The position numbers and the translations under genes are program-made. A DNA stretch of 64,000 bases. Source: a virus (Duplodnaviria > Caudoviricetes). How positions within the stretch are numbered: the stretch's first letter is position 1; each line of letters starts with the position of its first letter. The stretch covers positions 1 through 64,000 of the IMG/VR virus record IMGVR_UViG_3300031853_000013, one strand, 5' to 3'. The notes under the pieces were generated by a model, which did not search any database, had not been told where the DNA came from, and saw only the letters and a list, made by a program, of their open reading frames with translations. Below, piece by piece: positions 1-64,000 of this stretch.

Positions 1-53
1 TTTCTGAACTTGATTACTGCGTTCTCGATCTGAATATTGTTTACCTTAGCCAT
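1..53 (-). CDS. 5' fragment of probable single-stranded DNA-binding protein (runs off window)
   Basis: AGGAGG RBS then ATG at 53; MAKVNNIQIENAVIKFR resembles N-termini of phage SSBs found next to primase-polymerase fusions (recalled, not searched). Confidence 0.45.
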   Translation of the reverse strand, partial: MAKVNNIQIENAVIKFR

Positions 54-133
54 AATATAGGCCCTCCTTAAAATATAAAAATTTATTTATAACTGCTCAA
101 TTAGAACAGTTATTGATAGAAAAAAAAGAAAGA

Positions 134-206
134 ATAGTATAGACGGAATTGAACCGCCAATCTTCCGCGGGTAAGCGGACGTGTTCACCATTAACACCTT
201 ATACTA
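134..206 (-). ncRNA. tRNA-like RNA 1 (cloverleaf with aberrant anticodon loop, no CCA)
   Basis: 7-bp acceptor TAGTATA/TATACTA, D arm GTGT-TAATGGTGA-ACAC, arm TCCGC-TTACCC-GCGGA (6-nt loop), T arm GGCGG-TTCAATT-CCGTC; lies between motif 214-238 and a U-tract. Confidence 0.8.
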
Positions 207-213
207 CCCTATC

Positions 214-238
214 ATTATAGGAACTGTTTAGTTTGCGA
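214..238 (-). promoter_or_regulatory. TCGCA-N7-CA-N5-YWTWAT element 1
   Basis: TCGCA AACTAAA CA GTTCC TATAAT; heads tRNA-like RNA 1. Confidence 0.8.
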
Positions 239-249
239 GATTATGTATA

Positions 250-777
250 TCAGACATACCTAAACTTATATCCCATCGTATGGCGTCTGGCGCCGATTAA
301 ACATTTATGGATATTAGATTGTTGACAACCAAGTACCCTAGCAGCTTCCGTACCACTTCGAAACCAGTGCTCTGATCCGTCAGGATAAGTGGCTATAATA
401 ACTTTAGCAAAGGATTCGCCCATTTTTAGAGACCGGCTACCGTACGTGTTATTATAACGAGCATCGCACCATTCTAGATTATCGCTTCTATTATTATATG
501 GATCTTCATCCTTATGGTTAATGCATTTATAGCAGTTCGGATTTGGAACGAACGCAACTGCTACAAGACGATGGACGTACTCGGTTTTCGAAAAGGATCC
601 TAGACGAATATGAACTTGAAGATATCCGCTTGTAGATTTTGTATTTCTTAAAACATGATACGAATCGTATTTTCCAAAGTTATATCTACAACTTCTTACT
701 CGACCGTAATTACTAACCTGATACCCATCATATTTAGTATTTACCCATACTTCACATTCTTTCTCGCGAAATATCAA
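250..777 (-). CDS. NUMOD4-HNH homing endonuclease
   Basis: YQVSNYGRVRS (NUMOD4), YVHRLVAVAF...INHKDEDPYNNRSDNLEW (HNH), C-terminal SGTEAARVLG HTH. Confidence 0.9.
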   Translation of the reverse strand: MIFREKECEVWVNTKYDGYQVSNYGRVRSCRYNFGKYDSYHVLRNTKSTSGYLQVHIRLGSFSKTEYVHRLVAVAFVPNPNCYKCINHKDEDPYNNRSDNLEWCDARYNNTYGSRSLKMGESFAKVIIATYPDGSEHWFRSGTEAARVLGCQQSNIHKCLIGARRHTMGYKFRYV

Positions 778-3700
778 AAAGAGTCAGACTCTCCAATAAA
801 CTCATTAACATCGCCAAACTTATTGATTTCAGCGATTGCATCGTCGACCAGCGCTCGATAATATCGTTTATCAACAAGGCGGTCATAATCATCGTTTTTG
901 ATCAACTCGGACTCAAGCCATCGATAGCCTTTTGTTCCGGTGACAGAATCGTATTTAATAATCGAAACTGATTCACCATCGACGTCCTTAATAGCTGAAG
1001 CGGTACGATAAAGCCAGCCTCCTCCAGCCCCTTGAACTACTGGAACAAACTCTCCAACACGCCCTACATACCGATAAGCATGCTCATCCTCGGATAACTG
1101 TTCATTGCAGTCTAACACTAGATCGGTTTTTGCCGACTTAGTAACGCATAGATCCTTGAATGTAATAGGCTCGTGAGAGAACAGGGTTTTGAAAATGTAT
1201 GGGTCTTGGAAGCGTGCGCCAGTAGCAGTCCATTGACCGCCATGGTCAGCATTATCACCTGGTATAGTACCATAAATAGATTGGCACCGATCTGGCGTCA
1301 TGTATTTTGCTATATAGATAGCATCGTTAGTAAGACACATGCGATCGTATACCGCTTCAAGCTCAAAATGATAACCATACTTTTCCGCAAAGTTCATAAC
1401 AAACTCTACTATAATAGGATCAGCATCTGCTATTTTGATAGAGTCAGTCTTTATATGCACGACCTTATAGCCTTTAGATTCAACGGCCTCTTTGAGGTCG
1501 ACGAAGAACAAAGCTCCTCGCTTAGCTACAATATTATCGATATTCCTTGGATCTCGAAAACGATTATCATAACTAGCCGATGTAAGACCATACACACTAT
1601 TAATAGCTGTCTTTAAAGCATTAGATAAGTCCTTAGGATTAACACGGCCCGACTGTATAAGGTCTACATATCGTGAGAGCTTGCCGTCTAGTATAGAAGA
1701 CATCTTATCCCAGTCTTTATGCTTAATATAAACACGGGCCAAAACAAGCTGATAATAAATCTCAGTATATTTTGGGCCAAACAAGCATTCTGCAACGGCC
1801 GAATGAGGATGACAAGAGGTTAGGTCGATAAGTGCCACATTATAGTGAATGCCAGGGACAGATCTTACAAGGCCACCGTTCTTAGTATCCTCACCTTTAT
1901 ACATGCTTTTTCCATGATCAAAAGTATATCCCTCAAAGTAAGGGAGTATAGATCTTGCCGAACCGAACGAATTTTTAACCATGTTTGGACAATACTTGTG
2001 GTAAAAATCCATAATCTCTGGTTCAACAGTCATTACTGGTTTCGAAAGATCTCGATATCTAAATTGACCTTGCGGATGCATATCATTCCCGAATATAAGC
2101 TTGGCAGTAAGTTGATTAGTTGTGTTATTGGCAGTGCCTCCAGAAATATCAGCAAGGATAACGCGTGCCATATAATCTCCACGAAGATGATCGAACAGCG
2201 CTTCGGTACTAATGACATCATTAACACAATAATCGGCGACCTCTTGCCATTTATCTTCATCGATGGGACTATTCCAATCGTAACTTAACTCTAAGTGATG
2301 AATATCAAGTTTGATTTCCCACTTTTTAAGACTCATCTTATTACCTGCAGACGCAAAGTCATATATGTCTGTATACGACATGTTATAAGCTTCTCTAAAC
2401 GAAGCATTCTTAGACTCGTTATTAACTATGCGTTTGCTAAGGTTATACAGCTCGGCGTTTGTATATCCAAGCATACGAGCATAAAGGATGTGATTGTCAT
2501 AGCTACGATTATTGAAACCGATGAGACTATATTGGCATAATGATTTAATCTGTGACGGAGTGGGATTTATCCACACAACGGGCTTATTTTCGACACCCTT
2601 TAATTTCCATACTACAACAAATAGATTAGGAAAAACCTCAACGTCAAAAAATACAAATCTAGACTCATCAGGATCGACGCTATTGCTGCTAAGATGCTCA
2701 GAATCTCCGCCAACAGTAGCCGCTTCGAGTTTCTCATTAACACCCGCATCATCGCCTTCGTCTTTATCCTCAGACTTAAACTTCATCTGGTTAACAACCT
2801 TTAAACACCGAAGACTCTGATTACTGGCCTGCGCTGCAAACGACATGACCGCTGGACGCATGTCACTAACGTCATACTCGGAACCACTATCATAAGCATC
2901 CTTTAACGCCTTGGCAATGAAATCGATACTCGAGCTAGTGTCAGCATGATACTCCTTCTTGAGATTTCGAAGTATCACTGTTCTAAGTCCCTTTTCGGTT
3001 AATACCACTTGCTGATTTATCACTTTGTCAGCATCCTCCTTTAACGGTAACCCGCTATTAATATTTGAAATATCAAGATTATTGCACAGTGTAAGCTTTC
3101 GTCTAAGACTGCTGCCACCAGTAAACACTTTAATCTCAATATTATCATCATAGATACTACTAAGTCGTTCGGGATCACCGCCCGTATAAATATAATGCAG
3201 ATGAACGCCATTACCAGACTTGCTAACTTCAGCATATGTCGGCGGAAACTTAGCGGCCGCTGCAAGATTGAGTTCCAGTGATTTCTTTTTATCTTTATCC
3301 TTGAGATCGAAGTCGATGACTATATGATTAACTGGAACCTTAACAAAATGAACTTCAGTCTGATCTATCTTATCAAGGGTAGATTTTGTATTCTCCCACT
3401 TATAGCACGGCACCTCGTTACCATAAGCTATACGACTTCGCTGTGCTGGACAACCTTTACACTGAATATAAAACTTGTTATCTACGTCAGCTCCAAAATC
3501 AGTATATGGTTTCAAATCCAGCCAGTCTGGAAGGTTCGGCGTCAAAACTGGTGTCGCACATGCTGACCCATTAAATTGATCAGCTTTGGCCAAAGGCATG
3601 ATATCGTCGCTATCAGAGAAAAATTTGTCATCTCTAAATTTTACATATACGTTGGAGCATACGACATCATCAATTCGCATCTTTTCGTAAAATTCTTCAA

Positions 3701-4910
3701 AGTATTCTTTAGCTTCTACCTTGAACTTCTTTTTAGTAAGAGGATATGGTATGTTAGCATCAACACAGTATTTCTTATACTCTTCCCATAAATAGGAAAG
3801 ACTAATACGATCAGTGTCCTTTAAATCATGCCATTTCTCTTCAAAAAAGTTAAAAGTATCGTTCGTTTCGCCCATCATTAATGTCGGTACATAATTATCA
3901 TACAAGTGTCTATTATTTTTATAAAACTCTAAACATTTATAAGCAATTGCACCGTATTCGAACTTGACATTATTAACCACCTCGCGATATCTATCTATAC
4001 TAAGTTTCTCGCCAGTTGGATGAATATCAATAAGACGTCTAATTAAACCGGACTTTGCGTCAGTAATCTTGATCGGATTATTAGTACCTATAATTGGAAT
4101 AGCATTGAATCGTGCATAATATGTGGTTCTAAATTTTTCATTAACGGCAAGATACTCATGTGAAATCAAACTATTAAGTGTGGTATTCTTTTCGATCCTA
4201 CTGAGATCAGCATCGTGTTCAATAGCAAGTACCGGGAAATTACGAAAAACTTCCAGGCAGTGAATCTGATTACTAGAACCGAGTGCCTCAGCGCTGAATA
4301 TGGTATAATACCCATTGAACATATTAGCGATAATATCAAGCACTGTTGATTTACCGGATCCCGGAGCACCATATAAAGCGAAGAACTTCTGTATGCTTCC
4401 GGTCTCTCCAGAAGCCACCGCGCCAATCAACCATTCCAGTTTGAGTCGCTCGTCAGAATATAAAACGTCCATGAGCTCGTCCCAATAAGGTGTGGGATTC
4501 TTCTCCAATGAATAAGGAAGTCTAAACGACGCATAATCTGTCTTCTTGATTTCAGAATCGGCAAACATTACCTTGTTGTTTAGCGGAACAAAATTATCAG
4601 CACACTGCTTGGTGCAATACTTAACAAATCGATCAAGAGCACCGTTGGATGTAGTCACTAAATATTGCACGTTAAAAGGGGCAGAATCTTTAACATGCTC
4701 GTAGTATTCTCGCAACTCTTTATCGATCAGCCTGACTGCAGAATATATATCAGTTTTCCAAAGACCTGCCTCTTCGTCCCATATAGCATAAAAGCCGCTA
4801 CCTTTAATCATTAGGTCTTTTGACGGTTTAGAATCAAACTCGGCCTCAATTGTACTCGGTTTGTTCTTACCATTATTTTTAGTAACAATGTGCATGAAAT
4901 CTAATGACAT
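774..4910 (-). CDS. Fused SF3 helicase / primase / 3'-5' exonuclease / family B DNA polymerase
   Basis: Walker A GAPGSGKS; prim-pol-like VIDFD and SKSGNGVHLHY; Exo motifs FFDVEVF, GFNNRSYD, YCVNDV; PolB motifs DLTSCHP, KTAINSVYG, KTDS. Confidence 0.88.
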   Translation of the reverse strand: MSLDFMHIVTKNNGKNKPSTIEAEFDSKPSKDLMIKGSGFYAIWDEEAGLWKTDIYSAVRLIDKELREYYEHVKDSAPFNVQYLVTTSNGALDRFVKYCTKQCADNFVPLNNKVMFADSEIKKTDYASFRLPYSLEKNPTPYWDELMDVLYSDERLKLEWLIGAVASGETGSIQKFFALYGAPGSGKSTVLDIIANMFNGYYTIFSAEALGSSNQIHCLEVFRNFPVLAIEHDADLSRIEKNTTLNSLISHEYLAVNEKFRTTYYARFNAIPIIGTNNPIKITDAKSGLIRRLIDIHPTGEKLSIDRYREVVNNVKFEYGAIAYKCLEFYKNNRHLYDNYVPTLMMGETNDTFNFFEEKWHDLKDTDRISLSYLWEEYKKYCVDANIPYPLTKKKFKVEAKEYFEEFYEKMRIDDVVCSNVYVKFRDDKFFSDSDDIMPLAKADQFNGSACATPVLTPNLPDWLDLKPYTDFGADVDNKFYIQCKGCPAQRSRIAYGNEVPCYKWENTKSTLDKIDQTEVHFVKVPVNHIVIDFDLKDKDKKKSLELNLAAAAKFPPTYAEVSKSGNGVHLHYIYTGGDPERLSSIYDDNIEIKVFTGGSSLRRKLTLCNNLDISNINSGLPLKEDADKVINQQVVLTEKGLRTVILRNLKKEYHADTSSSIDFIAKALKDAYDSGSEYDVSDMRPAVMSFAAQASNQSLRCLKVVNQMKFKSEDKDEGDDAGVNEKLEAATVGGDSEHLSSNSVDPDESRFVFFDVEVFPNLFVVVWKLKGVENKPVVWINPTPSQIKSLCQYSLIGFNNRSYDNHILYARMLGYTNAELYNLSKRIVNNESKNASFREAYNMSYTDIYDFASAGNKMSLKKWEIKLDIHHLELSYDWNSPIDEDKWQEVADYCVNDVISTEALFDHLRGDYMARVILADISGGTANNTTNQLTAKLIFGNDMHPQGQFRYRDLSKPVMTVEPEIMDFYHKYCPNMVKNSFGSARSILPYFEGYTFDHGKSMYKGEDTKNGGLVRSVPGIHYNVALIDLTSCHPHSAVAECLFGPKYTEIYYQLVLARVYIKHKDWDKMSSILDGKLSRYVDLIQSGRVNPKDLSNALKTAINSVYGLTSASYDNRFRDPRNIDNIVAKRGALFFVDLKEAVESKGYKVVHIKTDSIKIADADPIIVEFVMNFAEKYGYHFELEAVYDRMCLTNDAIYIAKYMTPDRCQSIYGTIPGDNADHGGQWTATGARFQDPYIFKTLFSHEPITFKDLCVTKSAKTDLVLDCNEQLSEDEHAYRYVGRVGEFVPVVQGAGGGWLYRTASAIKDVDGESVSIIKYDSVTGTKGYRWLESELIKNDDYDRLVDKRYYRALVDDAIAEINKFGDVNEFIGESDSF

Positions 4911-4959
4911 GTTATTGTCCTCCTTAAAATATAAAAGATCTCAGAATAAATAGGAGTTA

Positions 4960-5345
4960 AATCGTGTTGAAAAAAATCGTTGAAAAAAAGATTTTCAACT
5001 TTATATTATAATTAACATTTTTATATATTAGCCTATTAATATTATTTTTTTTTTCATTTTTTCAACATTTAAAGAAAAATAATAAAGAAATGGCTATATA
5101 TAGCCATTTTTCGATGTTGAACTTTTGTTGAACTTTTGAAAAATGTTGAACTTTTTTTTCAACATTAGCCTATAACCCCTAAGTCACCACATTTTCTTGT
5201 TTAAAATAACCCCTAAGTCACGAGAAAATTCGTTCAAACCCCTAAGTCATTTTCACTAAAATCACCAATAACCCCTAAGTCATTTGTCATATTTTCGCCA
5301 AAATTTACCATATTTTCATCAAAATTTCTCATAACCCCTAAGTCA
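4960..5345. other. Candidate replication origin
   Basis: Very AT-rich; multiple GTTGAA/TTCAAC boxes; 22-bp palindrome at 5088-5109; five iteron-like 14-mers; directly upstream of the replicase. Confidence 0.6.
5173..5345 (+). repeat. Five direct repeats (T/A)AACCCCTAAGTCA
   Basis: Copies at 5173, 5207, 5236, 5269, 5332. Confidence 0.95.
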
Positions 5346-5563
5346 TTTACCTCATTTTTAGCCTTTAATTTGCTGCATCGGCCACATGAAACCACCTTTC
5401 CAGACAACAAATTGTCGCTCCTAACGATTTTTGCAGTATGACAAATAGTACATTCAACCACCCAATAGGCGTTATGACAATTCCCATCATCCCTATGTCC
5501 CTGACACATAACCTTTAAAGTGCCAAACTCACGTCCTGTCAAGTCAATCATCTTTCTACTCAT
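5234..5563 (-). CDS. Cys-rich domain typical of HNH/AP2 endonuclease N-termini, with NDLGV repeat tail
   Basis: DLTGREFGTLKV...WVVECTIC...LLSGKVVSCG; no catalytic domain follows. Confidence 0.6.
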   Translation of the reverse strand: MSRKMIDLTGREFGTLKVMCQGHRDDGNCHNAYWVVECTICHTAKIVRSDNLLSGKVVSCGRCSKLKAKNEVNDLGVMRNFDENMVNFGENMTNDLGVIGDFSENDLGV

Positions 5564-5964
5564 TTCTTTTCTCCTTCACTCTTATCCAAACTATTAACCC
5601 CACACCCAACATTACCAAAAATATCAGACCGAATCGAACGATACATCTGCTCTATCTCACCGATAAAATTGTCATAATTATAGATGAACCGATTAGCCTT
5701 TAAAAACCTGATCACGTCAACAACGTCAATCCACTTGCGACTACCTTCCTTCCACGATTTAACCCTACCATTATATAACCACGAACGTACAGTACCTGGT
5801 TTAACACACGATAATTTCACTAAGGTATTCACATCGATTCCTTTAATCAACACGTCATATGATGGTACTAATAATCCAGTCAATCCCTTTGATTCATACC
5901 ATCGCTCGTGATACTCCACTATAAATCCACCAGCATATCGAGTGTAGTGTCCTTGTGTATTCAT
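5560..5964 (-). CDS. HTH (excisionase/MerR-like) DNA-binding protein
   Basis: VNTLVKLSCVKPGTVRSWLYNGRVKS. Confidence 0.55.
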   Translation of the reverse strand: MNTQGHYTRYAGGFIVEYHERWYESKGLTGLLVPSYDVLIKGIDVNTLVKLSCVKPGTVRSWLYNGRVKSWKEGSRKWIDVVDVIRFLKANRFIYNYDNFIGEIEQMYRSIRSDIFGNVGCGVNSLDKSEGEKK

Positions 5965-6128
5965 TCTAATTCCTCCAGACTTTATTAAAAGATTATGATA
6001 AACATACCATCATATCTCAGTTCATAACAATACACTTATCACAATCCTTTAATACAAATATAAAAGAAAAAAGAGAAGGGAACGTGTCCCTATCTCTCTG
6101 CACATACTTAGTCTTCTGTACCATAGCC

Positions 6129-6174
6129 AAAAACCAAAGGGGCCTGTATTAGACCCCTAATAGGTTTAAATGTT
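6129..6174 (-). terminator. Hairpin terminator, copy 1 of a 46-bp exact duplication
   Basis: AGGGGTC-TAATACA-GGCCCCT-TTGGTTTTT; identical to 6483-6528. Confidence 0.75.
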
Positions 6175-6417
6175 CACTCGTCCTGTTTCATAATATTCAG
6201 TTAGTTTTTCAGGATAATGCAGCATAAGTAAACCCATAGCAGTCATAATTGGCAGAAGACGCTCATAGTCAGATTCGCTAACCTCAGATTTTATGCGATT
6301 AATCCATTTGATAGTTAACTTCCAAACAGAAATCTCATAATCATCCGGACTTTTGGTCTGTTTCTCAGTCATCAACCACTCCTGCAATGAGTATACTCCA
6401 CGTTTTGTTTCATCCAT
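6166..6417 (-). CDS. Hypothetical cassette protein
   Basis: Own motif, 5' hairpin, GGAGG RBS and terminator. Confidence 0.75.
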   Translation of the reverse strand: MDETKRGVYSLQEWLMTEKQTKSPDDYEISVWKLTIKWINRIKSEVSESDYERLLPIMTAMGLLMLHYPEKLTEYYETGRVNI

Positions 6418-6458
6418 AATAATTACCTCCTAAATATAAAATTCAGAGTTTCCACTCT

Positions 6459-6483
6459 ATAATGGAGGTTGTCCCGATTGCGA
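6459..6483 (-). promoter_or_regulatory. TCGCA element 2
   Basis: TCGCA ATCGGGA CA ACCTC CATTAT then hairpin AGAGT-GGAA-ACTCT. Confidence 0.8.
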
Positions 6484-6528
6484 AAAACCAAAGGGGCCTG
6501 TATTAGACCCCTAATAGGTTTAAATGTT
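6483..6528 (-). terminator. Hairpin terminator, copy 2 of the 46-bp duplication
   Basis: Identical to 6129-6174; T-tract abuts the TCGCA of element 2. Confidence 0.75.
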
Positions 6529-6530
6529 TC

Positions 6531-6770
6531 TCAAATACCGTTGTCGCCCTTGATGTCCAGATGTCTTGCCAATTTGCCGAGGTATGCCATCAGCTGTAGA
6601 CCAGCACATACAGTTCCCAGCAGCCAGCAATCAGCATACCACCAATCGCAAGACTCATAAAGAATCTCACTAATGGCACAGCCGACTACAAACGCCAGGC
6701 CGATAATGCTCAGCCTAGTAATAATCATACCTACATAATACATTGCCATCTTAAACTTCTTAGTTTTCAT
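6531..6770 (-). CDS. Small two-TM membrane protein
   Basis: Two hydrophobic segments; AAGGAG RBS; cassette context. Confidence 0.7.
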   Translation of the reverse strand: MKTKKFKMAMYYVGMIITRLSIIGLAFVVGCAISEILYESCDWWYADCWLLGTVCAGLQLMAYLGKLARHLDIKGDNGI

Positions 6771-6814
6771 ACTAACAACTCCTTCGATTAGTAATTTAAT
6801 AGGATTTCTCCCTC

Positions 6815-6839
6815 ATAATAGGAGTTGAAAAAGATGCGA
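6815..6839 (-). promoter_or_regulatory. TCGCA element 3 (TCGCAT subclass)
   Basis: TCGCA TCTTTTT CA ACTCC TATTAT. Confidence 0.8.
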
Positions 6840-6907
6840 TAGAAGATTTTTGCGTTAAGCTAGCAGTATGCGACAGCGGAGTTTTTGGTGTAACCATTAA
6901 TATGCAA
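6834..6907. repeat. 34-bp phased repeats upstream of element 3
   Basis: ATGCGA at 6834 and 6868, ATGCAA at 6902. Confidence 0.75.
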
Positions 6908-6978
6908 AAAAAAAACACCCATATATAGCGAAAAAAAGAAAGGAGCAGACCCATAATTGAGCCCACTCCTCGCTTCCT

Positions 6979-7329
6979 TTAAAACTTATTCACTTCCAAA
7001 TCACCAGACACGATAGACTCGAGAGTCTCAGACTTACCGGTCATCTTACCAAGCTCAAAGTAAGCCTCATTCGACTTCTGACCCAATGTTGATCCGTCCT
7101 GCAGACCCTGAATATAGCCGATCGTACGTCCCACGGACAGTGCAAATGCTCCTGCACACATGCCCATGCCGACATAAGCGATCTCCTCATCATGATCGTA
7201 GACGAAATCGACGACCGCGTCCTTAGCCTTCTTAAGACCACCCTTGACCTTGTTCCATACACTGGACTTCTTAGTCTCAGTAACCTCGTCAACCTCTACA
7301 GTCATTTCTTTCAGTTCGTTCTCATTCAT
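6979..7329 (-). CDS. Membrane-anchored cassette protein
   Basis: Basic amphipathic N-terminus, DH motif, TM helix; hairpin plus U-tract at about 6931-6970. Confidence 0.75.
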   Translation of the reverse strand: MNENELKEMTVEVDEVTETKKSSVWNKVKGGLKKAKDAVVDFVYDHDEEIAYVGMGMCAGAFALSVGRTIGYIQGLQDGSTLGQKSNEAYFELGKMTGKSETLESIVSGDLEVNKF

Positions 7330-7376
7330 AGTGAATTCCTCCTTGAATATAAATAAATGTTGAGTGTTTCCACCCT

Positions 7377-7401
7377 ATAATAGGACCTGTCCAGTTTGCG
7401 A
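7377..7401 (-). promoter_or_regulatory. TCGCA element 4
   Basis: TCGCA AACTGGA CA GGTCC TATTAT. Confidence 0.8.
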
Positions 7402-7421
7402 CCCTATCATTATCCTATCTC

Positions 7422-7748
7422 TCACACGATCTTATTTACCTTTACAGTGATATGCTCATTCCCCGCCACACGATAAAGCCATCCAAGCAGCTCCTTACGG
7501 CTCATCTCATCCTTACTTCTGCTGACAAAACCATAATCTACATATCCGTCAACCGGCAATAATGGCTTGTTCCATTCGAGATATGAGTCTTCTACCGCGC
7601 CATAGATCTTGTCTCCTCGTGCATATCCTTGAACAGACCTAATGTGAATATCACCAAAATATACCTTAATAATGAACATGCCATTAAAGTTTTGCAGATC
7701 TTCATCACAAGCTCCAGTCCCATTGAAAAATATTCTAGACCATGTCAT
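7422..7748 (-). CDS. Hypothetical protein
   Basis: GGGAG RBS; co-oriented. Confidence 0.65.
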   Translation of the reverse strand: MTWSRIFFNGTGACDEDLQNFNGMFIIKVYFGDIHIRSVQGYARGDKIYGAVEDSYLEWNKPLLPVDGYVDYGFVSRSKDEMSRKELLGWLYRVAGNEHITVKVNKIV

Positions 7749-7777
7749 TATAGCACTCCCTTTACTTAAATATAAAA

Positions 7778-7886
7778 CCCTCTAGGAGCCTCCAGAATGC
7801 ACTGTATGACACCCAGTACCTACCTGATAAAACTCTCGCAAATCCTCACAGAACGCAATACAACGCAATCTGAGAGCTCCTAGGGG
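7778..7886 (-). other. Long imperfect intergenic hairpin (about 110 nt)
   Basis: CCTAGGAGC..TCAGATTGCGTTGTAT pairs with ATACAGTGCATTCTGG..GCTCCTAG; G-U pairs favour the minus strand. Confidence 0.65.
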
Positions 7887-7990
7887 CATCCTAGACATCG
7901 AAAATTATTTCATTCCAGGAATATAATCGACAGTCTCGCCGTTATCATCATAATAGAAGCAGTCTCTCTTATACAGTTTCATGTGTTTCG

Positions 7991-8431
7991 TCACCCTCCC
8001 AACGTAGGACACGGACAATCCCACTCGTAATCGTCATACTCGATATCTTCGTTTCGTTGGATCTCACCGTTAATGATTTCGACAAGTTGTCCGAATTCCA
8101 TACCTTTCTCGTATGCCTGTACTTTCATATCGACACCGTATTCTTGACACACTGTCCGAAGCTCCTCAGCGTTTATATACCAAGCCGCCTTTAAATGTAA
8201 GAATAGCGTGTGTCCTTCATAAAAGTACATATACTCGTCACACATAATAAAATGACGATTAGTCCCTATAATCCATCGTTCTCCTGTGCCGGAAGTACTA
8301 AAACATAACTCGTCGCCATCATCTTCCACCACAAGTTTGCTTGGTGTCCAGTCAATTCCATCCTCCATGAATCGACGTACATTCTCAAGCGTTCCTCTTA
8401 CCTTCAAAGTTCCTTCGCACCAGTTTGGCAT
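7991..8431 (-). CDS. YubB/DUF1281-like ferredoxin-fold protein
   Basis: MPNWCEGTL N-terminus and KAAW...YEKGMEF. Confidence 0.55.
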   Translation of the reverse strand: MPNWCEGTLKVRGTLENVRRFMEDGIDWTPSKLVVEDDGDELCFSTSGTGERWIIGTNRHFIMCDEYMYFYEGHTLFLHLKAAWYINAEELRTVCQEYGVDMKVQAYEKGMEFGQLVEIINGEIQRNEDIEYDDYEWDCPCPTLGG

Positions 8432-8463
8432 AATTATTTACCTCCAATCAAAATATAAAAGAG

Positions 8464-8487
8464 AAAGGAGCCTGTTTAAGACTCCTT
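8464..8487 (-). terminator. Hairpin containing the stop codon of 8476-8772
   Basis: AAGGAGTC-TTAAACA-GGCTCCTT-TCTCTTTT; 8451-8486 matches 24761-24796 at 35/36. Confidence 0.7.
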
Positions 8488-8772
8488 ATCCTTCTGCATA
8501 TGATCAATTTCTTGGACCATTTTCTCGATCTCAACCAACGCAAACGGATCATCGTGGATTTGACTAAGAATTGTCTCTATAGCACTTTTGTACAACATAG
8601 CTGCGATCTTATCAAGCCCTTTTAGGTCCGATTCTAATGAGCGCATAGCATCATTACTCAACTCACGCATCATCGCCTCGTACATTTCCGGCTCGTCTTG
8701 CTTCAGCTTTGCTACATCATGTGCCATTATAGCCATCTCAGTCATTTCCTCGTTCACTTTGATCTCATCCAT
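8476..8772 (-). CDS. Hypothetical helical cassette protein
   Basis: AAGGAGG RBS; cassette context. Confidence 0.75.
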   Translation of the reverse strand: MDEIKVNEEMTEMAIMAHDVAKLKQDEPEMYEAMMRELSNDAMRSLESDLKGLDKIAAMLYKSAIETILSQIHDDPFALVEIEKMVQEIDHMQKDKES

Positions 8773-8809
8773 AACACATTACCTCCTTGAAATTTGAACA
8801 TAACGTTCT

Positions 8810-8834
8810 ATAAAGAGGGTTGCTTTATTTGCGA
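8810..8834 (-). promoter_or_regulatory. TCGCA element 5
   Basis: TCGCA AATAAAG CA ACCCT CTTTAT. Confidence 0.8.
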
Positions 8835-8840
8835 CAAATA

Positions 8841-10000
8841 TCATATATGATTATAGTAGTAATATTCTCTTAGTAGAAGCTTGGTATCCATACTCTCGGC
8901 TAGCTTTGATAGTCTTTTATACTCATCCCACAATTGACGATATTCGATGAAGCTATTATCATGGTAAGGATCACAATGATAGCCTACTCCTGGAATATAC
9001 TTATAATCCGGACGCTCTTTCTCAAGTTCTTTTATACGAACCCATATACCTAACATAGTCAATATGATATCGTCAAGCGTCATATTTTTCTCACTCATTC
9101 TTCCAGCTCCTTTAAATATAAATAGGCAGTTTTTTTCGGCATGCCCTTAATATTATCGTTCGGGTACTCATATTGGACACTAAAGTCTTTTACTGCCTTG
9201 ACCATAAACAAGCGATGGACTAACTCCGCGATTATTTCTGGCGAGAATTCTGATATAGGTGTGTTAGGTCTAATTCTATTATACTTCTTTGTTTCCAATT
9301 GCCAGATAAAAACATCAATCTTAGGAAAATTTTCTTTTCCATAATCCAATATGATTGTATTAGCCGTAGCAATCTCGATCTCATTCGCCGTCATCATCTA
9401 CCACCACTATCTCGGCCAGCATCCACGATACAAAGTTTATCTGCCGTTCTATCTTATCGATAGCCTGGCGATAACGATTCATAACCGTATCGTAGTTTTC
9501 GGGTACTTTAGTTGACTCCAGACCTATTGATTCTAGTTTCTTAAGCGTTTCGACGGCCTCTTTGTAGTCATCGATAGCTTGGCGGAAAACGTCAAGAAGC
9601 GCTATGTATTCTTTTCTAGGATACTTAATTCCGATTTGCATTCCTTTAGGAAATACAGATTGACAACATGCTGGTTGTTGGTGTGGCGATAAATTAGGCT
9701 TATCAGACCGTCCACCAATAGGCTCCCAAGCGTCGCCTTCATCATTTAAGAGATGTCCTTCAGTCAGTCCCATTAGTTTTCCTCCTTTAATCTAAGTACA
9801 CAAGATAGAACTTTTTGATAGCATTTATTACACAGACCCATGTCGACATCCTTCCGAACCATTGTCTGATCTTCTGTCAGCGAATATTCACAATTATTCA
9901 GCACGACGCCGTGAAATATAAAAGCGTCGAGACCTATCATCTTGCCTCCACAGCCGTCGCAGATATTAACCGGTATATTATTCTCGAATGTTATTTGCAT
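8841..10000 (-). CDS. Four translationally coupled hypothetical genes (8841-9098, 9095-9397, 9381-9773, 9773-10000)
   Basis: Overlapping start/stop codons with internal RBSs; 9773-10000 has two CxxC pairs. Confidence 0.65.
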
Positions 10001-10524
10001 TCCTCTTCCTCCTTATTAGTAAGCTCGTCTTGACTTTCACTGTCGTCTACTTCACCGCACTTATGCTTACCAAGATCGAATCTCACAGCCTTAATCCTGT
10101 CGATCGGAATATCCTCATCGATCCACCATGCCTCTCCGAATTTGTTATGATGATCCGGGAGTTTGTAAGCCGGTCCTCCTTCGATCTCGTAAATAACCGT
10201 TCGACCCGTATGAATGCACCAGGCCATTGCCGCTTGCAGGGTTGTGAATCCTCGCACTGGCTTTAGGATGGCACCGGTCTCATGATACTTCTTAGCTTTC
10301 TTAGGCGTAGTACAGTGCCAAAGAACAGCTTTGTGAAGATGATCATTTACGCCGAAATATATCTTTAAGTAAGACGAGATCACGTCCAAATCATACGACG
10401 AATATCCCATGTTATGTTCTCCGTCCTCGTCTCCATATATAATCGAGTAATACGGTTTAATTTTACCGCTCGCGTGGTCAAACGACTCCTTGACCTCTAG
10501 TCGAATGAACTTCTCTTTACTCAT
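9991..10524 (-). CDS. Two-domain protein; C-terminal domain possibly ADP-ribosyltransferase-like fold
   Basis: LWHCTT...GAIL...FTT...AMAW...VIYEI pattern; N-terminal domain paralogous to 10517-10741. Confidence 0.4.
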   Translation of the reverse strand: MSKEKFIRLEVKESFDHASGKIKPYYSIIYGDEDGEHNMGYSSYDLDVISSYLKIYFGVNDHLHKAVLWHCTTPKKAKKYHETGAILKPVRGFTTLQAAMAWCIHTGRTVIYEIEGGPAYKLPDHHNKFGEAWWIDEDIPIDRIKAVRFDLGKHKCGEVDDSESQDELTNKEEEECK

Positions 10525-10741
10525 TTTCCTCTTCCTCCTTTACACTTCTAATGCCGAAATGGTCGATTAGCGCTTTGGAAATATAACCAAGATCAGACGA
10601 ATAAAATCCGCTCTGGCGCTCGCCGTTCTCATCCTCATATTCGATGCGGTATTGTGGGGTTCTTATAGCATACGTACCATCCCTTGACGTTGTGTACTCA
10701 TATCCCACACCGATCTTTATGAATTTAAGTTCTTTGTTCAT
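10517..10741 (-). CDS. Hypothetical; paralog of the N-terminal domain of 9991-10524
   Basis: YRIEYEDENGERQSGFYSSDLGYIS vs YSIIYGDEDGEHNMGYSSYDLDVIS. Confidence 0.7.
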   Translation of the reverse strand: MNKELKFIKIGVGYEYTTSRDGTYAIRTPQYRIEYEDENGERQSGFYSSDLGYISKALIDHFGIRSVKEEEENE

Positions 10742-11291
10742 TACTAACAGCCTCCTTTAATTTATTAAATGCTTCCATCGTTTCCTTGAAGTTCTGATCA
10801 CGATACTCAGGTACCCACCGTTCTGAATCTGCCCAGAAAGACAGACGTATTACAAGTCTCTGTCTTATCTCATATGAACCATATTGACTCATAATAAGCC
10901 GGGCCATATCCATTTGATCTTTACTAGGATTTACCAAATGCATATTGCCAAAATGATAATGCTGATCCCTGATTCGAAAATCGTGCTCTACGATAAACTC
11001 GGGAATGTCATTTATGATTTCTATCAACTTATCATAATCAAACCATCCGAACATAATGTATCCTTTAGTAAAGAAATCCTGTTCATGTCCAGAGCAAGAA
11101 TATAAAGTATTATACCCAGCATCGTTAAGCGCCTGGATACAATCTGAGATCATATTGTCGACCTCTACTTCATCGTTACCTATCTTTACTACAGATTGCT
11201 TTCTTGTCGGATCAGCCGCCCGCTTCTCTAAGAGCTTTTTGTAGCCCATATCGAGTTCCTCCATTTTCTTCCTACGCTCCTCAATAGTCAT
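10725..11291 (-). CDS. Hypothetical with TYW3-like LNxxGxxTxxSCSGH motif
   Basis: IQALNDAGYNTLYSCSGH; start moved to the ATG after GGAGG. Confidence 0.45.
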   Translation of the reverse strand: MTIEERRKKMEELDMGYKKLLEKRAADPTRKQSVVKIGNDEVEVDNMISDCIQALNDAGYNTLYSCSGHEQDFFTKGYIMFGWFDYDKLIEIINDIPEFIVEHDFRIRDQHYHFGNMHLVNPSKDQMDMARLIMSQYGSYEIRQRLVIRLSFWADSERWVPEYRDQNFKETMEAFNKLKEAVSNEQRT

Positions 11292-11340
11292 ACTAATTAC
11301 CTCCAAATTCTAAAATATAAAAGACCAAACAAGAAAAAAA

Positions 11341-11517
11341 AGAAATGATTGGTAGGATTCAACTCACCTACAATTTATTGTTTTAGGTCGTGTCCTTTTA
11401 TGTCTTAGATCCATTTCTAGATCACGGTGAACGCCTTTGCATTAGTCTCCTAGAGCGCCGCTACAGCGACTAACCATATCATTTCTGACTTAGGTTTCTA
11501 GGTCTTCAATCATTTCT
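11341..11517 (-). ncRNA. 177-nt structured ncRNA with tRNA-like 3' end
   Basis: 11-bp terminal stem AGAAATGATTG/CAATCATTTCT starting directly after element 6; GTAGG-TGAGTTGAAT-CCTAC arm stacked on it; GNRA hairpin GATCTA-GAAA-TGGATC; followed by U-tract; no RBS-led ORF. Confidence 0.65.
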
Positions 11518-11542
11518 ATTAAGGGGGTTGCAAAAGTTGCGA
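11518..11542 (-). promoter_or_regulatory. TCGCA element 6
   Basis: TCGCA ACTTTTG CA ACCCC CTTAAT. Confidence 0.8.
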
Positions 11543-11601
11543 CAAATTCTAAAACATAAAAGACTAAAGAGCCATGTATAAAACACGACTCTTTAAAGTC
11601 C

Positions 11602-11853
11602 TCATTCAATGGTGATCATATATGTTTCGTAATTCTCACATAAACGGTTACAGTTATCGAGTACCTCGTCTATTGTATATTGTCCCTCCAACTTAGTTCT
11701 CTCAAGTACGTTTCCACGACCGTCCCGATATTCAAATCCTTCTTTATACGTACCATCGGGATTACGTTTAAACATAGCTTGACAGTTGTGTCCATTAGAG
11801 TAATACAATATACGAACGACTCTGGACTCATAAAACCGTTTCATCATTCCCAT
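11602..11853 (-). CDS. Hypothetical cassette protein
   Basis: AAGGAGG directly after element 7; hairpin at about 11566-11594. Confidence 0.75.
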   Translation of the reverse strand: MGMMKRFYESRVVRILYYSNGHNCQAMFKRNPDGTYKEGFEYRDGRGNVLERTKLEGQYTIDEVLDNCNRLCENYETYMITIE

Positions 11854-11869
11854 AATATCACCTCCTTCT

Positions 11870-11894
11870 ATTATGGTCCCTGCCCAGTTTGCGA
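11870..11894 (-). promoter_or_regulatory. TCGCA element 7
   Basis: TCGCA AACTGGG CA GGGAC CATAAT. Confidence 0.8.
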
Positions 11895-11934
11895 AAGACC
11901 AAAGGGGGCTGTAAATAGTCCCCTAAGGTTCAGT

Positions 11935-12108
11935 TTAACCCTCCTTACTCTCATTCGTTACCTTGATCTTTCCTTCAACTGTGTGAAGTCTTACATTACG
12001 TACACCAACGATACTTACGAGTTCGCTGTATTTCGCTTTCACGATAGCGTAACCCTCATTGTCGTTTACATACATGCCGCTTGCCTTCATAACATCGTTC
12101 TTAGTCAT
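11935..12108 (-). CDS. Small hypothetical cassette protein
   Basis: AAGGAG RBS; hairpin at 11901-11924. Confidence 0.65.
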   Translation of the reverse strand: MTKNDVMKASGMYVNDNEGYAIVKAKYSELVSIVGVRNVRLHTVEGKIKVTNESKEG

Positions 12109-12148
12109 AAATAACAACTCCTTTTAAATTTATTTGGGTTTCCCCTTC

Positions 12149-12173
12149 ATTATAGGAGTTGAAAATCATGCGA
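12149..12173 (-). promoter_or_regulatory. TCGCA element 8 (TCGCAT subclass, upstream repeats to about 12239)
   Basis: TCGCA TGATTTT CA ACTCC TATAAT. Confidence 0.8.
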
Positions 12174-12231
12174 AAGAGTTTTTTGGTGTAACCAATATTG
12201 TGAGAGAGCAGAGTTTTAGGTTTAGCTAATA

Positions 12232-12722
12232 TCATACGAACAGCTGTTTAAAAGAACACTCCGGGCACTTAGTATATGCACAATGAGTCGTAGCTACAAA
12301 ATCATTATCAGCATAAATAGTATCCTCTTCATCCTCGTCCGTAAATATAAAATCTTCTGGTCCACTTACATCATACTCACATCTGCAAGCACCACAAGTG
12401 ACCGGGAAGATACCGAAATACTTTCCATTCTTTGTTACTTTCATCTCTTATCCTCCTCAACGCAGTCATATTGCGCAACACCACGACACCAATATAAAAT
12501 TTCAGTACCGGCTTTTGCCCTTTCAACATCGTCAATGCAGCAATCGTATTTGTTTATTTGGCGTTGCAAGCTAGCTACAAATCCGGTCAAATTGCGAACT
12601 GATATCGGTTTACGTACTTCCGGTTCTGCTGACAGGTATTCTTCGCAGCTACGGTATCGTCTCATTGCCGCAAGTGCGTTCTCGTAAAGCTGAGTAATAC
12701 GTTCATCCCTTGTATCTTTCAT
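12232..12722 (-). CDS. Two coupled hypothetical genes (12232-12444 Zn-ribbon; 12441-12722)
   Basis: CxxC...CxxC in the first; overlapping start/stop. Confidence 0.6.
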
Positions 12723-13063
12723 TATTCACCCTCCAATATAGAAGTATACCCAGGACGATTGATTTTAAGCCAGGGTATAATTTCGTCCCATAAATATCTA
12801 TTTGCACCTTTCCATTTCGGCAGTCTATGGGTTGGCATGCCATTTTTTGTCCATTTGTATACCGCACTTCGTGAAACGTATAAACGATCGGCTATTTCTT
12901 CGGCTGTTATGTAATCACCAGTGGCGCGGTATTCTGCTAAAAAGTTTTTAAATGCCGTATGAAAATCTCGCATGGTGTCATCATTTTCTATATCTTTTAA
13001 TGTATATCTAGTCCTGTAATCTGACGTAGTATCACTTTTGTATTTAAAAGTAATCTCCAGCAT
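12722..13063 (-). CDS. HTH (AlpA/excisionase-like) protein
   Basis: YITAEEIADRLYVSRSAVYKWTKNGMP. Confidence 0.7.
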   Translation of the reverse strand: MLEITFKYKSDTTSDYRTRYTLKDIENDDTMRDFHTAFKNFLAEYRATGDYITAEEIADRLYVSRSAVYKWTKNGMPTHRLPKWKGANRYLWDEIIPWLKINRPGYTSILEGE

Positions 13064-13071
13064 TACTTTTA

Positions 13072-13612
13072 TTATCCCTCCTTTAAATCAGTTACAATAG
13101 TAGTATCGAGATCTTGCTTTTTCTTATCGCCGTCTTCGTCAACATAAATAATATATTACCCCTTTTCATCGATTACATAAGTCCAATCAGTATGTTGATC
13201 TCCGTCGCCGTCAGTGTATTCGATTCGATAATTGTACTTGTTGTCAAAATACTTATACGCCAAGGTCACTGCACCCCCAAAGCAATGAAAATGCTAATAC
13301 CACAACCAGCACGATCACTATAATATCATTAAGCTCTTCATGATATATTGCAAAGTCTTCTATCTTATCTTTTATTGGCTCTATAATTCTAACGAGAGGA
13401 TCGTCATATTCCTCGTGATGTATTCCTGTTTCGCAATACGGACAAGTCCAATAAAATTTAGTAACGTGGTGATTATCAGAATCTATATCATTTTTATAGT
13501 TTTGTATGTCGTCTTTGTCTAAAATGACTTTACATCCACATTTAGAGCATTTACATGTCCATCTCTTGGCGGACTCGAGCTTTTTTGCATTGCCATACTT
13601 TAAGATGATCAT
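13072..13612 (-). pseudogene. Zn-ribbon/TM gene apparently broken by a G-run frameshift and an in-frame TAA
   Basis: Removing one G at 13274-13278 extends the TM helix (LLWGAVTLAYKYFDNKY...DEKG*YIIYVDEDGDK...EG stop 13072). Confidence 0.5.
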
Positions 13613-14170
13613 TTACGCCACTCCTTTACAAAATCCTTATACTCAGGGAAATTGACCTGTAATCCCTCAATATCAATACCGTAATCTTTTTCCATTCCCT
13701 CCATGAGATCTTTACATCTACACTCCTTACCAAGAATATCACGCCTTTTCAACACTCGACGAAATTCCTCATGCACTTTGATAATATCGTCATGACTTAT
13801 GCCACATAATTCCATGGCATACAAGGTCATGCACTCTCCTTGTGCAACATACACAGGAGCACATTCCTTTAATGCGTCGTATATTACTGATTCGTCATGA
13901 TCTCTTACTCGTTTAGCGATCGTTCGCATATGTCTTGTCCGCCTCCTTTTCGAGCTCCTTAACTCGGTTCTCTAATGCATAAATATGTTTCCAGATATTC
14001 GTTACATCCATCTTGGATCGTTCAAAGCGTACAGTTGCGGCTACAATGTCATCAATGATATGATAAACTCTATACTTCATGTCTGGGTCTAAACTATTAA
14101 GTCTAGCTTTCTCACGTACGTCCATGTTGTCAAACCAGTTGTATTCTCCAGGAATTGCTATACTACTCAT
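13609..14170 (-). CDS. Two coupled hypothetical genes (13609-13929, 13913-14170)
   Basis: GGAGG RBSs; overlapping ends. Confidence 0.65.
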
Positions 14171-14228
14171 AATTTACCTCCATCAAAATATAAAAAGAAA
14201 AAGAGAGGCGAAGTGCCCCTCACGAACA

Positions 14229-14621
14229 TTACATCCACAGATCCGGTTGCTTCCAATCAGGTACAACGATCCCACTGACAATATATGCCGCAGTAAGCTC
14301 ATACTCGTCAGCGTAGTCCCTTCCGCCAATAGCCACCATCGTAGTATTCGTGCTGTAATCAGTCACATAATACACGATCTGCTTGACGAAAGGACCACAC
14401 TTCGGATGAGCAAACTTGGCATAAGCCTTGCCATCATTTCTCGTGATACCTTTCACAATTTGATCTGAGACGAAGTTCTTGGTCTCTTCGCTCTCTACAT
14501 CTAATACACATACTTCTTTAGTTTCCTTGATTTCTTCCGCTTCTACCTCACATGGCTGTACCATAGCTACAAATGCCATAATACCAACCAGCATACCTGT
14601 AAAAGTCTTTTTCATATTCAA
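14229..14621 (-). CDS. Secreted/signal-peptide cassette protein
   Basis: MKK plus hydrophobic core and VEA cleavage-like site. Confidence 0.7.
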   Translation of the reverse strand: MNMKKTFTGMLVGIMAFVAMVQPCEVEAEEIKETKEVCVLDVESEETKNFVSDQIVKGITRNDGKAYAKFAHPKCGPFVKQIVYYVTDYSTNTTMVAIGGRDYADEYELTAAYIVSGIVVPDWKQPDLWM

Positions 14622-14664
14622 TTCCTCCTTTTAATATGCGCGGACAGTTCTCTACTGCCCTTCT

Positions 14665-14689
14665 ATTAAGAGGATTGAAAAAGATGCGA
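14665..14689 (-). promoter_or_regulatory. TCGCA element 9 (TCGCAT subclass; second ATGCGA at 14718)
   Basis: TCGCA TCTTTTT CA ATCCT CTTAAT. Confidence 0.8.
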
Positions 14690-14746
14690 AAGCAGGGTTT
14701 TAGGTTTAGCTAACAGTATGCGAAAGCAGATTTTTAGGTCAAACCG

Positions 14747-15376
14747 TTAATCGAGCAGCTCTACAGAATCAGCTCTACCAGATGTGAACTTACCATAAGT
14801 CACCTTTACGCAATCGCTAGGTTTAAGCAGATTCCATGCTGTCTGATTTACCGAGAATGTCTTAAGCTCACCAGTGCCATGAACCTTGATAGTGATCTCA
14901 TAATTTTCGGTCTTTCTACCAACACGCTCAGAACCTTCTTGTAGATCGTTGACTTCAGGCCAATGCGGTGCCTCCCCTGCACGATTAATAGTCTCGGTGT
15001 TATTAGCAACCTTGACCCTATTATCCTTCCATTCGTCGATCTCATAGTAATACTTTGTAGCGTATCTTGACTCTTCGCGATAGCATGTCTTACCATTCTG
15101 ATCAACACCACTAGGAACTCGCTCGGTGCTCTTGTATTCCCATCTAGTGTCATATACTCTTCCACCTTTAGGAACTGTCCAACCAGACTTCTTGACAGTC
15201 TCGAGCTTCTGAATATAAATGTGACGATCCCAAGACTTAAGCATGATTTCGCCATCGATTTCAACAGGTTTAATACCGTCAACAAAGAAGCTACCGGCAC
15301 CGATGAGCCCCACTGCTCCTACGATAATAGCAAGACCCTTCTTCCAGTTATTAGCGATGAATTCCTTTACGTCCAT
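14747..15376 (-). CDS. Membrane-anchored hypothetical protein
   Basis: N-terminal TM helix; AGGAGG RBS. Confidence 0.75.
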   Translation of the reverse strand: MDVKEFIANNWKKGLAIIVGAVGLIGAGSFFVDGIKPVEIDGEIMLKSWDRHIYIQKLETVKKSGWTVPKGGRVYDTRWEYKSTERVPSGVDQNGKTCYREESRYATKYYYEIDEWKDNRVKVANNTETINRAGEAPHWPEVNDLQEGSERVGRKTENYEITIKVHGTGELKTFSVNQTAWNLLKPSDCVKVTYGKFTSGRADSVELLD

Positions 15377-15399
15377 AATAGTTACCTCCTAAATATAAA

Positions 15400-15808
15400 T
15401 TACTTATCGTCAGGTGTATCCAAACCGTTCTCTTTTCTTACAAGCATAATGAAGTCACAAAGCTCAGCAGCTTTCATACTGCTATGAGCATCACTCCTAG
15501 TGGGCATAAGATAGCCGCCCATCTTAAATCCTTCCACCAGGCCCTTGAAATACTCTTTTCTCTCAGTCTCACTAAGCTTTTCAGCATGCTCAATAATCTT
15601 ATCAGTCCACAGCATTATTATTTTCCTCCTTTAATTCCATGAGAAGATCATTTAACTTATTGATAAGACTCTCAGCTTTTGCATTAGTCTTAACTTTCTT
15701 AAGTTCTAACCGATCAATCTCCTCATCTATCTTTCTTAACTGCTTTTGTGTCCGCTCAAGCTCCTCGGAGTGCGATATAATGATGTCGATGAGGTCTTGG
15801 CTTTCCAT
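15400..15808 (-). CDS. Two small genes (15400-15615; 15602-15808 coiled coil)
   Basis: RBSs and coupling. Confidence 0.6.
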
Positions 15809-15829
15809 AATTTGTCTCCTTTCAAAATA

Positions 15830-16378
15830 TCAATCAACAAAACCGATACGCAGATTCTCGTCTAGCCACCAGTTCAGCTGAGTCCATAGTGGGATCATAC
15901 GAATATCGTCGTTAGGATGGTTTCGAATAGTGAACAACCCACCAACGCCGTTCTTCTTATAGTCACGATTAATAATAGCACTGCATTTGTCGTCAACAAA
16001 CCGATCCCAATGATGATTCCAATTACTATCAGTAGCATGGCTAAGGCCCATATTATCGATAAAACACCAGAACCAATCGATACTACGATCTCCATACCTC
16101 TCCTCGTACATAATCTCGTCATCAAATCTAGCAGCCATCGCGATTAGCACTTCTAGAAAAGAACATTTCCTTGACTTGCTGACTTTGTATTTTGGATGCT
16201 GAGCGTTAAACTCCGCCCGTAGTTTCAAACCGTCTACTACCCGGGAATAATCACGATCCGATTTATCAATATAAAAAGGCCTATTATATAACTTTTTTAA
16301 AAGTTCATCATAATATACCCCCTTGACTCGGTCATACAACCATTCAAAATACACATCTCTAGTTTCTTCCATTTCCAT
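15830..16378 (-). CDS. Phage hypothetical protein
   Basis: YFEWL...DGLKLR...LEVLIAMA...GGLF pattern, recalled from phages with this replicase. Confidence 0.7.
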   Translation of the reverse strand: MEMEETRDVYFEWLYDRVKGVYYDELLKKLYNRPFYIDKSDRDYSRVVDGLKLRAEFNAQHPKYKVSKSRKCSFLEVLIAMAARFDDEIMYEERYGDRSIDWFWCFIDNMGLSHATDSNWNHHWDRFVDDKCSAIINRDYKKNGVGGLFTIRNHPNDDIRMIPLWTQLNWWLDENLRIGFVD

Positions 16379-16465
16379 GCATTTAATTCCTTTCTGTTAA
16401 AATATAAAAGACGAAAGAGCCATGCATAACACACGACTCTTTTGTCCTAGTTGATCATGCCATAT

Positions 16466-16777
16466 TCAAATCGATTTTGTTCCATCAGATCGCAGTATGA
16501 TTACCGGATTATAGATTTCGATCTCTGTGATTCGATCCTCAATCTTCTCCGTGTACTCATCTATCAGTCTACCGAGCCTCCTGATTTTCCTATCGTATCT
16601 TTTCCTAAAAATATTCCTAAAGATACTTTCATAGGCTTTACCCAGTTCCTCACGATACTGATCTCTGAGCGACACGTACAAAGACAGCGTTGGATCTACA
16701 TACCACATCACTCTCTTCCGGTCCTCATAAGGCACCTGTTGTTTCATTTTCATGTAATCGATCTCGTCCATTGGCAT
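16466..16777 (-). CDS. Hypothetical cassette protein
   Basis: AAAGGAG 2 nt after element 10; hairpin at about 16414-16443. Confidence 0.7.
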   Translation of the reverse strand: MPMDEIDYMKMKQQVPYEDRKRVMWYVDPTLSLYVSLRDQYREELGKAYESIFRNIFRKRYDRKIRRLGRLIDEYTEKIEDRITEIEIYNPVIILRSDGTKSI

Positions 16778-16794
16778 AAGATCATCTCCTTTCT

Positions 16795-16819
16795 ATTAAG
16801 GAGACTGCTTCGTTTGCGA
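16795..16819 (-). promoter_or_regulatory. TCGCA element 10
   Basis: TCGCA AACGAAG CA GTCTC CTTAAT. Confidence 0.8.
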
Positions 16820-16908
16820 ATCTATTAACATATTCTATACTATTACAAATTCATAAATATAAAAGAGGACCTGCCACTAATAAAGCGACAAGCCCTCTTA
16901 TATCATGC

Positions 16909-17523
16909 TTAGCTCAAGCCGGGAGGAGTACAGTCAATGTGATACAGCTCCTTATAATAGTCGTTGCGAATATAAATCTCGTCGACTTCTCCAGTGTCCA
17001 GCGGTTCGATGTTAGCAAGTCCCATCTGGTGATCTACATTCTCTACGATTTCACCATCAATGTCACGAAGGTCTCCTTCCGGATCATAGCAGAATTCGAG
17101 CTGGTTATAGTCATCGGGATTTTCGTAGAACTCATCTTCGGTGATACGATATGGTCTAAACTGGTCAGCCATGTTTACCAATCCTCCTGTGTTAGTGTTG
17201 TTTGGTTTAGACAAAGACGAATAGTTTGTTTTAGTGTTCGGATTATCGTTTCTTGTAATGTTGTGGTTGCTGCTCTTTCGGATACCTTCCTGCATCTCCT
17301 TGACCTTCTCTACGACTTCAGAAGGAATCTCCTTATCAGGTTCATCATTTTTCACCTCCTTTGCTGATTCCTGCTTCTTTTCCTCCTCGATCTGTGCCTT
17401 GTACTCTTCAAGCTCCTCTTCAAAAGCCTCACCATATCTCTTATCGAGAATAAAGTAAGTCACTCCACCGCCTACGAGGGCTCCGAATACGAAGCCGAGA
17501 ATTGCCTTTACTGTGCTATTCAT
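16909..17523 (-). CDS. N-terminally anchored acidic phage protein
   Basis: TM GFVFGALVGGGVTYF; acidic C-terminal domain. Confidence 0.75.
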   Translation of the reverse strand: MNSTVKAILGFVFGALVGGGVTYFILDKRYGEAFEEELEEYKAQIEEEKKQESAKEVKNDEPDKEIPSEVVEKVKEMQEGIRKSSNHNITRNDNPNTKTNYSSLSKPNNTNTGGLVNMADQFRPYRITEDEFYENPDDYNQLEFCYDPEGDLRDIDGEIVENVDHQMGLANIEPLDTGEVDEIYIRNDYYKELYHIDCTPPGLS

Positions 17524-17750
17524 TATAAATTACCTCCCATAGATTTAATCGATTTAGCCTTTAATTCACGAAGCAAGTCCTCCAATGCCTCGCGACCTTT
17601 ACGTTCAGTATAGCCATATTGTTCGTTGGTAGCGTTAGTCTTGCCGCTACGCATACATCGATAACAAATAATACTATCCGATGGCACAATATTACCGCAG
17701 AAATGACAGAAACTATACCGTAAAGTTGTAATAAACTTTTCCTCAGTCAT
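17523..17750 (-). CDS. Small Zn-ribbon protein
   Basis: CHFC...CYRC. Confidence 0.55.
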   Translation of the reverse strand: MTEEKFITTLRYSFCHFCGNIVPSDSIICYRCMRSGKTNATNEQYGYTERKGREALEDLLRELKAKSIKSMGGNL

Positions 17751-17794
17751 ACTGCATATGCTCCTTTCAAAATACAAAAGACGAAAGGGACCTG

Positions 17795-18043
17795 TTAAAG
17801 TCCCTCATCGTCATGAGTCTCTTCTCCGAACATATCGAGGAAGAGATACCTAGTGATAGCTTGGATCACCGACAGTGCGAACAACAGCGCTCCAAAGTAC
17901 AGTGCGATAGTCCCAATATGGTTGTCAATCTTTATTGCTAATGGTGATAATGCCATCAGAAAGATTCCACCGATTCTATTTGGTCCTTCGCTAGCTAACA
18001 CGTAGCGCATGATGTTCCACGCCTTCTGTTCACCTTTACTCAT
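17795..18043 (-). CDS. Small two-TM membrane cassette protein
   Basis: Two hydrophobic helices; stop lies inside hairpin 17784-17805. Confidence 0.7.
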   Translation of the reverse strand: MSKGEQKAWNIMRYVLASEGPNRIGGIFLMALSPLAIKIDNHIGTIALYFGALLFALSVIQAITRYLFLDMFGEETHDDEGL

Positions 18044-18084
18044 ACTAATCTCTCCTTTAAAAATATATTCGGGTTTATCACCCT

Positions 18085-18109
18085 ATAAAGAGAGGTGAAA
18101 AACATGCGA
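18085..18109 (-). promoter_or_regulatory. TCGCA element 11
   Basis: TCGCA TGTTTTT CA CCTCT CTTTAT. Confidence 0.8.
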
Positions 18110-18112
18110 GAC

Positions 18113-18535
18113 TTACTCAGCACTAAGAATATCAAGCTCCTTCTGGAGTTCCTCGAGAGACTTAGACATCAGTGTGTCGTCTTCCTTCTGAGCCATAATA
18201 TCCATGATTTTCTGCATCTTCTGCCGCTTCTCAAGCTGCTTCTGGGCCTTATCGCAAGCATCCTTCTTATCATTGAAGATCTCCTTGACAATATCCATAG
18301 AAACTTTAAGACGCTGAGCCTCTTCCGAGTTTATCTTATCTGTCTCAATGAGAGACTCGCAGTCATCGCCCACAATTCTGTAGTAAGCGCAGCCGAGATT
18401 CTTGTAGATAATATCAAGATCCTCCAGTCTCAACTTGAACAGATCCTCAACCGTGATGTTACCGCGGAAAGGAAACCGCAGTGCATTCTGTGCAGCATAC
18501 TTGAAAATATCCATCTTTTCAGTCTTCTTAGTCAT
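18113..18535 (-). CDS. Coiled-coil phage protein
   Basis: LRFPFRGNITVEDLF motif; helical C-terminus. Confidence 0.7.
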   Translation of the reverse strand: MTKKTEKMDIFKYAAQNALRFPFRGNITVEDLFKLRLEDLDIIYKNLGCAYYRIVGDDCESLIETDKINSEEAQRLKVSMDIVKEIFNDKKDACDKAQKQLEKRQKMQKIMDIMAQKEDDTLMSKSLEELQKELDILSAE

Positions 18536-18557
18536 TTTTCATTACCTCCATTAATAT

Positions 18558-19199
18558 TTACTTCACAAAATCGCATGCCTTAATTTTAACAACAAGTCGA
18601 TTACCGAGACGATCGAACAAATCGTTTTCCGGTTTAGCTACAACACCTTCCATAGGAGCATTTCCAATTGTACTCATGGGTCTAGCTTTGACGTATTCCA
18701 CTGCTTCTGGTAAAGTCATCCTTCCAAGAATAGGAACTACTTCCACACCAAAGCATGTGCCGATATCTTCTATGGACTCGCGCTTAAGCCATACATCGCC
18801 GGCCATGACATCGAACATAATAAAAGCGACATCATCTGGCCGATATAGAGAACCATTCTTCTGGATCTTTTTTCCATATCCCTCGCCGTATAATGTAACA
18901 GAACAGCTTCCAAATTTCTGCTCGAATAATTCTTCGGCCTCCAAGGTACAAAATGTCGAGTTCAAATAGTTAACCAAGTCAGACGGAATCTGAGCGCGAT
19001 CAGTTCTGCCGGCAAGTTCTACTCTATGTCCGTCCCAGCAAACACGAATATTGGTTCCATCGATTTTTTCAGTAATGACCCATGGGATATTCCGCAACAT
19101 TTCTACCGTCTCGTTACGATAATATCCCTCAATAAGCTTTTTAGTTCCCTTAACGTCTCGATTAAAGATCGCTTCAATTTTATGATATTCTCTGATCAT
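18558..19199 (-). CDS. Rnl2-family RNA ligase (nucleotidyltransferase domain)
   Basis: Motif I EKIDGTN, LYGEGYG, FIMFDV, EGVVAKP, KIK. Confidence 0.85.
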   Translation of the reverse strand: MIREYHKIEAIFNRDVKGTKKLIEGYYRNETVEMLRNIPWVITEKIDGTNIRVCWDGHRVELAGRTDRAQIPSDLVNYLNSTFCTLEAEELFEQKFGSCSVTLYGEGYGKKIQKNGSLYRPDDVAFIMFDVMAGDVWLKRESIEDIGTCFGVEVVPILGRMTLPEAVEYVKARPMSTIGNAPMEGVVAKPENDLFDRLGNRLVVKIKACDFVK

Positions 19200-19218
19200 A
19201 ATTCATTACCTCCATTGA

Positions 19219-21315
19219 TTAAAATTCGATTCTGTATACCTTAGTATCGGTATCACTTACTACCTTGACAACGAGTTCAGCCCTTCTGTCGAGAGCAAAA
19301 CCCAGTCCAGAAAGCTGATCGTCAGCGCTTTCGACTCTCATCTGACCGCCAAGAGCCTCCATTACCTTACGATGGTTGTAAAGATCCGATACGAGATACT
19401 CATTGAACATCCCGCTAGGAGTCTCGTCGCTAAGGCAATCCTTTAACATAAACATCAGATGCTTATGCCCACAAGGATTTTCGCAAGCAGCCCAGTAGTT
19501 GGGAGAATAGCAAACAGCCGATACCGGAACGAACTTATTAGTGGGTACATTCCAGATGGTACGAGTGGATTCTCCTTCCTCAGGGATAACATGCCCAATA
19601 GTGAATGCCCCGTTACGATCGAGATATACCCTTGCTACCACAATCATGTCATCGGTCTTCATGGGCTTGTTATAGTCGTACTTGAAAATCCGACCATCAT
19701 ATTCGATCTCAGCTCGGAAACCTTTAAGAGCCGATCCAGAATACTGATGAACGGCAAAGATGTAATATCCCGGCTTCATATGCTTGCGATCCTCAAACGT
19801 AATGTTCTCAACCGCGATCTTGCCATCAGGACGAATGATATCGACGTCAAGCTGGCCGCCATTCCTGGAAACTCTAGGCGCCCTGTAGGTTCCATAGTAA
19901 ATCTCCTCCCCATTAGCCTCAACACAGTGAGCATCAAGATCACAATTGTCATGTCCATCCTCGTTCCACTGAATAGAGAATCTCAAATCGCCAGTTACAT
20001 TACCACCAGCTGCCTTGACTCTCACCTTCATATCGCTATCAGCAAGATTACCAGAGTAAGCCCAGCTGAAACTATTGCCCCACTTGAACATGGACTTGGA
20101 GTCGCCGTTTACCGGAGCGATAAGGGACATGAAGTTGCTATGATGTTTATTCTCAACGTACGCTTCGATGTTACGAGCGGTAGGAAGAATATCATTAACG
20201 AACTCCTCAGCCGATACTTCAGGAGCGCTGTCAAAGTTCTTTGCTCTACCAACGGGCTTTACTGATGTCATACCGGAGAGAATATCAAATACATCGCCAC
20301 TATCCTTCATACGCTCTACAGAATCTCTGTCAGCAAAGAGCACATCGTTCACTGAAATATCGTCCAGCTTAGCGAAACGTCTTGGAAGTGAATCTAAATA
20401 TCCAAGCTCTGAAATGGTCTTCTTTGCGTCTTCGAGCATTTTCTTCGTGAAAATAGGCTTCGGACGACGGTAGTTCGTAGGTGCTGTAACGACTTCATAT
20501 CTTCCTACAGCTTCCTCGACATCCATACCATTAGACAGGTCAACGAGAAGAGTGCCGATGGCCGTATTGCGAATTCTGCAAACGTTAAACCCTGCCTTTA
20601 CAGAGTTCTCCCAAGCGAAACGAGGATATGTTGTGAAAGATCCATGATATGCGATCTTATAATCTCTGAATGCCTTTACCGTCTTGTAATAAGTATCACC
20701 CTGATACAAATTATTGGATTCACACAGCTCAATGACGGTATCGAGAGCGCCAATATCAATTTCTTTCAGTGCCCTCTCAAACGTCTCCATGCCTGTCTTA
20801 TACTCATTGAGCTTGGCATTTCTCGATAACGAATCCTTGACTACATAACACTCGGGAAGTTCGAGATAGAAGTGATTGAACTCGCGTCGTTCCCCTCCAG
20901 GATACAGCGAAAAATTGTGATGTACTCCGATCTTAGCCTCCCTGGAAAGGAAGACATTTTCAATGCCGTCTGCGATACCGTCGGTAACAGCTTGCTGTCT
21001 TATATATACACCCATATTATCAAGCATATAACCATAATCAGGATCGGTATACAATTCAGGAATATCCCAGATGGTTCCAAGTACACCATCATTAATTGTC
21101 ACAACATTACCGATCTGCTTGATAAAGTGTCGGCAGCAAGAGCAGTCATACTCTCGTCTTACTTTGAAGATCGGGTTCTGTTCATCAGTGAACGAATTTA
21201 GATATGTCTCCCAAAGTTCATCTTTATCGAGTTTGACCGTAAACAGCGGCGTATTATCGGCTGTCATCTCGGTGAAATGTGCGATAATAGCGTCTCTCAT
21301 TTCTGCAAAAGTCAT
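19219..21315 (-). CDS. 698-aa phage protein with YfaP/DUF2135-like C-terminal domain
   Basis: LRFSIQWN...DLDAHC...GGQLDVD...AVENI. Confidence 0.65.
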   Translation of the reverse strand: MTFAEMRDAIIAHFTEMTADNTPLFTVKLDKDELWETYLNSFTDEQNPIFKVRREYDCSCCRHFIKQIGNVVTINDGVLGTIWDIPELYTDPDYGYMLDNMGVYIRQQAVTDGIADGIENVFLSREAKIGVHHNFSLYPGGERREFNHFYLELPECYVVKDSLSRNAKLNEYKTGMETFERALKEIDIGALDTVIELCESNNLYQGDTYYKTVKAFRDYKIAYHGSFTTYPRFAWENSVKAGFNVCRIRNTAIGTLLVDLSNGMDVEEAVGRYEVVTAPTNYRRPKPIFTKKMLEDAKKTISELGYLDSLPRRFAKLDDISVNDVLFADRDSVERMKDSGDVFDILSGMTSVKPVGRAKNFDSAPEVSAEEFVNDILPTARNIEAYVENKHHSNFMSLIAPVNGDSKSMFKWGNSFSWAYSGNLADSDMKVRVKAAGGNVTGDLRFSIQWNEDGHDNCDLDAHCVEANGEEIYYGTYRAPRVSRNGGQLDVDIIRPDGKIAVENITFEDRKHMKPGYYIFAVHQYSGSALKGFRAEIEYDGRIFKYDYNKPMKTDDMIVVARVYLDRNGAFTIGHVIPEEGESTRTIWNVPTNKFVPVSAVCYSPNYWAACENPCGHKHLMFMLKDCLSDETPSGMFNEYLVSDLYNHRKVMEALGGQMRVESADDQLSGLGFALDRRAELVVKVVSDTDTKVYRIEF

Positions 21316-21384
21316 AACTAATTACCTCCATCAAAATATAAAAGACTAAAGAGAGCTGTAAATAGCCCTCTTTAGCCAAGAATA

Positions 21385-21618
21385 TCAGTCCTTTTCTTCA
21401 CGGGTTCTCGTCCATAACTCGTGAAGTGCAACCGCTGTCAAGATACCGGACACTATTGCTGTGCCTGCGGTAATGGGTAGCATGCTTAGTATAAACCATC
21501 CGTCGGTTTCCCAATGGAAACCTAAGATGTATATAAATCCAAACATGCCAAATCCAATACCATAGCCCAATAGTACCAGTACGATGTACAACGATTTTGT
21601 GCTCCACTCTTTCATCAT
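21385..21618 (-). CDS. Small two-TM membrane cassette protein
   Basis: Two hydrophobic helices; hairpin at 21346-21375. Confidence 0.7.
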   Translation of the reverse strand: MMKEWSTKSLYIVLVLLGYGIGFGMFGFIYILGFHWETDGWFILSMLPITAGTAIVSGILTAVALHELWTRTREEKD

Positions 21619-21657
21619 AGTCAAAACCTCCTTTAATTTAGTTAGGATTTTATTCCT

Positions 21658-21682
21658 ATAAAAGGAGTTGAAAATGATGCGA
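21658..21682 (-). promoter_or_regulatory. TCGCA element 12
   Basis: TCGCA TCATTTT CA ACTCC TTTTAT. Confidence 0.78.
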
Positions 21683-21689
21683 AGATCCT

Positions 21690-22814
21690 TTACTTATTCT
21701 GTCTTGCCCAGGAGTCATTATCGAGTGCTACATATTCAGGATCGCCGGCGTTAGCAATCGCCTCTTCACACTGATCATAAACCTCGTCCAGCTCCTCAGG
21801 ACTCAGATCGTTCTTACCTTTAATGCCCCACTTGATCTTGTCCACAATCACGCCGTCAACGTTGAAATCAAGCACGAGTTTTCTACGAAGATAACCATTG
21901 TTTCGTTCGATAATGTTTCTGAATCTCGGATCGGTGTAGCAGAGATCAATGCCGAAATCGATATACCCGTCGCCATCCGGATTATCCTTGATCCAGCCGA
22001 CAATCTGACCCTCGGGAGTAGGCGTAAGACCGAGCATTGTATAAACGTCATTCAGGAATACGTAGCCGATTCTATTGAGCTTTTCATTAGCGGCTTCCTG
22101 CTGTGCCTGCAGATAAGAAGTGTTCCAGTAGTTGTTGCTGTCATTATTCTGATAGCAAGCAGCATGCTCCTTATCATAGATTCTCGCATACGGGGAGCCC
22201 AATGGGTAGTCAATTTCCTCGGTAGTCTCGAGCACAGTTTCTTCGAGTCCGGTTTCGGGATTAACCTTCTTAACTTCCTTGGTTACTTCCTTAGTGCCAT
22301 ACAGATACTTAGCGTCAAGTTCCTTACCGCCATCCTTGATTACTCTCTGGCGATATACCTTGAACGCACTATCGATAGCCGTATAAGCAGTCAGAAGAGC
22401 TGCATTACGATCTCTCAGGATCTTGTGGCTGAACAGAATAAGCGCGATACCAGTTACGATAAATCCCACGGCCGGTGCGTATTCCTTAGCAACCTTGAGT
22501 CCAGTTCTGATAGCAGTACCAGCAGTCTGACCGTATACAGTCATCTTGTCCTGCTGTGCATCCTGTGCATCATAACCCTTGAGAGTCTCATTATCTACAG
22601 CCTCATCGATTTCTTCGAACTTATCCTTTGCATACTCAACTGCCTCATCTACTTCCTTCTTAAGATCGGCCTTCATAGCATCAACCTTGAGGGTAGCTTT
22701 GCAGGCAAAGAAGATGCCAGCGCCTACAGACAGAATACCAGCACCAATAAGAATCTCCGGTGCAGCTTCCTTGACATTGTCCTTGACTTTAGTCATAAAC
22801 GCATTAAAATTCAT
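21690..22814 (-). CDS. DUF6353-like phage protein
   Basis: APEILIGAGI...YAPA...RNAALLTAY...GYVFLNDVY...VGW; paralog at 36034-36897. Confidence 0.7.
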   Translation of the reverse strand: MNFNAFMTKVKDNVKEAAPEILIGAGILSVGAGIFFACKATLKVDAMKADLKKEVDEAVEYAKDKFEEIDEAVDNETLKGYDAQDAQQDKMTVYGQTAGTAIRTGLKVAKEYAPAVGFIVTGIALILFSHKILRDRNAALLTAYTAIDSAFKVYRQRVIKDGGKELDAKYLYGTKEVTKEVKKVNPETGLEETVLETTEEIDYPLGSPYARIYDKEHAACYQNNDSNNYWNTSYLQAQQEAANEKLNRIGYVFLNDVYTMLGLTPTPEGQIVGWIKDNPDGDGYIDFGIDLCYTDPRFRNIIERNNGYLRRKLVLDFNVDGVIVDKIKWGIKGKNDLSPEELDEVYDQCEEAIANAGDPEYVALDNDSWARQNK

Positions 22815-23007
22815 AATTGTTCCTCCTTGTAAGAACTTTTAAATTAAAATTAGATCATACGAAAATATCAAGTCAGCTGTTTGATCATTACAGCCGACTC
22901 ATGCTTCAGAGTATACATATTTCTACATCATACTCACCTCCTTGACACAAAGGCTAAAGAGACCTGTTAAGATCCCTTTAAGTCTATAGATTATTTCCTA
23001 TACTTTG

Positions 23008-23235
23008 TTAGAACATACAATCGCATGGGATGTAGGCTGGATACAGCTTTTCTTCCATGATCGCATTCAGTGTAGATTTCAGAGTGTCAATCTGTCTAGG
23101 CAGATCCTCGTCCTTTCTTTCTCCTTCCTTGAGAATTACCGGAACGAATTCCGCCAGCTCATACGCCTCCGTAACCTTGTCACATGCGCTCAGAAGAGTC
23201 CTCGCATCATGTACATCCATAATCTTCCATGTCAT
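23008..23235 (-). CDS. Hypothetical cassette protein
   Basis: AAGGAGG RBS; hairpin at about 22954-22980. Confidence 0.7.
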   Translation of the reverse strand: MTWKIMDVHDARTLLSACDKVTEAYELAEFVPVILKEGERKDEDLPRQIDTLKSTLNAIMEEKLYPAYIPCDCMF

Positions 23236-23277
23236 AATTGTTTCCTCCTTTAATATAGTAAGACATCTCTGCCTCCT

Positions 23278-23302
23278 ATAAAGAGAGGTGCTTAGTTTGC
23301 GA
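23278..23302 (-). promoter_or_regulatory. TCGCA element 13
   Basis: TCGCA AACTAAG CA CCTCT CTTTAT; overlaps the stop of the upstream gene. Confidence 0.8.
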
Positions 23303-24747
23303 GGCCGGCGTCATATTTAAGATAATACTTATCGATGTTGGTTTGTGCTTTCTCGTAGATGAAGACTTTGGCAACAATACTAATTACAAACACGGCAGCT
23401 CCGATAGTACCAACAGTTTTAGCGGCCTTCTCTAGGCCAAGCTGAGTATCAACAAATTCATCGCGGACTTCTTTCTTTAATCCATCACGAATATCAGCAA
23501 GTTCTTCCTTATCGATTCCGTGGCCAAACACCATCTTACCAACCGACTTTACGTGCTCGACGGTTTTCTCAAATTTATCCTTGACCATTTCTGTTCCTCC
23601 CTCCAGAATATCAATAATTTTCTCACACGCTTTTTCGACTACAGTGTCAGCACGTTCAGCAGTATCGTCATATACATCGTCCCGTTTACGAGTGATCGAT
23701 CCAATAACGCAACCTACAAGACCAGCTGCAGCTGCGATTAATAACTTTTTAATCATGTTGTTCCTCCTTTAAATTTTCTGGCAAATCCGGTAATGGCATG
23801 ACTGCTAGGAACTTCTCAGGCCAATCCCAGAAATATATACAAGATTCGTCGTTGGCGTTTCTATAGCCTAATGATATGACCTCGATGGAGCTACAAGGAT
23901 CAATGTGCATCTTGATTTTCATTGGCGTCTTGTATCCTTTAATCCACGCCAGATAAAAGTAATGATCCTTGAAGCCATACGTCTCTAAGAATTCATCGGT
24001 ATCAAAGTTGTCATGACCAGACTCAAATCCTTTATCTTTGTTAAACTTGAAACAGTCATAATCAAAGACTGTCCAAGCAGGCTTATCAGTGTAGACCAAT
24101 GTACCTCCATTCAAGATTTGTTCGCGAAGTTGGTTATAATACTCGTATGACTTTGCTATGTTTTCTTTCGCCGCAGCACGAAAATACGGAAAATTGCCGG
24201 TGGACATGCTGTTGAGATTTGATACTAAGATTGCCTTTAACTGCTCCTCGGCTACTTCAACCCAAATATCTTCAAACGTTTTCATCAGTAATGCCTCCTA
24301 GCATATTGATATATGCGGTTCCTTCGCACAATTTCTGACATTGCTTAGCCAAAATATCATCTACGATTTCGTCTTCTGTACGATATCGCATCACGAATAT
24401 CTGACCAGTTCGACGTTTCCATAACCGTCCATTCTCGTCTCGTTCATGAACATACGCTCGGTCGCAGACTTTATGAAACTCGTCTACAGGTTCGGTATGT
24501 TTAGGAAATATTTTTCTCATTTTCATTAGAACATCCCCTCTGTGTAGTCCTCTCGCACATCATACCCGAAGAACCAGTTCTCATGTTCGATTTCATCTAC
24601 TGGGAAATCAGCCGGTACTTTAGTCACAAGAGTTGCAAAATCCGTATAACCAGCGTCCTCGTGGTTCATATTATAATGTCCACAAAGCTCTTCAATACGG
24701 TCAGTTGCCACATGATTATTCAAAGTTTCGATAAACATATATTCCAT
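23292..24747 (-). CDS. Four coupled hypothetical genes (23292-23756 membrane, 23749-24285, 24272-24526, 24526-24747)
   Basis: GGAGG RBSs; overlapping start/stop codons. Confidence 0.65.
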
Positions 24748-24821
24748 TGTTATTACCTCCAAATATAAAAGAGAAAGGAGCCTGGTTAAGACTCCTCCAG
24801 TATTTTCTTAGCCCATAGATC

Positions 24822-25205
24822 TCACTCAAGTCCGTAGGAAGGTTTAAGTTGCTCTATATCATACCAAAAGCAAGCCACTGACAGCATATCGTCATGACAC
24901 GCGGCATACTTATGTAAATTACGGCGATACTTTTGCCACGTTCTGTATGATATTTTCGACATGTATGTAATCCATACATAAACGTGCGCTAAATTAAAAT
25001 ATAAACCATGCTTTACCTTTGTAATCTCCCGTCTCCGATACTTATATGGCACGTACTTAACAGTCGGAAGTGGACGCGAATATCCAGAATCATTCGAACT
25101 TGCCCAGTGTCTTACAGTACGGGGCTCCACATCAAGAAGCTCAGCAAGTTCTCTAGTCGTCACATAGGTTTTGAATTGCTCCATCTCGAGTGTAACTCCT
25201 CTCAA
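24822..25205 (-). CDS. HTH DNA-binding protein, possibly prematurely stopped
   Basis: YVTTRELAELLDVEPRTVRHWAS; frame continues past TGA as DLWAKKILEES to a TAA inside the hairpin. Confidence 0.6.
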   Translation of the reverse strand: MRGVTLEMEQFKTYVTTRELAELLDVEPRTVRHWASSNDSGYSRPLPTVKYVPYKYRRREITKVKHGLYFNLAHVYVWITYMSKISYRTWQKYRRNLHKYAACHDDMLSVACFWYDIEQLKPSYGLE

Positions 25206-25420
25206 TTGTTGTATATATTAATGATTACCGGCTTGCTGTTTCTCTGAATCATCGAGAATATCAATGCCGCACCCGACAGTAAGCACGCCGTAATAAGAAG
25301 TTTCTGCCCATTCTCGCCAGTAGTAGCCTCATCGATCTTCTTCTTGACTTCTTTTTTAACAGTCTTAGCAGACTTCTTCATGGTCTTTCTAGTAAACTTG
25401 TCGATCATTTCTTCAAACAT
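25202..25420 (-). CDS. Small C-terminal TM protein
   Basis: Lys-rich N-terminus, one TM helix. Confidence 0.65.
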   Translation of the reverse strand: MFEEMIDKFTRKTMKKSAKTVKKEVKKKIDEATTGENGQKLLITACLLSGAALIFSMIQRNSKPVIINIYNN

Positions 25421-25481
25421 AACTAATTACCTCCAAATTAAATATAAAAGAAAAAGGAAAGGGGACGAATCCCCAATCCAA

Positions 25482-25958
25482 TTAGATCAGCCAAGGATCT
25501 GAATTTACTATAGCGTTAGTTACTCTTTCATCCGTGATATCAAATTCATCTTTAGCATTAAGCACAGCCACTACATCATCGTCGAATCTCTCAACGTATA
25601 TAGACTGACCATTCTTCAGCCGCATTTCTCCGATACCATAGACGTAGTTTCCGTATCCCTCATCTACAATTTCCTTCAAACTCTTGTCCGAAAACTGAAT
25701 TCCTTCTTCGTCCCTCGTTCCAGGCTGTACCAACGTAAAACTTTCTCCTAATCCAGCTTCTTGTCGTTCAAGGTTGTGAGCAATTACTCGTTTCGCACCA
25801 TTATAGCAACCAGATCTGTAGGATACTACACCAGTAATTGCACTACCAACAATTGTTGTGCCGATAGCTGTGATCACCGGATGATCCTTGACCCAGTTGT
25901 AGCCGCGAACGATACCGTCCTCGATCTTGTCCCTTACCTTTTTAAGCTTCTCGTTCAT
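25482..25958 (-). CDS. Membrane-anchored cassette protein
   Basis: WVKDHP plus TM; same architecture as 6979, 38964, 39989. Confidence 0.75.
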   Translation of the reverse strand: MNEKLKKVRDKIEDGIVRGYNWVKDHPVITAIGTTIVGSAITGVVSYRSGCYNGAKRVIAHNLERQEAGLGESFTLVQPGTRDEEGIQFSDKSLKEIVDEGYGNYVYGIGEMRLKNGQSIYVERFDDDVVAVLNAKDEFDITDERVTNAIVNSDPWLI

Positions 25959-26001
25959 GATAGAACCTCCTTGAAAATTATTCGAAGTCGTACAGACCTC
26001 T

Positions 26002-26026
26002 ATTAAGAACCTTGTCTCTTTTGCGA
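26002..26026 (-). promoter_or_regulatory. TCGCA element 14
   Basis: TCGCA AAAGAGA CA AGGTT CTTAAT. Confidence 0.8.
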
Positions 26027-26206
26027 GACCTCTTCATTGAGCAGCTTTTCCATACATTTATGACAATCGAGATCACACTCGGTGCATACTGTATCGGTCA
26101 TAATATCATAAAAACAAGTACCGCCATATCTTTTATTAGCATTATTGCAGCACATATACAGTATGTCAATCATTGCCATCTTGTTCAGTTTCTCTCTCCA
26201 GGTCAT
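26003..26206 (-). CDS. Small Cys-rich protein
   Basis: MTWREKLNKM...CTECDLDCHKC; GGAGA RBS. Confidence 0.55.
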   Translation of the reverse strand: MTWREKLNKMAMIDILYMCCNNANKRYGGTCFYDIMTDTVCTECDLDCHKCMEKLLNEEVSQKRQGS

Positions 26207-26316
26207 TGTCGTTAATCTCCCTTCCTGATATATCAAGCCAATGTGAGCCATTCCAGCAATCCCAACACTCAAAAGGATCACCGGGACCGGCATGATAACA
26301 AGTCTTACACGTTCGG

Positions 26317-26832
26317 TTATTCAAACCATGCGTTGATCTCTGCGATTTCGTCTTTGGTGAATCCGAAGGTTTGGTCGTGTTGTCTGGTTTTCCATTCAGT
26401 ATAAACATTTGTGATTCCTTTACCAAATATTACTTCATAATGATCATTATCTATATCAAATCCCATATAGTGTCTGCCGGTGAAATCTTTCGAATCAAGC
26501 ATCGAAATATAAATGTCACTGATGTTGCGAATTGGATTCTTGATTACTGCGTCCCGTCCGTCGCGTCTTGTATAGAACGCTTTAGTAACATTATACTTGC
26601 GCTTAACGTTAAGACTGTGAATCATCCATAGCTCGTTCTTATATACAGTAATCCAACTGCCATAGAGATGACCGTCTCCAGCATAAATATAAAAATTACC
26701 GTATACTGATAATGGAGCTCCTCGATGATACACATAATCAGGTACATGCATATCATACACATCCATGAATTGTCCTGCGTCCTTATTAACAAATGCTCCA
26801 TTCTTTTTCATCATAGCGCCATAGTCTTCCAT
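26317..26832 (-). CDS. Hypothetical protein
   Basis: AAGGAGG RBS before MEDYG. Confidence 0.7.
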   Translation of the reverse strand: MEDYGAMMKKNGAFVNKDAGQFMDVYDMHVPDYVYHRGAPLSVYGNFYIYAGDGHLYGSWITVYKNELWMIHSLNVKRKYNVTKAFYTRRDGRDAVIKNPIRNISDIYISMLDSKDFTGRHYMGFDIDNDHYEVIFGKGITNVYTEWKTRQHDQTFGFTKDEIAEINAWFE

Positions 26833-26873
26833 CGCTATCCCTCCTTGAAAAAAGAAAAGAGGCAAGGCAGCTG

Positions 26874-27080
26874 TTACGCCGCCTCGTCCTCATAAGTTAC
26901 CAACCAATAATAGTCTCTGTCAAAATACATGTCTCTATTGTCGCCGTGTCTGTCAATAGTCCACGTCAGAATAACACCATCTTTGCTGTGCTCTACGGTA
27001 TAATTCCAACCATTTTCAGCACATTCTGCCTTGATGTATTCCTCAGCAGAAATTCTGTTCAAAGTTTCAATAATCAACAT
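26874..27080 (-). CDS. Small cassette protein
   Basis: AAGGAG RBS; stop inside hairpin; weak similarity to 24526-24747 (IETLN). Confidence 0.7.
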   Translation of the reverse strand: MLIIETLNRISAEEYIKAECAENGWNYTVEHSKDGVILTWTIDRHGDNRDMYFDRDYYWLVTYEDEAA

Positions 27081-27122
27081 AATGATCTCTCCTTTTATTA
27101 TTAGTAAGGTATATTACCTTCT

Positions 27123-27147
27123 ATTATAGGAGTTGAAAAAGATGCGA
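27123..27147 (-). promoter_or_regulatory. TCGCA element 15
   Basis: TCGCA TCTTTTT CA ACTCC TATAAT. Confidence 0.8.
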
Positions 27148-27153
27148 GTATAG

Positions 27154-27492
27154 TTATTTCCACGGTAGATCTTTATCATCAGGTGGTCCAAGATAAGTCT
27201 TGACAATCGCCTTCTTAACACTCTTGAGATACGCTACTGTATCACACGTATTCTCAGTAACTTTCATATTGGTAAGAAAGAAATCAAGACTTTCAATACG
27301 ATCAGTTACCTCGTCGATCATATCGAGGATTCGGTTTACCACCTCAGGATCGTCGAGCCAAAATCCTTGCTGGTAAGTTTCCTCATCAATCGGTATAAAT
27401 TCTGAAAAATTATTACAGCAATTACAAGGAAAATCTTTCCCTAGCATTTGATTATACTTGCAAATACATTCGTTACACGTAACTTTAGCCAT
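27154..27492 (-). CDS. Cys-rich hypothetical; paralog of 28308-28511
   Basis: KVxCxxC...CxxCxNxSxFxP...WxxDP shared. Confidence 0.65.
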   Translation of the reverse strand: MAKVTCNECICKYNQMLGKDFPCNCCNNFSEFIPIDEETYQQGFWLDDPEVVNRILDMIDEVTDRIESLDFFLTNMKVTENTCDTVAYLKSVKKAIVKTYLGPPDDKDLPWK

Positions 27493-27503
27493 AGTTATAC
27501 CTC

Positions 27504-28202
27504 TCATGCATAAGCAATATTCTTTGCTTTGTGCTTCCAGTTGTAAGCGCACTGAGTCGTTACTCCAAACATCTCTACCATCTTAGCATTGCCGAGCTTA
27601 TCATACATGTTCAGAAACGTAATAGCCTCCTGCTTGTTTCTAAACAGCGATTCACGTGTCTTAGCTTTACGATTCTGCAGTCTATATATGAGCTTAGCTT
27701 CGGCATCTTCAGGAATCACTTTAGGCTCGACTTTACATGAGCTGGCACTCTTCTCGACGATCTCATTGTCGTTGTTGGTGATTTCTTTCTTTTCCATAGT
27801 CTCTCCTTTAACTTCTTCCGCCGTGTCATTACTGACGAAGCCAAAATATCTTTTTGTTTCCTGCATAATAACCTCGATAGATTCAGGCGAGAACGTATAA
27901 TAATACTTCGCAAAGAACTTAACATCCTTGGTCTGAATCTGACTGAGAATGATACGGGAAGTAATATCTCCTTTAACAAACACGATATCATGATCAGTGT
28001 ACTCAGACTTATTAGCATTTGTTGTAAGCGGTGCACAAGTGATATGTCCACCGTAATGCTTAATAATTACGTACGGTCTGGTTCCATTGATTACCGTGGA
28101 GCCTTGATTTCTCAGTGCACTAGTAATTTCCTGCGGCTCCTCAACCAGCCATACCTGACCAGTAGCGAATGTAGATGTCCCAAGCTTCTTTTCAATACTC
28201 AT
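27504..28202 (-). CDS. PemK/MazF-like domain protein with C-terminal HTH-like segment
   Basis: GQVWLV...GTRPYVII...CAPLTT...IILSQIQT. Confidence 0.6.
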   Translation of the reverse strand: MSIEKKLGTSTFATGQVWLVEEPQEITSALRNQGSTVINGTRPYVIIKHYGGHITCAPLTTNANKSEYTDHDIVFVKGDITSRIILSQIQTKDVKFFAKYYYTFSPESIEVIMQETKRYFGFVSNDTAEEVKGETMEKKEITNNDNEIVEKSASSCKVEPKVIPEDAEAKLIYRLQNRKAKTRESLFRNKQEAITFLNMYDKLGNAKMVEMFGVTTQCAYNWKHKAKNIAYA

Positions 28203-28307
28203 AATAATTTACCTCCAAATATAAAATTATTGACAATAGTTAACAATGGTTTCCAATAAAGTAAACAAATTTGAATACTGCTCTTCAATAGGCAACTCGG
28301 TAATCGC

Positions 28308-28511
28308 CTAAATATTGAGCAATAGTTCCGTTGCGTCTTCACACAAAAGTCTTAATTGGCGTCTAATTTTAGGATCCTCGTGCCAGCTAGATCTTAATAT
28401 CAATTCTGTCCCGATAACTGAGGGTGTGAATTTACTGCCGTTAAGGCATTTTTCACATAACACTCCGCCAGTATAAGATTGATATAGACAATCATCGCAT
28501 AATACCTTCAC
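28308..28511 (-). CDS. Cys-rich hypothetical, possibly prematurely stopped
   Basis: GTG start with AAGGAGG; frame stays open 26 codons past TAG. Confidence 0.55.
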   Translation of the reverse strand: MKVLCDDCLYQSYTGGVLCEKCLNGSKFTPSVIGTELILRSSWHEDPKIRRQLRLLCEDATELLLNI

Positions 28512-28550
28512 GGCTTTGTCCCTCCTTTAAAAAGAAAAGAGGAAGGGGCA

Positions 28551-28823
28551 TTACGCCCCCATCTCCTCTATTTCGACTTCTACAGCCGGTTCTTCAACAA
28601 TAGTCTCTGTCGGAGTGTCCTCCATGAACTCCGGGTTTGCTGCTGTCATGTCCGTCGGGATCTCCGGTGCAGCGTCAGGTGTCGGATCACCATCGGTCTT
28701 CCGGTTCATCAAGGCCTTAATGCCAGCCTTTGCACCTTCGGATCCGAGAATGGAACCTACTCCTGCAGCCATCGCGGTGATAGCACCAACGGCGACCTTC
28801 ATAGCAACTTCGTTCATCTTCAT
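28551..28823 (-). CDS. Membrane-anchored acidic cassette protein
   Basis: Gly/Ala-rich TM; ends GA-stop inside hairpin GGGGCG-TAA-TGCCCC. Confidence 0.7.
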   Translation of the reverse strand: MKMNEVAMKVAVGAITAMAAGVGSILGSEGAKAGIKALMNRKTDGDPTPDAAPEIPTDMTAANPEFMEDTPTETIVEEPAVEVEIEEMGA

Positions 28824-28877
28824 AACATATTCCTCCTTGAAATATTAAAATATTGCTGAGAACTTCCATAGTCCTCT

Positions 28878-28902
28878 ATTATGTAGGCTGTCTATTTTGC
28901 GA
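28878..28902 (-). promoter_or_regulatory. TCGCA element 16
   Basis: TCGCA AAATAGA CA GCCTA CATAAT. Confidence 0.8.
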
Positions 28903-28904
28903 GG

Positions 28905-29135
28905 TTATTCAGCCAAATCAACGCCACCCTCATAGCACTCGATTTTGTCGCCAAGAACGCTCGTAATGTGCTGCCATGCGCTTTTACCAGGCTGAGAATT
29001 GATATCCTCGATGACATAGGTGCGGCTATTGAGCATGCCGTTATTGTAGTAGTCTGCCTCAACACCAATATTTCGAAGTCTCGTTGCTACCTCGACTCCT
29101 TGTTCAAAGTTTACTGTTTTAATAAATCCTTTCAT
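28905..29135 (-). CDS. Hypothetical protein
   Basis: GGAGG RBS. Confidence 0.65.
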   Translation of the reverse strand: MKGFIKTVNFEQGVEVATRLRNIGVEADYYNNGMLNSRTYVIEDINSQPGKSAWQHITSVLGDKIECYEGGVDLAE

Positions 29136-29141
29136 TATGTA

Positions 29142-29858
29142 TTACCTCCAATTATAAAAGCAGTTAGGCACGTTCATGTATTTTTGTGCCTGCTTATCGT
29201 TTGTCATGGTTTCATAAATATCGTCAAATACCACGGGAATGAGCTCATGCATCTTGACCAACAACGGGCATGTCACTCTATTCATATCAGGATGAGCAGG
29301 ACCCGTAGTATTAGCCGCTCTAAGTTTGAAGAAGTGTCGCCACTCTCTGTAATTACCGGTAACGACAATTTCTGTTTTCACACAGTTTGGAAGTACCGCT
29401 CTGCATTCTTGTGGCGTATGACCGCTATCTCTAAGATAATAGTATGCTGACGCCGCGCTCGTGAGATATTCATCAAACACCTTTTGGTCGTTAAAAGAGG
29501 CGTCGTTGTACCAGAAAGGTCTAATGAATATCAATCCTCCAGCTTTTCCGCCATCATTGTAATCCACGTATCTGGTGCTCTCCTGTGCATACGAGAAATG
29601 TCTATGTCGAACAATCTCATGTGATACTCCTCTATCAGTTTCAAAGCGAACCGATAACATCGAGTGTTCGAGCATAGCTTCATGTCCACGTTTGATAAGA
29701 CCTCTAACGAATCTCTTTGAAATCTCAGGATCGTTATTCGGATTTGCAGCCTCAGACTTGTAGCAGGTTCTCGCAGCTTCCTCAATAAGTGAGTATTCGT
29801 TGCCCTTGATCGGGGTAAGAATGTCTGTATGTGGATCAATAATCATGTGTGCTCCCAT
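29142..29858 (-). CDS. thyX: FAD-dependent thymidylate synthase
   Basis: GHEAMLEH, SHEIVRHRHFSYAQESTRY, NYREWRHFFKLR. Confidence 0.95.
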   Translation of the reverse strand: MGAHMIIDPHTDILTPIKGNEYSLIEEAARTCYKSEAANPNNDPEISKRFVRGLIKRGHEAMLEHSMLSVRFETDRGVSHEIVRHRHFSYAQESTRYVDYNDGGKAGGLIFIRPFWYNDASFNDQKVFDEYLTSAASAYYYLRDSGHTPQECRAVLPNCVKTEIVVTGNYREWRHFFKLRAANTTGPAHPDMNRVTCPLLVKMHELIPVVFDDIYETMTNDKQAQKYMNVPNCFYNWR

Positions 29859-29859
29859 T

Positions 29860-30207
29860 TTAGTTTTCCTCCTTGAATTCAATATTAAGTCTACCACAAT
29901 GAGGGCAGTATTTTGTAAATTCCTTTAAATCAGCACCACAAGCACAGCACTCGAACATGCCTGGTTCGTCAACATGATCTATAATGTGTGTAATTGCTAC
30001 AGACTTGACACCAGTCTCAAACTCTTGAAATACAGCATCGCCGAGATTACGAAGATTAATATATCTATGAAACAGATTCCGAAGTGCCTCTACATGATCA
30101 GTAGTTAGACTCTCATTCGTAAGCTCATTTTCATAGAGTATTTTGTGAAGCTCTCCGGAAAATGTAGCCTCGATAGCCTGTTCATACAGTTCCTTGAAGT
30201 CTTTCAT
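29860..30207 (-). CDS. Hypothetical with C-terminal Zn-ribbon
   Basis: CCACG...YCPHCG. Confidence 0.65.
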   Translation of the reverse strand: MKDFKELYEQAIEATFSGELHKILYENELTNESLTTDHVEALRNLFHRYINLRNLGDAVFQEFETGVKSVAITHIIDHVDEPGMFECCACGADLKEFTKYCPHCGRLNIEFKEEN

Positions 30208-30223
30208 TTTAGGTTAACCTCCT

Positions 30224-30601
30224 TTAACCGTGCTGAACACATGAGCCTTTTGCAGCTTCCTTAGATATCTCGACCAACGCCTTCCGATCAGCGTTAATCT
30301 CATCTGCGGCTGCTCCAATCCATTCGTTAACCGCCTCTTCATTTTCGTTTATCACAAGATCAACCATCGAAATATCTCGGTTCTGACACTCGTCCCATTT
30401 CTCAATCATTCGGTCAAGATACCAACGAGCTTTCTCGAGATCCTCCTTTCCATTTTTGCGAGGCGCTCGGGAGACGTATTTAATTACGTTCCCAAAGTTA
30501 AATATCAATGCTTCGGGATAGTTTTTAGAGTATTCCTCGATATAGTCGATAACCTCGATCTTACCCTGATAGTGATTCGGATGGTTCACTTTCTCAGCCA
30601 T
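30224..30601 (-). CDS. DUF3310 family protein
   Basis: VNHPNHY...IEVIDYI...GNVIKYVSRA..KNG.EDLEKARWYL. Confidence 0.85.
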   Translation of the reverse strand: MAEKVNHPNHYQGKIEVIDYIEEYSKNYPEALIFNFGNVIKYVSRAPRKNGKEDLEKARWYLDRMIEKWDECQNRDISMVDLVINENEEAVNEWIGAAADEINADRKALVEISKEAAKGSCVQHG

Positions 30602-31029
30602 TGTTTTCTTCCTCCTTTAAGTGTTTTATGTAGCATTCAGGATGATAGAACATTTGATCGGTCGTACACACATAGTCATCATCCTTGAAATGAATAATTC
30701 CTCCGCATTCATGACATGCAGCTTCATGGTTGCATTTAGCATCAAGTGTCCCAAGAATACCTATTAATATACTAAATATCAATAGGAATATGGCCGGTCC
30801 GATTACTTCGTTATGTTTCATTTGCTTCCTCCAGCCATTTGTTAAACTCTCTACAGCAGTCAATGCAGAGATCATATGTTTTCTTATAATAGTAGCCATC
30901 CTTCGAGTTATAACTCCCTTGAACTACTGTATGAAAGCCGAGAACGTTGGTAAGTTCGCTGTTCCACGCCTTCACGTCATAATACTCAAACAACCGACCA
31001 CATCGATCACATTTTACAGCTTTAGCCAT
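30594..31029 (-). CDS. Two small Cys-rich genes (30594-30821 with TM; 30811-31029)
   Basis: CxxC pairs; coupled. Confidence 0.6.
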
Positions 31030-31315
31030 TAGTTGTTGTCCTCCTTTCTATCCTTGACATCTGACGATTCTGTTTGAGGTTAATCCAGGCCTGAATCTTA
31101 GTATCGTCAAGATCATAAATATAATGAAGATTAGAGACCGCGATGAGTACATCAGCGATCTCTTCCTCCATATGTGAACGATTCTCGGTGCCCCGAAGTT
31201 GCTTCGACACACATTGAATTAACTCAGCACATTCCTCAGTAGCATTAGTTGCTGTATCTACCTCCCCGAAATAATCACAGGAGGTTTTGATGAGTTCTTT
31301 ATTAACATTTATCAT
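31022..31315 (-). CDS. MazG-like nucleotide pyrophosphohydrolase
   Basis: EECAEL...EEEIADV. Confidence 0.8.
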   Translation of the reverse strand: MINVNKELIKTSCDYFGEVDTATNATEECAELIQCVSKQLRGTENRSHMEEEIADVLIAVSNLHYIYDLDDTKIQAWINLKQNRQMSRIERRTTTNG

Positions 31316-31320
31316 ACAGT

Positions 31321-32112
31321 TTACTCCTTGACCAAATCGTGAGGTGGCACGTTTGTGATGAACCAAGTATCTCCAAGCTTGTCGTTATCATAAGCCATAT
31401 TGTAAGGTGCAATATCGTCAACACTATCCCATCCGTAGTTGTCAGAAACCTTAAAATACTTGCTTCCGTTACCATGGATCATATGGTATACATCGTTCAC
31501 GGTCAAACATCTTTTAGTTTCAAACGTCTTAATAGCTTCTCCGGCAATATGATAGGCGAGTGAACGCGATGGAATCTCAAGATACTGGCTGAAAGCTGTC
31601 GGTAAGATTCGATCATTATCGCTTCGGAACTGTCTGAGATCTCTGGCTAACGGCAGACCCTCGATGTAATACTTATCTTCATCTGTTCGCACAACCAAAT
31701 TACAAATATCCATGTAATTATACCCGTAGTCAATCATACGATACGGAATGTTCGACATGATTGTTCCATCTTGATCATACTCGATAGCGTCGGACAGAAT
31801 GTCATAAATATCAAGCTCGGTTACTACTCCAGAATCTTCAGCGACTTCAGTGATACGCTGCTGTACATACTTGGCCATCAGATACGAATTGAAATGAACG
31901 TCTGACAGGATAGATACCACCTTGATTTTACTGGTGTCGACCTCGGCAACGTTGCTAACATACTCTACGTCAGACGGTTTTGGTTCAGACTTAAACACGT
32001 TCTTAACCGATTCCTTGACATCGGTGATCTTCGATTTATCAACGTATTTGTCATATACGTGATAAGCGGCTACACCAAGGCCCAGTACTGCCAGTCCAAT
32101 AAGTTTACTCAT
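31321..32112 (-). CDS. Membrane-anchored protein with two copies of a repeated phage domain
   Basis: GVVTELDIYD...YGY and CLTVNDVYH...NYGW. Confidence 0.65.
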   Translation of the reverse strand: MSKLIGLAVLGLGVAAYHVYDKYVDKSKITDVKESVKNVFKSEPKPSDVEYVSNVAEVDTSKIKVVSILSDVHFNSYLMAKYVQQRITEVAEDSGVVTELDIYDILSDAIEYDQDGTIMSNIPYRMIDYGYNYMDICNLVVRTDEDKYYIEGLPLARDLRQFRSDNDRILPTAFSQYLEIPSRSLAYHIAGEAIKTFETKRCLTVNDVYHMIHGNGSKYFKVSDNYGWDSVDDIAPYNMAYDNDKLGDTWFITNVPPHDLVKE

Positions 32113-32737
32113 AATTATTCTCCTTTAAATCAATATATTTCTGAACATCGAGGTTATAAAGTTTCAGAGCCTCGATTAATTCATCTAAGCATTTCGGTCC
32201 GAAACACCTAATTTCCATGAGATGTTTGGGATCAGTCTCGTAAAGCTGCTTTAAATCCTCAATACCATCGCGAGTTAAGCAATGATACAGTCGAACAGAT
32301 AGATTCATTTCTTTGACCGAAGGATTCTCAAATGCACTTTGCTTATGCTCAATGCAATCGTGGTAGCCGTTCAAGTAGCCCTCCCGATAAGCTACATTCG
32401 CACGTTCTCCGGACCTTACTTCAAAGAACATCATAGGCCCTTTAAATACAATAGCACTATTACTAGGTCGTCTAAAAAATCTAGCCACATGTGATAAAAT
32501 CTGCTGTACTCTAGCACTGCTGCGGTCGATTGCATCACCAACTTCTTTCTGGGTTTTGTTATCGCGGTAGTAAAGATTAATTACATCTTGACTACGGTCG
32601 TCCATCGTTGACATGACGTAATAAAACCCTGCCAAAGTGTTGACGCTCGTGTGTTCTTCAGCCTCCTTTTCAGTCCAAGCATACACAACCGACAAGAAAT
32701 TATACGGATAAGGATAATCCGGTTTCTTAGTTCTCAT
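32105..32737 (-). CDS. Sigma-70 region 4 HTH fused to RNA polymerase alpha C-terminal domain
   Basis: MDDRSQDVINLYYRDNKTQKEVGDAIDRSSARVQQILSHVARFFR (sigma4); SVKEMNLSVRLYHCLTRDGI...LMEIRCFGPKCLDELIEAL (alphaCTD). Confidence 0.85.
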   Translation of the reverse strand: MRTKKPDYPYPYNFLSVVYAWTEKEAEEHTSVNTLAGFYYVMSTMDDRSQDVINLYYRDNKTQKEVGDAIDRSSARVQQILSHVARFFRRPSNSAIVFKGPMMFFEVRSGERANVAYREGYLNGYHDCIEHKQSAFENPSVKEMNLSVRLYHCLTRDGIEDLKQLYETDPKHLMEIRCFGPKCLDELIEALKLYNLDVQKYIDLKENNYE

Positions 32738-32759
32738 AGTCTTCGTCCTCCTTTAATTT

Positions 32760-32870
32760 TTACCATAAAAAGTGTCCCATTAAAATACCTATTACAAACG
32801 GCGCTCCAAAAAGAATAGCATAAGCAATAGCCGCGACTACGCAGCCTGGCCTGTCTTGATTGTTATTCAT
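32760..32870 (-). CDS. 36-aa TM peptide (not in ORF track)
   Basis: MNNNQDRPGCVVAAIAYAILFGAPFVIGILMGHFLW; ATGA-coupled. Confidence 0.55.
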   Translation of the reverse strand: MNNNQDRPGCVVAAIAYAILFGAPFVIGILMGHFLW

Positions 32871-33166
32871 ATCTTGAGCACCTCGTAATCAACACCTTCC
32901 TTTAATTCAGATAGCATCTTCTTAAATACAGGGTCAGAATAAGATGTGTGTTCTGACCAGTTGTACCATCGATGATCGAGAGTTCTTTCATACACATCAG
33001 AATGAAAAGTGTCGATCCTGATACGTACATTGAGAGCTCCCTTTAACAACTTATCTAGTTTACTAGAAGACTTATCATCCAGCGAATAGTCCTCACGCTC
33101 GATAATAGACTCGATTGTTCTTGTTACATTATCATCGTTGTAATCAGCGTATGTTCTAAAGCTCAT
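32867..33166 (-). CDS. Hypothetical protein
   Basis: GGGGAG RBS. Confidence 0.65.
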   Translation of the reverse strand: MSFRTYADYNDDNVTRTIESIIEREDYSLDDKSSSKLDKLLKGALNVRIRIDTFHSDVYERTLDHRWYNWSEHTSYSDPVFKKMLSELKEGVDYEVLKI

Positions 33167-33193
33167 TGGTTTCTCCCCTTGAAATTGCTGTTT

Positions 33194-33328
33194 TTATTTG
33201 CGAATTATAAGAGACGCGATCTGTACGCAGCCATTTACCACACAGCTAACCATAAGCAGGGCAATGATCGGATGGTCATCAACGAATCTGTACAGCTTAT
33301 CATCGGTCTTTTCCGGAATAGTGGTCAT
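33194..33328 (-). CDS. 44-aa TM peptide (not in ORF track)
   Basis: AAGGAGG RBS; MTTIPEKTDDKLYRFVDDHPIIALLMVSCVVNGCVQIASLIIRK. Confidence 0.6.
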   Translation of the reverse strand: MTTIPEKTDDKLYRFVDDHPIIALLMVSCVVNGCVQIASLIIRK

Positions 33329-33363
33329 AGTTATTTCCTCCTTTGAAAATATAAAAAGAAAAA

Positions 33364-33479
33364 ATGGAAACACAGCTTTGCGGTCTTCGAACCCGCGTCT
33401 CCTTCACAACATAGTCGTAAAGGCGCATTACCTTTATGCTATTTTGTTACCCGTAATCTCGGGTCGCTGTGTCTCCATC
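33364..33479 (-). ncRNA. tRNA-like RNA 2 (D arm, extended anticodon-less arm, T arm, extra hairpin)
   Basis: 13-bp terminal stem ATGGAGACACAGC/GCTGTGTTTCCAT; TA-GCAT-AAAGGTA-ATGC; CCTTTACGAC-TAT-GTTGTGAAGG; GCGGGTTCGAAGACCGC; U-tract follows. Confidence 0.75.
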
Positions 33480-33951
33480 ATTATAGGACTTGCATAGTTT
33501 GCGAATCACTATTTGTACGGACAGCTCTTCAAGCTCAGCTACTCTACGTGCTTGTTCGATATTATAGTGCCCCACGATATCATAGACAGTCGTTTCGTTG
33601 ACCGCCTTTAACATAGAGTCGTTAAGATTCTCCGCGACATCTCGAATATCATTCGAATTCAGTATCTTCATCGTCGCTATCATGCTCCTCTCGGGTTAGA
33701 TCCCATCTATCAGAGTAGTCAGTAACTCGGTCCAGATAATAGTCAACGGGAATGTAGTCATCACCATACTCATTAGCATCTTCAGCATTCCATCGCAAGC
33801 ACAACGACACATCATCGGGGTCGATGTCCTCTTCGTGACAGAATGTGTCAAATAATGCTACGGCTTCGTCAACGGTTTTAGCACAGAATTCGGTCTCATC
33901 TTGTTTATCATCATCTATCCATTCGAAGTGATAGGTTTTAATGAATGCCAT
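33447..33951 (-). CDS. Two hypothetical genes (33447-33683; 33649-33951 acidic)
   Basis: RBSs; the first runs into element 17 and the ncRNA 5' end. Confidence 0.55.
33480..33504 (-). promoter_or_regulatory. TCGCA element 17
   Basis: TCGCA AACTATG CA AGTCC TATAAT. Confidence 0.8.
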
Positions 33952-33956
33952 TTTGA

Positions 33957-34487
33957 TTACGCCTCCGTTAAGTATTCTGGTGCTGGTAGTGTTAGCGTAC
34001 AGAAATGGTTCGGTATGAATGTTTCCATTATAGAGCTATCATACGAGCCGTCTTCATCGATTAGGCATGACAAGTCAGTCCACCCGATTAAATGAGTGTC
34101 ATCAGTGTCGTCAAACCTTATGGGTTTTCCAACTATAGTAGAACAAACATGGAATGCTTGATTTACGGTCACATGATTGGCACATCTAATGATCGTTCTA
34201 AGTTTGTCAATAAATTCTATTGTCTGATCTCGATTTCCAAAATAAAAAATCATTTTGTTTAACTCAGATTTATTTTCGCTCGGCTCATTTTTGTAAGCAT
34301 CTGAAACGTCACATTCATATATGATAATAAACCCTTGCTTATTGTGTACGTTGTCGACTGTTGTCTCAATGACATTCTTTATAGAATATCCACAATCATT
34401 GATGGAATCTATACGGTCTCGTAATTCACTTCCAACCTCACGAGATGATACAATTTGCTGAACCAATTCAGTTCTCATAGTTTTCAT
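33957..34487 (-). CDS. Hypothetical with repeated phage domain
   Basis: HVTVNQAF...IGWTDL...LTLPAP. Confidence 0.65.
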   Translation of the reverse strand: MKTMRTELVQQIVSSREVGSELRDRIDSINDCGYSIKNVIETTVDNVHNKQGFIIIYECDVSDAYKNEPSENKSELNKMIFYFGNRDQTIEFIDKLRTIIRCANHVTVNQAFHVCSTIVGKPIRFDDTDDTHLIGWTDLSCLIDEDGSYDSSIMETFIPNHFCTLTLPAPEYLTEA

Positions 34488-34511
34488 AATTAATTGCCTC
34501 CAAATATAAAA

Positions 34512-34712
34512 TTATTGTCTTATTCTTATGCCGTAATACTTATCATACATCGCGTCTAAGAATCCGTCATCAGGTTCCTTCCCGTCAATAATATCGAGAA
34601 CTGTGTGGAGTTCTATAGGCATTGCTCCATTAAGTCTCATACTATATAGTAAGGTATTAACGGGGGAACCAGATAAATAAGATCTAATTACACCATCCGT
34701 CATTTCTTGCAT
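34512..34712 (-). CDS. Small hypothetical protein
   Basis: AAGGAGG RBS. Confidence 0.55.
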   Translation of the reverse strand: MQEMTDGVIRSYLSGSPVNTLLYSMRLNGAMPIELHTVLDIIDGKEPDDGFLDAMYDKYYGIRIRQ

Positions 34713-34733
34713 TTTAATAACAATTTACCTCCT

Positions 34734-35270
34734 TTACTGAAGCACGGCGGGTTTTGGGAGAACTACCCTCCACGAACCGCTGTCTCTGACAATTACATCA
34801 GAAGGATTGTTAGGAAGACTCAACCATCCTAATTTGTAATCGTAGAAGGTGGGTGTATAGTCGATAGTATCATATGTCTTCTCATATTCGTCGACGACAT
34901 CTCCTACAGCTATTTCTCCGTATTCCGAAACACGATAAATAAGCGTATTACAAAAATTCGCGGCCTCTTCATATGTGTCAAATACCAAACTATGTAATAC
35001 AGAAGCCGCCTTATTGAGAGTCTTATAATCAACATATGGTGCTCTCTTTACATTCTCAGTAAATATCATGTCATAAACACGATCATACACTGCTCTATAT
35101 CCGTCAGCTACTTCAGGCGCCAACTCACAATCATCCTTGATATACATCGATAAATTATGAAGAGCGGCTATGTCAGTCTTTTCAACATCAGGAGCCAGAT
35201 TCACCAGCTCGATAAAAGCATCCATATACTTAACCATAGCTTCTTTCTGTACATTACTAAACATACTCAT
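34734..35270 (-). CDS. Hypothetical with repeated phage domain
   Basis: EYGEIAVGDV...LGWLSL...WRVVLPKP. Confidence 0.7.
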   Translation of the reverse strand: MSMFSNVQKEAMVKYMDAFIELVNLAPDVEKTDIAALHNLSMYIKDDCELAPEVADGYRAVYDRVYDMIFTENVKRAPYVDYKTLNKAASVLHSLVFDTYEEAANFCNTLIYRVSEYGEIAVGDVVDEYEKTYDTIDYTPTFYDYKLGWLSLPNNPSDVIVRDSGSWRVVLPKPAVLQ

Positions 35271-35350
35271 AACTAATTACCTCCAAATTTTATTTAAATA
35301 TAAAAATTCTGGGAAGTCCTATGCTTAGAACTCCCCAGACTCAGACTTAC

Positions 35351-36019
35351 TTAATCGACTCTCTGTACATCAGGGAAATTGATCTGCCATCCGCCTGCTA
35401 CGTGGATGATACCGACATTGGTGAGGTCTCTCCAACCCCAATTGTTGTCAGTAAACCTTGACTGTGGCGCACCCTCATCGAACAGATCATAGAAGTCAGC
35501 CACACTTACGTATCCGTACTCCTCGACGTAATCGATAAGATATTGAAGAATGTTCTCGGCGTCTCTACGATTTGAGATTCTTACATTCTCGAATCTCCGT
35601 CCTACCTTGGAATAATCCGTGCGAGAGCCATTACTGCCTCTTACGACGATACCGCCGCTACTGCTTCCGGGTCTTGATAAGCTTCCATAGTCTCGCTTGT
35701 TGTTGCCGTAGCTCGATGCTTTACCAGGCCTTGACTCGCCATACAGAAATCCATCAATAGCCGCCTTGGATGCATTGGCAATACCATCGATGATCGTAGG
35801 CATTACGATATCTACGAATACATAATGCGTTACATCGCCAAAGTTTCTGCCCTGAAAGAACGTGTCCTTGACTTTTGTGAAGATGCTAGGCTTTGATACC
35901 TTCGTTCCTTCACTAAGTGTTGGCTTTGGAATAATCTTATGATCAGAGGAAACAGCCGTAGCCGCTTCCTCCTTTTTAGTCTGAGAGTTAGATCTTACAT
36001 CAAGTCCGTCGAGTTTCAT
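35351..36019 (-). CDS. Phage protein with repeated domain
   Basis: EYGYVSVADFYDL...DNNWGWRDL...WQINFP. Confidence 0.75.
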   Translation of the reverse strand: MKLDGLDVRSNSQTKKEEAATAVSSDHKIIPKPTLSEGTKVSKPSIFTKVKDTFFQGRNFGDVTHYVFVDIVMPTIIDGIANASKAAIDGFLYGESRPGKASSYGNNKRDYGSLSRPGSSSGGIVVRGSNGSRTDYSKVGRRFENVRISNRRDAENILQYLIDYVEEYGYVSVADFYDLFDEGAPQSRFTDNNWGWRDLTNVGIIHVAGGWQINFPDVQRVD

Positions 36020-36033
36020 ATTTAGTTCCTCCT

Positions 36034-36897
36034 TTAATTAATAGTATAGTTGTTACTTTCATAGCAGCATCTCGGCTTTGTATCAAGTATGATCTCAAGA
36101 CACGGGATCTCAGTATCAGGAATCTTCGCAGCCGAGAAGTGATACTTAATAAGTTCGCCATTTGCTTCCCAGTAGAAGATGTTACCAACGTCTGTTTCAC
36201 TAACACCTCTACCATGATTTGCGATATTAACTGCCACGGTATTAAAGTCGTACAGCAAATCGTTGAGCATTACCTCTTGGCAGTTATTAATAGCGTGATT
36301 AGCTCGGATGAAGCACTCCTTGACATCTTCAATTCTAGCACTAAAGATCTGTCCTGTCATTGGCGCCATAAATATCGTGTAACTGGTATTGTCTGAAGCA
36401 AAGCGCTTAACTTCATCATCTACCGGAGTGTTCTCAAGCTTCTTTCTTGTTACGGCAGCTTCGATCTCACCAGCCTTCTTCTCTCCGAACTTCTCAATAG
36501 TTTTCTTCTGATACTCCTTTAATGACATATCGGCAATCGTGTACGCTGCTGAAAGAGCTGTCTGACGCTTGTCGCTGATGTAGTCCGAGCCGATAACTGC
36601 TGCACTTGAGAGAATAAAAGATACAGCTGTCGGCCAGTATGCGGGCGTCACTGCCTTGAATGTCTCGAATGGTGTAAGCTTAATGCTACTACGTTCTTCC
36701 TGTGGAATACCTTCTTCGTCGGCCTTTAGTGCCTTAGCCTCATCGATCAGAAGATCAGCCTTAGGCTTAGCATTTACTGCAAATATCACAGTAGTGAAGA
36801 ATCCTGCAATACCTGCTGCCGTAAGAAGTTTTGGGGAGTGCTTAACCAGCGTCTTCACTCCACCATGTGTGATCTCAGTGATCTTCGTTGTGTCCAT
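36034..36897 (-). CDS. DUF6353-like phage protein
   Basis: HSPKLLTAAGIAG...AYWPT...RQTALSAAY. Confidence 0.7.
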   Translation of the reverse strand: MDTTKITEITHGGVKTLVKHSPKLLTAAGIAGFFTTVIFAVNAKPKADLLIDEAKALKADEEGIPQEERSSIKLTPFETFKAVTPAYWPTAVSFILSSAAVIGSDYISDKRQTALSAAYTIADMSLKEYQKKTIEKFGEKKAGEIEAAVTRKKLENTPVDDEVKRFASDNTSYTIFMAPMTGQIFSARIEDVKECFIRANHAINNCQEVMLNDLLYDFNTVAVNIANHGRGVSETDVGNIFYWEANGELIKYHFSAAKIPDTEIPCLEIILDTKPRCCYESNNYTIN

Positions 36898-36932
36898 AAT
36901 AATGGCCCTCCTTAAAATATAAAAAATTAAAA

Positions 36933-37018
36933 GAGATGATAATGCCCCTGGGAATCGAACCCAGTCTATATAGCCATCTACTATATCGCGTCCCGTCCGC
37001 GAATCATTATCATCACTC
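36933..37018 (-). ncRNA. tRNA-like RNA 3 (10-bp acceptor-like stem, non-canonical anticodon loop)
   Basis: GATGATAATG/CATTATCATC; CGCG-GACGGGA-CGCG; TATAG-TAGATGG-CTATA; CTGGG-TTCGATT-CCCAG; no CCA. Confidence 0.8.
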
Positions 37019-37019
37019 C

Positions 37020-37044
37020 ATTATGGAAGTTGCTTAGTTTGCGA
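37020..37044 (-). promoter_or_regulatory. TCGCA element 18
   Basis: TCGCA AACTAAG CA ACTTC CATAAT. Confidence 0.8.
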
Positions 37045-37425
37045 GGTCTCCCAGAATTTACGATCCTTTTCGAACTCCTTGCATACTCGGTCATAAATAT
37101 CAACCAGAGTTTCCTCGCTGTTATGAGCATCTCGACCAGCATTATATTGGGCAAGAGCGTCAGTGTACCCAAACTCGAATCCTTTAGACCATGGCACTTT
37201 ACGAAACTTTGTTCTCGGAGATTTTACAAACTGCTGGCCTAGCACAACGTCCGAAAACTTATAAGGAAGATATCTACCGTCGAGCGCATGAAATCTCTTG
37301 CACGCATGCTGATACCCTTTATAGTACCCGTTAATATACGCCTTAAAACGGATCTTATTCATAATGCGTTTGAAAATATCAATCATTAGAGTCCTCCGAT
37401 GTTGGCATACGTTCAAGAGCATCAA
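37021..37425 (-). CDS. Hypothetical protein (start probably near 37386)
   Basis: GYYKGY...GFEFGY; stop lies in the hexamer of element 18. Confidence 0.6.
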   Translation of the reverse strand: MMLLNVCQHRRTLMIDIFKRIMNKIRFKAYINGYYKGYQHACKRFHALDGRYLPYKFSDVVLGQQFVKSPRTKFRKVPWSKGFEFGYTDALAQYNAGRDAHNSEETLVDIYDRVCKEFEKDRKFWETSQTKQLP

Positions 37426-37795
37426 GATCGCGTGTAACAGACTCTATTCGATTGCGATGCACGTATGATGGGTAATCATATACCATGGATTTGTTGTATT
37501 TAAGAGCCGTGACATATTCAGTCCAGCATCCTTTAGCCTTGAACCAATCACCTGCAAAATATACTATATCTGCGTCAGCCATCTTTTGGATTGACGATCC
37601 GAGATACCACAAGCGATCTGGATTTGCAGGCATATTATCGTGATGAATGGTATCAATAAGAGTGGCAGTTTCGTCTTCCTTTAACTCGCCATTTTCGATG
37701 AGATCTTTCTTAATATCAGCGAAATACTTATCCATATCAGCTTTGATCTCATCATCTGATCGCCCATTCATGCTCATTGAAATAAAGATTTTCAT
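37379..37795 (-). CDS. DUF4406 / nucleoside 2-deoxyribosyltransferase-like protein
   Basis: KIFISMSMNG...WYLGSSIQKMADADIVYF..DW.KAKGCWTE. Confidence 0.7.
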   Translation of the reverse strand: MKIFISMSMNGRSDDEIKADMDKYFADIKKDLIENGELKEDETATLIDTIHHDNMPANPDRLWYLGSSIQKMADADIVYFAGDWFKAKGCWTEYVTALKYNKSMVYDYPSYVHRNRIESVTRDLDALERMPTSEDSND

Positions 37796-37835
37796 ATCCT
37801 AATTCCTCCTTAGAAAAATAAAAGAGAAAGGGGCA

Positions 37836-38117
37836 TTACGCCCCAGTCTCCTCTTCGGTTGTTTCGTCCTTCTCGTCGGATTTGTCATCCTCATACGTAC
37901 TATCCGGCAGTAATGCCTCAGTAACATCATGGGCGGTCTGCCCCGCAATGCCCGCCGCACCGACCATAAGTGCAATATAACCAATCGCCTCAATCGGGTT
38001 CTTGATTTTGTTGTCACCTACGATCTTGCAGCCAACTCTGTTTGCAAACATGCCTCCGCCAATCGCACTTACCCCGCTCACCACTGCAAGGATAGTTTCC
38101 TTCGTCTTCTTGTTCAT
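37836..38117 (-). CDS. Two-TM cassette protein with acidic tail
   Basis: Ends GA-stop in the same hairpin as 28551-28823. Confidence 0.7.
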   Translation of the reverse strand: MNKKTKETILAVVSGVSAIGGGMFANRVGCKIVGDNKIKNPIEAIGYIALMVGAAGIAGQTAHDVTEALLPDSTYEDDKSDEKDETTEEETGA

Positions 38118-38158
38118 AACAAAATTCCTCCTAAATATAAATTTGGACATTACATCCT

Positions 38159-38183
38159 ATTATAGACCCTGCGCCGTTTGCGA
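38159..38183 (-). promoter_or_regulatory. TCGCA element 19
   Basis: TCGCA AACGGCG CA GGGTC TATAAT. Confidence 0.8.
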
Positions 38184-38564
38184 GCTATTGAGTCTTTTAA
38201 TCTTGCCGTGTTTATCTAAACGCATGATGAGGCGCAATATTGCGAGAACGTCTTCATCAGTGAGATTATACACAACGTCATTTGTTATCTCAGTATCGTA
38301 TGTAAGATGACCCGATGAATCCATAACACCAAGCTCGAATAGATCTCGTCCTTGAACACTTAGATGCCATTTTGACTTAACCACGCTGGCTCCCCATAAA
38401 TATCCAGGAAATGTAATCTTGTATCGAAAGCCACCTTCGTCATGATTGGTTTTAATCACTCCGCCCATATCCTTGATTGTCTGCTTAGTAGATTCAGAAA
38501 ACGGACTCAGCCATACTTTCTCTCGTCTGGTCCACGATTCTACCAAGATAGGTTTCTCTTCCAT
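38160..38564 (-). CDS. Hypothetical protein
   Basis: AAGGAG RBS; YxITFPGYxWGASVV...FELGV. Confidence 0.65.
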   Translation of the reverse strand: MEEKPILVESWTRREKVWLSPFSESTKQTIKDMGGVIKTNHDEGGFRYKITFPGYLWGASVVKSKWHLSVQGRDLFELGVMDSSGHLTYDTEITNDVVYNLTDEDVLAILRLIMRLDKHGKIKRLNSSQTAQGL

Positions 38565-38633
38565 ATCATATACTCCTTTAATTTCGAAAGGCAAAAGGGA
38601 CCTGTTAAAGTCCCCTCGCCTCTGACCATAAAT

Positions 38634-38858
38634 TCAATCGTTCTTCCACGGCTGATACTCGTCATACATCTTCTGATACTTGGCTTCCAGCGTTGTCAAA
38701 TACTTAGTCATTTTCTCAAGCGCGGACATCTCCTTAGCCGTAAGTGTGCTTTCGACATACTTGCTGTCGAGCATCTTACGAGCTCCATTAGCCGCGTCAT
38801 GTGAATAATACTTAGCATCCACAAGTGCTTTCTTCTCCAGTTCATTTAACTTTTTCAT
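38634..38858 (-). CDS. Small helical cassette protein
   Basis: AGGAGG RBS; hairpin at about 38594-38615. Confidence 0.7.
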   Translation of the reverse strand: MKKLNELEKKALVDAKYYSHDAANGARKMLDSKYVESTLTAKEMSALEKMTKYLTTLEAKYQKMYDEYQPWKND

Positions 38859-38902
38859 AACAAATTCCTCCTATAGAATATAAAGTTTGAACTTATCGTT
38901 CT

Positions 38903-38927
38903 ATTATGAGGGCTGTCTATTTTGCGA
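38903..38927 (-). promoter_or_regulatory. TCGCA element 20
   Basis: TCGCA AAATAGA CA GCCCT CATAAT. Confidence 0.8.
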
Positions 38928-38963
38928 GAAAAAGAGAGCGACATTGAGCCGCCCTCGAACTGC

Positions 38964-39413
38964 TTACCAGGTATCCCTGAGGCAGACACTGTCCTTGTAA
39001 ATTTCCGTTCCAATATAGGCCTTATCAAACGGTTCTTCACCGTTGATACCTGCCATAATATTGACAACGATATCTTTATCAGCACAAATGTCTCTGATTT
39101 CCTCAAGCTTACCCATAATGGCAGCCTCGGTCTGATCAATATCGATCTCCTTTCTCAGCATTTCTGCAATTTCCTGATCGTCTACATTCAGCGTGTTCGG
39201 TCCAGCTACCTTTTCGCCGCCTGTGATAACTCCGCCAAGATTACCGAACTCATCGTCGACCGAAGAGCACGCCTTCTTAAAGAATACAAATCCGCCAACA
39301 GCTACTGCTGCGCCGATTGCTCCTTTAACAATCGTACCCTTGTGGTCGTGCCAGAATGATTCGGTTTTAACCTTAACCTCATTCACACGCTCCTTAAAAG
39401 TCTTCTTTTCCAT
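38964..39413 (-). CDS. Membrane-anchored cassette protein; paralog of 39989-40441
   Basis: EKKxFKER...W.D...TM...KKA...C.DK shared. Confidence 0.75.
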   Translation of the reverse strand: MEKKTFKERVNEVKVKTESFWHDHKGTIVKGAIGAAVAVGGFVFFKKACSSVDDEFGNLGGVITGGEKVAGPNTLNVDDQEIAEMLRKEIDIDQTEAAIMGKLEEIRDICADKDIVVNIMAGINGEEPFDKAYIGTEIYKDSVCLRDTW

Positions 39414-39463
39414 AATAATTACCTCCTATAAATATGAATTTCAGGATAGCTTTAATGCTACCT

Positions 39464-39488
39464 ATAAAGAGACCTGTCTAGATTGCGA
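39464..39488 (-). promoter_or_regulatory. TCGCA element 21
   Basis: TCGCA ATCTAGA CA GGTCT CTTTAT. Confidence 0.8.
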
Positions 39489-39535
39489 AAGACTAAAGAG
39501 GCCTGTATAGACCCCTTTAAGTCGTCTGCGGTTTA

Positions 39536-39913
39536 TTACTTCAGGATCCGCATATCCCGCAAGATGTCCTCTGTGTATTCGCCAGCACGCTTACGCTGAA
39601 CAAGTTCGGTTCTCTCAGCATTCGTCATGTTCCGCTTGAGCTCCCAATGAAGCCCGGTGGCTGGATCATAGTAGCATTTATCCATGCGATCTTCGTGTCT
39701 GTCTTGTGCACTACCGCGTACGAGTTTAATTAATTTTACCGTACCAGTAGCCGCTCCAATAACGACAGGAAGAGCTCGAACAATCTCGCCACTATGATCA
39801 GCCGTCCATCTGAGAGCCTCATTAGCTCTATTGCTTACCGCGGTTTTGATCTCTGAGATTTTGTCTCGAATCTTATCCTTTGTACTGCGTGTGTCGTTTA
39901 CAATAATTTCCAT
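39536..39913 (-). CDS. Cassette protein with hydrophobic segment
   Basis: WTADH, YYDPATGLHWELKR; RBS 2 nt after element 22. Confidence 0.75.
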   Translation of the reverse strand: MEIIVNDTRSTKDKIRDKISEIKTAVSNRANEALRWTADHSGEIVRALPVVIGAATGTVKLIKLVRGSAQDRHEDRMDKCYYDPATGLHWELKRNMTNAERTELVQRKRAGEYTEDILRDMRILK

Positions 39914-39931
39914 TTACGACACCTCCTTTCT

Positions 39932-39956
39932 ATTATAGAACCTGTCTAATTTACGA
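39932..39956 (-). promoter_or_regulatory. TCGCA element 22 (TCGTA variant)
   Basis: TCGTA AATTAGA CA GGTTC TATAAT. Confidence 0.72.
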
Positions 39957-39988
39957 GAAAAAGAAAGGGGACTTGTGCCCCTCTCTGA

Positions 39989-40441
39989 TCAAATATCACG
40001 ATCAATACAATATCCACTGTGCGTGTAATGTTCCAGATCGAAATACTCGGGATAATCACTGGATCCTCCCAGCATTGCTCCCAGAGAAATTTCGACTCCT
40101 TTATCCTTACACGTTTCGTGAAGTGTCTGCATCTGATCGATAATCCGATCGTCCAGTTCTACAAGTCCTTTCTCTTCCCAAACCTTATCAGTCAGGAGTT
40201 CAATCTTGTCAGCCTTAGTGCCGCTCAAAGTATCAGGGTCGATCTTCGTGAGTTCCTTTAAATCACTCAGTCCTCGCTCCTGGATACTAGCTACCATGCC
40301 GTCTCCCGCCTTCTTCAAAGCAAAGATACCAGCAATACCAGCTCCAACGATAAGAGCTCCAGTGATAACCTGCTCATCATAATCGTCCCACCATTCCTTA
40401 AGTCTTTCCTTGAACGGCTTCTTTTCCTTAGCATTTTTCAT
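39989..40441 (-). CDS. Membrane-anchored cassette protein
   Basis: Start reassigned to MKNAKE downstream of element 23. Confidence 0.75.
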   Translation of the reverse strand: MKNAKEKKPFKERLKEWWDDYDEQVITGALIVGAGIAGIFALKKAGDGMVASIQERGLSDLKELTKIDPDTLSGTKADKIELLTDKVWEEKGLVELDDRIIDQMQTLHETCKDKGVEISLGAMLGGSSDYPEYFDLEHYTHSGYCIDRDI

Positions 40442-40474
40442 AAATATCATTCCTTTCCGAACCGTTTTTGGTTC

Positions 40475-40499
40475 ATTAAGTGAGTTGTCTAAATTGCGA
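40475..40499 (-). promoter_or_regulatory. TCGCA element 23
   Basis: TCGCA ATTTAGA CA ACTCA CTTAAT. Confidence 0.8.
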
Positions 40500-40523
40500 A
40501 AAAAAAAAACAAGGAGGAAGCTG

Positions 40524-40748
40524 TTACACTTCCTCGTTCTCGTAAAACCGCTGTTGTCTGGCAGCCTCTTCAAGTGCCTGTGATAAGTGGTCATACTCTT
40601 TGTAATCATGTCTCTCTGTGCACGGTCCTTCTTCTCGAATCGTGAAGAGATGATACTCAACAAAGTAGCCTTCCTGCCTATCAATCTTAACCTTGAAGAA
40701 TCTACCATCGATCTTAACCTCGTATTTTACAATATTCGTAATAGTCAT
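40524..40748 (-). CDS. Cassette protein in triplicated frame (ends EEV)
   Basis: Shares leader and 3' hairpin with 41949 and 42801 but has an unrelated core. Confidence 0.75.
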   Translation of the reverse strand: MTITNIVKYEVKIDGRFFKVKIDRQEGYFVEYHLFTIREEGPCTERHDYKEYDHLSQALEEAARQQRFYENEEV

Positions 40749-40795
40749 AATTTTCCTCCTTTAATTTCGGGGATCAGCCCTTTGCTTCTCCCTCT

Positions 40796-40820
40796 ATTAA
40801 GAGGATTGAAAATCATGCGA
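40796..40820 (-). promoter_or_regulatory. TCGCA element 24 (TCGCAT subclass)
   Basis: TCGCA TGATTTT CA ATCCT CTTAAT; ATGCAA 33 bp upstream. Confidence 0.8.
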
Positions 40821-40905
40821 GAGCAGAGTTTTGGAGTAACAAGTAGCATGCAAGAACGGCAAAAAACTAAAGAGACCTGTATAGATCCCTTTAGCTCATC
40901 AATAC

Positions 40906-41129
40906 TTACTTGCTATCCTTATTTCTCATGATGATTGAAACCAGGATAAGACATACTGCCACTATCAGGAGCATTTCACTCATTTATTACCATCCTCCTT
41001 TCTGCGCTTCTCAGGCTTAGCTATAACTGCAATGATCAGTGAGATTACATCACGTATAATCGACACTGAGCCTACAATTATCAATGCTAGAAGCACTGCA
41101 AGCACAATCAGTATTGTTTGAATAATCAT
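40906..41129 (-). CDS. Two coupled hydrophobic peptides (40980-41129, 49 aa; 40906-40983, 25 aa), not in ORF track
   Basis: AAAGGAG RBS; MIIQTILIVLAVLLALIIV... and MSEMLLIVAVCLILVSIIMRNKDSK; ATGA overlap. Confidence 0.65.
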
Positions 41130-41166
41130 AAGCTTACTCTCCTTTCTAGTAGTCAATAAGACTCCT

Positions 41167-41191
41167 ATAAAGAGAGCTGTCTAGATTGCGA
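41167..41191 (-). promoter_or_regulatory. TCGCA element 25
   Basis: TCGCA ATCTAGA CA GCTCT CTTTAT. Confidence 0.8.
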
Positions 41192-41225
41192 AAAAAAGAG
41201 AGGCGAGTTGCCACTCCTGCAAATA

Positions 41226-41531
41226 TCAATCGACATACGTAAATCTAGTTGTCAGAATAAAGCCGGTCTTCAAGTCGTAATCATACTCAGTCTGCGTACA
41301 ATTGCTCGGAGATACGACAATAAACGTCTGAACTTCTTCAACGCTGTCGGGATCTTCCCAGTGGCCCTCGCCATACTTATTCGATATTTCCTCCTTCATG
41401 TCTATAATGCCTTGCTCATACCATTTAAGTTCTCTTGTCTCGGTGATTTGTTCTGCGTGACTAGTTGTGTTTCCACATCCTGTACATATAATAGCACATA
41501 TCACCATAATCATAACAAAAGTCTTTTTCAT
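41226..41531 (-). CDS. Putative lipoprotein
   Basis: MKK plus hydrophobic core and lipobox-like CTGC. Confidence 0.7.
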   Translation of the reverse strand: MKKTFVMIMVICAIICTGCGNTTSHAEQITETRELKWYEQGIIDMKEEISNKYGEGHWEDPDSVEEVQTFIVVSPSNCTQTEYDYDLKTGFILTTRFTYVD

Positions 41532-41572
41532 AATGATCGCTCCTTTAATTATAGTAAGGCGTAATACCTTCT

Positions 41573-41597
41573 ATTAAGAGGATTGAACCATTTGCGA
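41573..41597 (-). promoter_or_regulatory. TCGCA element 26
   Basis: TCGCA AATGGTT CA ATCCT CTTAAT. Confidence 0.8.
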
Positions 41598-41639
41598 AAA
41601 AAGAAAGGGGCGTGTTTAGTTTACGCCCCTTTAATAACA

Positions 41640-41861
41640 TCAGTCCTCCTTTTTCGGCTCACCTGCCGGATGCATGATACCGATCTCCCTCTCTTCCTTA
41701 GCGTAGAAAAGCTCAAATTCGTTGATGTACTCCCTCACGTCTCTATCACTGAGCCACACACTTGTGTCAGTGCTGAAACGCTTTTTGTACGCCTCCTTTA
41801 CAGCCTCTTCAAACGCCTTGTCGAGAGCGTTCAGTCTCATTTCTTTTACATGCATATCCAT
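41640..41861 (-). CDS. Small cassette protein
   Basis: GGAGG RBS; terminator AGGGGCGT...ACGCCCCT-TTCTTTTTTT. Confidence 0.7.
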   Translation of the reverse strand: MDMHVKEMRLNALDKAFEEAVKEAYKKRFSTDTSVWLSDRDVREYINEFELFYAKEEREIGIMHPAGEPKKED

Positions 41862-41903
41862 TTAGCATACCTCCAATAAAATATAATTTGGACTTGGTGT
41901 CCT

Positions 41904-41928
41904 ATAATAGGAATTGACCAGTTTGCGA
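41904..41928 (-). promoter_or_regulatory. TCGCA element 27
   Basis: TCGCA AACTGGT CA ATTCC TATTAT. Confidence 0.8.
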
Positions 41929-41948
41929 GAAAAACAAGGAGGAAGCTG

Positions 41949-42167
41949 TTACACTTCCTCGATTTGTACTTGGCAGAGATCAATAAGCCTCTTATCCAAG
42001 GTTCGGGTTTTTGCATCAAATTCTTCTCTGGTTAACTCACCACTCAAATACTGGATCCTCCAGTCGTTGAGTAGATCAGCTATCCGATCTATTAATTGAT
42101 TATTAGCCTTCACCTGCATCGGTCTTACAATCGTCTCTACATATTCCTTCTTAGTCATTATAATCAT
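41949..42167 (-). CDS. Cassette protein (ends EEV); paralog of 42801-43010
   Basis: VKANNQLIDRIADLLNDWRIQYLSG vs VKANDQIVNRIADLLNDIRIEYISG. Confidence 0.8.
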   Translation of the reverse strand: MIIMTKKEYVETIVRPMQVKANNQLIDRIADLLNDWRIQYLSGELTREEFDAKTRTLDKRLIDLCQVQIEEV

Positions 42168-42211
42168 TTCCTCCTTTAGTTTGGGGAGTATAGCCCTTTG
42201 CTTCTCCCTCT

Positions 42212-42236
42212 ATTAAGAGGATTGAAAATCATGCGA
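42212..42236 (-). promoter_or_regulatory. TCGCA element 28 (TCGCAT subclass)
   Basis: Identical to elements 24 and 30. Confidence 0.8.
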
Positions 42237-42304
42237 GGAGCGGAGTTTTGGTGTAGCCAGTAGCATGCGAGAGAAGAGTTTTTGGTACGACCAGTGTTAT
42301 GCGA
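42231..42304. repeat. 34-bp phased repeats upstream of element 28
   Basis: ATGCGA at 42231, 42265, 42299. Confidence 0.8.
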
Positions 42305-42365
42305 TAGGGCAAAAAAGAAAGAGACCTGAAGCCTTTACGACCCCAGGTTCTTCCTTTAGCGTGTC

Positions 42366-42740
42366 TTACTTGTCCGTCTTAAAGAAGTCGCGAACATCAG
42401 TGACCCTGTTCTTGAACCACTTCGGTACGACCTGATCTTGGTCATATACCATCATCAGGAACGTCGACCCGAGTCCAGCTAAAATAGTGGATCCGCCAGC
42501 AATTACAGCATTAGGATCAACTTTCTTCCGCTGGGGTACAGTCTGTGCTACATTTGCACGCTGTTCCGCCAAAACAGTAAGATTGTCAATCGCCCTGCTA
42601 TATTCGCAAGACTGACTCCCTTTCTCAGCCAGAATCTTCGCAGCGTCCTGCTGGGCAACCGCGATCTGTTCGTCCAGTACTTCAAGTACCGTCTTGGGTT
42701 TCTGTGTTTTAGTCTTCTTTTTGAACATTTTCTTGTTCAT
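42366..42740 (-). CDS. Cassette protein with C-terminal hydrophobic segment
   Basis: AGGAGG 1 nt after element 29. Confidence 0.7.
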   Translation of the reverse strand: MNKKMFKKKTKTQKPKTVLEVLDEQIAVAQQDAAKILAEKGSQSCEYSRAIDNLTVLAEQRANVAQTVPQRKKVDPNAVIAGGSTILAGLGSTFLMMVYDQDQVVPKWFKNRVTDVRDFFKTDK

Positions 42741-42755
42741 ATAAAACACCTCCTC

Positions 42756-42780
42756 ATTATAGTCCCTGTCCCGTTTGCGA
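42756..42780 (-). promoter_or_regulatory. TCGCA element 29
   Basis: TCGCA AACGGGA CA GGGAC TATAAT. Confidence 0.8.
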
Positions 42781-42800
42781 GAAAAACAAGGAGGAAGCTG

Positions 42801-43010
42801 TTACACTTCCTCAGTTTCTACGTTCCACAATTCAGCGATCCGATCTTTAGTCATCTGCCACTTCTCTTCGAATTCCTTTCGTGATATCTTTCCGCTTATA
42901 TATTCAATGCGAATATCGTTAAGCAGGTCAGCTATACGATTAACTATCTGATCGTTAGCCTTGACAATCATCTGTCTACCGAATCTGTCGTCAAACTCTT
43001 TCATAGTCAT
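42801..43010 (-). CDS. Cassette protein (ends EEV)
   Basis: Paralog of 41949-42167. Confidence 0.8.
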   Translation of the reverse strand: MTMKEFDDRFGRQMIVKANDQIVNRIADLLNDIRIEYISGKISRKEFEEKWQMTKDRIAELWNVETEEV

Positions 43011-43059
43011 AATAATTCCTCCTTTGTTTTGTGGGGATCAGCCCTTTGCTTCTCCCTCT

Positions 43060-43084
43060 ATTAAGAGGATTGAAAATCATGCGA
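43060..43084 (-). promoter_or_regulatory. TCGCA element 30 (first after the structural module)
   Basis: TCGCA TGATTTT CA ATCCT CTTAAT; ATGCAA 34 bp upstream. Confidence 0.8.
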
Positions 43085-43128
43085 GGGAAGAGTTTTTGGT
43101 GTGACTATTATTATGCAAGAGTATCAGG

Positions 43129-45630
43129 TTATGCGGTACCAGTCCAGTTGATCGTAAAGTTTGTAGCGCCCCATCCAGTAGCATATCCAGGAATAGCGTT
43201 GGCTTTGCGATTGATGTTGAATGTTACACCATCACATCCAGCGAACGCAGAAGAGTTGATTGTTGTCATTGTATTCGGAAGATTAACAGTGGTTAGACTT
43301 GTGCAATTGAGAAATGCATTGGTATTAATAGTTTTAAGCACCGGATTAGACGCTGATGATGGTGTAAAGGTTACCATATTACTACACCCTTCAAAAGCGT
43401 TCGCATTAATTGTCGTTACCTTCGGCGGTAATATAAAATCGACAAACCCAACACATCCTCTAAAGCAACCAGTACCAATAGACGTCCACAATGGCGCCGT
43501 TATAGAAGCGAGACTTGTACAACCATCAAACATGTAAGACGAACTTCCAGTTTGCTTAGAGATCGTTGCTGATTGCAAAGCCGTACAATTCTCAAACGTA
43601 CTAGCGCCTATCGAAGTTGGCATAGAAAGGATTATTGATGTAAGACTAGTACAACCGCTAAAGCACTTCTCTCCAACAGTGTAAGTCTTAGCATTTTCGG
43701 TAAACGTTGTCAAACCGGTACATCCAGCAAATGCTTGAATGCCTACGGATGTTACTGCTGTTGGAAGAGCGAAAGACGTTAATGAGGAGCAACCGTAAAA
43801 TGCCGTCTTAGCGATAGTCTTTATTGTCGACTGGAGTTCGATCGATGTTAACGATCTACAACCAGAGAAGCAGCCTTCACCAATAGTCGTATACTTTTCA
43901 CCGATAACCGTGGTCGACGGATTCTCAGTGTTGACGGTAACCGTTCGTAGATTATAGCAGTCTTGGAATCCGTATGCGGGCATGGTGGTAGTATTACGCG
44001 GAAGGGTAATCGTGACAAGACTTTCACATCCCCGACACATGCCACTACCCATGGACGTAACCGTTTTAGCAATTGGCAAATTCGCTAGATTAGTGCAATT
44101 AGAAAACGCATAGTTACCTATGGATGTTAATTTTACAGTTTGACCGTCTGGAATTACGTATTCAAATTTCTCCATCGCACTGCATTCAGTAAAAGCAAAT
44201 TGACCAATAGAGGTAACAGTATAAGGAATGCGTACGGCAGTTCCTTCTGAAACGGTGGCCGTTATACTCGGATATCGAATGTCAATAAGACTTTTACAAT
44301 TTTCAAATGCGTATGCGTCGATAGAAGTAATTAACGAAGACGAATCATCGTAATCTATTATTACAACCGATATGAGCGATTCGCACCCGGAAAACGATGA
44401 CGCCGGTATTTTTTTAGGCGTGTCGAACGTTAGCTTGATCGTTTCTAGACTTGTACAATTTTCAAAAGAACCAACATCAGGATTTATTACATCTTCTGAT
44501 TGAAATGACTTTAATGATGTGCAATTAGCAAAACCGCTTTCATATACGCGAGTCGGTCTATCGGTCAAGAATACATTGGCGAGTTTTGTACAACCAAAAA
44601 ACATTTGCGTGCCAACTGGATAGTACCAATCACTAGAGGCCGGCATTTTTACAGTTTCCAGATTCTCGCATCCCATGAACATAGAACTAATGCTATTTAC
44701 GCCATTGCCGGTCAATGGCATGTTGTCATCGGAATAGTCTAAGTGCGTGAGATCAGCATATGTCAATTGCTTACAGTCTTTAAACGCGCTGTCATATATG
44801 TCTATAACGCAATGTGACCCATATACCATCTCGTCTTTTTCTGGTAAAACCAACTGTGTAATAGCGCTACCTTCAAAAGCGCTTTCCCCGATGGTGTATA
44901 TCGTTGGCGTTATAATATTACTAACATTAGTTAAACCAGTACCTTTAAACATGCTGTCGGAAATAAACCACAAATTTTCGGGCATATCGACGGTCGTCAA
45001 TGATTCACAGCCGTCGAACATAGATACGTACGTATCGCGAGCGTAATCGTCTGGCCATAACGAACCACCAGACATACGCTCTTGAACTATTTCTGAAGCC
45101 GTTCTAATATTCACGTTAGTCGGCAGATCAATCTCGGTAATCGATTCACAACCCTTGAAGCAGTGTTTTCCGAATGTAACGTTATTATCTGGAATCTCGA
45201 TCTCAAGAAGACTGGAGCAATTTAAGAAAGCATCGTCCTGTATTTCAATTGTCCCTTCCGGAATAACGATCGACTCGATTGAAGTAATACCCTTGAACGC
45301 TTCGCTGCCGATTACTGTACACTCGGTGGGAATAATCGCACTGATCGTGTTGGTGCTAAGTCTAAAAGTAGTCGGATCACTAATAAATATTGCACCGCTA
45401 CTACTTCCGCCTTCTTGTTGAGAAAGCTTGTAAAGAGCGTCGTGAATAGCCATTCGAATATCTTTTCCGTACGTCCCTTCACGAATGACCGCTAACTCGC
45501 CTTTAATTGCTGACCCAGGATACATGAGTTTTACCAGCTTCTCTAAAGCTGAGTCGACATTGCTTAGTACTTCTTCCCCGCCAGGTTTAGACTTTATAGC
45601 ATCAAGTTGGGAACTAATATCAACTGCCAT
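43129..45630 (-). CDS. BspA-type leucine-rich repeat protein, probable tail fibre/adhesin
   Basis: Many IGxxAFxGCxSLxSIxLP repeats; N-terminal GKDIRMAIHDAL motif. Confidence 0.85.
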   Translation of the reverse strand: MAVDISSQLDAIKSKPGGEEVLSNVDSALEKLVKLMYPGSAIKGELAVIREGTYGKDIRMAIHDALYKLSQQEGGSSSGAIFISDPTTFRLSTNTISAIIPTECTVIGSEAFKGITSIESIVIPEGTIEIQDDAFLNCSSLLEIEIPDNNVTFGKHCFKGCESITEIDLPTNVNIRTASEIVQERMSGGSLWPDDYARDTYVSMFDGCESLTTVDMPENLWFISDSMFKGTGLTNVSNIITPTIYTIGESAFEGSAITQLVLPEKDEMVYGSHCVIDIYDSAFKDCKQLTYADLTHLDYSDDNMPLTGNGVNSISSMFMGCENLETVKMPASSDWYYPVGTQMFFGCTKLANVFLTDRPTRVYESGFANCTSLKSFQSEDVINPDVGSFENCTSLETIKLTFDTPKKIPASSFSGCESLISVVIIDYDDSSSLITSIDAYAFENCKSLIDIRYPSITATVSEGTAVRIPYTVTSIGQFAFTECSAMEKFEYVIPDGQTVKLTSIGNYAFSNCTNLANLPIAKTVTSMGSGMCRGCESLVTITLPRNTTTMPAYGFQDCYNLRTVTVNTENPSTTVIGEKYTTIGEGCFSGCRSLTSIELQSTIKTIAKTAFYGCSSLTSFALPTAVTSVGIQAFAGCTGLTTFTENAKTYTVGEKCFSGCTSLTSIILSMPTSIGASTFENCTALQSATISKQTGSSSYMFDGCTSLASITAPLWTSIGTGCFRGCVGFVDFILPPKVTTINANAFEGCSNMVTFTPSSASNPVLKTINTNAFLNCTSLTTVNLPNTMTTINSSAFAGCDGVTFNINRKANAIPGYATGWGATNFTINWTGTA

Positions 45631-45650
45631 TTTGATTCATCTCCTTCTTA

Positions 45651-46424
45651 TTACGGATCCCACTCAACGGTGGCATTTGTAGCACCCCATGGAGCATAGG
45701 AAGAACCTGTTACCTGATCGGCAGATTTACGAATAACAAGCCGACTGATTCCTGTACAGCCAAAGAAAGCCTGCTGCTGTATTTCCAATACTGATGACGG
45801 AATCTCTACAGTTCCACTTATAAGATCACAATTGGCGAAACATCCATTTAGAAACCGCTCGGCACCGTTTTCAAAAGCGAGTTCAGTTATTCTTGCGTTT
45901 TGCAAACACCCGCCTTCGAATGTTTTAATGTTACCGGGAATGGGTCCTCCTATATCCACCAAGCTAGATCCATCGATACTAGCATATACACCTGCTGCCA
46001 TAGTCGCAATACTTCTTGAGAAATTTGCTTTAGTTAGCATAGGACACAAAGACATAAAACCACTAGCCATGTCGGTTATTGCATCGCTAACATGACACAC
46101 ATAAACATTGCCAAACGATATATATTGAGCCGGTGTTATGCCAGTCGAAGTAATCTGAGACCCAAAATGTAACTCCAGTCTAGGATATGCTACTGGATTA
46201 TTGAATTGTGATCTTAAAGCCGTTGAAACTTCTGAATGATCGGTAGACGCTAATAAAATATCGATCGGCTCTAATTCCTCATTAAGAAGTAGAATGCTAA
46301 CCTTTGTCTCGTCAATTGTTATTCCCGGACTTACAGGACTAAAACGCTGCCATAAAAGCTCGTTATCTTTGTAGATCTTCTTTAGGGGTATCTGACCGTA
46401 ATAAATGTGTGGATTATATATCAT
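45651..46424 (-). CDS. BspA-type LRR protein
   Basis: Degenerate LRRs, C-terminal PWGA motif; start reassigned to MIYNPH. Confidence 0.75.
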   Translation of the reverse strand: MIYNPHIYYGQIPLKKIYKDNELLWQRFSPVSPGITIDETKVSILLLNEELEPIDILLASTDHSEVSTALRSQFNNPVAYPRLELHFGSQITSTGITPAQYISFGNVYVCHVSDAITDMASGFMSLCPMLTKANFSRSIATMAAGVYASIDGSSLVDIGGPIPGNIKTFEGGCLQNARITELAFENGAERFLNGCFANCDLISGTVEIPSSVLEIQQQAFFGCTGISRLVIRKSADQVTGSSYAPWGATNATVEWDP

Positions 46425-48213
46425 CTGGTAATGGTGCCCCCTTCCATATGATTTGGCAATCTTCCGGCAAGTAATCAGTAATGGTTGGCGCGTGACCTTC
46501 TTTATATAATTTAGGCGTCCATACATCGCCGTTGGCGTCCATAATACTGTCTTCTTCCCTATAAATAATAATCGTCTTCAATTTAGTACAGGCATGAAAA
46601 ACGCCAAGCTCTGTAGAGAAACTTTGCATTTTAGCGGGATCATCCATAATCTGTGCTACATCTTTTCCTATTATAACGGTTTCTAACTCGTAACACCACC
46701 TGAATGCACCCTTTTGTATAACAGTTGGTCCATTGGGGATGATAATCGATGGTAGACTATAGCATCCCGAAAATGCTTCCTCACCAATTTCAGCGACTGT
46801 TGACGGTATACTAACATGTGCAAGCGAGGTACAGTGCTCGCATACCCCGTTTGATATAGTGCGTAGCCCCTTAGGGAAATCAAGGCTCTTTATAGAACGA
46901 CAATTATAAAAAGCTCTTACACCAATGTTGGTAACGAATGGGGGTATTACAACATTATCCAACAAATAACATAGTGCAAACGCATTATCGCCTATAGTGC
47001 CTAAGTCTGAAGGTAAATCAATGGTCGTTAGAGATTCACAACCAGCGAAGGCCTCTTGCTTAATAATCAGTACGGCGTTTGGTATCTGAATCTCCGGCAA
47101 TTCCCTACAATAATAAAAAGCCCGTTCACCGATACTTTTGCAGTTAACTTCGTCCTGTAGCACAACGATTTTTAGTTTATAACAATATGCAAACGTGTAA
47201 TCATTAATCGTATATTGTGAGCCCGGGTGTGCTACGACCGTTTCAAGATTACCGCACGCCTCAAACGAATGTGCGCCTAGTGATGATGATAATGCGTCGA
47301 ATTCTACACGCTCCAATTCTTCACAATAGCCAAAAGCGTACGGGCCGATATAATGAACCTGACTCAAATCAATATTCTTCAGCTTCGAGCACGTCATAAA
47401 CGCCCGTTCGCCAATACTATTAACCTTATTGATATCAATCGTAATTAATCCGCTTCCATAAAATCCTTGATACTCGATTGTCGTTACGTTATCCGGAAGA
47501 TGTACGTCATCTAATATAGTACAACCGTAAAACATGCTATAAGATATGACGCTCAATGAATTACCGATAGTAATGGATTCTAACCGATAATTAGATTTGA
47601 ATTCCGATCCGCGTGACGACGAAATAACGCATCTATTGGGTATAGCCACCGAACGTAACTGAGTAGATTCGAACGCTCCGTTATAGATTTGCAGCTGTAT
47701 ATCTGATTCTGAAAACGTAAGATATTGCAAGGCACTACCGTTAAAAGCGGCGGATGAAATAACACGTACTGTGCCAGGAACATGAAAAGCTACCATATTA
47801 GGACATGATTGGAACGTTCTTTCTGACACGGCCACTACTCCACATTCCTCGCCAATCCAGATACGGTACATAGCGTCAGGATCGTTCTCGTAATACTCAT
47901 CGAGCTTTGCACGGGCTTCGGAGAGTGTCTTACAATAGAAAATATCATCGGTATCTGCGTCACCATCTAGCATAATTACGGAAATCCAATAGTCTTTCCA
48001 TACCGGTTCTGTTGGATCATATATACAATATGCAACATTCTGATCCTTTACTTCTAAAGCATCATACTCCTCTTGTGTCATAAGCATTTTTGTGGTAGCT
48101 TGGAGACCGTGGTTGTAAAGTATCCAAAGAGCATCTGAAATAGGCCCCCGAATATCTTTACCATATGTACCCTTATGGATTTCTCGTCCTTGTCCCTCTA
48201 TATGTACTGCCAT
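46414..48213 (-). CDS. BspA-type LRR protein with tail-fibre-like motif
   Basis: TQEEYDALEVKDQNVAYCI followed by many LRRs. Confidence 0.85.
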   Translation of the reverse strand: MAVHIEGQGREIHKGTYGKDIRGPISDALWILYNHGLQATTKMLMTQEEYDALEVKDQNVAYCIYDPTEPVWKDYWISVIMLDGDADTDDIFYCKTLSEARAKLDEYYENDPDAMYRIWIGEECGVVAVSERTFQSCPNMVAFHVPGTVRVISSAAFNGSALQYLTFSESDIQLQIYNGAFESTQLRSVAIPNRCVISSSRGSEFKSNYRLESITIGNSLSVISYSMFYGCTILDDVHLPDNVTTIEYQGFYGSGLITIDINKVNSIGERAFMTCSKLKNIDLSQVHYIGPYAFGYCEELERVEFDALSSSLGAHSFEACGNLETVVAHPGSQYTINDYTFAYCYKLKIVVLQDEVNCKSIGERAFYYCRELPEIQIPNAVLIIKQEAFAGCESLTTIDLPSDLGTIGDNAFALCYLLDNVVIPPFVTNIGVRAFYNCRSIKSLDFPKGLRTISNGVCEHCTSLAHVSIPSTVAEIGEEAFSGCYSLPSIIIPNGPTVIQKGAFRWCYELETVIIGKDVAQIMDDPAKMQSFSTELGVFHACTKLKTIIIYREEDSIMDANGDVWTPKLYKEGHAPTITDYLPEDCQIIWKGAPLPDDI

Positions 48214-48232
48214 TTTGAATTTTCACCTCCAA

Positions 48233-49051
48233 TTATCTAAGCCACACAATCTCAGCGTCTGGTGCTCCCCATGGCGCTCCTTCTATGGAGTCTGCTTCCT
48301 TATCGATAACGATTGTTTTCAATGAGTCACATCTTTGAAAAGCATTTTGCCCGATGGCTGTCACAGAATTTGGGATCTCAATTCGTTCGAGATTTTCGCA
48401 ATGAACAAACGCTCCGCCTCCAATGTAAAGTAAACCATCATTTAACTGTATCGACTCTAGTGTGGCTAGTCCCTGAAAAGCACTGTTATCGATATATCGG
48501 AGTAGGGGGTGGCATATGAATTCTTTTATCGCTACATCGTCATTGAATAACCCGAAGGAAATCGTGTCCTCAGTAATGTCATCAAATGCTCGAACATAAT
48601 ATTGAATATTCGTCGACACCCCTTCATCTTCGCTATAATTCTCTTTAAGATATCTACTAAGTGCAGTAAGATTCTGGAATTTATACGCATTACCAGTCCG
48701 TACTCCGGTATTATTATCGTATTCTATCGCTACGATGGAATACGGTTCCACAATGCCGTACAAAGTATCTGGATCTGGAGCAGGAAGCCCGTCATAGGCC
48801 TCCTGTGTCTCCTCAACAATCTCCAGATTTGGATCCATAACAGACTCTGCCATCTTCAGGAGCGCGTCATGAATCGCCATTCGAAGCTTTCGACCCTCCG
48901 GAGAGGTGGCGATTATAGACAACTCCTCATGAATATCTGCTTTGACGTACATTGTGGTGTTAAGAATCCTCATCGCCTCGATGATTGCGGCCGCTACAGG
49001 TTCTCCCAACGCCTGATTGTCCACGATATCGAGTTCATCTATAAATGCCAT
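48233..49051 (-). CDS. BspA-type LRR protein with tail-fibre-like motif
   Basis: TQEAYDGLPAPDPDTLYGI, about 3 LRRs, PWGA. Confidence 0.8.
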   Translation of the reverse strand: MAFIDELDIVDNQALGEPVAAAIIEAMRILNTTMYVKADIHEELSIIATSPEGRKLRMAIHDALLKMAESVMDPNLEIVEETQEAYDGLPAPDPDTLYGIVEPYSIVAIEYDNNTGVRTGNAYKFQNLTALSRYLKENYSEDEGVSTNIQYYVRAFDDITEDTISFGLFNDDVAIKEFICHPLLRYIDNSAFQGLATLESIQLNDGLLYIGGGAFVHCENLERIEIPNSVTAIGQNAFQRCDSLKTIVIDKEADSIEGAPWGAPDAEIVWLR

Positions 49052-49071
49052 TTATACCCCTCCCTCATAAA

Positions 49072-49335
49072 TTAAACGGTATGCTTAACTCTATCGGCTT
49101 CTTCGGCTCGCTTACCGTCGTTCCAGCGGCCCATATCGCCTACGAGATATCCGGTGATGCGACGAATGCGCTCGAACGGAATATCCTTGAGTGTCCATTC
49201 CAGATCAACGTACTCGCCGTCAACCTTGATAGTAACACTCTCGAGTTCTCTCTTGCCGACCTTCTCCTTGACATAGTCGACGTAAATCTTCTTTTCATCA
49301 GGGTGAATAGCTTCACCAATAACTTTTACTTCCAT
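49072..49335 (-). CDS. Stand-alone NrdD-type glycyl-radical domain protein
   Basis: RIRRITGYLVG...WNDGKRAEEADRVKH matches the class III RNR C-terminus; only 87 aa. Confidence 0.8.
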   Translation of the reverse strand: MEVKVIGEAIHPDEKKIYVDYVKEKVGKRELESVTIKVDGEYVDLEWTLKDIPFERIRRITGYLVGDMGRWNDGKRAEEADRVKHTV

Positions 49336-49359
49336 TTTGATGACCTCCTTTGGGATACT

Positions 49360-49831
49360 TTAAGCGAATACGCCTATTATTGAGACCTTAGCTGCAGCCC
49401 CTTTTGTACTGATAGTCATTGATCCAGTGCTCGGCGTAAAGCTATAATATTGACCGTTGACGTTGGGACTACTAGCTCTAAAGCTTACTATTAGATAGCC
49501 ACTGATATTGCTAGTAACACCCATGTCTGATAACGGACACGGAAAAGCAATGTAATGCTCAGAATAAACACTGTTATATGCCATTTGACCAAAAATATAA
49601 AGTGTGTGAATCTGATTGTAATATACAGCATGCAAATCGGCACTTGAAACATTGTAGCTAGACGTTAGGTCATAAATTTCTATACCACTCGGAATCCCAA
49701 GAATATCATTTGGAAACTCCTCAAAGCCATCGTTCTCGCCAACGACCCCCCATTGTGGTGATGGCATTAGCGATATCAGTTTTGGCTGTAATGAGCCTGG
49801 AAAGGTTTTCTGCTATTGTGTGTTCAGGCAT
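49360..49831 (-). pseudogene. Tail-associated gene split by a frameshift in a G6 run
   Basis: AAGGAGG-led ORF MPEHTIAENLSRLITAKTDIANAITTMG joins VVGENDGFEEFPNDIL... if the run at 49746-49751 is G5 or G8. Confidence 0.6.
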
Positions 49832-49846
49832 TTTTAAGACCTCCTT

Positions 49847-52800
49847 TTAAGATATACTGATGAATAATCCGTTATTAAAATGTAGTGTACTTGTGGTACC
49901 GTCAGGGTTAGCAACGGGTATATCACCTGTAGCGCCATATGCACCACCCCATCCAGCAGGATAAACAAGACCGTTTAACACTATAGGACCATCGAGTATT
50001 ATAGGACCGTTACCAGTCGCAACTATTCGAATACCGGTGGCTCCTCCTTGATATACGTCACCCATGTAAATTCTTCCGGCTACTGTCCACGGACGCTGAG
50101 TGTCTGGTGGATCATTATATACGCTTCCTTCTATGATACCATCATTGATCATAATTTGACGCGTCTGGCCACCATAGTCTGCCGCTATACCCTGCTGCAA
50201 TATACCTTTATCCTTGTTTATTTCGACCATGTTTCCATGATCTTCATCTGATCCCCAAGGCAGTTTTGTTGGACTCTTGATGATTATCTGACCATCTGGA
50301 TGGTCCTGGTCACCACCAACGCCAAGAGTCAGCGTGCCACCCAGAATTTTATCGGCGTACATGGTGCCAAACAATGCAGAGTTTGCAAGAATCTGGCCGG
50401 TACCGTTAGCGAGTGTAATTGTTGACGGATTTCCGACACCGTTGCCATAGAATACTTGACCATTTGCGTTAATGAGCAAGCATGCAACGTCTTTCATTGG
50501 TCCGTTCGGATCGCTAATATCACTCCAACGAGCACTTGGATAGTCGCCAGTATAATCAACATAGTATCCTTCGGGTTCTGGATGGAGTTCATCCGGGGCA
50601 TGCCATACCTTGAAAAATCCTATACCAGTCGGTTGATCAGCGTCGTTTGTTACTGTGACAACTGCACCAGTCGCAAAGCCATCAATAATAGCGGCTTCAG
50701 CATTCTTCCTGGCCTCGCTTAAAATATAACTCTGACTAGATCCAGCATTAATCTTTGCTAGAAGTTCACTATTGGTGTTATTGTTAATTGAGGTAAGCGT
50801 CTGTACCGTTTCAGAACCGAGATCAAACTGCATATTCTCGGGCTTGTTGAGCGGAATATCAAGAGAGCTAATCTCGAAGAATCGTGCTAGACCATGCGGA
50901 CGAGAAGATACATAGATATACGAGTTAACGTCCAGAGCATCTGTGTCAACGCCAAGGATACTCAGATCAAGCGCCTTTACGGACAGGGTCATCTTATCAA
51001 ACTGACCGGATGCAAGATACGTCTTTGCCTTGTAGTAAAGCTCGTCGGGATTCTCGCACTCATTGAACGTAACGACCTTCTCAATCCAACCGTATTCCTG
51101 AAGAGAGGAGTTAGCGGGTTCGTACATCGACGGAATGCTCGCACCTTGCTCAAACATAAGCTCTGATACTGCACTGATGGCTGTTACTTCATCCGCCACA
51201 TCGTCGTGAGACGAATAGAACATGAACTTAACCTTGGATCTGATTTTCTTGCCAGCATCGTCGCCTTCTTCATATTCGCCTCTATCGGGGATTGTGATTT
51301 TAGCTCCTGAATTATCTGTCATTTTAATCCAATCGGTACTATCAGCATAAGTTCCGTCCTCGTTATAGAAGAACGCCTTAACGTTAATCACACGAGTATC
51401 GTCAGCGGAGGTTTTTGTAGTTCTACCATGAATGAGATAATCACCGGGCTCGAAACCAATTACCTTACTATCGCGATTAAGCGTGTACACGAAGTCTGCC
51501 GTGCGAATTTTACTCATATCGGTAACTTGATTCGGTTTACCAATGAGATCACCAGACTCGAACAATCCACCCTGCTCCATTGACGAATTGAACAGGTTCT
51601 TAGACTCAGCTGTTACGTACAAGCTGCCGTGTTTTTCACCCTTGGTAACCACGAGCTTCGTGACATACTTAAGACCGGTCTCTGGATCGACAACTGTGGG
51701 GTCTGGGAATTCTGCAGTAGACGTAGCGTATTTGAGCATTACCTTTATCTTATACGTAGTGTTACCATCCTCGGGAAGTGTAAATCGAGCAGGTAACGTA
51801 AGCCACTCAGTATTTCCCTTAAATAGTCCTGCATAAGTATACCACAAAACTCTAGCCTGCAATATCTTATCCTCGGTAGTAGCGACATTTATAGAGTACT
51901 GCCCGTTTTCGAAAAATGGATATGTGCTACCATTTTGAATGAAATTGGCCGATCTAATAAAGTGCCTATCTACTTCGCCAGTTTCTCCAGGATTATCCTC
52001 ACCTTTCACGTTGAGCTTGCCGTATTCGAATCCTGGCAAATCTCCTTCTCCAGGCACACCGTCAGTCAAATTTATCGTAGAAACAAGTGCATCCTCAGCG
52101 GTATAGTATTCGTCAAGCTGATCGGTAACTTGTGCTGATACATTTACTCGAAGCTGAATATCGCCACCGAACGAGCCGACGGTCAGTACATAATATTGAT
52201 CAGTCGTGCTCACTGGCACCTCGACAGCTTCTTCGACCATATCGGAAAAACCGAGAGGAACCGACGAATATTTACCTGATGTATACTGAAGTGCAGGATC
52301 CATGGTCTGCCAAGTATACATACCCCATCCGGCGTGCATACGAGAACTGATGTAAATTGTGTTTCTTACTTCGTTTGTAGATGCTTTGATCTTCAGAACG
52401 GCGGTAGAATAGCCTTCCCACCCAGGTTCTCCCTCATGTTCTCTGTTGATGATGTCGCCGCCAGCCTTAATATCGGCTTCTGTATTAATATACGTGCCAA
52501 GGGTTTTTACCTGTACAATTCCCCAACCGCGATCGCTATCATACCTACCAGCGCCCTCCGGATCGAGAGTCAGATCAATCGCATCGCCAATTTGTGTAGT
52601 ATTTGCGCGTGTCTTTACTGCACCAAGGGGTACAATGACAGTAGCGAGTTCAGACATATCGAAATTCGAAGTATAATCGAGAAGGTTCTTGCCGAATTCG
52701 ACAGACTGGGTAGACGAGCTGATAACGCCAGTAAAGAACTTAATGTAATTACCGTATACTCCGTCTATTGTTTTCTTCTCGATCTTCATATGACAATTGT

Positions 52801-53290
52801 AATCCGTACATACCTGATTGAGAACCTCGAGTGTCTGTTCAAACTGTGTTGCTCTATATTCGATGACACCACCTTCAACCGCCTGGTATTCAAAGTAGAT
52901 TTTACGGTTGTCTGGTACTTTTGAGTTATGAATATCAATAACTGACTTGATGAACTGTTCCAAAGTCACGTTACGGTATTCTCTCTGGGGCTGACAGGTA
53001 TCATTGAAGTAAGCAAGAGCGCCCTCGCAATAGATGTGACGGTTCTTCAGAAAATCATAGCTATCCTCAATGATTCTGCCTTCCCAGATTTCTTTATCGT
53101 TTCGCTTAACAGTAAGCGTTGATTTCATTCGTTTAAGTGTGTCATATCCAACATTGACAGGAGGCAGGACCGCGTCTAACGATCCTGCTGCACTGTCTGC
53201 TATTTTGAGCACTGGGGAGTCCATCTTGTACTCAGGTGTTGGATATCGATCATTGTATATGCATACTCCATCAGCGTATATACTATACAT
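49847..53290 (-). CDS. Tail spike / Tal-like minor structural protein
   Basis: Follows Dit; CEGALAYFND, VEFGKNLLDY, YGWIEKVV motifs. Confidence 0.75.
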   Translation of the reverse strand: MYSIYADGVCIYNDRYPTPEYKMDSPVLKIADSAAGSLDAVLPPVNVGYDTLKRMKSTLTVKRNDKEIWEGRIIEDSYDFLKNRHIYCEGALAYFNDTCQPQREYRNVTLEQFIKSVIDIHNSKVPDNRKIYFEYQAVEGGVIEYRATQFEQTLEVLNQVCTDYNCHMKIEKKTIDGVYGNYIKFFTGVISSSTQSVEFGKNLLDYTSNFDMSELATVIVPLGAVKTRANTTQIGDAIDLTLDPEGAGRYDSDRGWGIVQVKTLGTYINTEADIKAGGDIINREHEGEPGWEGYSTAVLKIKASTNEVRNTIYISSRMHAGWGMYTWQTMDPALQYTSGKYSSVPLGFSDMVEEAVEVPVSTTDQYYVLTVGSFGGDIQLRVNVSAQVTDQLDEYYTAEDALVSTINLTDGVPGEGDLPGFEYGKLNVKGEDNPGETGEVDRHFIRSANFIQNGSTYPFFENGQYSINVATTEDKILQARVLWYTYAGLFKGNTEWLTLPARFTLPEDGNTTYKIKVMLKYATSTAEFPDPTVVDPETGLKYVTKLVVTKGEKHGSLYVTAESKNLFNSSMEQGGLFESGDLIGKPNQVTDMSKIRTADFVYTLNRDSKVIGFEPGDYLIHGRTTKTSADDTRVINVKAFFYNEDGTYADSTDWIKMTDNSGAKITIPDRGEYEEGDDAGKKIRSKVKFMFYSSHDDVADEVTAISAVSELMFEQGASIPSMYEPANSSLQEYGWIEKVVTFNECENPDELYYKAKTYLASGQFDKMTLSVKALDLSILGVDTDALDVNSYIYVSSRPHGLARFFEISSLDIPLNKPENMQFDLGSETVQTLTSINNNTNSELLAKINAGSSQSYILSEARKNAEAAIIDGFATGAVVTVTNDADQPTGIGFFKVWHAPDELHPEPEGYYVDYTGDYPSARWSDISDPNGPMKDVACLLINANGQVFYGNGVGNPSTITLANGTGQILANSALFGTMYADKILGGTLTLGVGGDQDHPDGQIIIKSPTKLPWGSDEDHGNMVEINKDKGILQQGIAADYGGQTRQIMINDGIIEGSVYNDPPDTQRPWTVAGRIYMGDVYQGGATGIRIVATGNGPIILDGPIVLNGLVYPAGWGGAYGATGDIPVANPDGTTSTLHFNNGLFISIS

Positions 53291-53292
53291 GA

Positions 53293-54279
53293 TTAAATCC
53301 TCCCAGGTTTAAAGTTTATCGAAATAAATCCCTTGCCTCGAACTTGTAACTCGAGCTCGTTCGTTCCGGTAAAATTACTAACGATGTACCTCGGAATCGG
53401 TTTGCCATTAACATTTCCAGTATACGAGTCATAGTCACCGCTTCCACCGATGTCAATTCCTAGCTCTTTGTTGTAGAACCTAATCTGCATTTCTTCATAA
53501 CTTCCATCTTGTTTTTTGTCAGGATGCAGACTTAGAATGATCGTAACCGGCATATTACCAATCACGTTGGTCAGTATATCACGTCGATCTTTATAGCCAT
53601 GATAGGTTCCGTCGTCTTCAGTCTCATCACCGTCAAACCGCTGGTAGTTCGTTCGAATTATCCATTCCCAATCATTTACCGTTAGATCGTCCGCGGTTAC
53701 CCGATGATAGTATGGGTTCCAGCATTCAGTCGGCATTCGCTGAGCGATTGTTCCGGATCGGAAATTGAACGGATCCCAAAGCCAATCGCCAAGGATGTCA
53801 TACAGCCGATACTTGTATGGTTCAAGATTGTAGTTAAGTGTTATCGTGGATCTCGTTTTCCCAGTAGACCATGACCCTACACTCCATCTACCGGCATAAT
53901 ACCACTCGGGATCTTCTTCGTAAACGCAAAACAATCGCTTTCCGTGAACCGATCCGAGAATATCTGAGTATGCCTCTTGCCAATTTCGAAAATCGTTAAC
54001 GACCGCAAAATCGAACGAGCCAGTTCTATTACCAAACGTAGGATATCCAGTAATCGCCTGAGACAGGTCAATTACGCCATTCATTCCATCAATTTTGACT
54101 TCGGTTTTATGCAATTCGGGAGGAGCGAAGGCGGGCCGCTCGGTTGGAACGATCCGCCAATGATCCCACGTGTTTCTAGTGATTTCCAAGTCGTAAGATT
54201 TACGTACATCGCTACCAGGATCGGGCTGGTAAACGCCTTTAACGTAATTAGGATCTATAAATGTTAACGAATAATACAT
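53293..54279 (-). CDS. Distal tail protein (Dit-like)
   Basis: Directly after TMP; IDGMNGVIDLS, DPEWYYAGR, LEPYKY. Confidence 0.75.
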   Translation of the reverse strand: MYYSLTFIDPNYVKGVYQPDPGSDVRKSYDLEITRNTWDHWRIVPTERPAFAPPELHKTEVKIDGMNGVIDLSQAITGYPTFGNRTGSFDFAVVNDFRNWQEAYSDILGSVHGKRLFCVYEEDPEWYYAGRWSVGSWSTGKTRSTITLNYNLEPYKYRLYDILGDWLWDPFNFRSGTIAQRMPTECWNPYYHRVTADDLTVNDWEWIIRTNYQRFDGDETEDDGTYHGYKDRRDILTNVIGNMPVTIILSLHPDKKQDGSYEEMQIRFYNKELGIDIGGSGDYDSYTGNVNGKPIPRYIVSNFTGTNELELQVRGKGFISINFKPGRI

Positions 54280-54284
54280 TACCT

Positions 54285-57200
54285 TTAACCCCCTCTCCTT
54301 GTTCTAGTAGCTCTCTGTCCAAGCGCCTGATCCATTGGACCGACAAGTTCGCCGACAAGTACACCGGTGTCAAGTCGTACGTCAGTGTCTGCGAATCCTT
54401 GTGCCATCTCGTTCAATCGCTCGTTAAGTTGTGTGATAGCGTTAATTACGTTAGTGTCGTCATACGGTTCAGGCTGGTTTTCAGCCATCATAGATTCGAA
54501 GTCATACGCATCCATGTTAGCAAGAGAATTAGTAGTATCCAGTGAGAACGCCGATGCGCCATCACCGAACATACTGCCAAAGTCGAAACCACCCGCATAA
54601 TCCTCGTACTGGAGATTATCCATATCGAGAACCGGGGTGATAGTCATAGTCGGGTTTTCTTCCGCCTCATACTGTGAAAGTACGTCGGCAAAGTTGTACA
54701 TATTAGAGGTGTCGATCTCGGGCTGCGGGATCTGCGCCATAGACTCGGTGAAAGCACTAGTGTCTATTTCGGGCATCTTAAATTTCTGATCGAACAAAGA
54801 TTGAGTGTTATTACGCATATCCTCAACCTGTGCCTTCATGTTGTCCTTTACATTAGACACGCTTGCTTCAGCTTCCGGTCCGGATTCCTCAACGCCGTTC
54901 TTGAATCCTTCCATAACCAGCTGACCTTGCTCTTCAGCCCAGTGAGACGGAGAACCCATGATGAATCCAAGAGGACCAACGATGATGTTCTTTATGCCAT
55001 CGACAAAACCAGTAACCGCGTCTGTCATTTTGCTAGCTTCATCTTCATCGGTAAAACCAAGGAAGAATCCATGGATAAGATCCTTGCCGGCTTTCTTGAA
55101 GTCTTCGATCTTTCCTTTAATGTCAGTAACCAGATTATCAATCTTTTCGATGATGTAATCGCGTATTTCTTGCTGACCCAGTTTAATACTATCCCATAGA
55201 TCAAGGATCCACGCCCATACAGACATCAAGATACCCCAGAGCCATTTACCGAGATCAGTTACTAAACAAGTAAAGAATTCAGCAATAAGGTTTCCGAGTT
55301 CCTCAGGCCAATGGAACAGCCAATAAAGTCCCGTTTCAATCCATCCGTCAAATGTCTCAAGTGCCTTCTGTAACCAGGTGCCAGCGGATTCAAAAGCATC
55401 GTATAACCACGCCCCGAAGTTCTCGAGGGCCTTATAAGCATCGCTCTCTTCCCACTTCATCCAGAGTTTGCCGAGCGTCGCTATAAGTAATCCCCATAAA
55501 GCTTCCAAGAGATGAACTATACCTTCAGCCAGTGATTCCTGATTATTTTCTATTGCTACGGCCAACGCCTCGATGATCGCGGCAATAAGTTTAACGAGCT
55601 CTTCAACTACGGGACCTATATTAGCTGCTGTTACTCTAAGAATATCTGCTAAACTCTGAAGTAAAAATGCTATAAACGGTCCCAGCATAGTTAATGTTGA
55701 AGCAGCGATGACCCCTAAGAAAGCGCCTATCTTTGCTGTAATAAATGGTACATTGATGATCATCCAGTCCATGAAATTCAGGAATGCATTCATAGCAGAA
55801 TTCAAAACCTGTGGATCAAATATACTATCAAAGAAATTAGCAAGCACATCACCACCATTACTACCTATCTGCTGTATAAGACTATAAAGTCTCTTAGCCG
55901 CGTCTACAAACACCCATACAGCAGCTGCAGTGGCTAACAGAGCTCCAGCAAATATCAAGAAGTTTAGTGCGAAGGAGGAAATATTGAACTTTGCAACTAC
56001 GTTAAGTCCCTTTGGCGCAGCTATCGCTGACATGAAACCAAATACCACAATCAAAGCAGCCACGATGCTACCGATCGTCTTAATCGCTGATAGACCTCTC
56101 TCTAGAGAAGTATCATCAAGTTGGCCTAACGTCGCTACTAGTCCAGCGAACGCATACATAGTAGTAGTTATGATAGCCATCGCACCACCGAGAACGATCA
56201 GACCGCCAATACGTCCACCAAGACTAGTACACAATGTAGCCAGCAGCATAAACGCGCCAACGATTCCTGACAATTGAATAATATCAAGTATTGCCTCGTC
56301 CATAGCATCTTCGCCATATCGATTATGCAATATTACTAAGCCAGCTAGAGCACCGACCATAGCGTCAATAGTAGCGCCGATAGCCATCATAATAAGTCCA
56401 ATAGATCCTATTTTGGTAGTTTTAGCGAGTGCAGTAATACCTATCATTGTAGCCAGCATAAGTATTACACCAGACATAATTGTGATCATGGCGCCTATAG
56501 CTGCTTTCATAGAGCCTTCTTTTGCCATATCAGCAGCCGCTACAAGACCTACGAATCCACCAATCATAATATCAATAGCTACAGCAATAAGCATCATGGT
56601 AGCTCCGACACCTTGCAACTGTACAATAGGGAATTTAGACAGCACAACGACAAGTCCAGCTATCAACGATACCATAGCGGTAACAACTGCCATAGCTGGG
56701 AAGAAATCGCTGAGGCTTTTTCCGTCTTTAGACAGCATACCTATAGCAAGAATGAGGCCACCTATAGCTAGCGATATTTTGAAAATGTTATTACCAACGT
56801 TCTCCATGTTCTGAAGCGGCATACTAGCCATACCTTTGAACAAAAGTTTAAACGCACCGATAATAACATACATTGCCGCCAATCCTGGTCCAAGCTCATC
56901 AGTTTTCATAGAGCCCAGAAGTGCTATAGCTCCAGCGATCATGAGCACCGACGCCGCAATAGCAAACATAGTGCCGGCAACAGTCTTACCAGCAACGGCC
57001 GCCATAGCTTTAGTCATACCAGACATAACCGAATTAAGAGTAACCATAAGCATAATGACTGAACCGAGAGCACGACCGAGCTGATCTTCTGGTACATAAG
57101 CAAGCGCTGTAAGTGCAAGGGCCAAAATGCCAATAGCTAGAGCCACGTTGATAATCATCTGAGACTTCATAAACTTTCTGAAGTCACCAAAAGCCGCACC

Positions 57201-59954
57201 AACTGTCTCTAGTGTGTCTACGATTCCATCTTTAATTTCGAAAATTACATCGGTAACTTTCTTAACGTTTTGGATGGCCTTGAAACCCTCAATAACGCTT
57301 AATGTCAAGCCAAGTGCTGAAACAATGCCAGTTACATCTCCAAGGCTGAGATTACTGAATATCTTACTGATACCATCTCCGACCTTCTGTAAAACACCTT
57401 CAGCGTCAGAGGGAATATTTTTGATCGTGGTTGACAGTTCTCCTACTGCATCGGACGTGTCTTTGACATTGGTTGCTGCCGTTTTAAGATTACTAAATAC
57501 GGTAGTTATGTTTTCGAATATTGACTTAGATTTGTCAGTTCCTTTAAACAAATTTGTTACATTACTGATGTCTGTATTACTAAGATCGGTAATCGCTGTT
57601 TTGACGGTATTTATGGTGTTAACTAATTGATCCCACATCGTATACAGATCAATGCCGGTGGTATCCTTTAGCCAATCCGCAAACGTATTCATCGCTTTTC
57701 TAAAATTCTCACCGAAATTATCAATGAAGTTATTGATCGAATCTGCGGCGCCATCGATCCAGCCGATAATAGTCTCGACGTCCATGGTATTCTTGACGAA
57801 GTCCATAGCACCTTCAGCAGCATCGCCAAACGCACTGCCGGCAGGAAGGATCTTCTCAATAAGATGACCGAAGACTTTACCTACAGCCTCAAAAATGGCG
57901 AGACCTATTCTGAAACCACCGACGAGGCCATCCCACAAACCTTTAACAATATTGATTACGGTTTCAGATGCTTCAAATTTATCAGCAAGATTCTCAACAA
58001 ACCCGGCTACCTTATCAAATATACCTCCAATGGTATCCATAACCACACTGAGCTGATCGGTCTCATCTTCTGTGCCGACCATAGCGTCAGTCACGGTGAA
58101 TAATTTGTCGGCGATTGTGATAACAGCTTTAATAACCGATCCAGCCACTTTAGCAAAGCCTTTAAACACGGTAAGACCGATTTTTACTACCTTAAATATA
58201 GCAGTGAACGCGGCTTTAATGGTGGGGAGATGTTTGTCGGAAATATAAAGCTGAGTCGTCATGTCTTTGACTTTCAACGTAAAGTCTAAAAGCGACTTAC
58301 GGAGATTCATAGGAAATACCTCGTTGAAAGCCTCCTTGATAGGTTCCACGATTTCAGCCAGACTATCCCATATATCTACAAGTATACCAGAATACTCGGT
58401 AACCTTCTCGGTTTCATACACGATGTTACCATAGGTATCCTTTAATACCTCACCGTCTTCGTTAACCTTAGCAATCTTTTCGCCGTTCTCATCAAGAACG
58501 AAGTTAGTTTTCTCGATAGCATCAAACCAGGTACTTCTACCACCGATCTTCGCGCTATAGCTATACCAGAACTTCAAAGCCTCGTTTCTTGCATTATTGA
58601 ACGGCTCGATGATACCAGTAATCGCATTATTGACCGCCGTCCAGAGTTTGGGAGCATCAGTAAAACCGCCTACAATATACTGCCATGTTTCAGTCCATCC
58701 AGACTGTGCGGCTTCCTTGAGAGCATCCCACATCTGTGTGAACGTACGAACCTTCGTAGCAGCATCAGTAGCTACCGTACCGAGATCCATAATCTCTTTA
58801 ACCGCTTCGTCAGAATATCCAAGATCTTTCCAGTAAGCCTCATCGAAGTCACCGGCAAACTTAGCCAAGGTTTCGCTAAGTACATCGGTTGTTAACCAGT
58901 TTTGTGCGAGAGATTCACGGAAGCTTCCTTCACCCGTTATAAGTTCATCGATACTTCCGTATCCAGTATCTTCAATCACTGCTCGATAACTATCATCGAC
59001 TTCCATGAGGTGTTCAGCAGTAGCCTTTAACGCATCCTGGAATGTCTTACCACCCATACCAGCAGTATGCTCTAAGCTCATCCAGTCCTGAAGTCTAACA
59101 CGTCCAGTAGCAAGAGCCTGAGACAACTGGAACATCGATCGAGAAGCATCCGAAGCCGGAGCGCCTACGTATGCGGCAAGGTTAGCGATACCCTTTACAG
59201 AACGAGCAGAAGTATCAACATCAATACCGGCCGTGGTAAACTGACCAATAGCCTGAGTCATCTGAGTAAAGTTGTAGATAGTCTTATCTGCGTACAGATT
59301 CAAATTATCAAGAACTTCCTCGATATGTTCAACGGTTGTACCACTGGATTTAGCTATCTCATCGTTAAAATCGTCCATGGATTTCGCAGTGCCATTAGCA
59401 AGTTTATTAACCATGGACTGAACGGTGCCATAATCAAGTCCTGCGGCAGCAAGAGCATCCACTCGAGCCTTACCATTACCGTAAATGTTCGGACCGAACC
59501 AAATCTTGTTAACAGCCTCAAGCGACTCGGCCATGGACTTAGCAGAGTCAGCAGCGTCCTGGTTTAAGGCACCTGTATTAGCTGCAATAACCTGGATCGA
59601 GTTCATCTTGGTCTCATACTCTTGGAAGCCGGTTGTAATCGGATCTACAGCGAGAGCCTTTACAATATTTTTGCCGAGATTGATAGCACTATCGGCGATT
59701 CGGTCAAAGATTTTCAGAACGGTCACATCGAGTAACGAGAAATTAGCATGAACTTGAGAGATGCCGTCGTTAAGTCCCTTGAAACTTATATGATTAGCCG
59801 CTTTTTCAATAGAATCGAAACCCTCTGCAGCCTTTTCAAGTTTTAGAGCCTTCTTAAGTTTGTCGATAGTAGAGAGTGACTCTTTAACGTTTTTCTCAAA
59901 CCTTGAGTTGTCGAATTGCATTCGAACAATTCTTTCATCAACGTTGTTTGACAT
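54285..59954 (-). CDS. Tape measure protein
   Basis: 1889 aa; LNLYADKTIYNF...QLSQALATG tape-measure domain; long Ala/Gly hydrophobic helical region. Confidence 0.92.
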   Translation of the reverse strand: MSNNVDERIVRMQFDNSRFEKNVKESLSTIDKLKKALKLEKAAEGFDSIEKAANHISFKGLNDGISQVHANFSLLDVTVLKIFDRIADSAINLGKNIVKALAVDPITTGFQEYETKMNSIQVIAANTGALNQDAADSAKSMAESLEAVNKIWFGPNIYGNGKARVDALAAAGLDYGTVQSMVNKLANGTAKSMDDFNDEIAKSSGTTVEHIEEVLDNLNLYADKTIYNFTQMTQAIGQFTTAGIDVDTSARSVKGIANLAAYVGAPASDASRSMFQLSQALATGRVRLQDWMSLEHTAGMGGKTFQDALKATAEHLMEVDDSYRAVIEDTGYGSIDELITGEGSFRESLAQNWLTTDVLSETLAKFAGDFDEAYWKDLGYSDEAVKEIMDLGTVATDAATKVRTFTQMWDALKEAAQSGWTETWQYIVGGFTDAPKLWTAVNNAITGIIEPFNNARNEALKFWYSYSAKIGGRSTWFDAIEKTNFVLDENGEKIAKVNEDGEVLKDTYGNIVYETEKVTEYSGILVDIWDSLAEIVEPIKEAFNEVFPMNLRKSLLDFTLKVKDMTTQLYISDKHLPTIKAAFTAIFKVVKIGLTVFKGFAKVAGSVIKAVITIADKLFTVTDAMVGTEDETDQLSVVMDTIGGIFDKVAGFVENLADKFEASETVINIVKGLWDGLVGGFRIGLAIFEAVGKVFGHLIEKILPAGSAFGDAAEGAMDFVKNTMDVETIIGWIDGAADSINNFIDNFGENFRKAMNTFADWLKDTTGIDLYTMWDQLVNTINTVKTAITDLSNTDISNVTNLFKGTDKSKSIFENITTVFSNLKTAATNVKDTSDAVGELSTTIKNIPSDAEGVLQKVGDGISKIFSNLSLGDVTGIVSALGLTLSVIEGFKAIQNVKKVTDVIFEIKDGIVDTLETVGAAFGDFRKFMKSQMIINVALAIGILALALTALAYVPEDQLGRALGSVIMLMVTLNSVMSGMTKAMAAVAGKTVAGTMFAIAASVLMIAGAIALLGSMKTDELGPGLAAMYVIIGAFKLLFKGMASMPLQNMENVGNNIFKISLAIGGLILAIGMLSKDGKSLSDFFPAMAVVTAMVSLIAGLVVVLSKFPIVQLQGVGATMMLIAVAIDIMIGGFVGLVAAADMAKEGSMKAAIGAMITIMSGVILMLATMIGITALAKTTKIGSIGLIMMAIGATIDAMVGALAGLVILHNRYGEDAMDEAILDIIQLSGIVGAFMLLATLCTSLGGRIGGLIVLGGAMAIITTTMYAFAGLVATLGQLDDTSLERGLSAIKTIGSIVAALIVVFGFMSAIAAPKGLNVVAKFNISSFALNFLIFAGALLATAAAVWVFVDAAKRLYSLIQQIGSNGGDVLANFFDSIFDPQVLNSAMNAFLNFMDWMIINVPFITAKIGAFLGVIAASTLTMLGPFIAFLLQSLADILRVTAANIGPVVEELVKLIAAIIEALAVAIENNQESLAEGIVHLLEALWGLLIATLGKLWMKWEESDAYKALENFGAWLYDAFESAGTWLQKALETFDGWIETGLYWLFHWPEELGNLIAEFFTCLVTDLGKWLWGILMSVWAWILDLWDSIKLGQQEIRDYIIEKIDNLVTDIKGKIEDFKKAGKDLIHGFFLGFTDEDEASKMTDAVTGFVDGIKNIIVGPLGFIMGSPSHWAEEQGQLVMEGFKNGVEESGPEAEASVSNVKDNMKAQVEDMRNNTQSLFDQKFKMPEIDTSAFTESMAQIPQPEIDTSNMYNFADVLSQYEAEENPTMTITPVLDMDNLQYEDYAGGFDFGSMFGDGASAFSLDTTNSLANMDAYDFESMMAENQPEPYDDTNVINAITQLNERLNEMAQGFADTDVRLDTGVLVGELVGPMDQALGQRATRTRRGG

Positions 59955-59955
59955 G

Positions 59956-60336
59956 TTACGACGTTACCTCCTTCCAAGCGTCTTTGGCAATTTTATCGAA
60001 CACCGGTTTAAGCGCCGGATTAATGTAATCGATGCCTTGAATGTAATATCCATTACCAGTAGCATGACCGTACTGAATAAGTAAGGCTATCGATATGCGT
60101 TCGCGAGCCATATTTGAGTTTTTCCAGTAAATGTTATACTTACCGCCAGATTTCTCAATCTCATAGCTCCACGAGGCGGCGGTTTTACCAGTTCGTTTTG
60201 GGGTGGCTTCTTCTAGTGCTTTTACACCCATTTCGCCATATTTAGCAAGCTTCTTCAAAAATTTGCCTTGTCTCATATTTGTAAGATAAGACGTAGTTTT
60301 CTGGAAGTCGCCTTTATGCATAAAACTTACTCCCAT
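59956..60336 (-). CDS. HK97 gp10-like neck/tail completion protein
   Basis: ATPKRTGKTAASW...IQYGH. Confidence 0.6.
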   Translation of the reverse strand: MGVSFMHKGDFQKTTSYLTNMRQGKFLKKLAKYGEMGVKALEEATPKRTGKTAASWSYEIEKSGGKYNIYWKNSNMARERISIALLIQYGHATGNGYYIQGIDYINPALKPVFDKIAKDAWKEVTS

Positions 60337-60391
60337 TTTGAATTATTTGCACCTCCGCCCTAAAGAGCTAAAAAAATAAGACTTGTAAATT

Positions 60392-60931
60392 TTAATGTTT
60401 ACGTCGTGCAGCATTAGCCGCAGCGTTTTGTTTTAGAATATCACTCTTGGACATCTTCTTACTGCCCTGACTCTTAATATTGCATATACGTATAAGAGTA
60501 AGTAGCCGATTCAAATGCCATTTCTGACATTCAAATGGTATTCCATGCTCTACCATCCAGTAGTATATCAGCTCTGAGGTTATAGCCGAAGATCGACCGG
60601 TAGCGTGAACATTAACACCATTAGGACGTTTGCTGAACCACGTAGCCGTCATTTCGTCGTTAATGTAATCATTGATCGATTTTAATAACGCTGGCGGCAT
60701 ATTATCGTATATGATTTTATCAGCTTCTTGTCCTAATGTCATACAGCGTATATAGTCTGCCATCTCGGCCTTCGTATGAGACTTTGCTATAAATGGTTTC
60801 TTCCATTTAGCTTCCCATTTAGACACAGATAGCAGACTATGCTCCAGCGACAGAGATACAGGTTTCGTATAGACAAACTCGTTCGTCTTCGAAATGTATA
60901 ACTCCATCGCTGGTACATATATCTTAAGCAT
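60392..60931 (-). CDS. Probable tail assembly chaperone (second)
   Basis: Position upstream of TMP; SELIYYWM...WHLNRLLTLI. Confidence 0.5.
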   Translation of the reverse strand: MLKIYVPAMELYISKTNEFVYTKPVSLSLEHSLLSVSKWEAKWKKPFIAKSHTKAEMADYIRCMTLGQEADKIIYDNMPPALLKSINDYINDEMTATWFSKRPNGVNVHATGRSSAITSELIYYWMVEHGIPFECQKWHLNRLLTLIRICNIKSQGSKKMSKSDILKQNAAANAARRKH

Positions 60932-60943
60932 ACCCGTCTCGCA

Positions 60944-61387
60944 TTAGTGATTCTGAGTGATAGCGGGATGGTTCTGCTTGTCTTCGATAGCCTTCTGCTC
61001 AGCCATAGCAGCCTTGAGACTCTCCGGCATAATACCGTTCATGAACTCCGCGGCCTTATCGGGGTCAGTGATAAGCTCCATATAAAGCTTGGAGAACGCC
61101 TCAGTCTGTATAAAGTCATTAACCAAATTATAGCCGTCCTTATCAGTCTTTCTGAAGAACTTGCCGTCGGTAGACTTCTCGCCGTAGCTGAGCGTGATGA
61201 TATCCTTGAAGATTTTTGCCAGTGTCTTGTTATCACGAGCATTAGCGATGGACTTTACCCACTCGGTATAGCCGCCGTTCTCGGACAGCTGGAGCTGAGT
61301 GATTTCAGCCTCTGTAAGATTGAAGAAAAAGTCCTCCGTACAGGACACTCCATTGAAATCATCGTAAGTGATTGTCTTCTTAAGCAT
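60944..61387 (-). CDS. Probable tail assembly chaperone
   Basis: Position; TITYDDFNG...FFFNLTEAE...FIQTEAFSKL. Confidence 0.55.
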   Translation of the reverse strand: MLKKTITYDDFNGVSCTEDFFFNLTEAEITQLQLSENGGYTEWVKSIANARDNKTLAKIFKDIITLSYGEKSTDGKFFRKTDKDGYNLVNDFIQTEAFSKLYMELITDPDKAAEFMNGIMPESLKAAMAEQKAIEDKQNHPAITQNH

Positions 61388-61424
61388 AACTAATTACCTC
61401 CATTTTGATTTGTTTTAAGATTTA

Positions 61425-61751
61425 TCAGACTCTGGTAACGTGTTTATCAGAGATCTTGATCCACTGATTAGGTCCAATGCATCCGAAACCATTCTCTTCT
61501 GCGATGATAGTGAGCGGCGGATCTTTCGGCCACCCGAAAGTAGAGTTAACTATCTTAGAATCGGGTCTCGGCTCAGTGTAGATACAAAGAACTACCCCTT
61601 CGTTGATAACTACGTGAAAATCAGAAAACGGTTTCTCTACCGGAGTATCAATGATCTCCTCGATAGATTCAGCCGCCTCTTCAACGTCGGTACTTTCATT
61701 AACCAGGTCTGCATCTGGTTTGTTAGAAAGATCATCAATGATCAATGCCAT
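61425..61751 (-). CDS. Small protein with SH3-like C-terminus
   Basis: TIIAEENGFG...QWI resembles the endolysin SH3 tail. Confidence 0.5.
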   Translation of the reverse strand: MALIIDDLSNKPDADLVNESTDVEEAAESIEEIIDTPVEKPFSDFHVVINEGVVLCIYTEPRPDSKIVNSTFGWPKDPPLTIIAEENGFGCIGPNQWIKISDKHVTRV

Positions 61752-61775
61752 TATTAGTCCCTCCTTATAATTAAA

Positions 61776-62666
61776 TTAGATACGCTTAACGTATGCAGAG
61801 CTAAGAGAAATCCATCCGGCGCCAGAGATAAGTCTTCCCCAGCCGTTTTTCTCCTCAACGATCGAATAGATCTGGTTCTTATATACAACCGTCGTAGCCT
61901 TATACTTAACACCAGGTCCCGAACGAACATTCAATGCATGACAAATAACCTTTACGTTATACAGCTTTGTATTAGTCGGAGTTGTGGATTTTGCAGCGGG
62001 TGCCGGGGTGGGAGTAGGAGTCGGCTGTGTTGTAGGAGCGTTGGTCTTCGCAAAGCCATTCTTACCAGACGCCTTGATGATCGTCGGGAAGTCCTGATAA
62101 CACTCATCGAGGTCTACATGACCGTTAATGCCACTGATGGAACCTTTATCGGACTTCTGCCAGATAGCATATGGATCGGGATAATTGGTCTTGTTGACAC
62201 CATAATGGGCAATCCACATGGTGTATTTCTGTCTCGTAACAGTAGAAATGTTATCTACCAGCGGATAACGAGAACCGTAGATACCCACAAAATATCCAGC
62301 GGCCTCGAGTTCCGAGCAGAACACCTCAACAATCTCGGTAACGGCAGTCTTACTGAGAGCAAGCTGCTTATTATCCTCGACATCCATATAGATCGGATAC
62401 TCAAACTGTTTACCGGAGAGGGCCTTGATGCAAGCCTTTGCCTCAGACCGTGCCGCAGCAGGAGTGAGAGCTTTGGAATACCAGTAAGCACCACAGGGGA
62501 TGTCGTGTGCCTTACACTCTCGGTAGTTTCTCTCATACTTGACATCTGTCGCAGTACCGATACCAGCTCGCATGATAATAAACTGTGCCTTGGGATCAGT
62601 CTTTACCTTGCTGAAATCCGGTTCGCCCTGCCATTTTGAAATGTCAATGCCATAAACAGTAGCCAT
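61776..62666 (-). CDS. Endolysin, GH25 muramidase plus SH3b
   Basis: GIDISKWQG, YMDVE, WIAHY, WQKS, VDLD; PT linker; LNVRSGPG. Confidence 0.92.
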   Translation of the reverse strand: MATVYGIDISKWQGEPDFSKVKTDPKAQFIIMRAGIGTATDVKYERNYRECKAHDIPCGAYWYSKALTPAAARSEAKACIKALSGKQFEYPIYMDVEDNKQLALSKTAVTEIVEVFCSELEAAGYFVGIYGSRYPLVDNISTVTRQKYTMWIAHYGVNKTNYPDPYAIWQKSDKGSISGINGHVDLDECYQDFPTIIKASGKNGFAKTNAPTTQPTPTPTPAPAAKSTTPTNTKLYNVKVICHALNVRSGPGVKYKATTVVYKNQIYSIVEEKNGWGRLISGAGWISLSSAYVKRI

Positions 62667-63016
62667 TAGTCGTTACCTCCTCCCATGAGATACAGAAGAA
62701 TAAAAAGTAAAAGCATGTCCCGCGAATCAGACTTAAAAGCGTCCGGGATACGAGTCTCCTCGATTCGGTTCTCGAAGCTGGGGAGATTGTACTTGATGTC
62801 GAACGTTGTTGCTCGTGCGATAAGGACGGACAGGTACTTACCCATGGCATCGTATTGTTCCTGAAGCAAAGAATACTCGGGAGAATCCTCGCCGATCTTC
62901 TTCAGATGCTTCTCGAGACCATACATACGCAGGTCGCACTGTTCGATCTCTGCGACGAGCCGCTCCTTCCAGTCGTCTGACATCATTCCGTCAATGGTGT
63001 CCCTTAAAGTCTTCAT
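62666..63016 (-). CDS. crAss001_48-like coiled-coil phage protein
   Basis: MMSDDWKERLVAE...LLQEQYDAMGKYLSVLIARA. Confidence 0.6.
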   Translation of the reverse strand: MKTLRDTIDGMMSDDWKERLVAEIEQCDLRMYGLEKHLKKIGEDSPEYSLLQEQYDAMGKYLSVLIARATTFDIKYNLPSFENRIEETRIPDAFKSDSRDMLLLFILLYLMGGGND

Positions 63017-63169
63017 TTTTATTTACCTCCTTAGAATTTTGTTTACGATTTCGCGTTCCAGTTGCTCTCATAATATTTATTTCTAATTACGAGAGCAACG
63101 GTGTGTCCTTCTGGCTGATTGTCTAGCCATACCATGCACAGATGACATCAAACTCCACGTCGGACGCCT

Positions 63170-64000
63170 TTAATATTCTTCATAAATATATTCTGATGGG
63201 TCGGGGTAGTTTGATGCTGATAATCTTCCTTGTGGCACTTTGATTATACAAGATGTTTCTATTCCTAATTCACCACTTAAGGGAAGCATATGGTAGGTAT
63301 TGTTATTGATGGTAACGCAGAACAATCGTAGAAAGCTGCAGATCCAATGCTTGTTACACTACTTGGAATTGTTATTGAAGATAATGCAGAACAGCTACAG
63401 AAAGCATTACTTTCAATTGAAGTAACACTACTTGGAATACTTATTGATGATAATGCAGAACTCCACGAGAAAGCATCATCTTCAATTGTAGTAACACCAT
63501 TAGGAAGCGTTACTGAAGATAATGCATTGCAATAGGATAAAGCATTCGTTCCCATTTCAGTAACACCATTAGGAATTGTTATTGACGTCAGTTCGACAAA
63601 GTAATACATAGAACCTATGTTTGTAATACCCGTACCCAGTTCAATTTTTCGAGGAAAGTATGTTTCACTGTCATGACCAGGTGAAAATTCAAAACTACCA
63701 CTAACAACAGTAATAGAAATAGTATAACTACCAGCGTCAGAATAATCATGTGATTCACTATCAGCACCGTCTCCACTTGTCCATGTAGTATGGTCTGAAT
63801 TATCTCCCCAATCAATATCTAATTCTGTATCATCATTAAGATTAAGATATAAGATAGGGGAAAGGTCATCCTCTGTAATTACGCAATAGATTCGTGTCTT
63901 ACCGTCAGAAGTAATATACATCTGACCGATATTGAGCTTACCGTAGCTTGCAACATAAGCCTTAGCATCACTCAAAGACCAGTTCCAGCCTTGTGCTGTA
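63170..64000 (-). CDS. 3' part of a BspA-type LRR protein with frameshifted C-terminus (starts outside window)
   Basis: ITIPSSVTSIG repeats; frame stops at 63277 but another frame gives SGELGIETSCIIKVPQG...NYPDPSEYIYEEY to 63170. Confidence 0.7.

Follow-up and report, generated by a model that had tools for sequence, protein, structure and literature searches.

Between positions 40505 and 43085 of the analysed window, a 64,000-nt stretch of a 91,112-bp record from an uncultured phage (G000), lie three one-gene units on the minus strand that have a 46-bp leader and a 31-bp tail in common (Table 1). Segment 40769-40821 equals 43033-43085 exactly over 53 bp, with mismatches directly beyond both ends, and 40776-40821 equals 42192-42237 exactly over 46 bp, as a first, sequence-only reading of this DNA had noticed. 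The leader 46-mer is present in three copies against 0 expected, and the tail 31-mer GAGGAAGTGTAACAGCTTCCTCCTTGTTTTT occurs exactly three times both in the window and in the whole record, always on the minus strand and with an expectation of 0 in shuffled sequences. All three ORFs end in Glu-Glu-Val-stop within the tail hairpin, which had also been read correctly; in cassette 3, the last three codons and the stop are located inside that hairpin. The next promoter element lies 1-6 nt downstream of each tail in G000, and the two form a composite terminator-promoter block.

The 91-kb genome is siphovirus-like and carries a primase-polymerase fusion as well as a long gene for the tape measure; it is unrelated to T4 and is not a T4-type myovirus. 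Its nearest cultured relatives, judged by the PHROG 4291 protein, are phages of Arthrobacter, Gordonia, Streptomyces, Lactococcus, and Faecalibacterium, and a megablast comparison of the region with cultured phages returned no match.

Table 1. Features of the three cassettes and their surroundings, in window coordinates; promoter, hairpin and terminator designations are predictions
Feature	Position	Strand	Content or basis
Leader, cassette 3	43011..43085	-	Exact repeat; promoter, 5'-UTR hairpin and Shine-Dalgarno (SD) site
Promoter element of leader 3, TCGCA-N7-CA-N5-CTTAAT	43060-43084	-	Promoter element count
Predicted 5'-UTR hairpin of leader 3, GGGA..AGC-AAAGG-GCU..UCCC	43034-43056	-	Fold -10.7 kcal/mol, z -2.2
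SD AAAGGAGGA ahead of ATG	in leader 3	-	
Cargo, cassette 3	42801..43010	-	69-aa family F1 protein, predicted two-helix hairpin
Tail, cassette 3	42782..42812	-	Terminator-like hairpin and T-tract
Promoter of next gene, directly after tail 3	42756-42780	-	
Leader, cassette 2	42168..42237	-	Repeat, fold
Promoter element of leader 2	42212-42236	-	Identical to elements of cassettes 1 and 3
Hairpin of leader 2	42184-42208	-	3' half differs from cassettes 1 and 3
Cargo, cassette 2	41949..42158	-	69-aa F1 protein; ORF open from 42167
Tail, cassette 2	41930..41960	-	Same 31-mer as tail 3
Promoter element directly after tail 2	41904-41928	-	
Leader, cassette 1	40749..40821	-	53 bp identical to cassette 3
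Promoter element of leader 1	40796-40820	-	
Hairpin of leader 1	40770-40792	-	
Cargo, cassette 1	40524..40748	-	74-aa family F2 protein
Tail, cassette 1	40505..40535	-	Same 31-mer; -15 kcal/mol, z -4.1
Promoter element after tail 1	40475-40499	-	
Degenerate ~34-bp unit upstream of leader 3, CTTGCAT..ACACCAAAAACTC	43086..43121	-	
Units similar to the preceding	42238-42307 (two copies), 40822-40855		
Tail-only relative	24776..24797	-	Degenerate EES-type stop-in-loop hairpin; ORF end ..LEES; no matching leader
EES tail hairpin			GAGGAGTCT-TAA-CAGGCTCC

Cargo proteins

The cargos of cassettes 2 and 3 had been taken for diverged paralogues and the third, at 40524-40748, for an unrelated gene, and both assignments were borne out. 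The 72-aa and 69-aa proteins (family F1) are 49% identical in amino-acid sequence (E 1e-22), whereas the 74-aa protein (family F2) reaches a BLASTP E of only 2.1 against this pair and also differs in predicted fold class, with three strands and a helix for F2 (the 74-aa model has low confidence) and a two-helix hairpin for F1. In the 72-aa ORF, just 2 nt separate the SD from the first ATG, and the likely start is therefore the second ATG, at 42158, which yields 69 aa and matches the homologues. The claim that flanks are more conserved than coding cores also held for the paralogue pair, in which the leader (46/46) and tail (31/31) are identical while the coding core agrees at 116 of 198 positions (59%). 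Third codon positions of the two genes are near saturation, with 24 of 66 identical against 26% expected from composition. A larger duplicated unit including the genes after cassettes 2 and 3 was rejected, as the 127-aa and 73-aa proteins encoded there show no similarity.

Each cargo has 0-5 homologues among billions of proteins. The F1 members found, including two distant ones, all end in EEV, and the only homologue found for F2 is 84% identical, with the C-terminus EES instead of EEV. No cargo or neighbour gene scored above threshold in Pfam or PHROGs, a Foldseek search of PDB with the F1 model found no match at E<=0.001, and the ESM Atlas returned only unnamed viral clusters, below 0.9.

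Predicted promoter, leader hairpin and tail terminator

The leader consists of a putative promoter, a conserved 5'-UTR hairpin and an SD site. The promoter element, TCGCA-N7-CA-N5-YWTWAT, occurs 29 times in the window against 0.01 expected, always on the coding strand and within the 0-43 kb non-structural part; every copy precedes an SD and an ORF, often directly after a terminator, and the element appears to act as a promoter. Its geometry is fixed (25 nt) and it has no -35 hexamer at 16-18 nt, unlike the sigma-70 consensus; a sigma-70 promoter scan did not pick up the leaders as such, and sigma-70 region 2 was not found in G000. The genome encodes a homologue of PHROG 4291 (E 0) that bears an HTH at its C-terminus, weakly matches an RdRP family and is annotated as a polymerase in some of the cultured relatives; this phage-encoded single-chain polymerase homologue probably reads the promoter. 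A search for a T7-like RNAP gave no match, but neither did its control.

Among the 435 pairs of promoter elements, only the three cassette pairs match at all 12 free positions (mean 5.0), and over the next 21 nt the cassette pairs are identical at 20-21 positions against a mean of 7.3. Leaders of the related phage G001 vary at promoter positions that are identical among the three G000 cassettes, and the identity in G000 therefore exceeds what a promoter requires. This excess points to recent common descent or gene conversion.

The leader hairpin folds alike in all leader types (-10.3 to -11.4 kcal/mol), with modest z values of -1.1 to -2.5. Its loop, GAAGCAAAGGGCU, is nearly invariant in 9/9 leaders from three genomes, as is the inner stem, while the outer stem and spacer vary, a pattern expected for an RNA operator that binds a protein. 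Regulation could account for some of the conservation of the flanks, with the loop serving as such an operator. In a MAFFT alignment, the outer stems of the three leader types fall in different registers, and Rfam covariance models matched nothing in 38000-44000 at E<=1. The tail hairpin has an 8-bp stem whose 5' arm codes for E-E-V, with the stop TAA in the loop and a T-tract after it; it scores as an intrinsic terminator (fold in Table 1), and a terminator function is predicted accordingly for the tail, as is a functional hairpin for the leader.

Frames and cargos in related phages

Exact and degenerate leader and tail patterns were searched in IMG/VR, JGI metagenomes, and GTDB genomes, with only two related records recovered, G001 and G002, which were independently assembled from other samples; the leader pattern had no match in 185,579 bacterial genomes of GTDB. 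Tail-like matches at two other loci (L011, L012) were attributed to chance, and protein-based locus searches contributed just one more sequence, a distant 58-kb contig (L021) that lacks a cassette at the site. The clade comparison thus covers three genomes, which limits the number of independent events. Across the two related records, the same flanks enclose other cargos as well as an orthologue of the 69-aa F1 cargo: a 100-aa ORFan, a 57-aa protein, two diverged small membrane proteins, and a 67-aa protein. These frames have a leader with a GAAGCAAAGGGCT hairpin and an EE[V/S]-stop-hairpin tail. Altogether, nine frames in three genomes hold six cargo families with no detectable mutual similarity.

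Over 307 bp, cassette 2 (F1a) of G000 (41931-42237) is 91.5% identical to its G001 counterpart (29273-29578), and its cargo is 91-93% identical; the cassette sits at different loci in the two genomes. Similarity extends exactly from TCGCAT of the promoter to the T-tract of the terminator. At third codon positions, 61 of 70 are identical in F1a against 140 of 260 in the neighbouring thyX (Fisher p 1.7e-7); all other segments shared by G000 and G001 are 65-79% identical, with a weighted mean of 72%.

The thyX site is empty in G000 and G002, where the thyX stop overlaps the ribosome-binding site (RBS) of the next gene. In G001 it is filled by two tandem cassettes, whose 70-aa and 100-aa cargos are unrelated; ahead of each cassette stands a copy of a 77-nt direct repeat (2 mismatches), which opens with the last 18 nt of thyX. 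A 12-nt repeat, TTTTATAATTGG, marks the junction in a generic intercistronic RBS context, and the insertion may therefore have used microhomology outside leader and tail. Cassette 3 is absent from G002, where a tail-fibre-like LRR gene is directly followed by the promoter of the homologue of the 127-aa gene, so that the G000 insert spans TCGCAT to T-tract. One site with homologous flanking genes in G001 and G002 has similar leaders, an identical 23-bp tail and cargos that cannot be aligned. The region 39.7-42.4 kb of G000 is wholly different in G002. A promoter-less gene comes directly after the tail in G001.

Leader and tail types re-assort, with the GGGCTGATCCCC leader paired with both EEV and EES tails, and leader 2 is a mosaic whose 5' half agrees with its G000 neighbours and whose 3' half agrees with the G001 orthologue. 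The proposal of the sequence-only reading that cargo is replaced by recombination at conserved ends gains support from the bounded similarity, the empty and filled site, and the shared site with unrelated cargos. Neither of the two outcomes that this reading had named as refuting it was observed: cargos other than these occur between the flanks, and the 40524 cargo shows no homology to the other two by BLASTP or predicted fold class. Judged from these sequence comparisons, whole promoter-to-terminator units move, besides the replacement of cargo inside a fixed frame, and the breakpoints suggest recombination at the conserved ends.

Probable gene shuffling and rival explanations

Several known systems resemble these cassettes in part. 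The T7 class III promoter and phi10 leader combine a long promoter for the phage polymerase with a 5'-terminal stem-loop (GGGAGA...) and a strong SD; the likeness is confined to layout (promoter, 5' stem-loop, SD, closing hairpin terminator), and the sequence and geometry of the promoter differ. Integron cassettes carry ORFs of unrelated function, with or without a promoter, between conserved recombination ends that often overlap the 3' end of the ORF, and here too arrays of interchangeable cargo lie between conserved ends overlapping the ORF 3' end. However, the phage frame has no attC-type imperfect palindrome, its ends are transcription signals, and exchange would proceed by general rather than site-specific recombination. 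Phage morons are single genes that come with a promoter and terminator of their own and are inserted between two genes which are neighbours in a related phage; they are usually mutually unrelated and reside in temperate phages, where their expression from the prophage benefits the host. The thyX and LRR sites likewise show units with their own signals between a relative's adjacent genes, whereas many units here have common ends and form arrays. Morons were reportedly described by Juhala et al. in 2000, Hendrix et al. in 2000 and Cumby et al. in 2012.

The closest parallel is provided by the promoter-early stem-loop (PeSL) cassettes of T4-type phages (Arbiol et al. 2010, PMC2839356; Comeau et al. 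2014, PMC4122927). PeSL motifs are repeated, conserved intergenic sequences that join a promoter to a stable stem-loop terminator and bracket small ORFans in hyperplastic regions. Where related phages differ by an insertion, deletion or replacement, the change maps to these motifs, and each unit comes with its own signals for transcription. The early promoter conforms to the sigma-70 consensus of the host, with an AT-rich region upstream, and excised mini-circles carry one chimeric motif (PMC2839356). The G000 copies also lie in a hyperplastic, ORFan-rich non-structural region, tail hairpin and next promoter are predicted to form joint blocks (42756-42812, 41904-41960 and 40475-40535), and breakpoints fall at the motifs at the thyX site, the LRR site, the shared site and the F1a cassette across the three genomes. 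The G000 cassettes depart from PeSL in several ways. Their promoter is not sigma-70-like, has a fixed 25-nt geometry and is probably read by a phage-encoded polymerase. Their frame comes in two parts, the leader with its conserved 5'-UTR hairpin at one end and the tail at the other; the terminator begins inside the ORF, with all cargos ending in EE[V/S] and the stop in the loop; and the genome carrying them is a 91-kb siphovirus-like one unrelated to T4. The frame is probably a gene-shuffling cassette of a kind known from T4-like phages, made of different parts.

We consider it likely that the three units are autonomous single-gene expression cassettes shuffled through leader and tail homology by a PeSL-like logic. 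In this model, each unit would be expressed independently by a lytic-type phage. The leader would provide a phage promoter of fixed geometry, probably for the phage-encoded single-chain polymerase homologue, and the hairpin, placed at the transcript's 5' end or close to it and followed by a strong Shine-Dalgarno, may stabilise the mRNA or serve as a shared operator. The tail terminator would start within the ORF and complete it with three final codons, for EEV or, in a second allele, for EES, and with the stop codon in the loop. The ends, 46-77 bp for the leader and 23-33 bp for the tail, appear both long and similar enough to serve as portable homology, and recombination at them would have moved cassettes between sites and phage lineages, duplicated them in tandem and replaced the ORF.

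Such shuffling extends the PeSL idea, in which transcription signals double as recombination handles, beyond T4-like myoviruses to an uncultured lineage that is unrelated to T4 and whose promoter and polymerase appear to be its own. The genome comparisons give unusually clean evidence, comprising an empty and a filled site, one site with different cargo, and a synonymous-site test of recent transfer. In addition, the frame picks out a small group of ORFans, probably under common regulation, that are good candidates for host-takeover or anti-defence functions, and it offers a natural design for modular expression cassettes, with promoter, 5' hairpin, SD, and in-ORF terminator.

An alternative that we regard as unlikely holds that the frame is a regulon rather than a shuffling device, its flanks being kept identical for co-regulation while genes are gained and lost by illegitimate recombination independent of the flanks. 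The operator-like pattern of the nine leaders fits this explanation, as do the common conservation of strong promoters and terminators within one phage (promoter element n=29), the 12-nt microhomology outside the frame at the thyX insertion, and the negative result of searches for phage recombinases (RecT, ERF, Sak4/AAA_24, Rad52) in G000. However, co-regulation does not account for the free promoter positions at which G001 copies differ and the three G000 copies are identical, for intergenome similarity bounded exactly by the frame ends, or for the mosaic leader of cassette 2; moreover, the piece of thyX copied into the tandem G001 leaders indicates in-place duplication of the frame around different cargos.

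A bolder extension of cassette shuffling, which we advance only tentatively and judge improbable, is that the frame constitutes a true plug-in expression slot and not just a passive by-product. The tail would then add a stop codon and the last three residues to any ORF fragment recombined in frame, and the invariant 5'-UTR loop would be the operator for a phage protein co-regulating all slot genes. A ribosome halting in the loop could also render termination translation-dependent and thereby gate the promoter-less gene after the G001 tail, and co-infecting phages might exchange cassettes as excised circles.

Plain local tandem duplication of one ancestral unit followed by divergence, with flanks retained by selection and the third cargo derived from an F1 copy through overprinting or extreme divergence, is very improbable. 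Cassettes 2 and 3 are indeed paralogous and 848-852 bp apart, with a repeat reaching into the next promoter, and since all F1 members found end in EEV, the tail may be native to F1. Nevertheless, the homologue of the 74-aa cargo found elsewhere makes it a separate family, its predicted secondary structure is unlike that of F1, and duplication leaves unexplained both the four additional cargo families that other genomes carry within this frame and a cassette at another locus whose synonymous divergence is far below that of its genome; these comparisons of cargo families and synonymous divergence have already largely refuted it. Collapse or chimeric joining of repeats during metagenome assembly, conceivable for an uncultured viral contig in which identical repeats can mislead assemblers, is hardly credible given repeats of 31-53 bp, below read length, unique flanks and an intact ORF at every copy, and the recurrence of the architecture in two independently assembled records from other samples.

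Three cassettes sharing one frame

The virus genome (G000) is a 91,112-bp IMG/VR record rated complete, whose first 64 kb make up the window, and an ORF scan of the window places every long ORF on the minus strand. Three one-gene cassettes, each consisting of a leader, a cargo gene and a tail, lie directly downstream of the tail module, whose proteins are also among the PHROG matches of the window, at the onset of a run of small genes. The sequence-only reading had described a triplicated frame at 40505-43085, and this is borne out: a 46-bp leader occurs in three exact copies where none is expected, leaders 1 and 3 match over 53 bp with mismatches right outside, and the entire genome contains exactly three copies of a 31-bp tail, inside which GAG GAA GTG TAA ends all three ORFs in the tripeptide EEV. 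As also claimed, cargos 2 and 3 (families F1a and F1b) are diverged paralogues with 49% identity, and BLASTP detects no relatedness between them and cargo 1 (F2, 74 aa). The F1 model, a two-helix hairpin, has high confidence (pLDDT 88), while that of F2, with three predicted strands and one helix, is weak (pLDDT 51). Cassettes 2 and 3 are identical in leader (46/46) and tail (31/31) and agree at 116/198 coding-core positions, with third positions matching at 24/66 against 26% expected by composition, so that the flanks are indeed better conserved than the cores. The second ATG (42158) is the likely start codon of cassette 2.

Features of the virus genome (window positions unless stated)
Feature	Position	Strand	Basis
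Primase-polymerase fusion	774-4910		PHROG match
Thymidylate synthase (thyX)	29142-29897		PHROG match
BspA-type LRR protein	43129-45630		domain match
Tape-measure protein	54285-59954		PHROG match
46-bp leaders of cassettes 1, 2, 3	40776-40821, 42192-42237, 43040-43085	minus	exact copies
150-aa proteins	38964-39413, 39989-40441	minus	
tRNA-like gene, no anticodon call	132-207	minus	ARAGORN
Promoter element directly before it	214-238		
Tail-only hairpin	24776-24797	minus	
~34-bp degenerate units	43086-43121, 42238-42307, 40822-40855, ~14690-14760, ~12174-12245, ~6840-6900	minus	
Complementary regions	43016-43030 vs 40505-40519, 41930-41944, 42782-42796		
PHROG 4291 homologue, 897 aa	84733-87423 of G000, outside the window (piece L018, 1501-4191)	minus	E 0

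The two 150-aa proteins nearby share 23% identity (E 2e-8) and are thus distant paralogues. Both have a basic N-terminus and a single predicted membrane helix, and their genes have a predicted promoter and terminator apiece.

Predicted leader promoter and tail hairpin

The leader opens with TCGCATGATTTTCAATCCTCTTAAT, which fits the pattern TCGCA-N7-CA-N5-YWTWAT; this putative promoter element occurs 29 times in the window (0.01 expected), exclusively on the coding strand, is confined to the non-structural part at 0-43 kb, and always precedes a Shine-Dalgarno sequence (SD) and an ORF, often with a terminator just upstream. A sigma-70 promoter scan found no sigma-70 geometry in the element, and no sigma-70 region 2 was detectable among the proteins encoded by G000. 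The genome encodes a PHROG 4291 homologue whose C-terminal HTH resembles sigma region 4 and which has a weak, sub-threshold RdRP-family match; homologous proteins are present in Arthrobacter, Gordonia, Streptomyces, Lactococcus and Faecalibacterium phages, and in cultured relatives they are variously annotated as DNA-binding protein or (RNA) polymerase. Immediately downstream of the TAATAG box lies GGGA-GA-AGC-AAAGG-GCT-GA-TCCC, and this 5'-UTR sequence is predicted to form an interrupted hairpin in all leader types (-10.3 to -11.4 kcal/mol, modest z-scores) with no Rfam match. Its loop and inner stem, GAAGCAAAGGGCT, are near-invariant in 9/9 leaders, the outer stem varies, and the SD AAAGGAGGA follows. 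In G000, one to three tandem degenerate units (TCGCAT..GGYTACACCAAAAACTC..) directly precede promoters of the TCGCAT/TTTTCAA subclass; the two related phages described below have none. The units may serve as an array of upstream binding sites or as decoy half-promoters.

In the tail, GAGGAAGU and GCUUCCUC pair as an 8-bp stem, the 6-nt loop contains the stop codon, and CUUGUUUUU comes next. The tail has a folding energy of -15 kcal/mol (z -4.1) and is predicted to be terminator-like. Since the next promoter element in G000 begins 1-6 nt past the T-tract, the two make up a composite terminator-promoter block. The tail has two alleles, EEV (GAGGAAGTG-TAA-CAGCTTCCTC) and EES (GAGGAGTCT-TAA-CAGGCTCCTC), and because both arms change between them, a stem is retained in each (8 bp and 9 bp, respectively). 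Tail-only relatives, degenerate EES/KES stop-in-loop hairpins in the window and in G002 (~5614-5636), close ORFs with another promoter subclass or no leader, which indicates that tails combine with other fronts. The tail 3' arm plus T-tract, UUCCUCCUUGUUUUU, is ~87% complementary to the leader SD region, AAAACAAAGGAGGAA, so that the two ends of one mRNA could pair, though this may only reflect SD/anti-SD-like composition.

Probable exchange of cargos among three genomes

When IMG/VR, JGI metagenomes and GTDB genomes were scanned for leader and tail patterns, only two related records emerged, a 35-kb fragment (G001) and an 86.7-kb record rated complete (G002), both with the same promoter family; segments shared with G000 are 65-79% identical in nucleotides in G001 (F1a cassette apart) and 66-86% in G002. 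Scanning for the leader hairpin motif and tail-like hairpins located nine complete frames: three in G000 (F1b, F1a, F2), five in G001 (F1a, 70 aa; F3, 100 aa; F4, 57 aa; and the small membrane proteins F5a and F5b, 34% identical) and one in G002 (F6, 67 aa). In an all-against-all BLASTP comparison, similarity is confined to the F1 members and to the F5 pair, so the suggested search with leader and tail yielded further unrelated cargos between the same flanks. The cargos are ORFans: among billions of proteins F1 has five relatives, close or distant, all ending in EEV (5/5), F2 has one homologue and F3 none.

The F1a cassette is 91.5% identical between G000 and G001 over 307 bp, their sole shared segment above 80%, against a weighted mean of 72% for the remainder. 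Third codon positions agree at 61/70 in F1a and 140/260 in thyX (Fisher p 1.7e-7), the thyX proteins being 87% identical. Similarity runs from TCGCAT into the T-tract between unrelated flanks, and the locus differs, after the tail module in G000 and after thyX in G001. Cassette 3 is absent from G002, where the promoter of the homologue of the 127-aa gene comes immediately after the tail-fibre-like LRR gene, and the extra DNA of G000 spans TCGCAT to T-tract.

In G000 and G002, the thyX stop overlaps the next gene's RBS (TTTTATAATTGGAGGTAA), and in G001 the F1a and F3 cassettes occupy exactly that junction. In front of each stands a 77-nt direct repeat (2 mismatches) that starts with the last 18 nt of thyX, which argues for duplication of the frame at this site, its copies now enclosing unrelated cargos. 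The 12-nt repeat TTTTATAATTGG brackets the units there and is also a generic intercistronic RBS context. At this insertion (G001 29570-29600, piece L008, vs window 29142-29160) the last thyX codon and stop change from AGG TAA to CGT TGA; NWR remains the C-terminus of the protein, which means that the Arg codon and stop come from the 5' edge of the insert.

At one site with homologous genes on both sides in G001 and G002 (79% and ~40% protein identity), leaders are alignable, the 23-bp EES tail is identical and the cargos are unalignable. Window 39700-42400, ~2.6 kb of single-gene promoter-terminator units, differs from G002 39180-41670 in every small gene within collinear borders, which marks it as a hyperplastic region. 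The three G000 leaders are identical at 12/12 free promoter positions (mean over 435 pairs, 5.0) and at 20-21 of the following 21 nt, and G001 leaders vary at the free positions. The cassette 2 leader is a mosaic that agrees with its G000 neighbours as far as GGGCT and with its G001 orthologue beyond that point. Both tail alleles are found in combination with the GGGCTGATCCCC leader, and F2 ends in EEV in G000 and in EES in its sole homologue.

Proposed mechanism and known systems

The comparison of three genomes supports the earlier reading of cargo exchange, and from their breakpoints we infer recombination at the conserved ends. The units would be self-sufficient expression cassettes whose ends double as recombination homology; whole units would be inserted beside another promoter or RBS, and may also be tandem-duplicated, passed between lineages and refilled with other cargo. 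Part of the end conservation, foremost in the hairpin loop, probably reflects shared regulation, an explanation compatible with recombination homology. Searches of G000 for RecT, ERF, AAA_24 and Rad52 detected no phage recombinase; the exchange would thus depend on host functions, on template switching linked to replication, or on a phage protein that escaped recognition.

The closest known system is the promoter-early stem-loop (PeSL) of T4-type phages, ~100-bp promoter and stem-loop motifs beside ORFans in hyperplastic regions, which lie at the breakpoints of indels and replacements and give rise to mini-circles (PMC2839356, PMC4122927). The cassettes resemble it in their composite motif of predicted promoter and terminator, their location by ORFans in a plastic region, and the coincidence of breakpoints with motifs in three genomes; unlike PeSL, the promoter is not sigma-70 and the genome is not T4-type. 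The cassettes also fall under the definition of morons. The novel features are the type of promoter, a split frame whose 5'-UTR hairpin is conserved, and a predicted terminator that starts within the ORF and thereby provides all cargos with the same C-terminal tripeptide.
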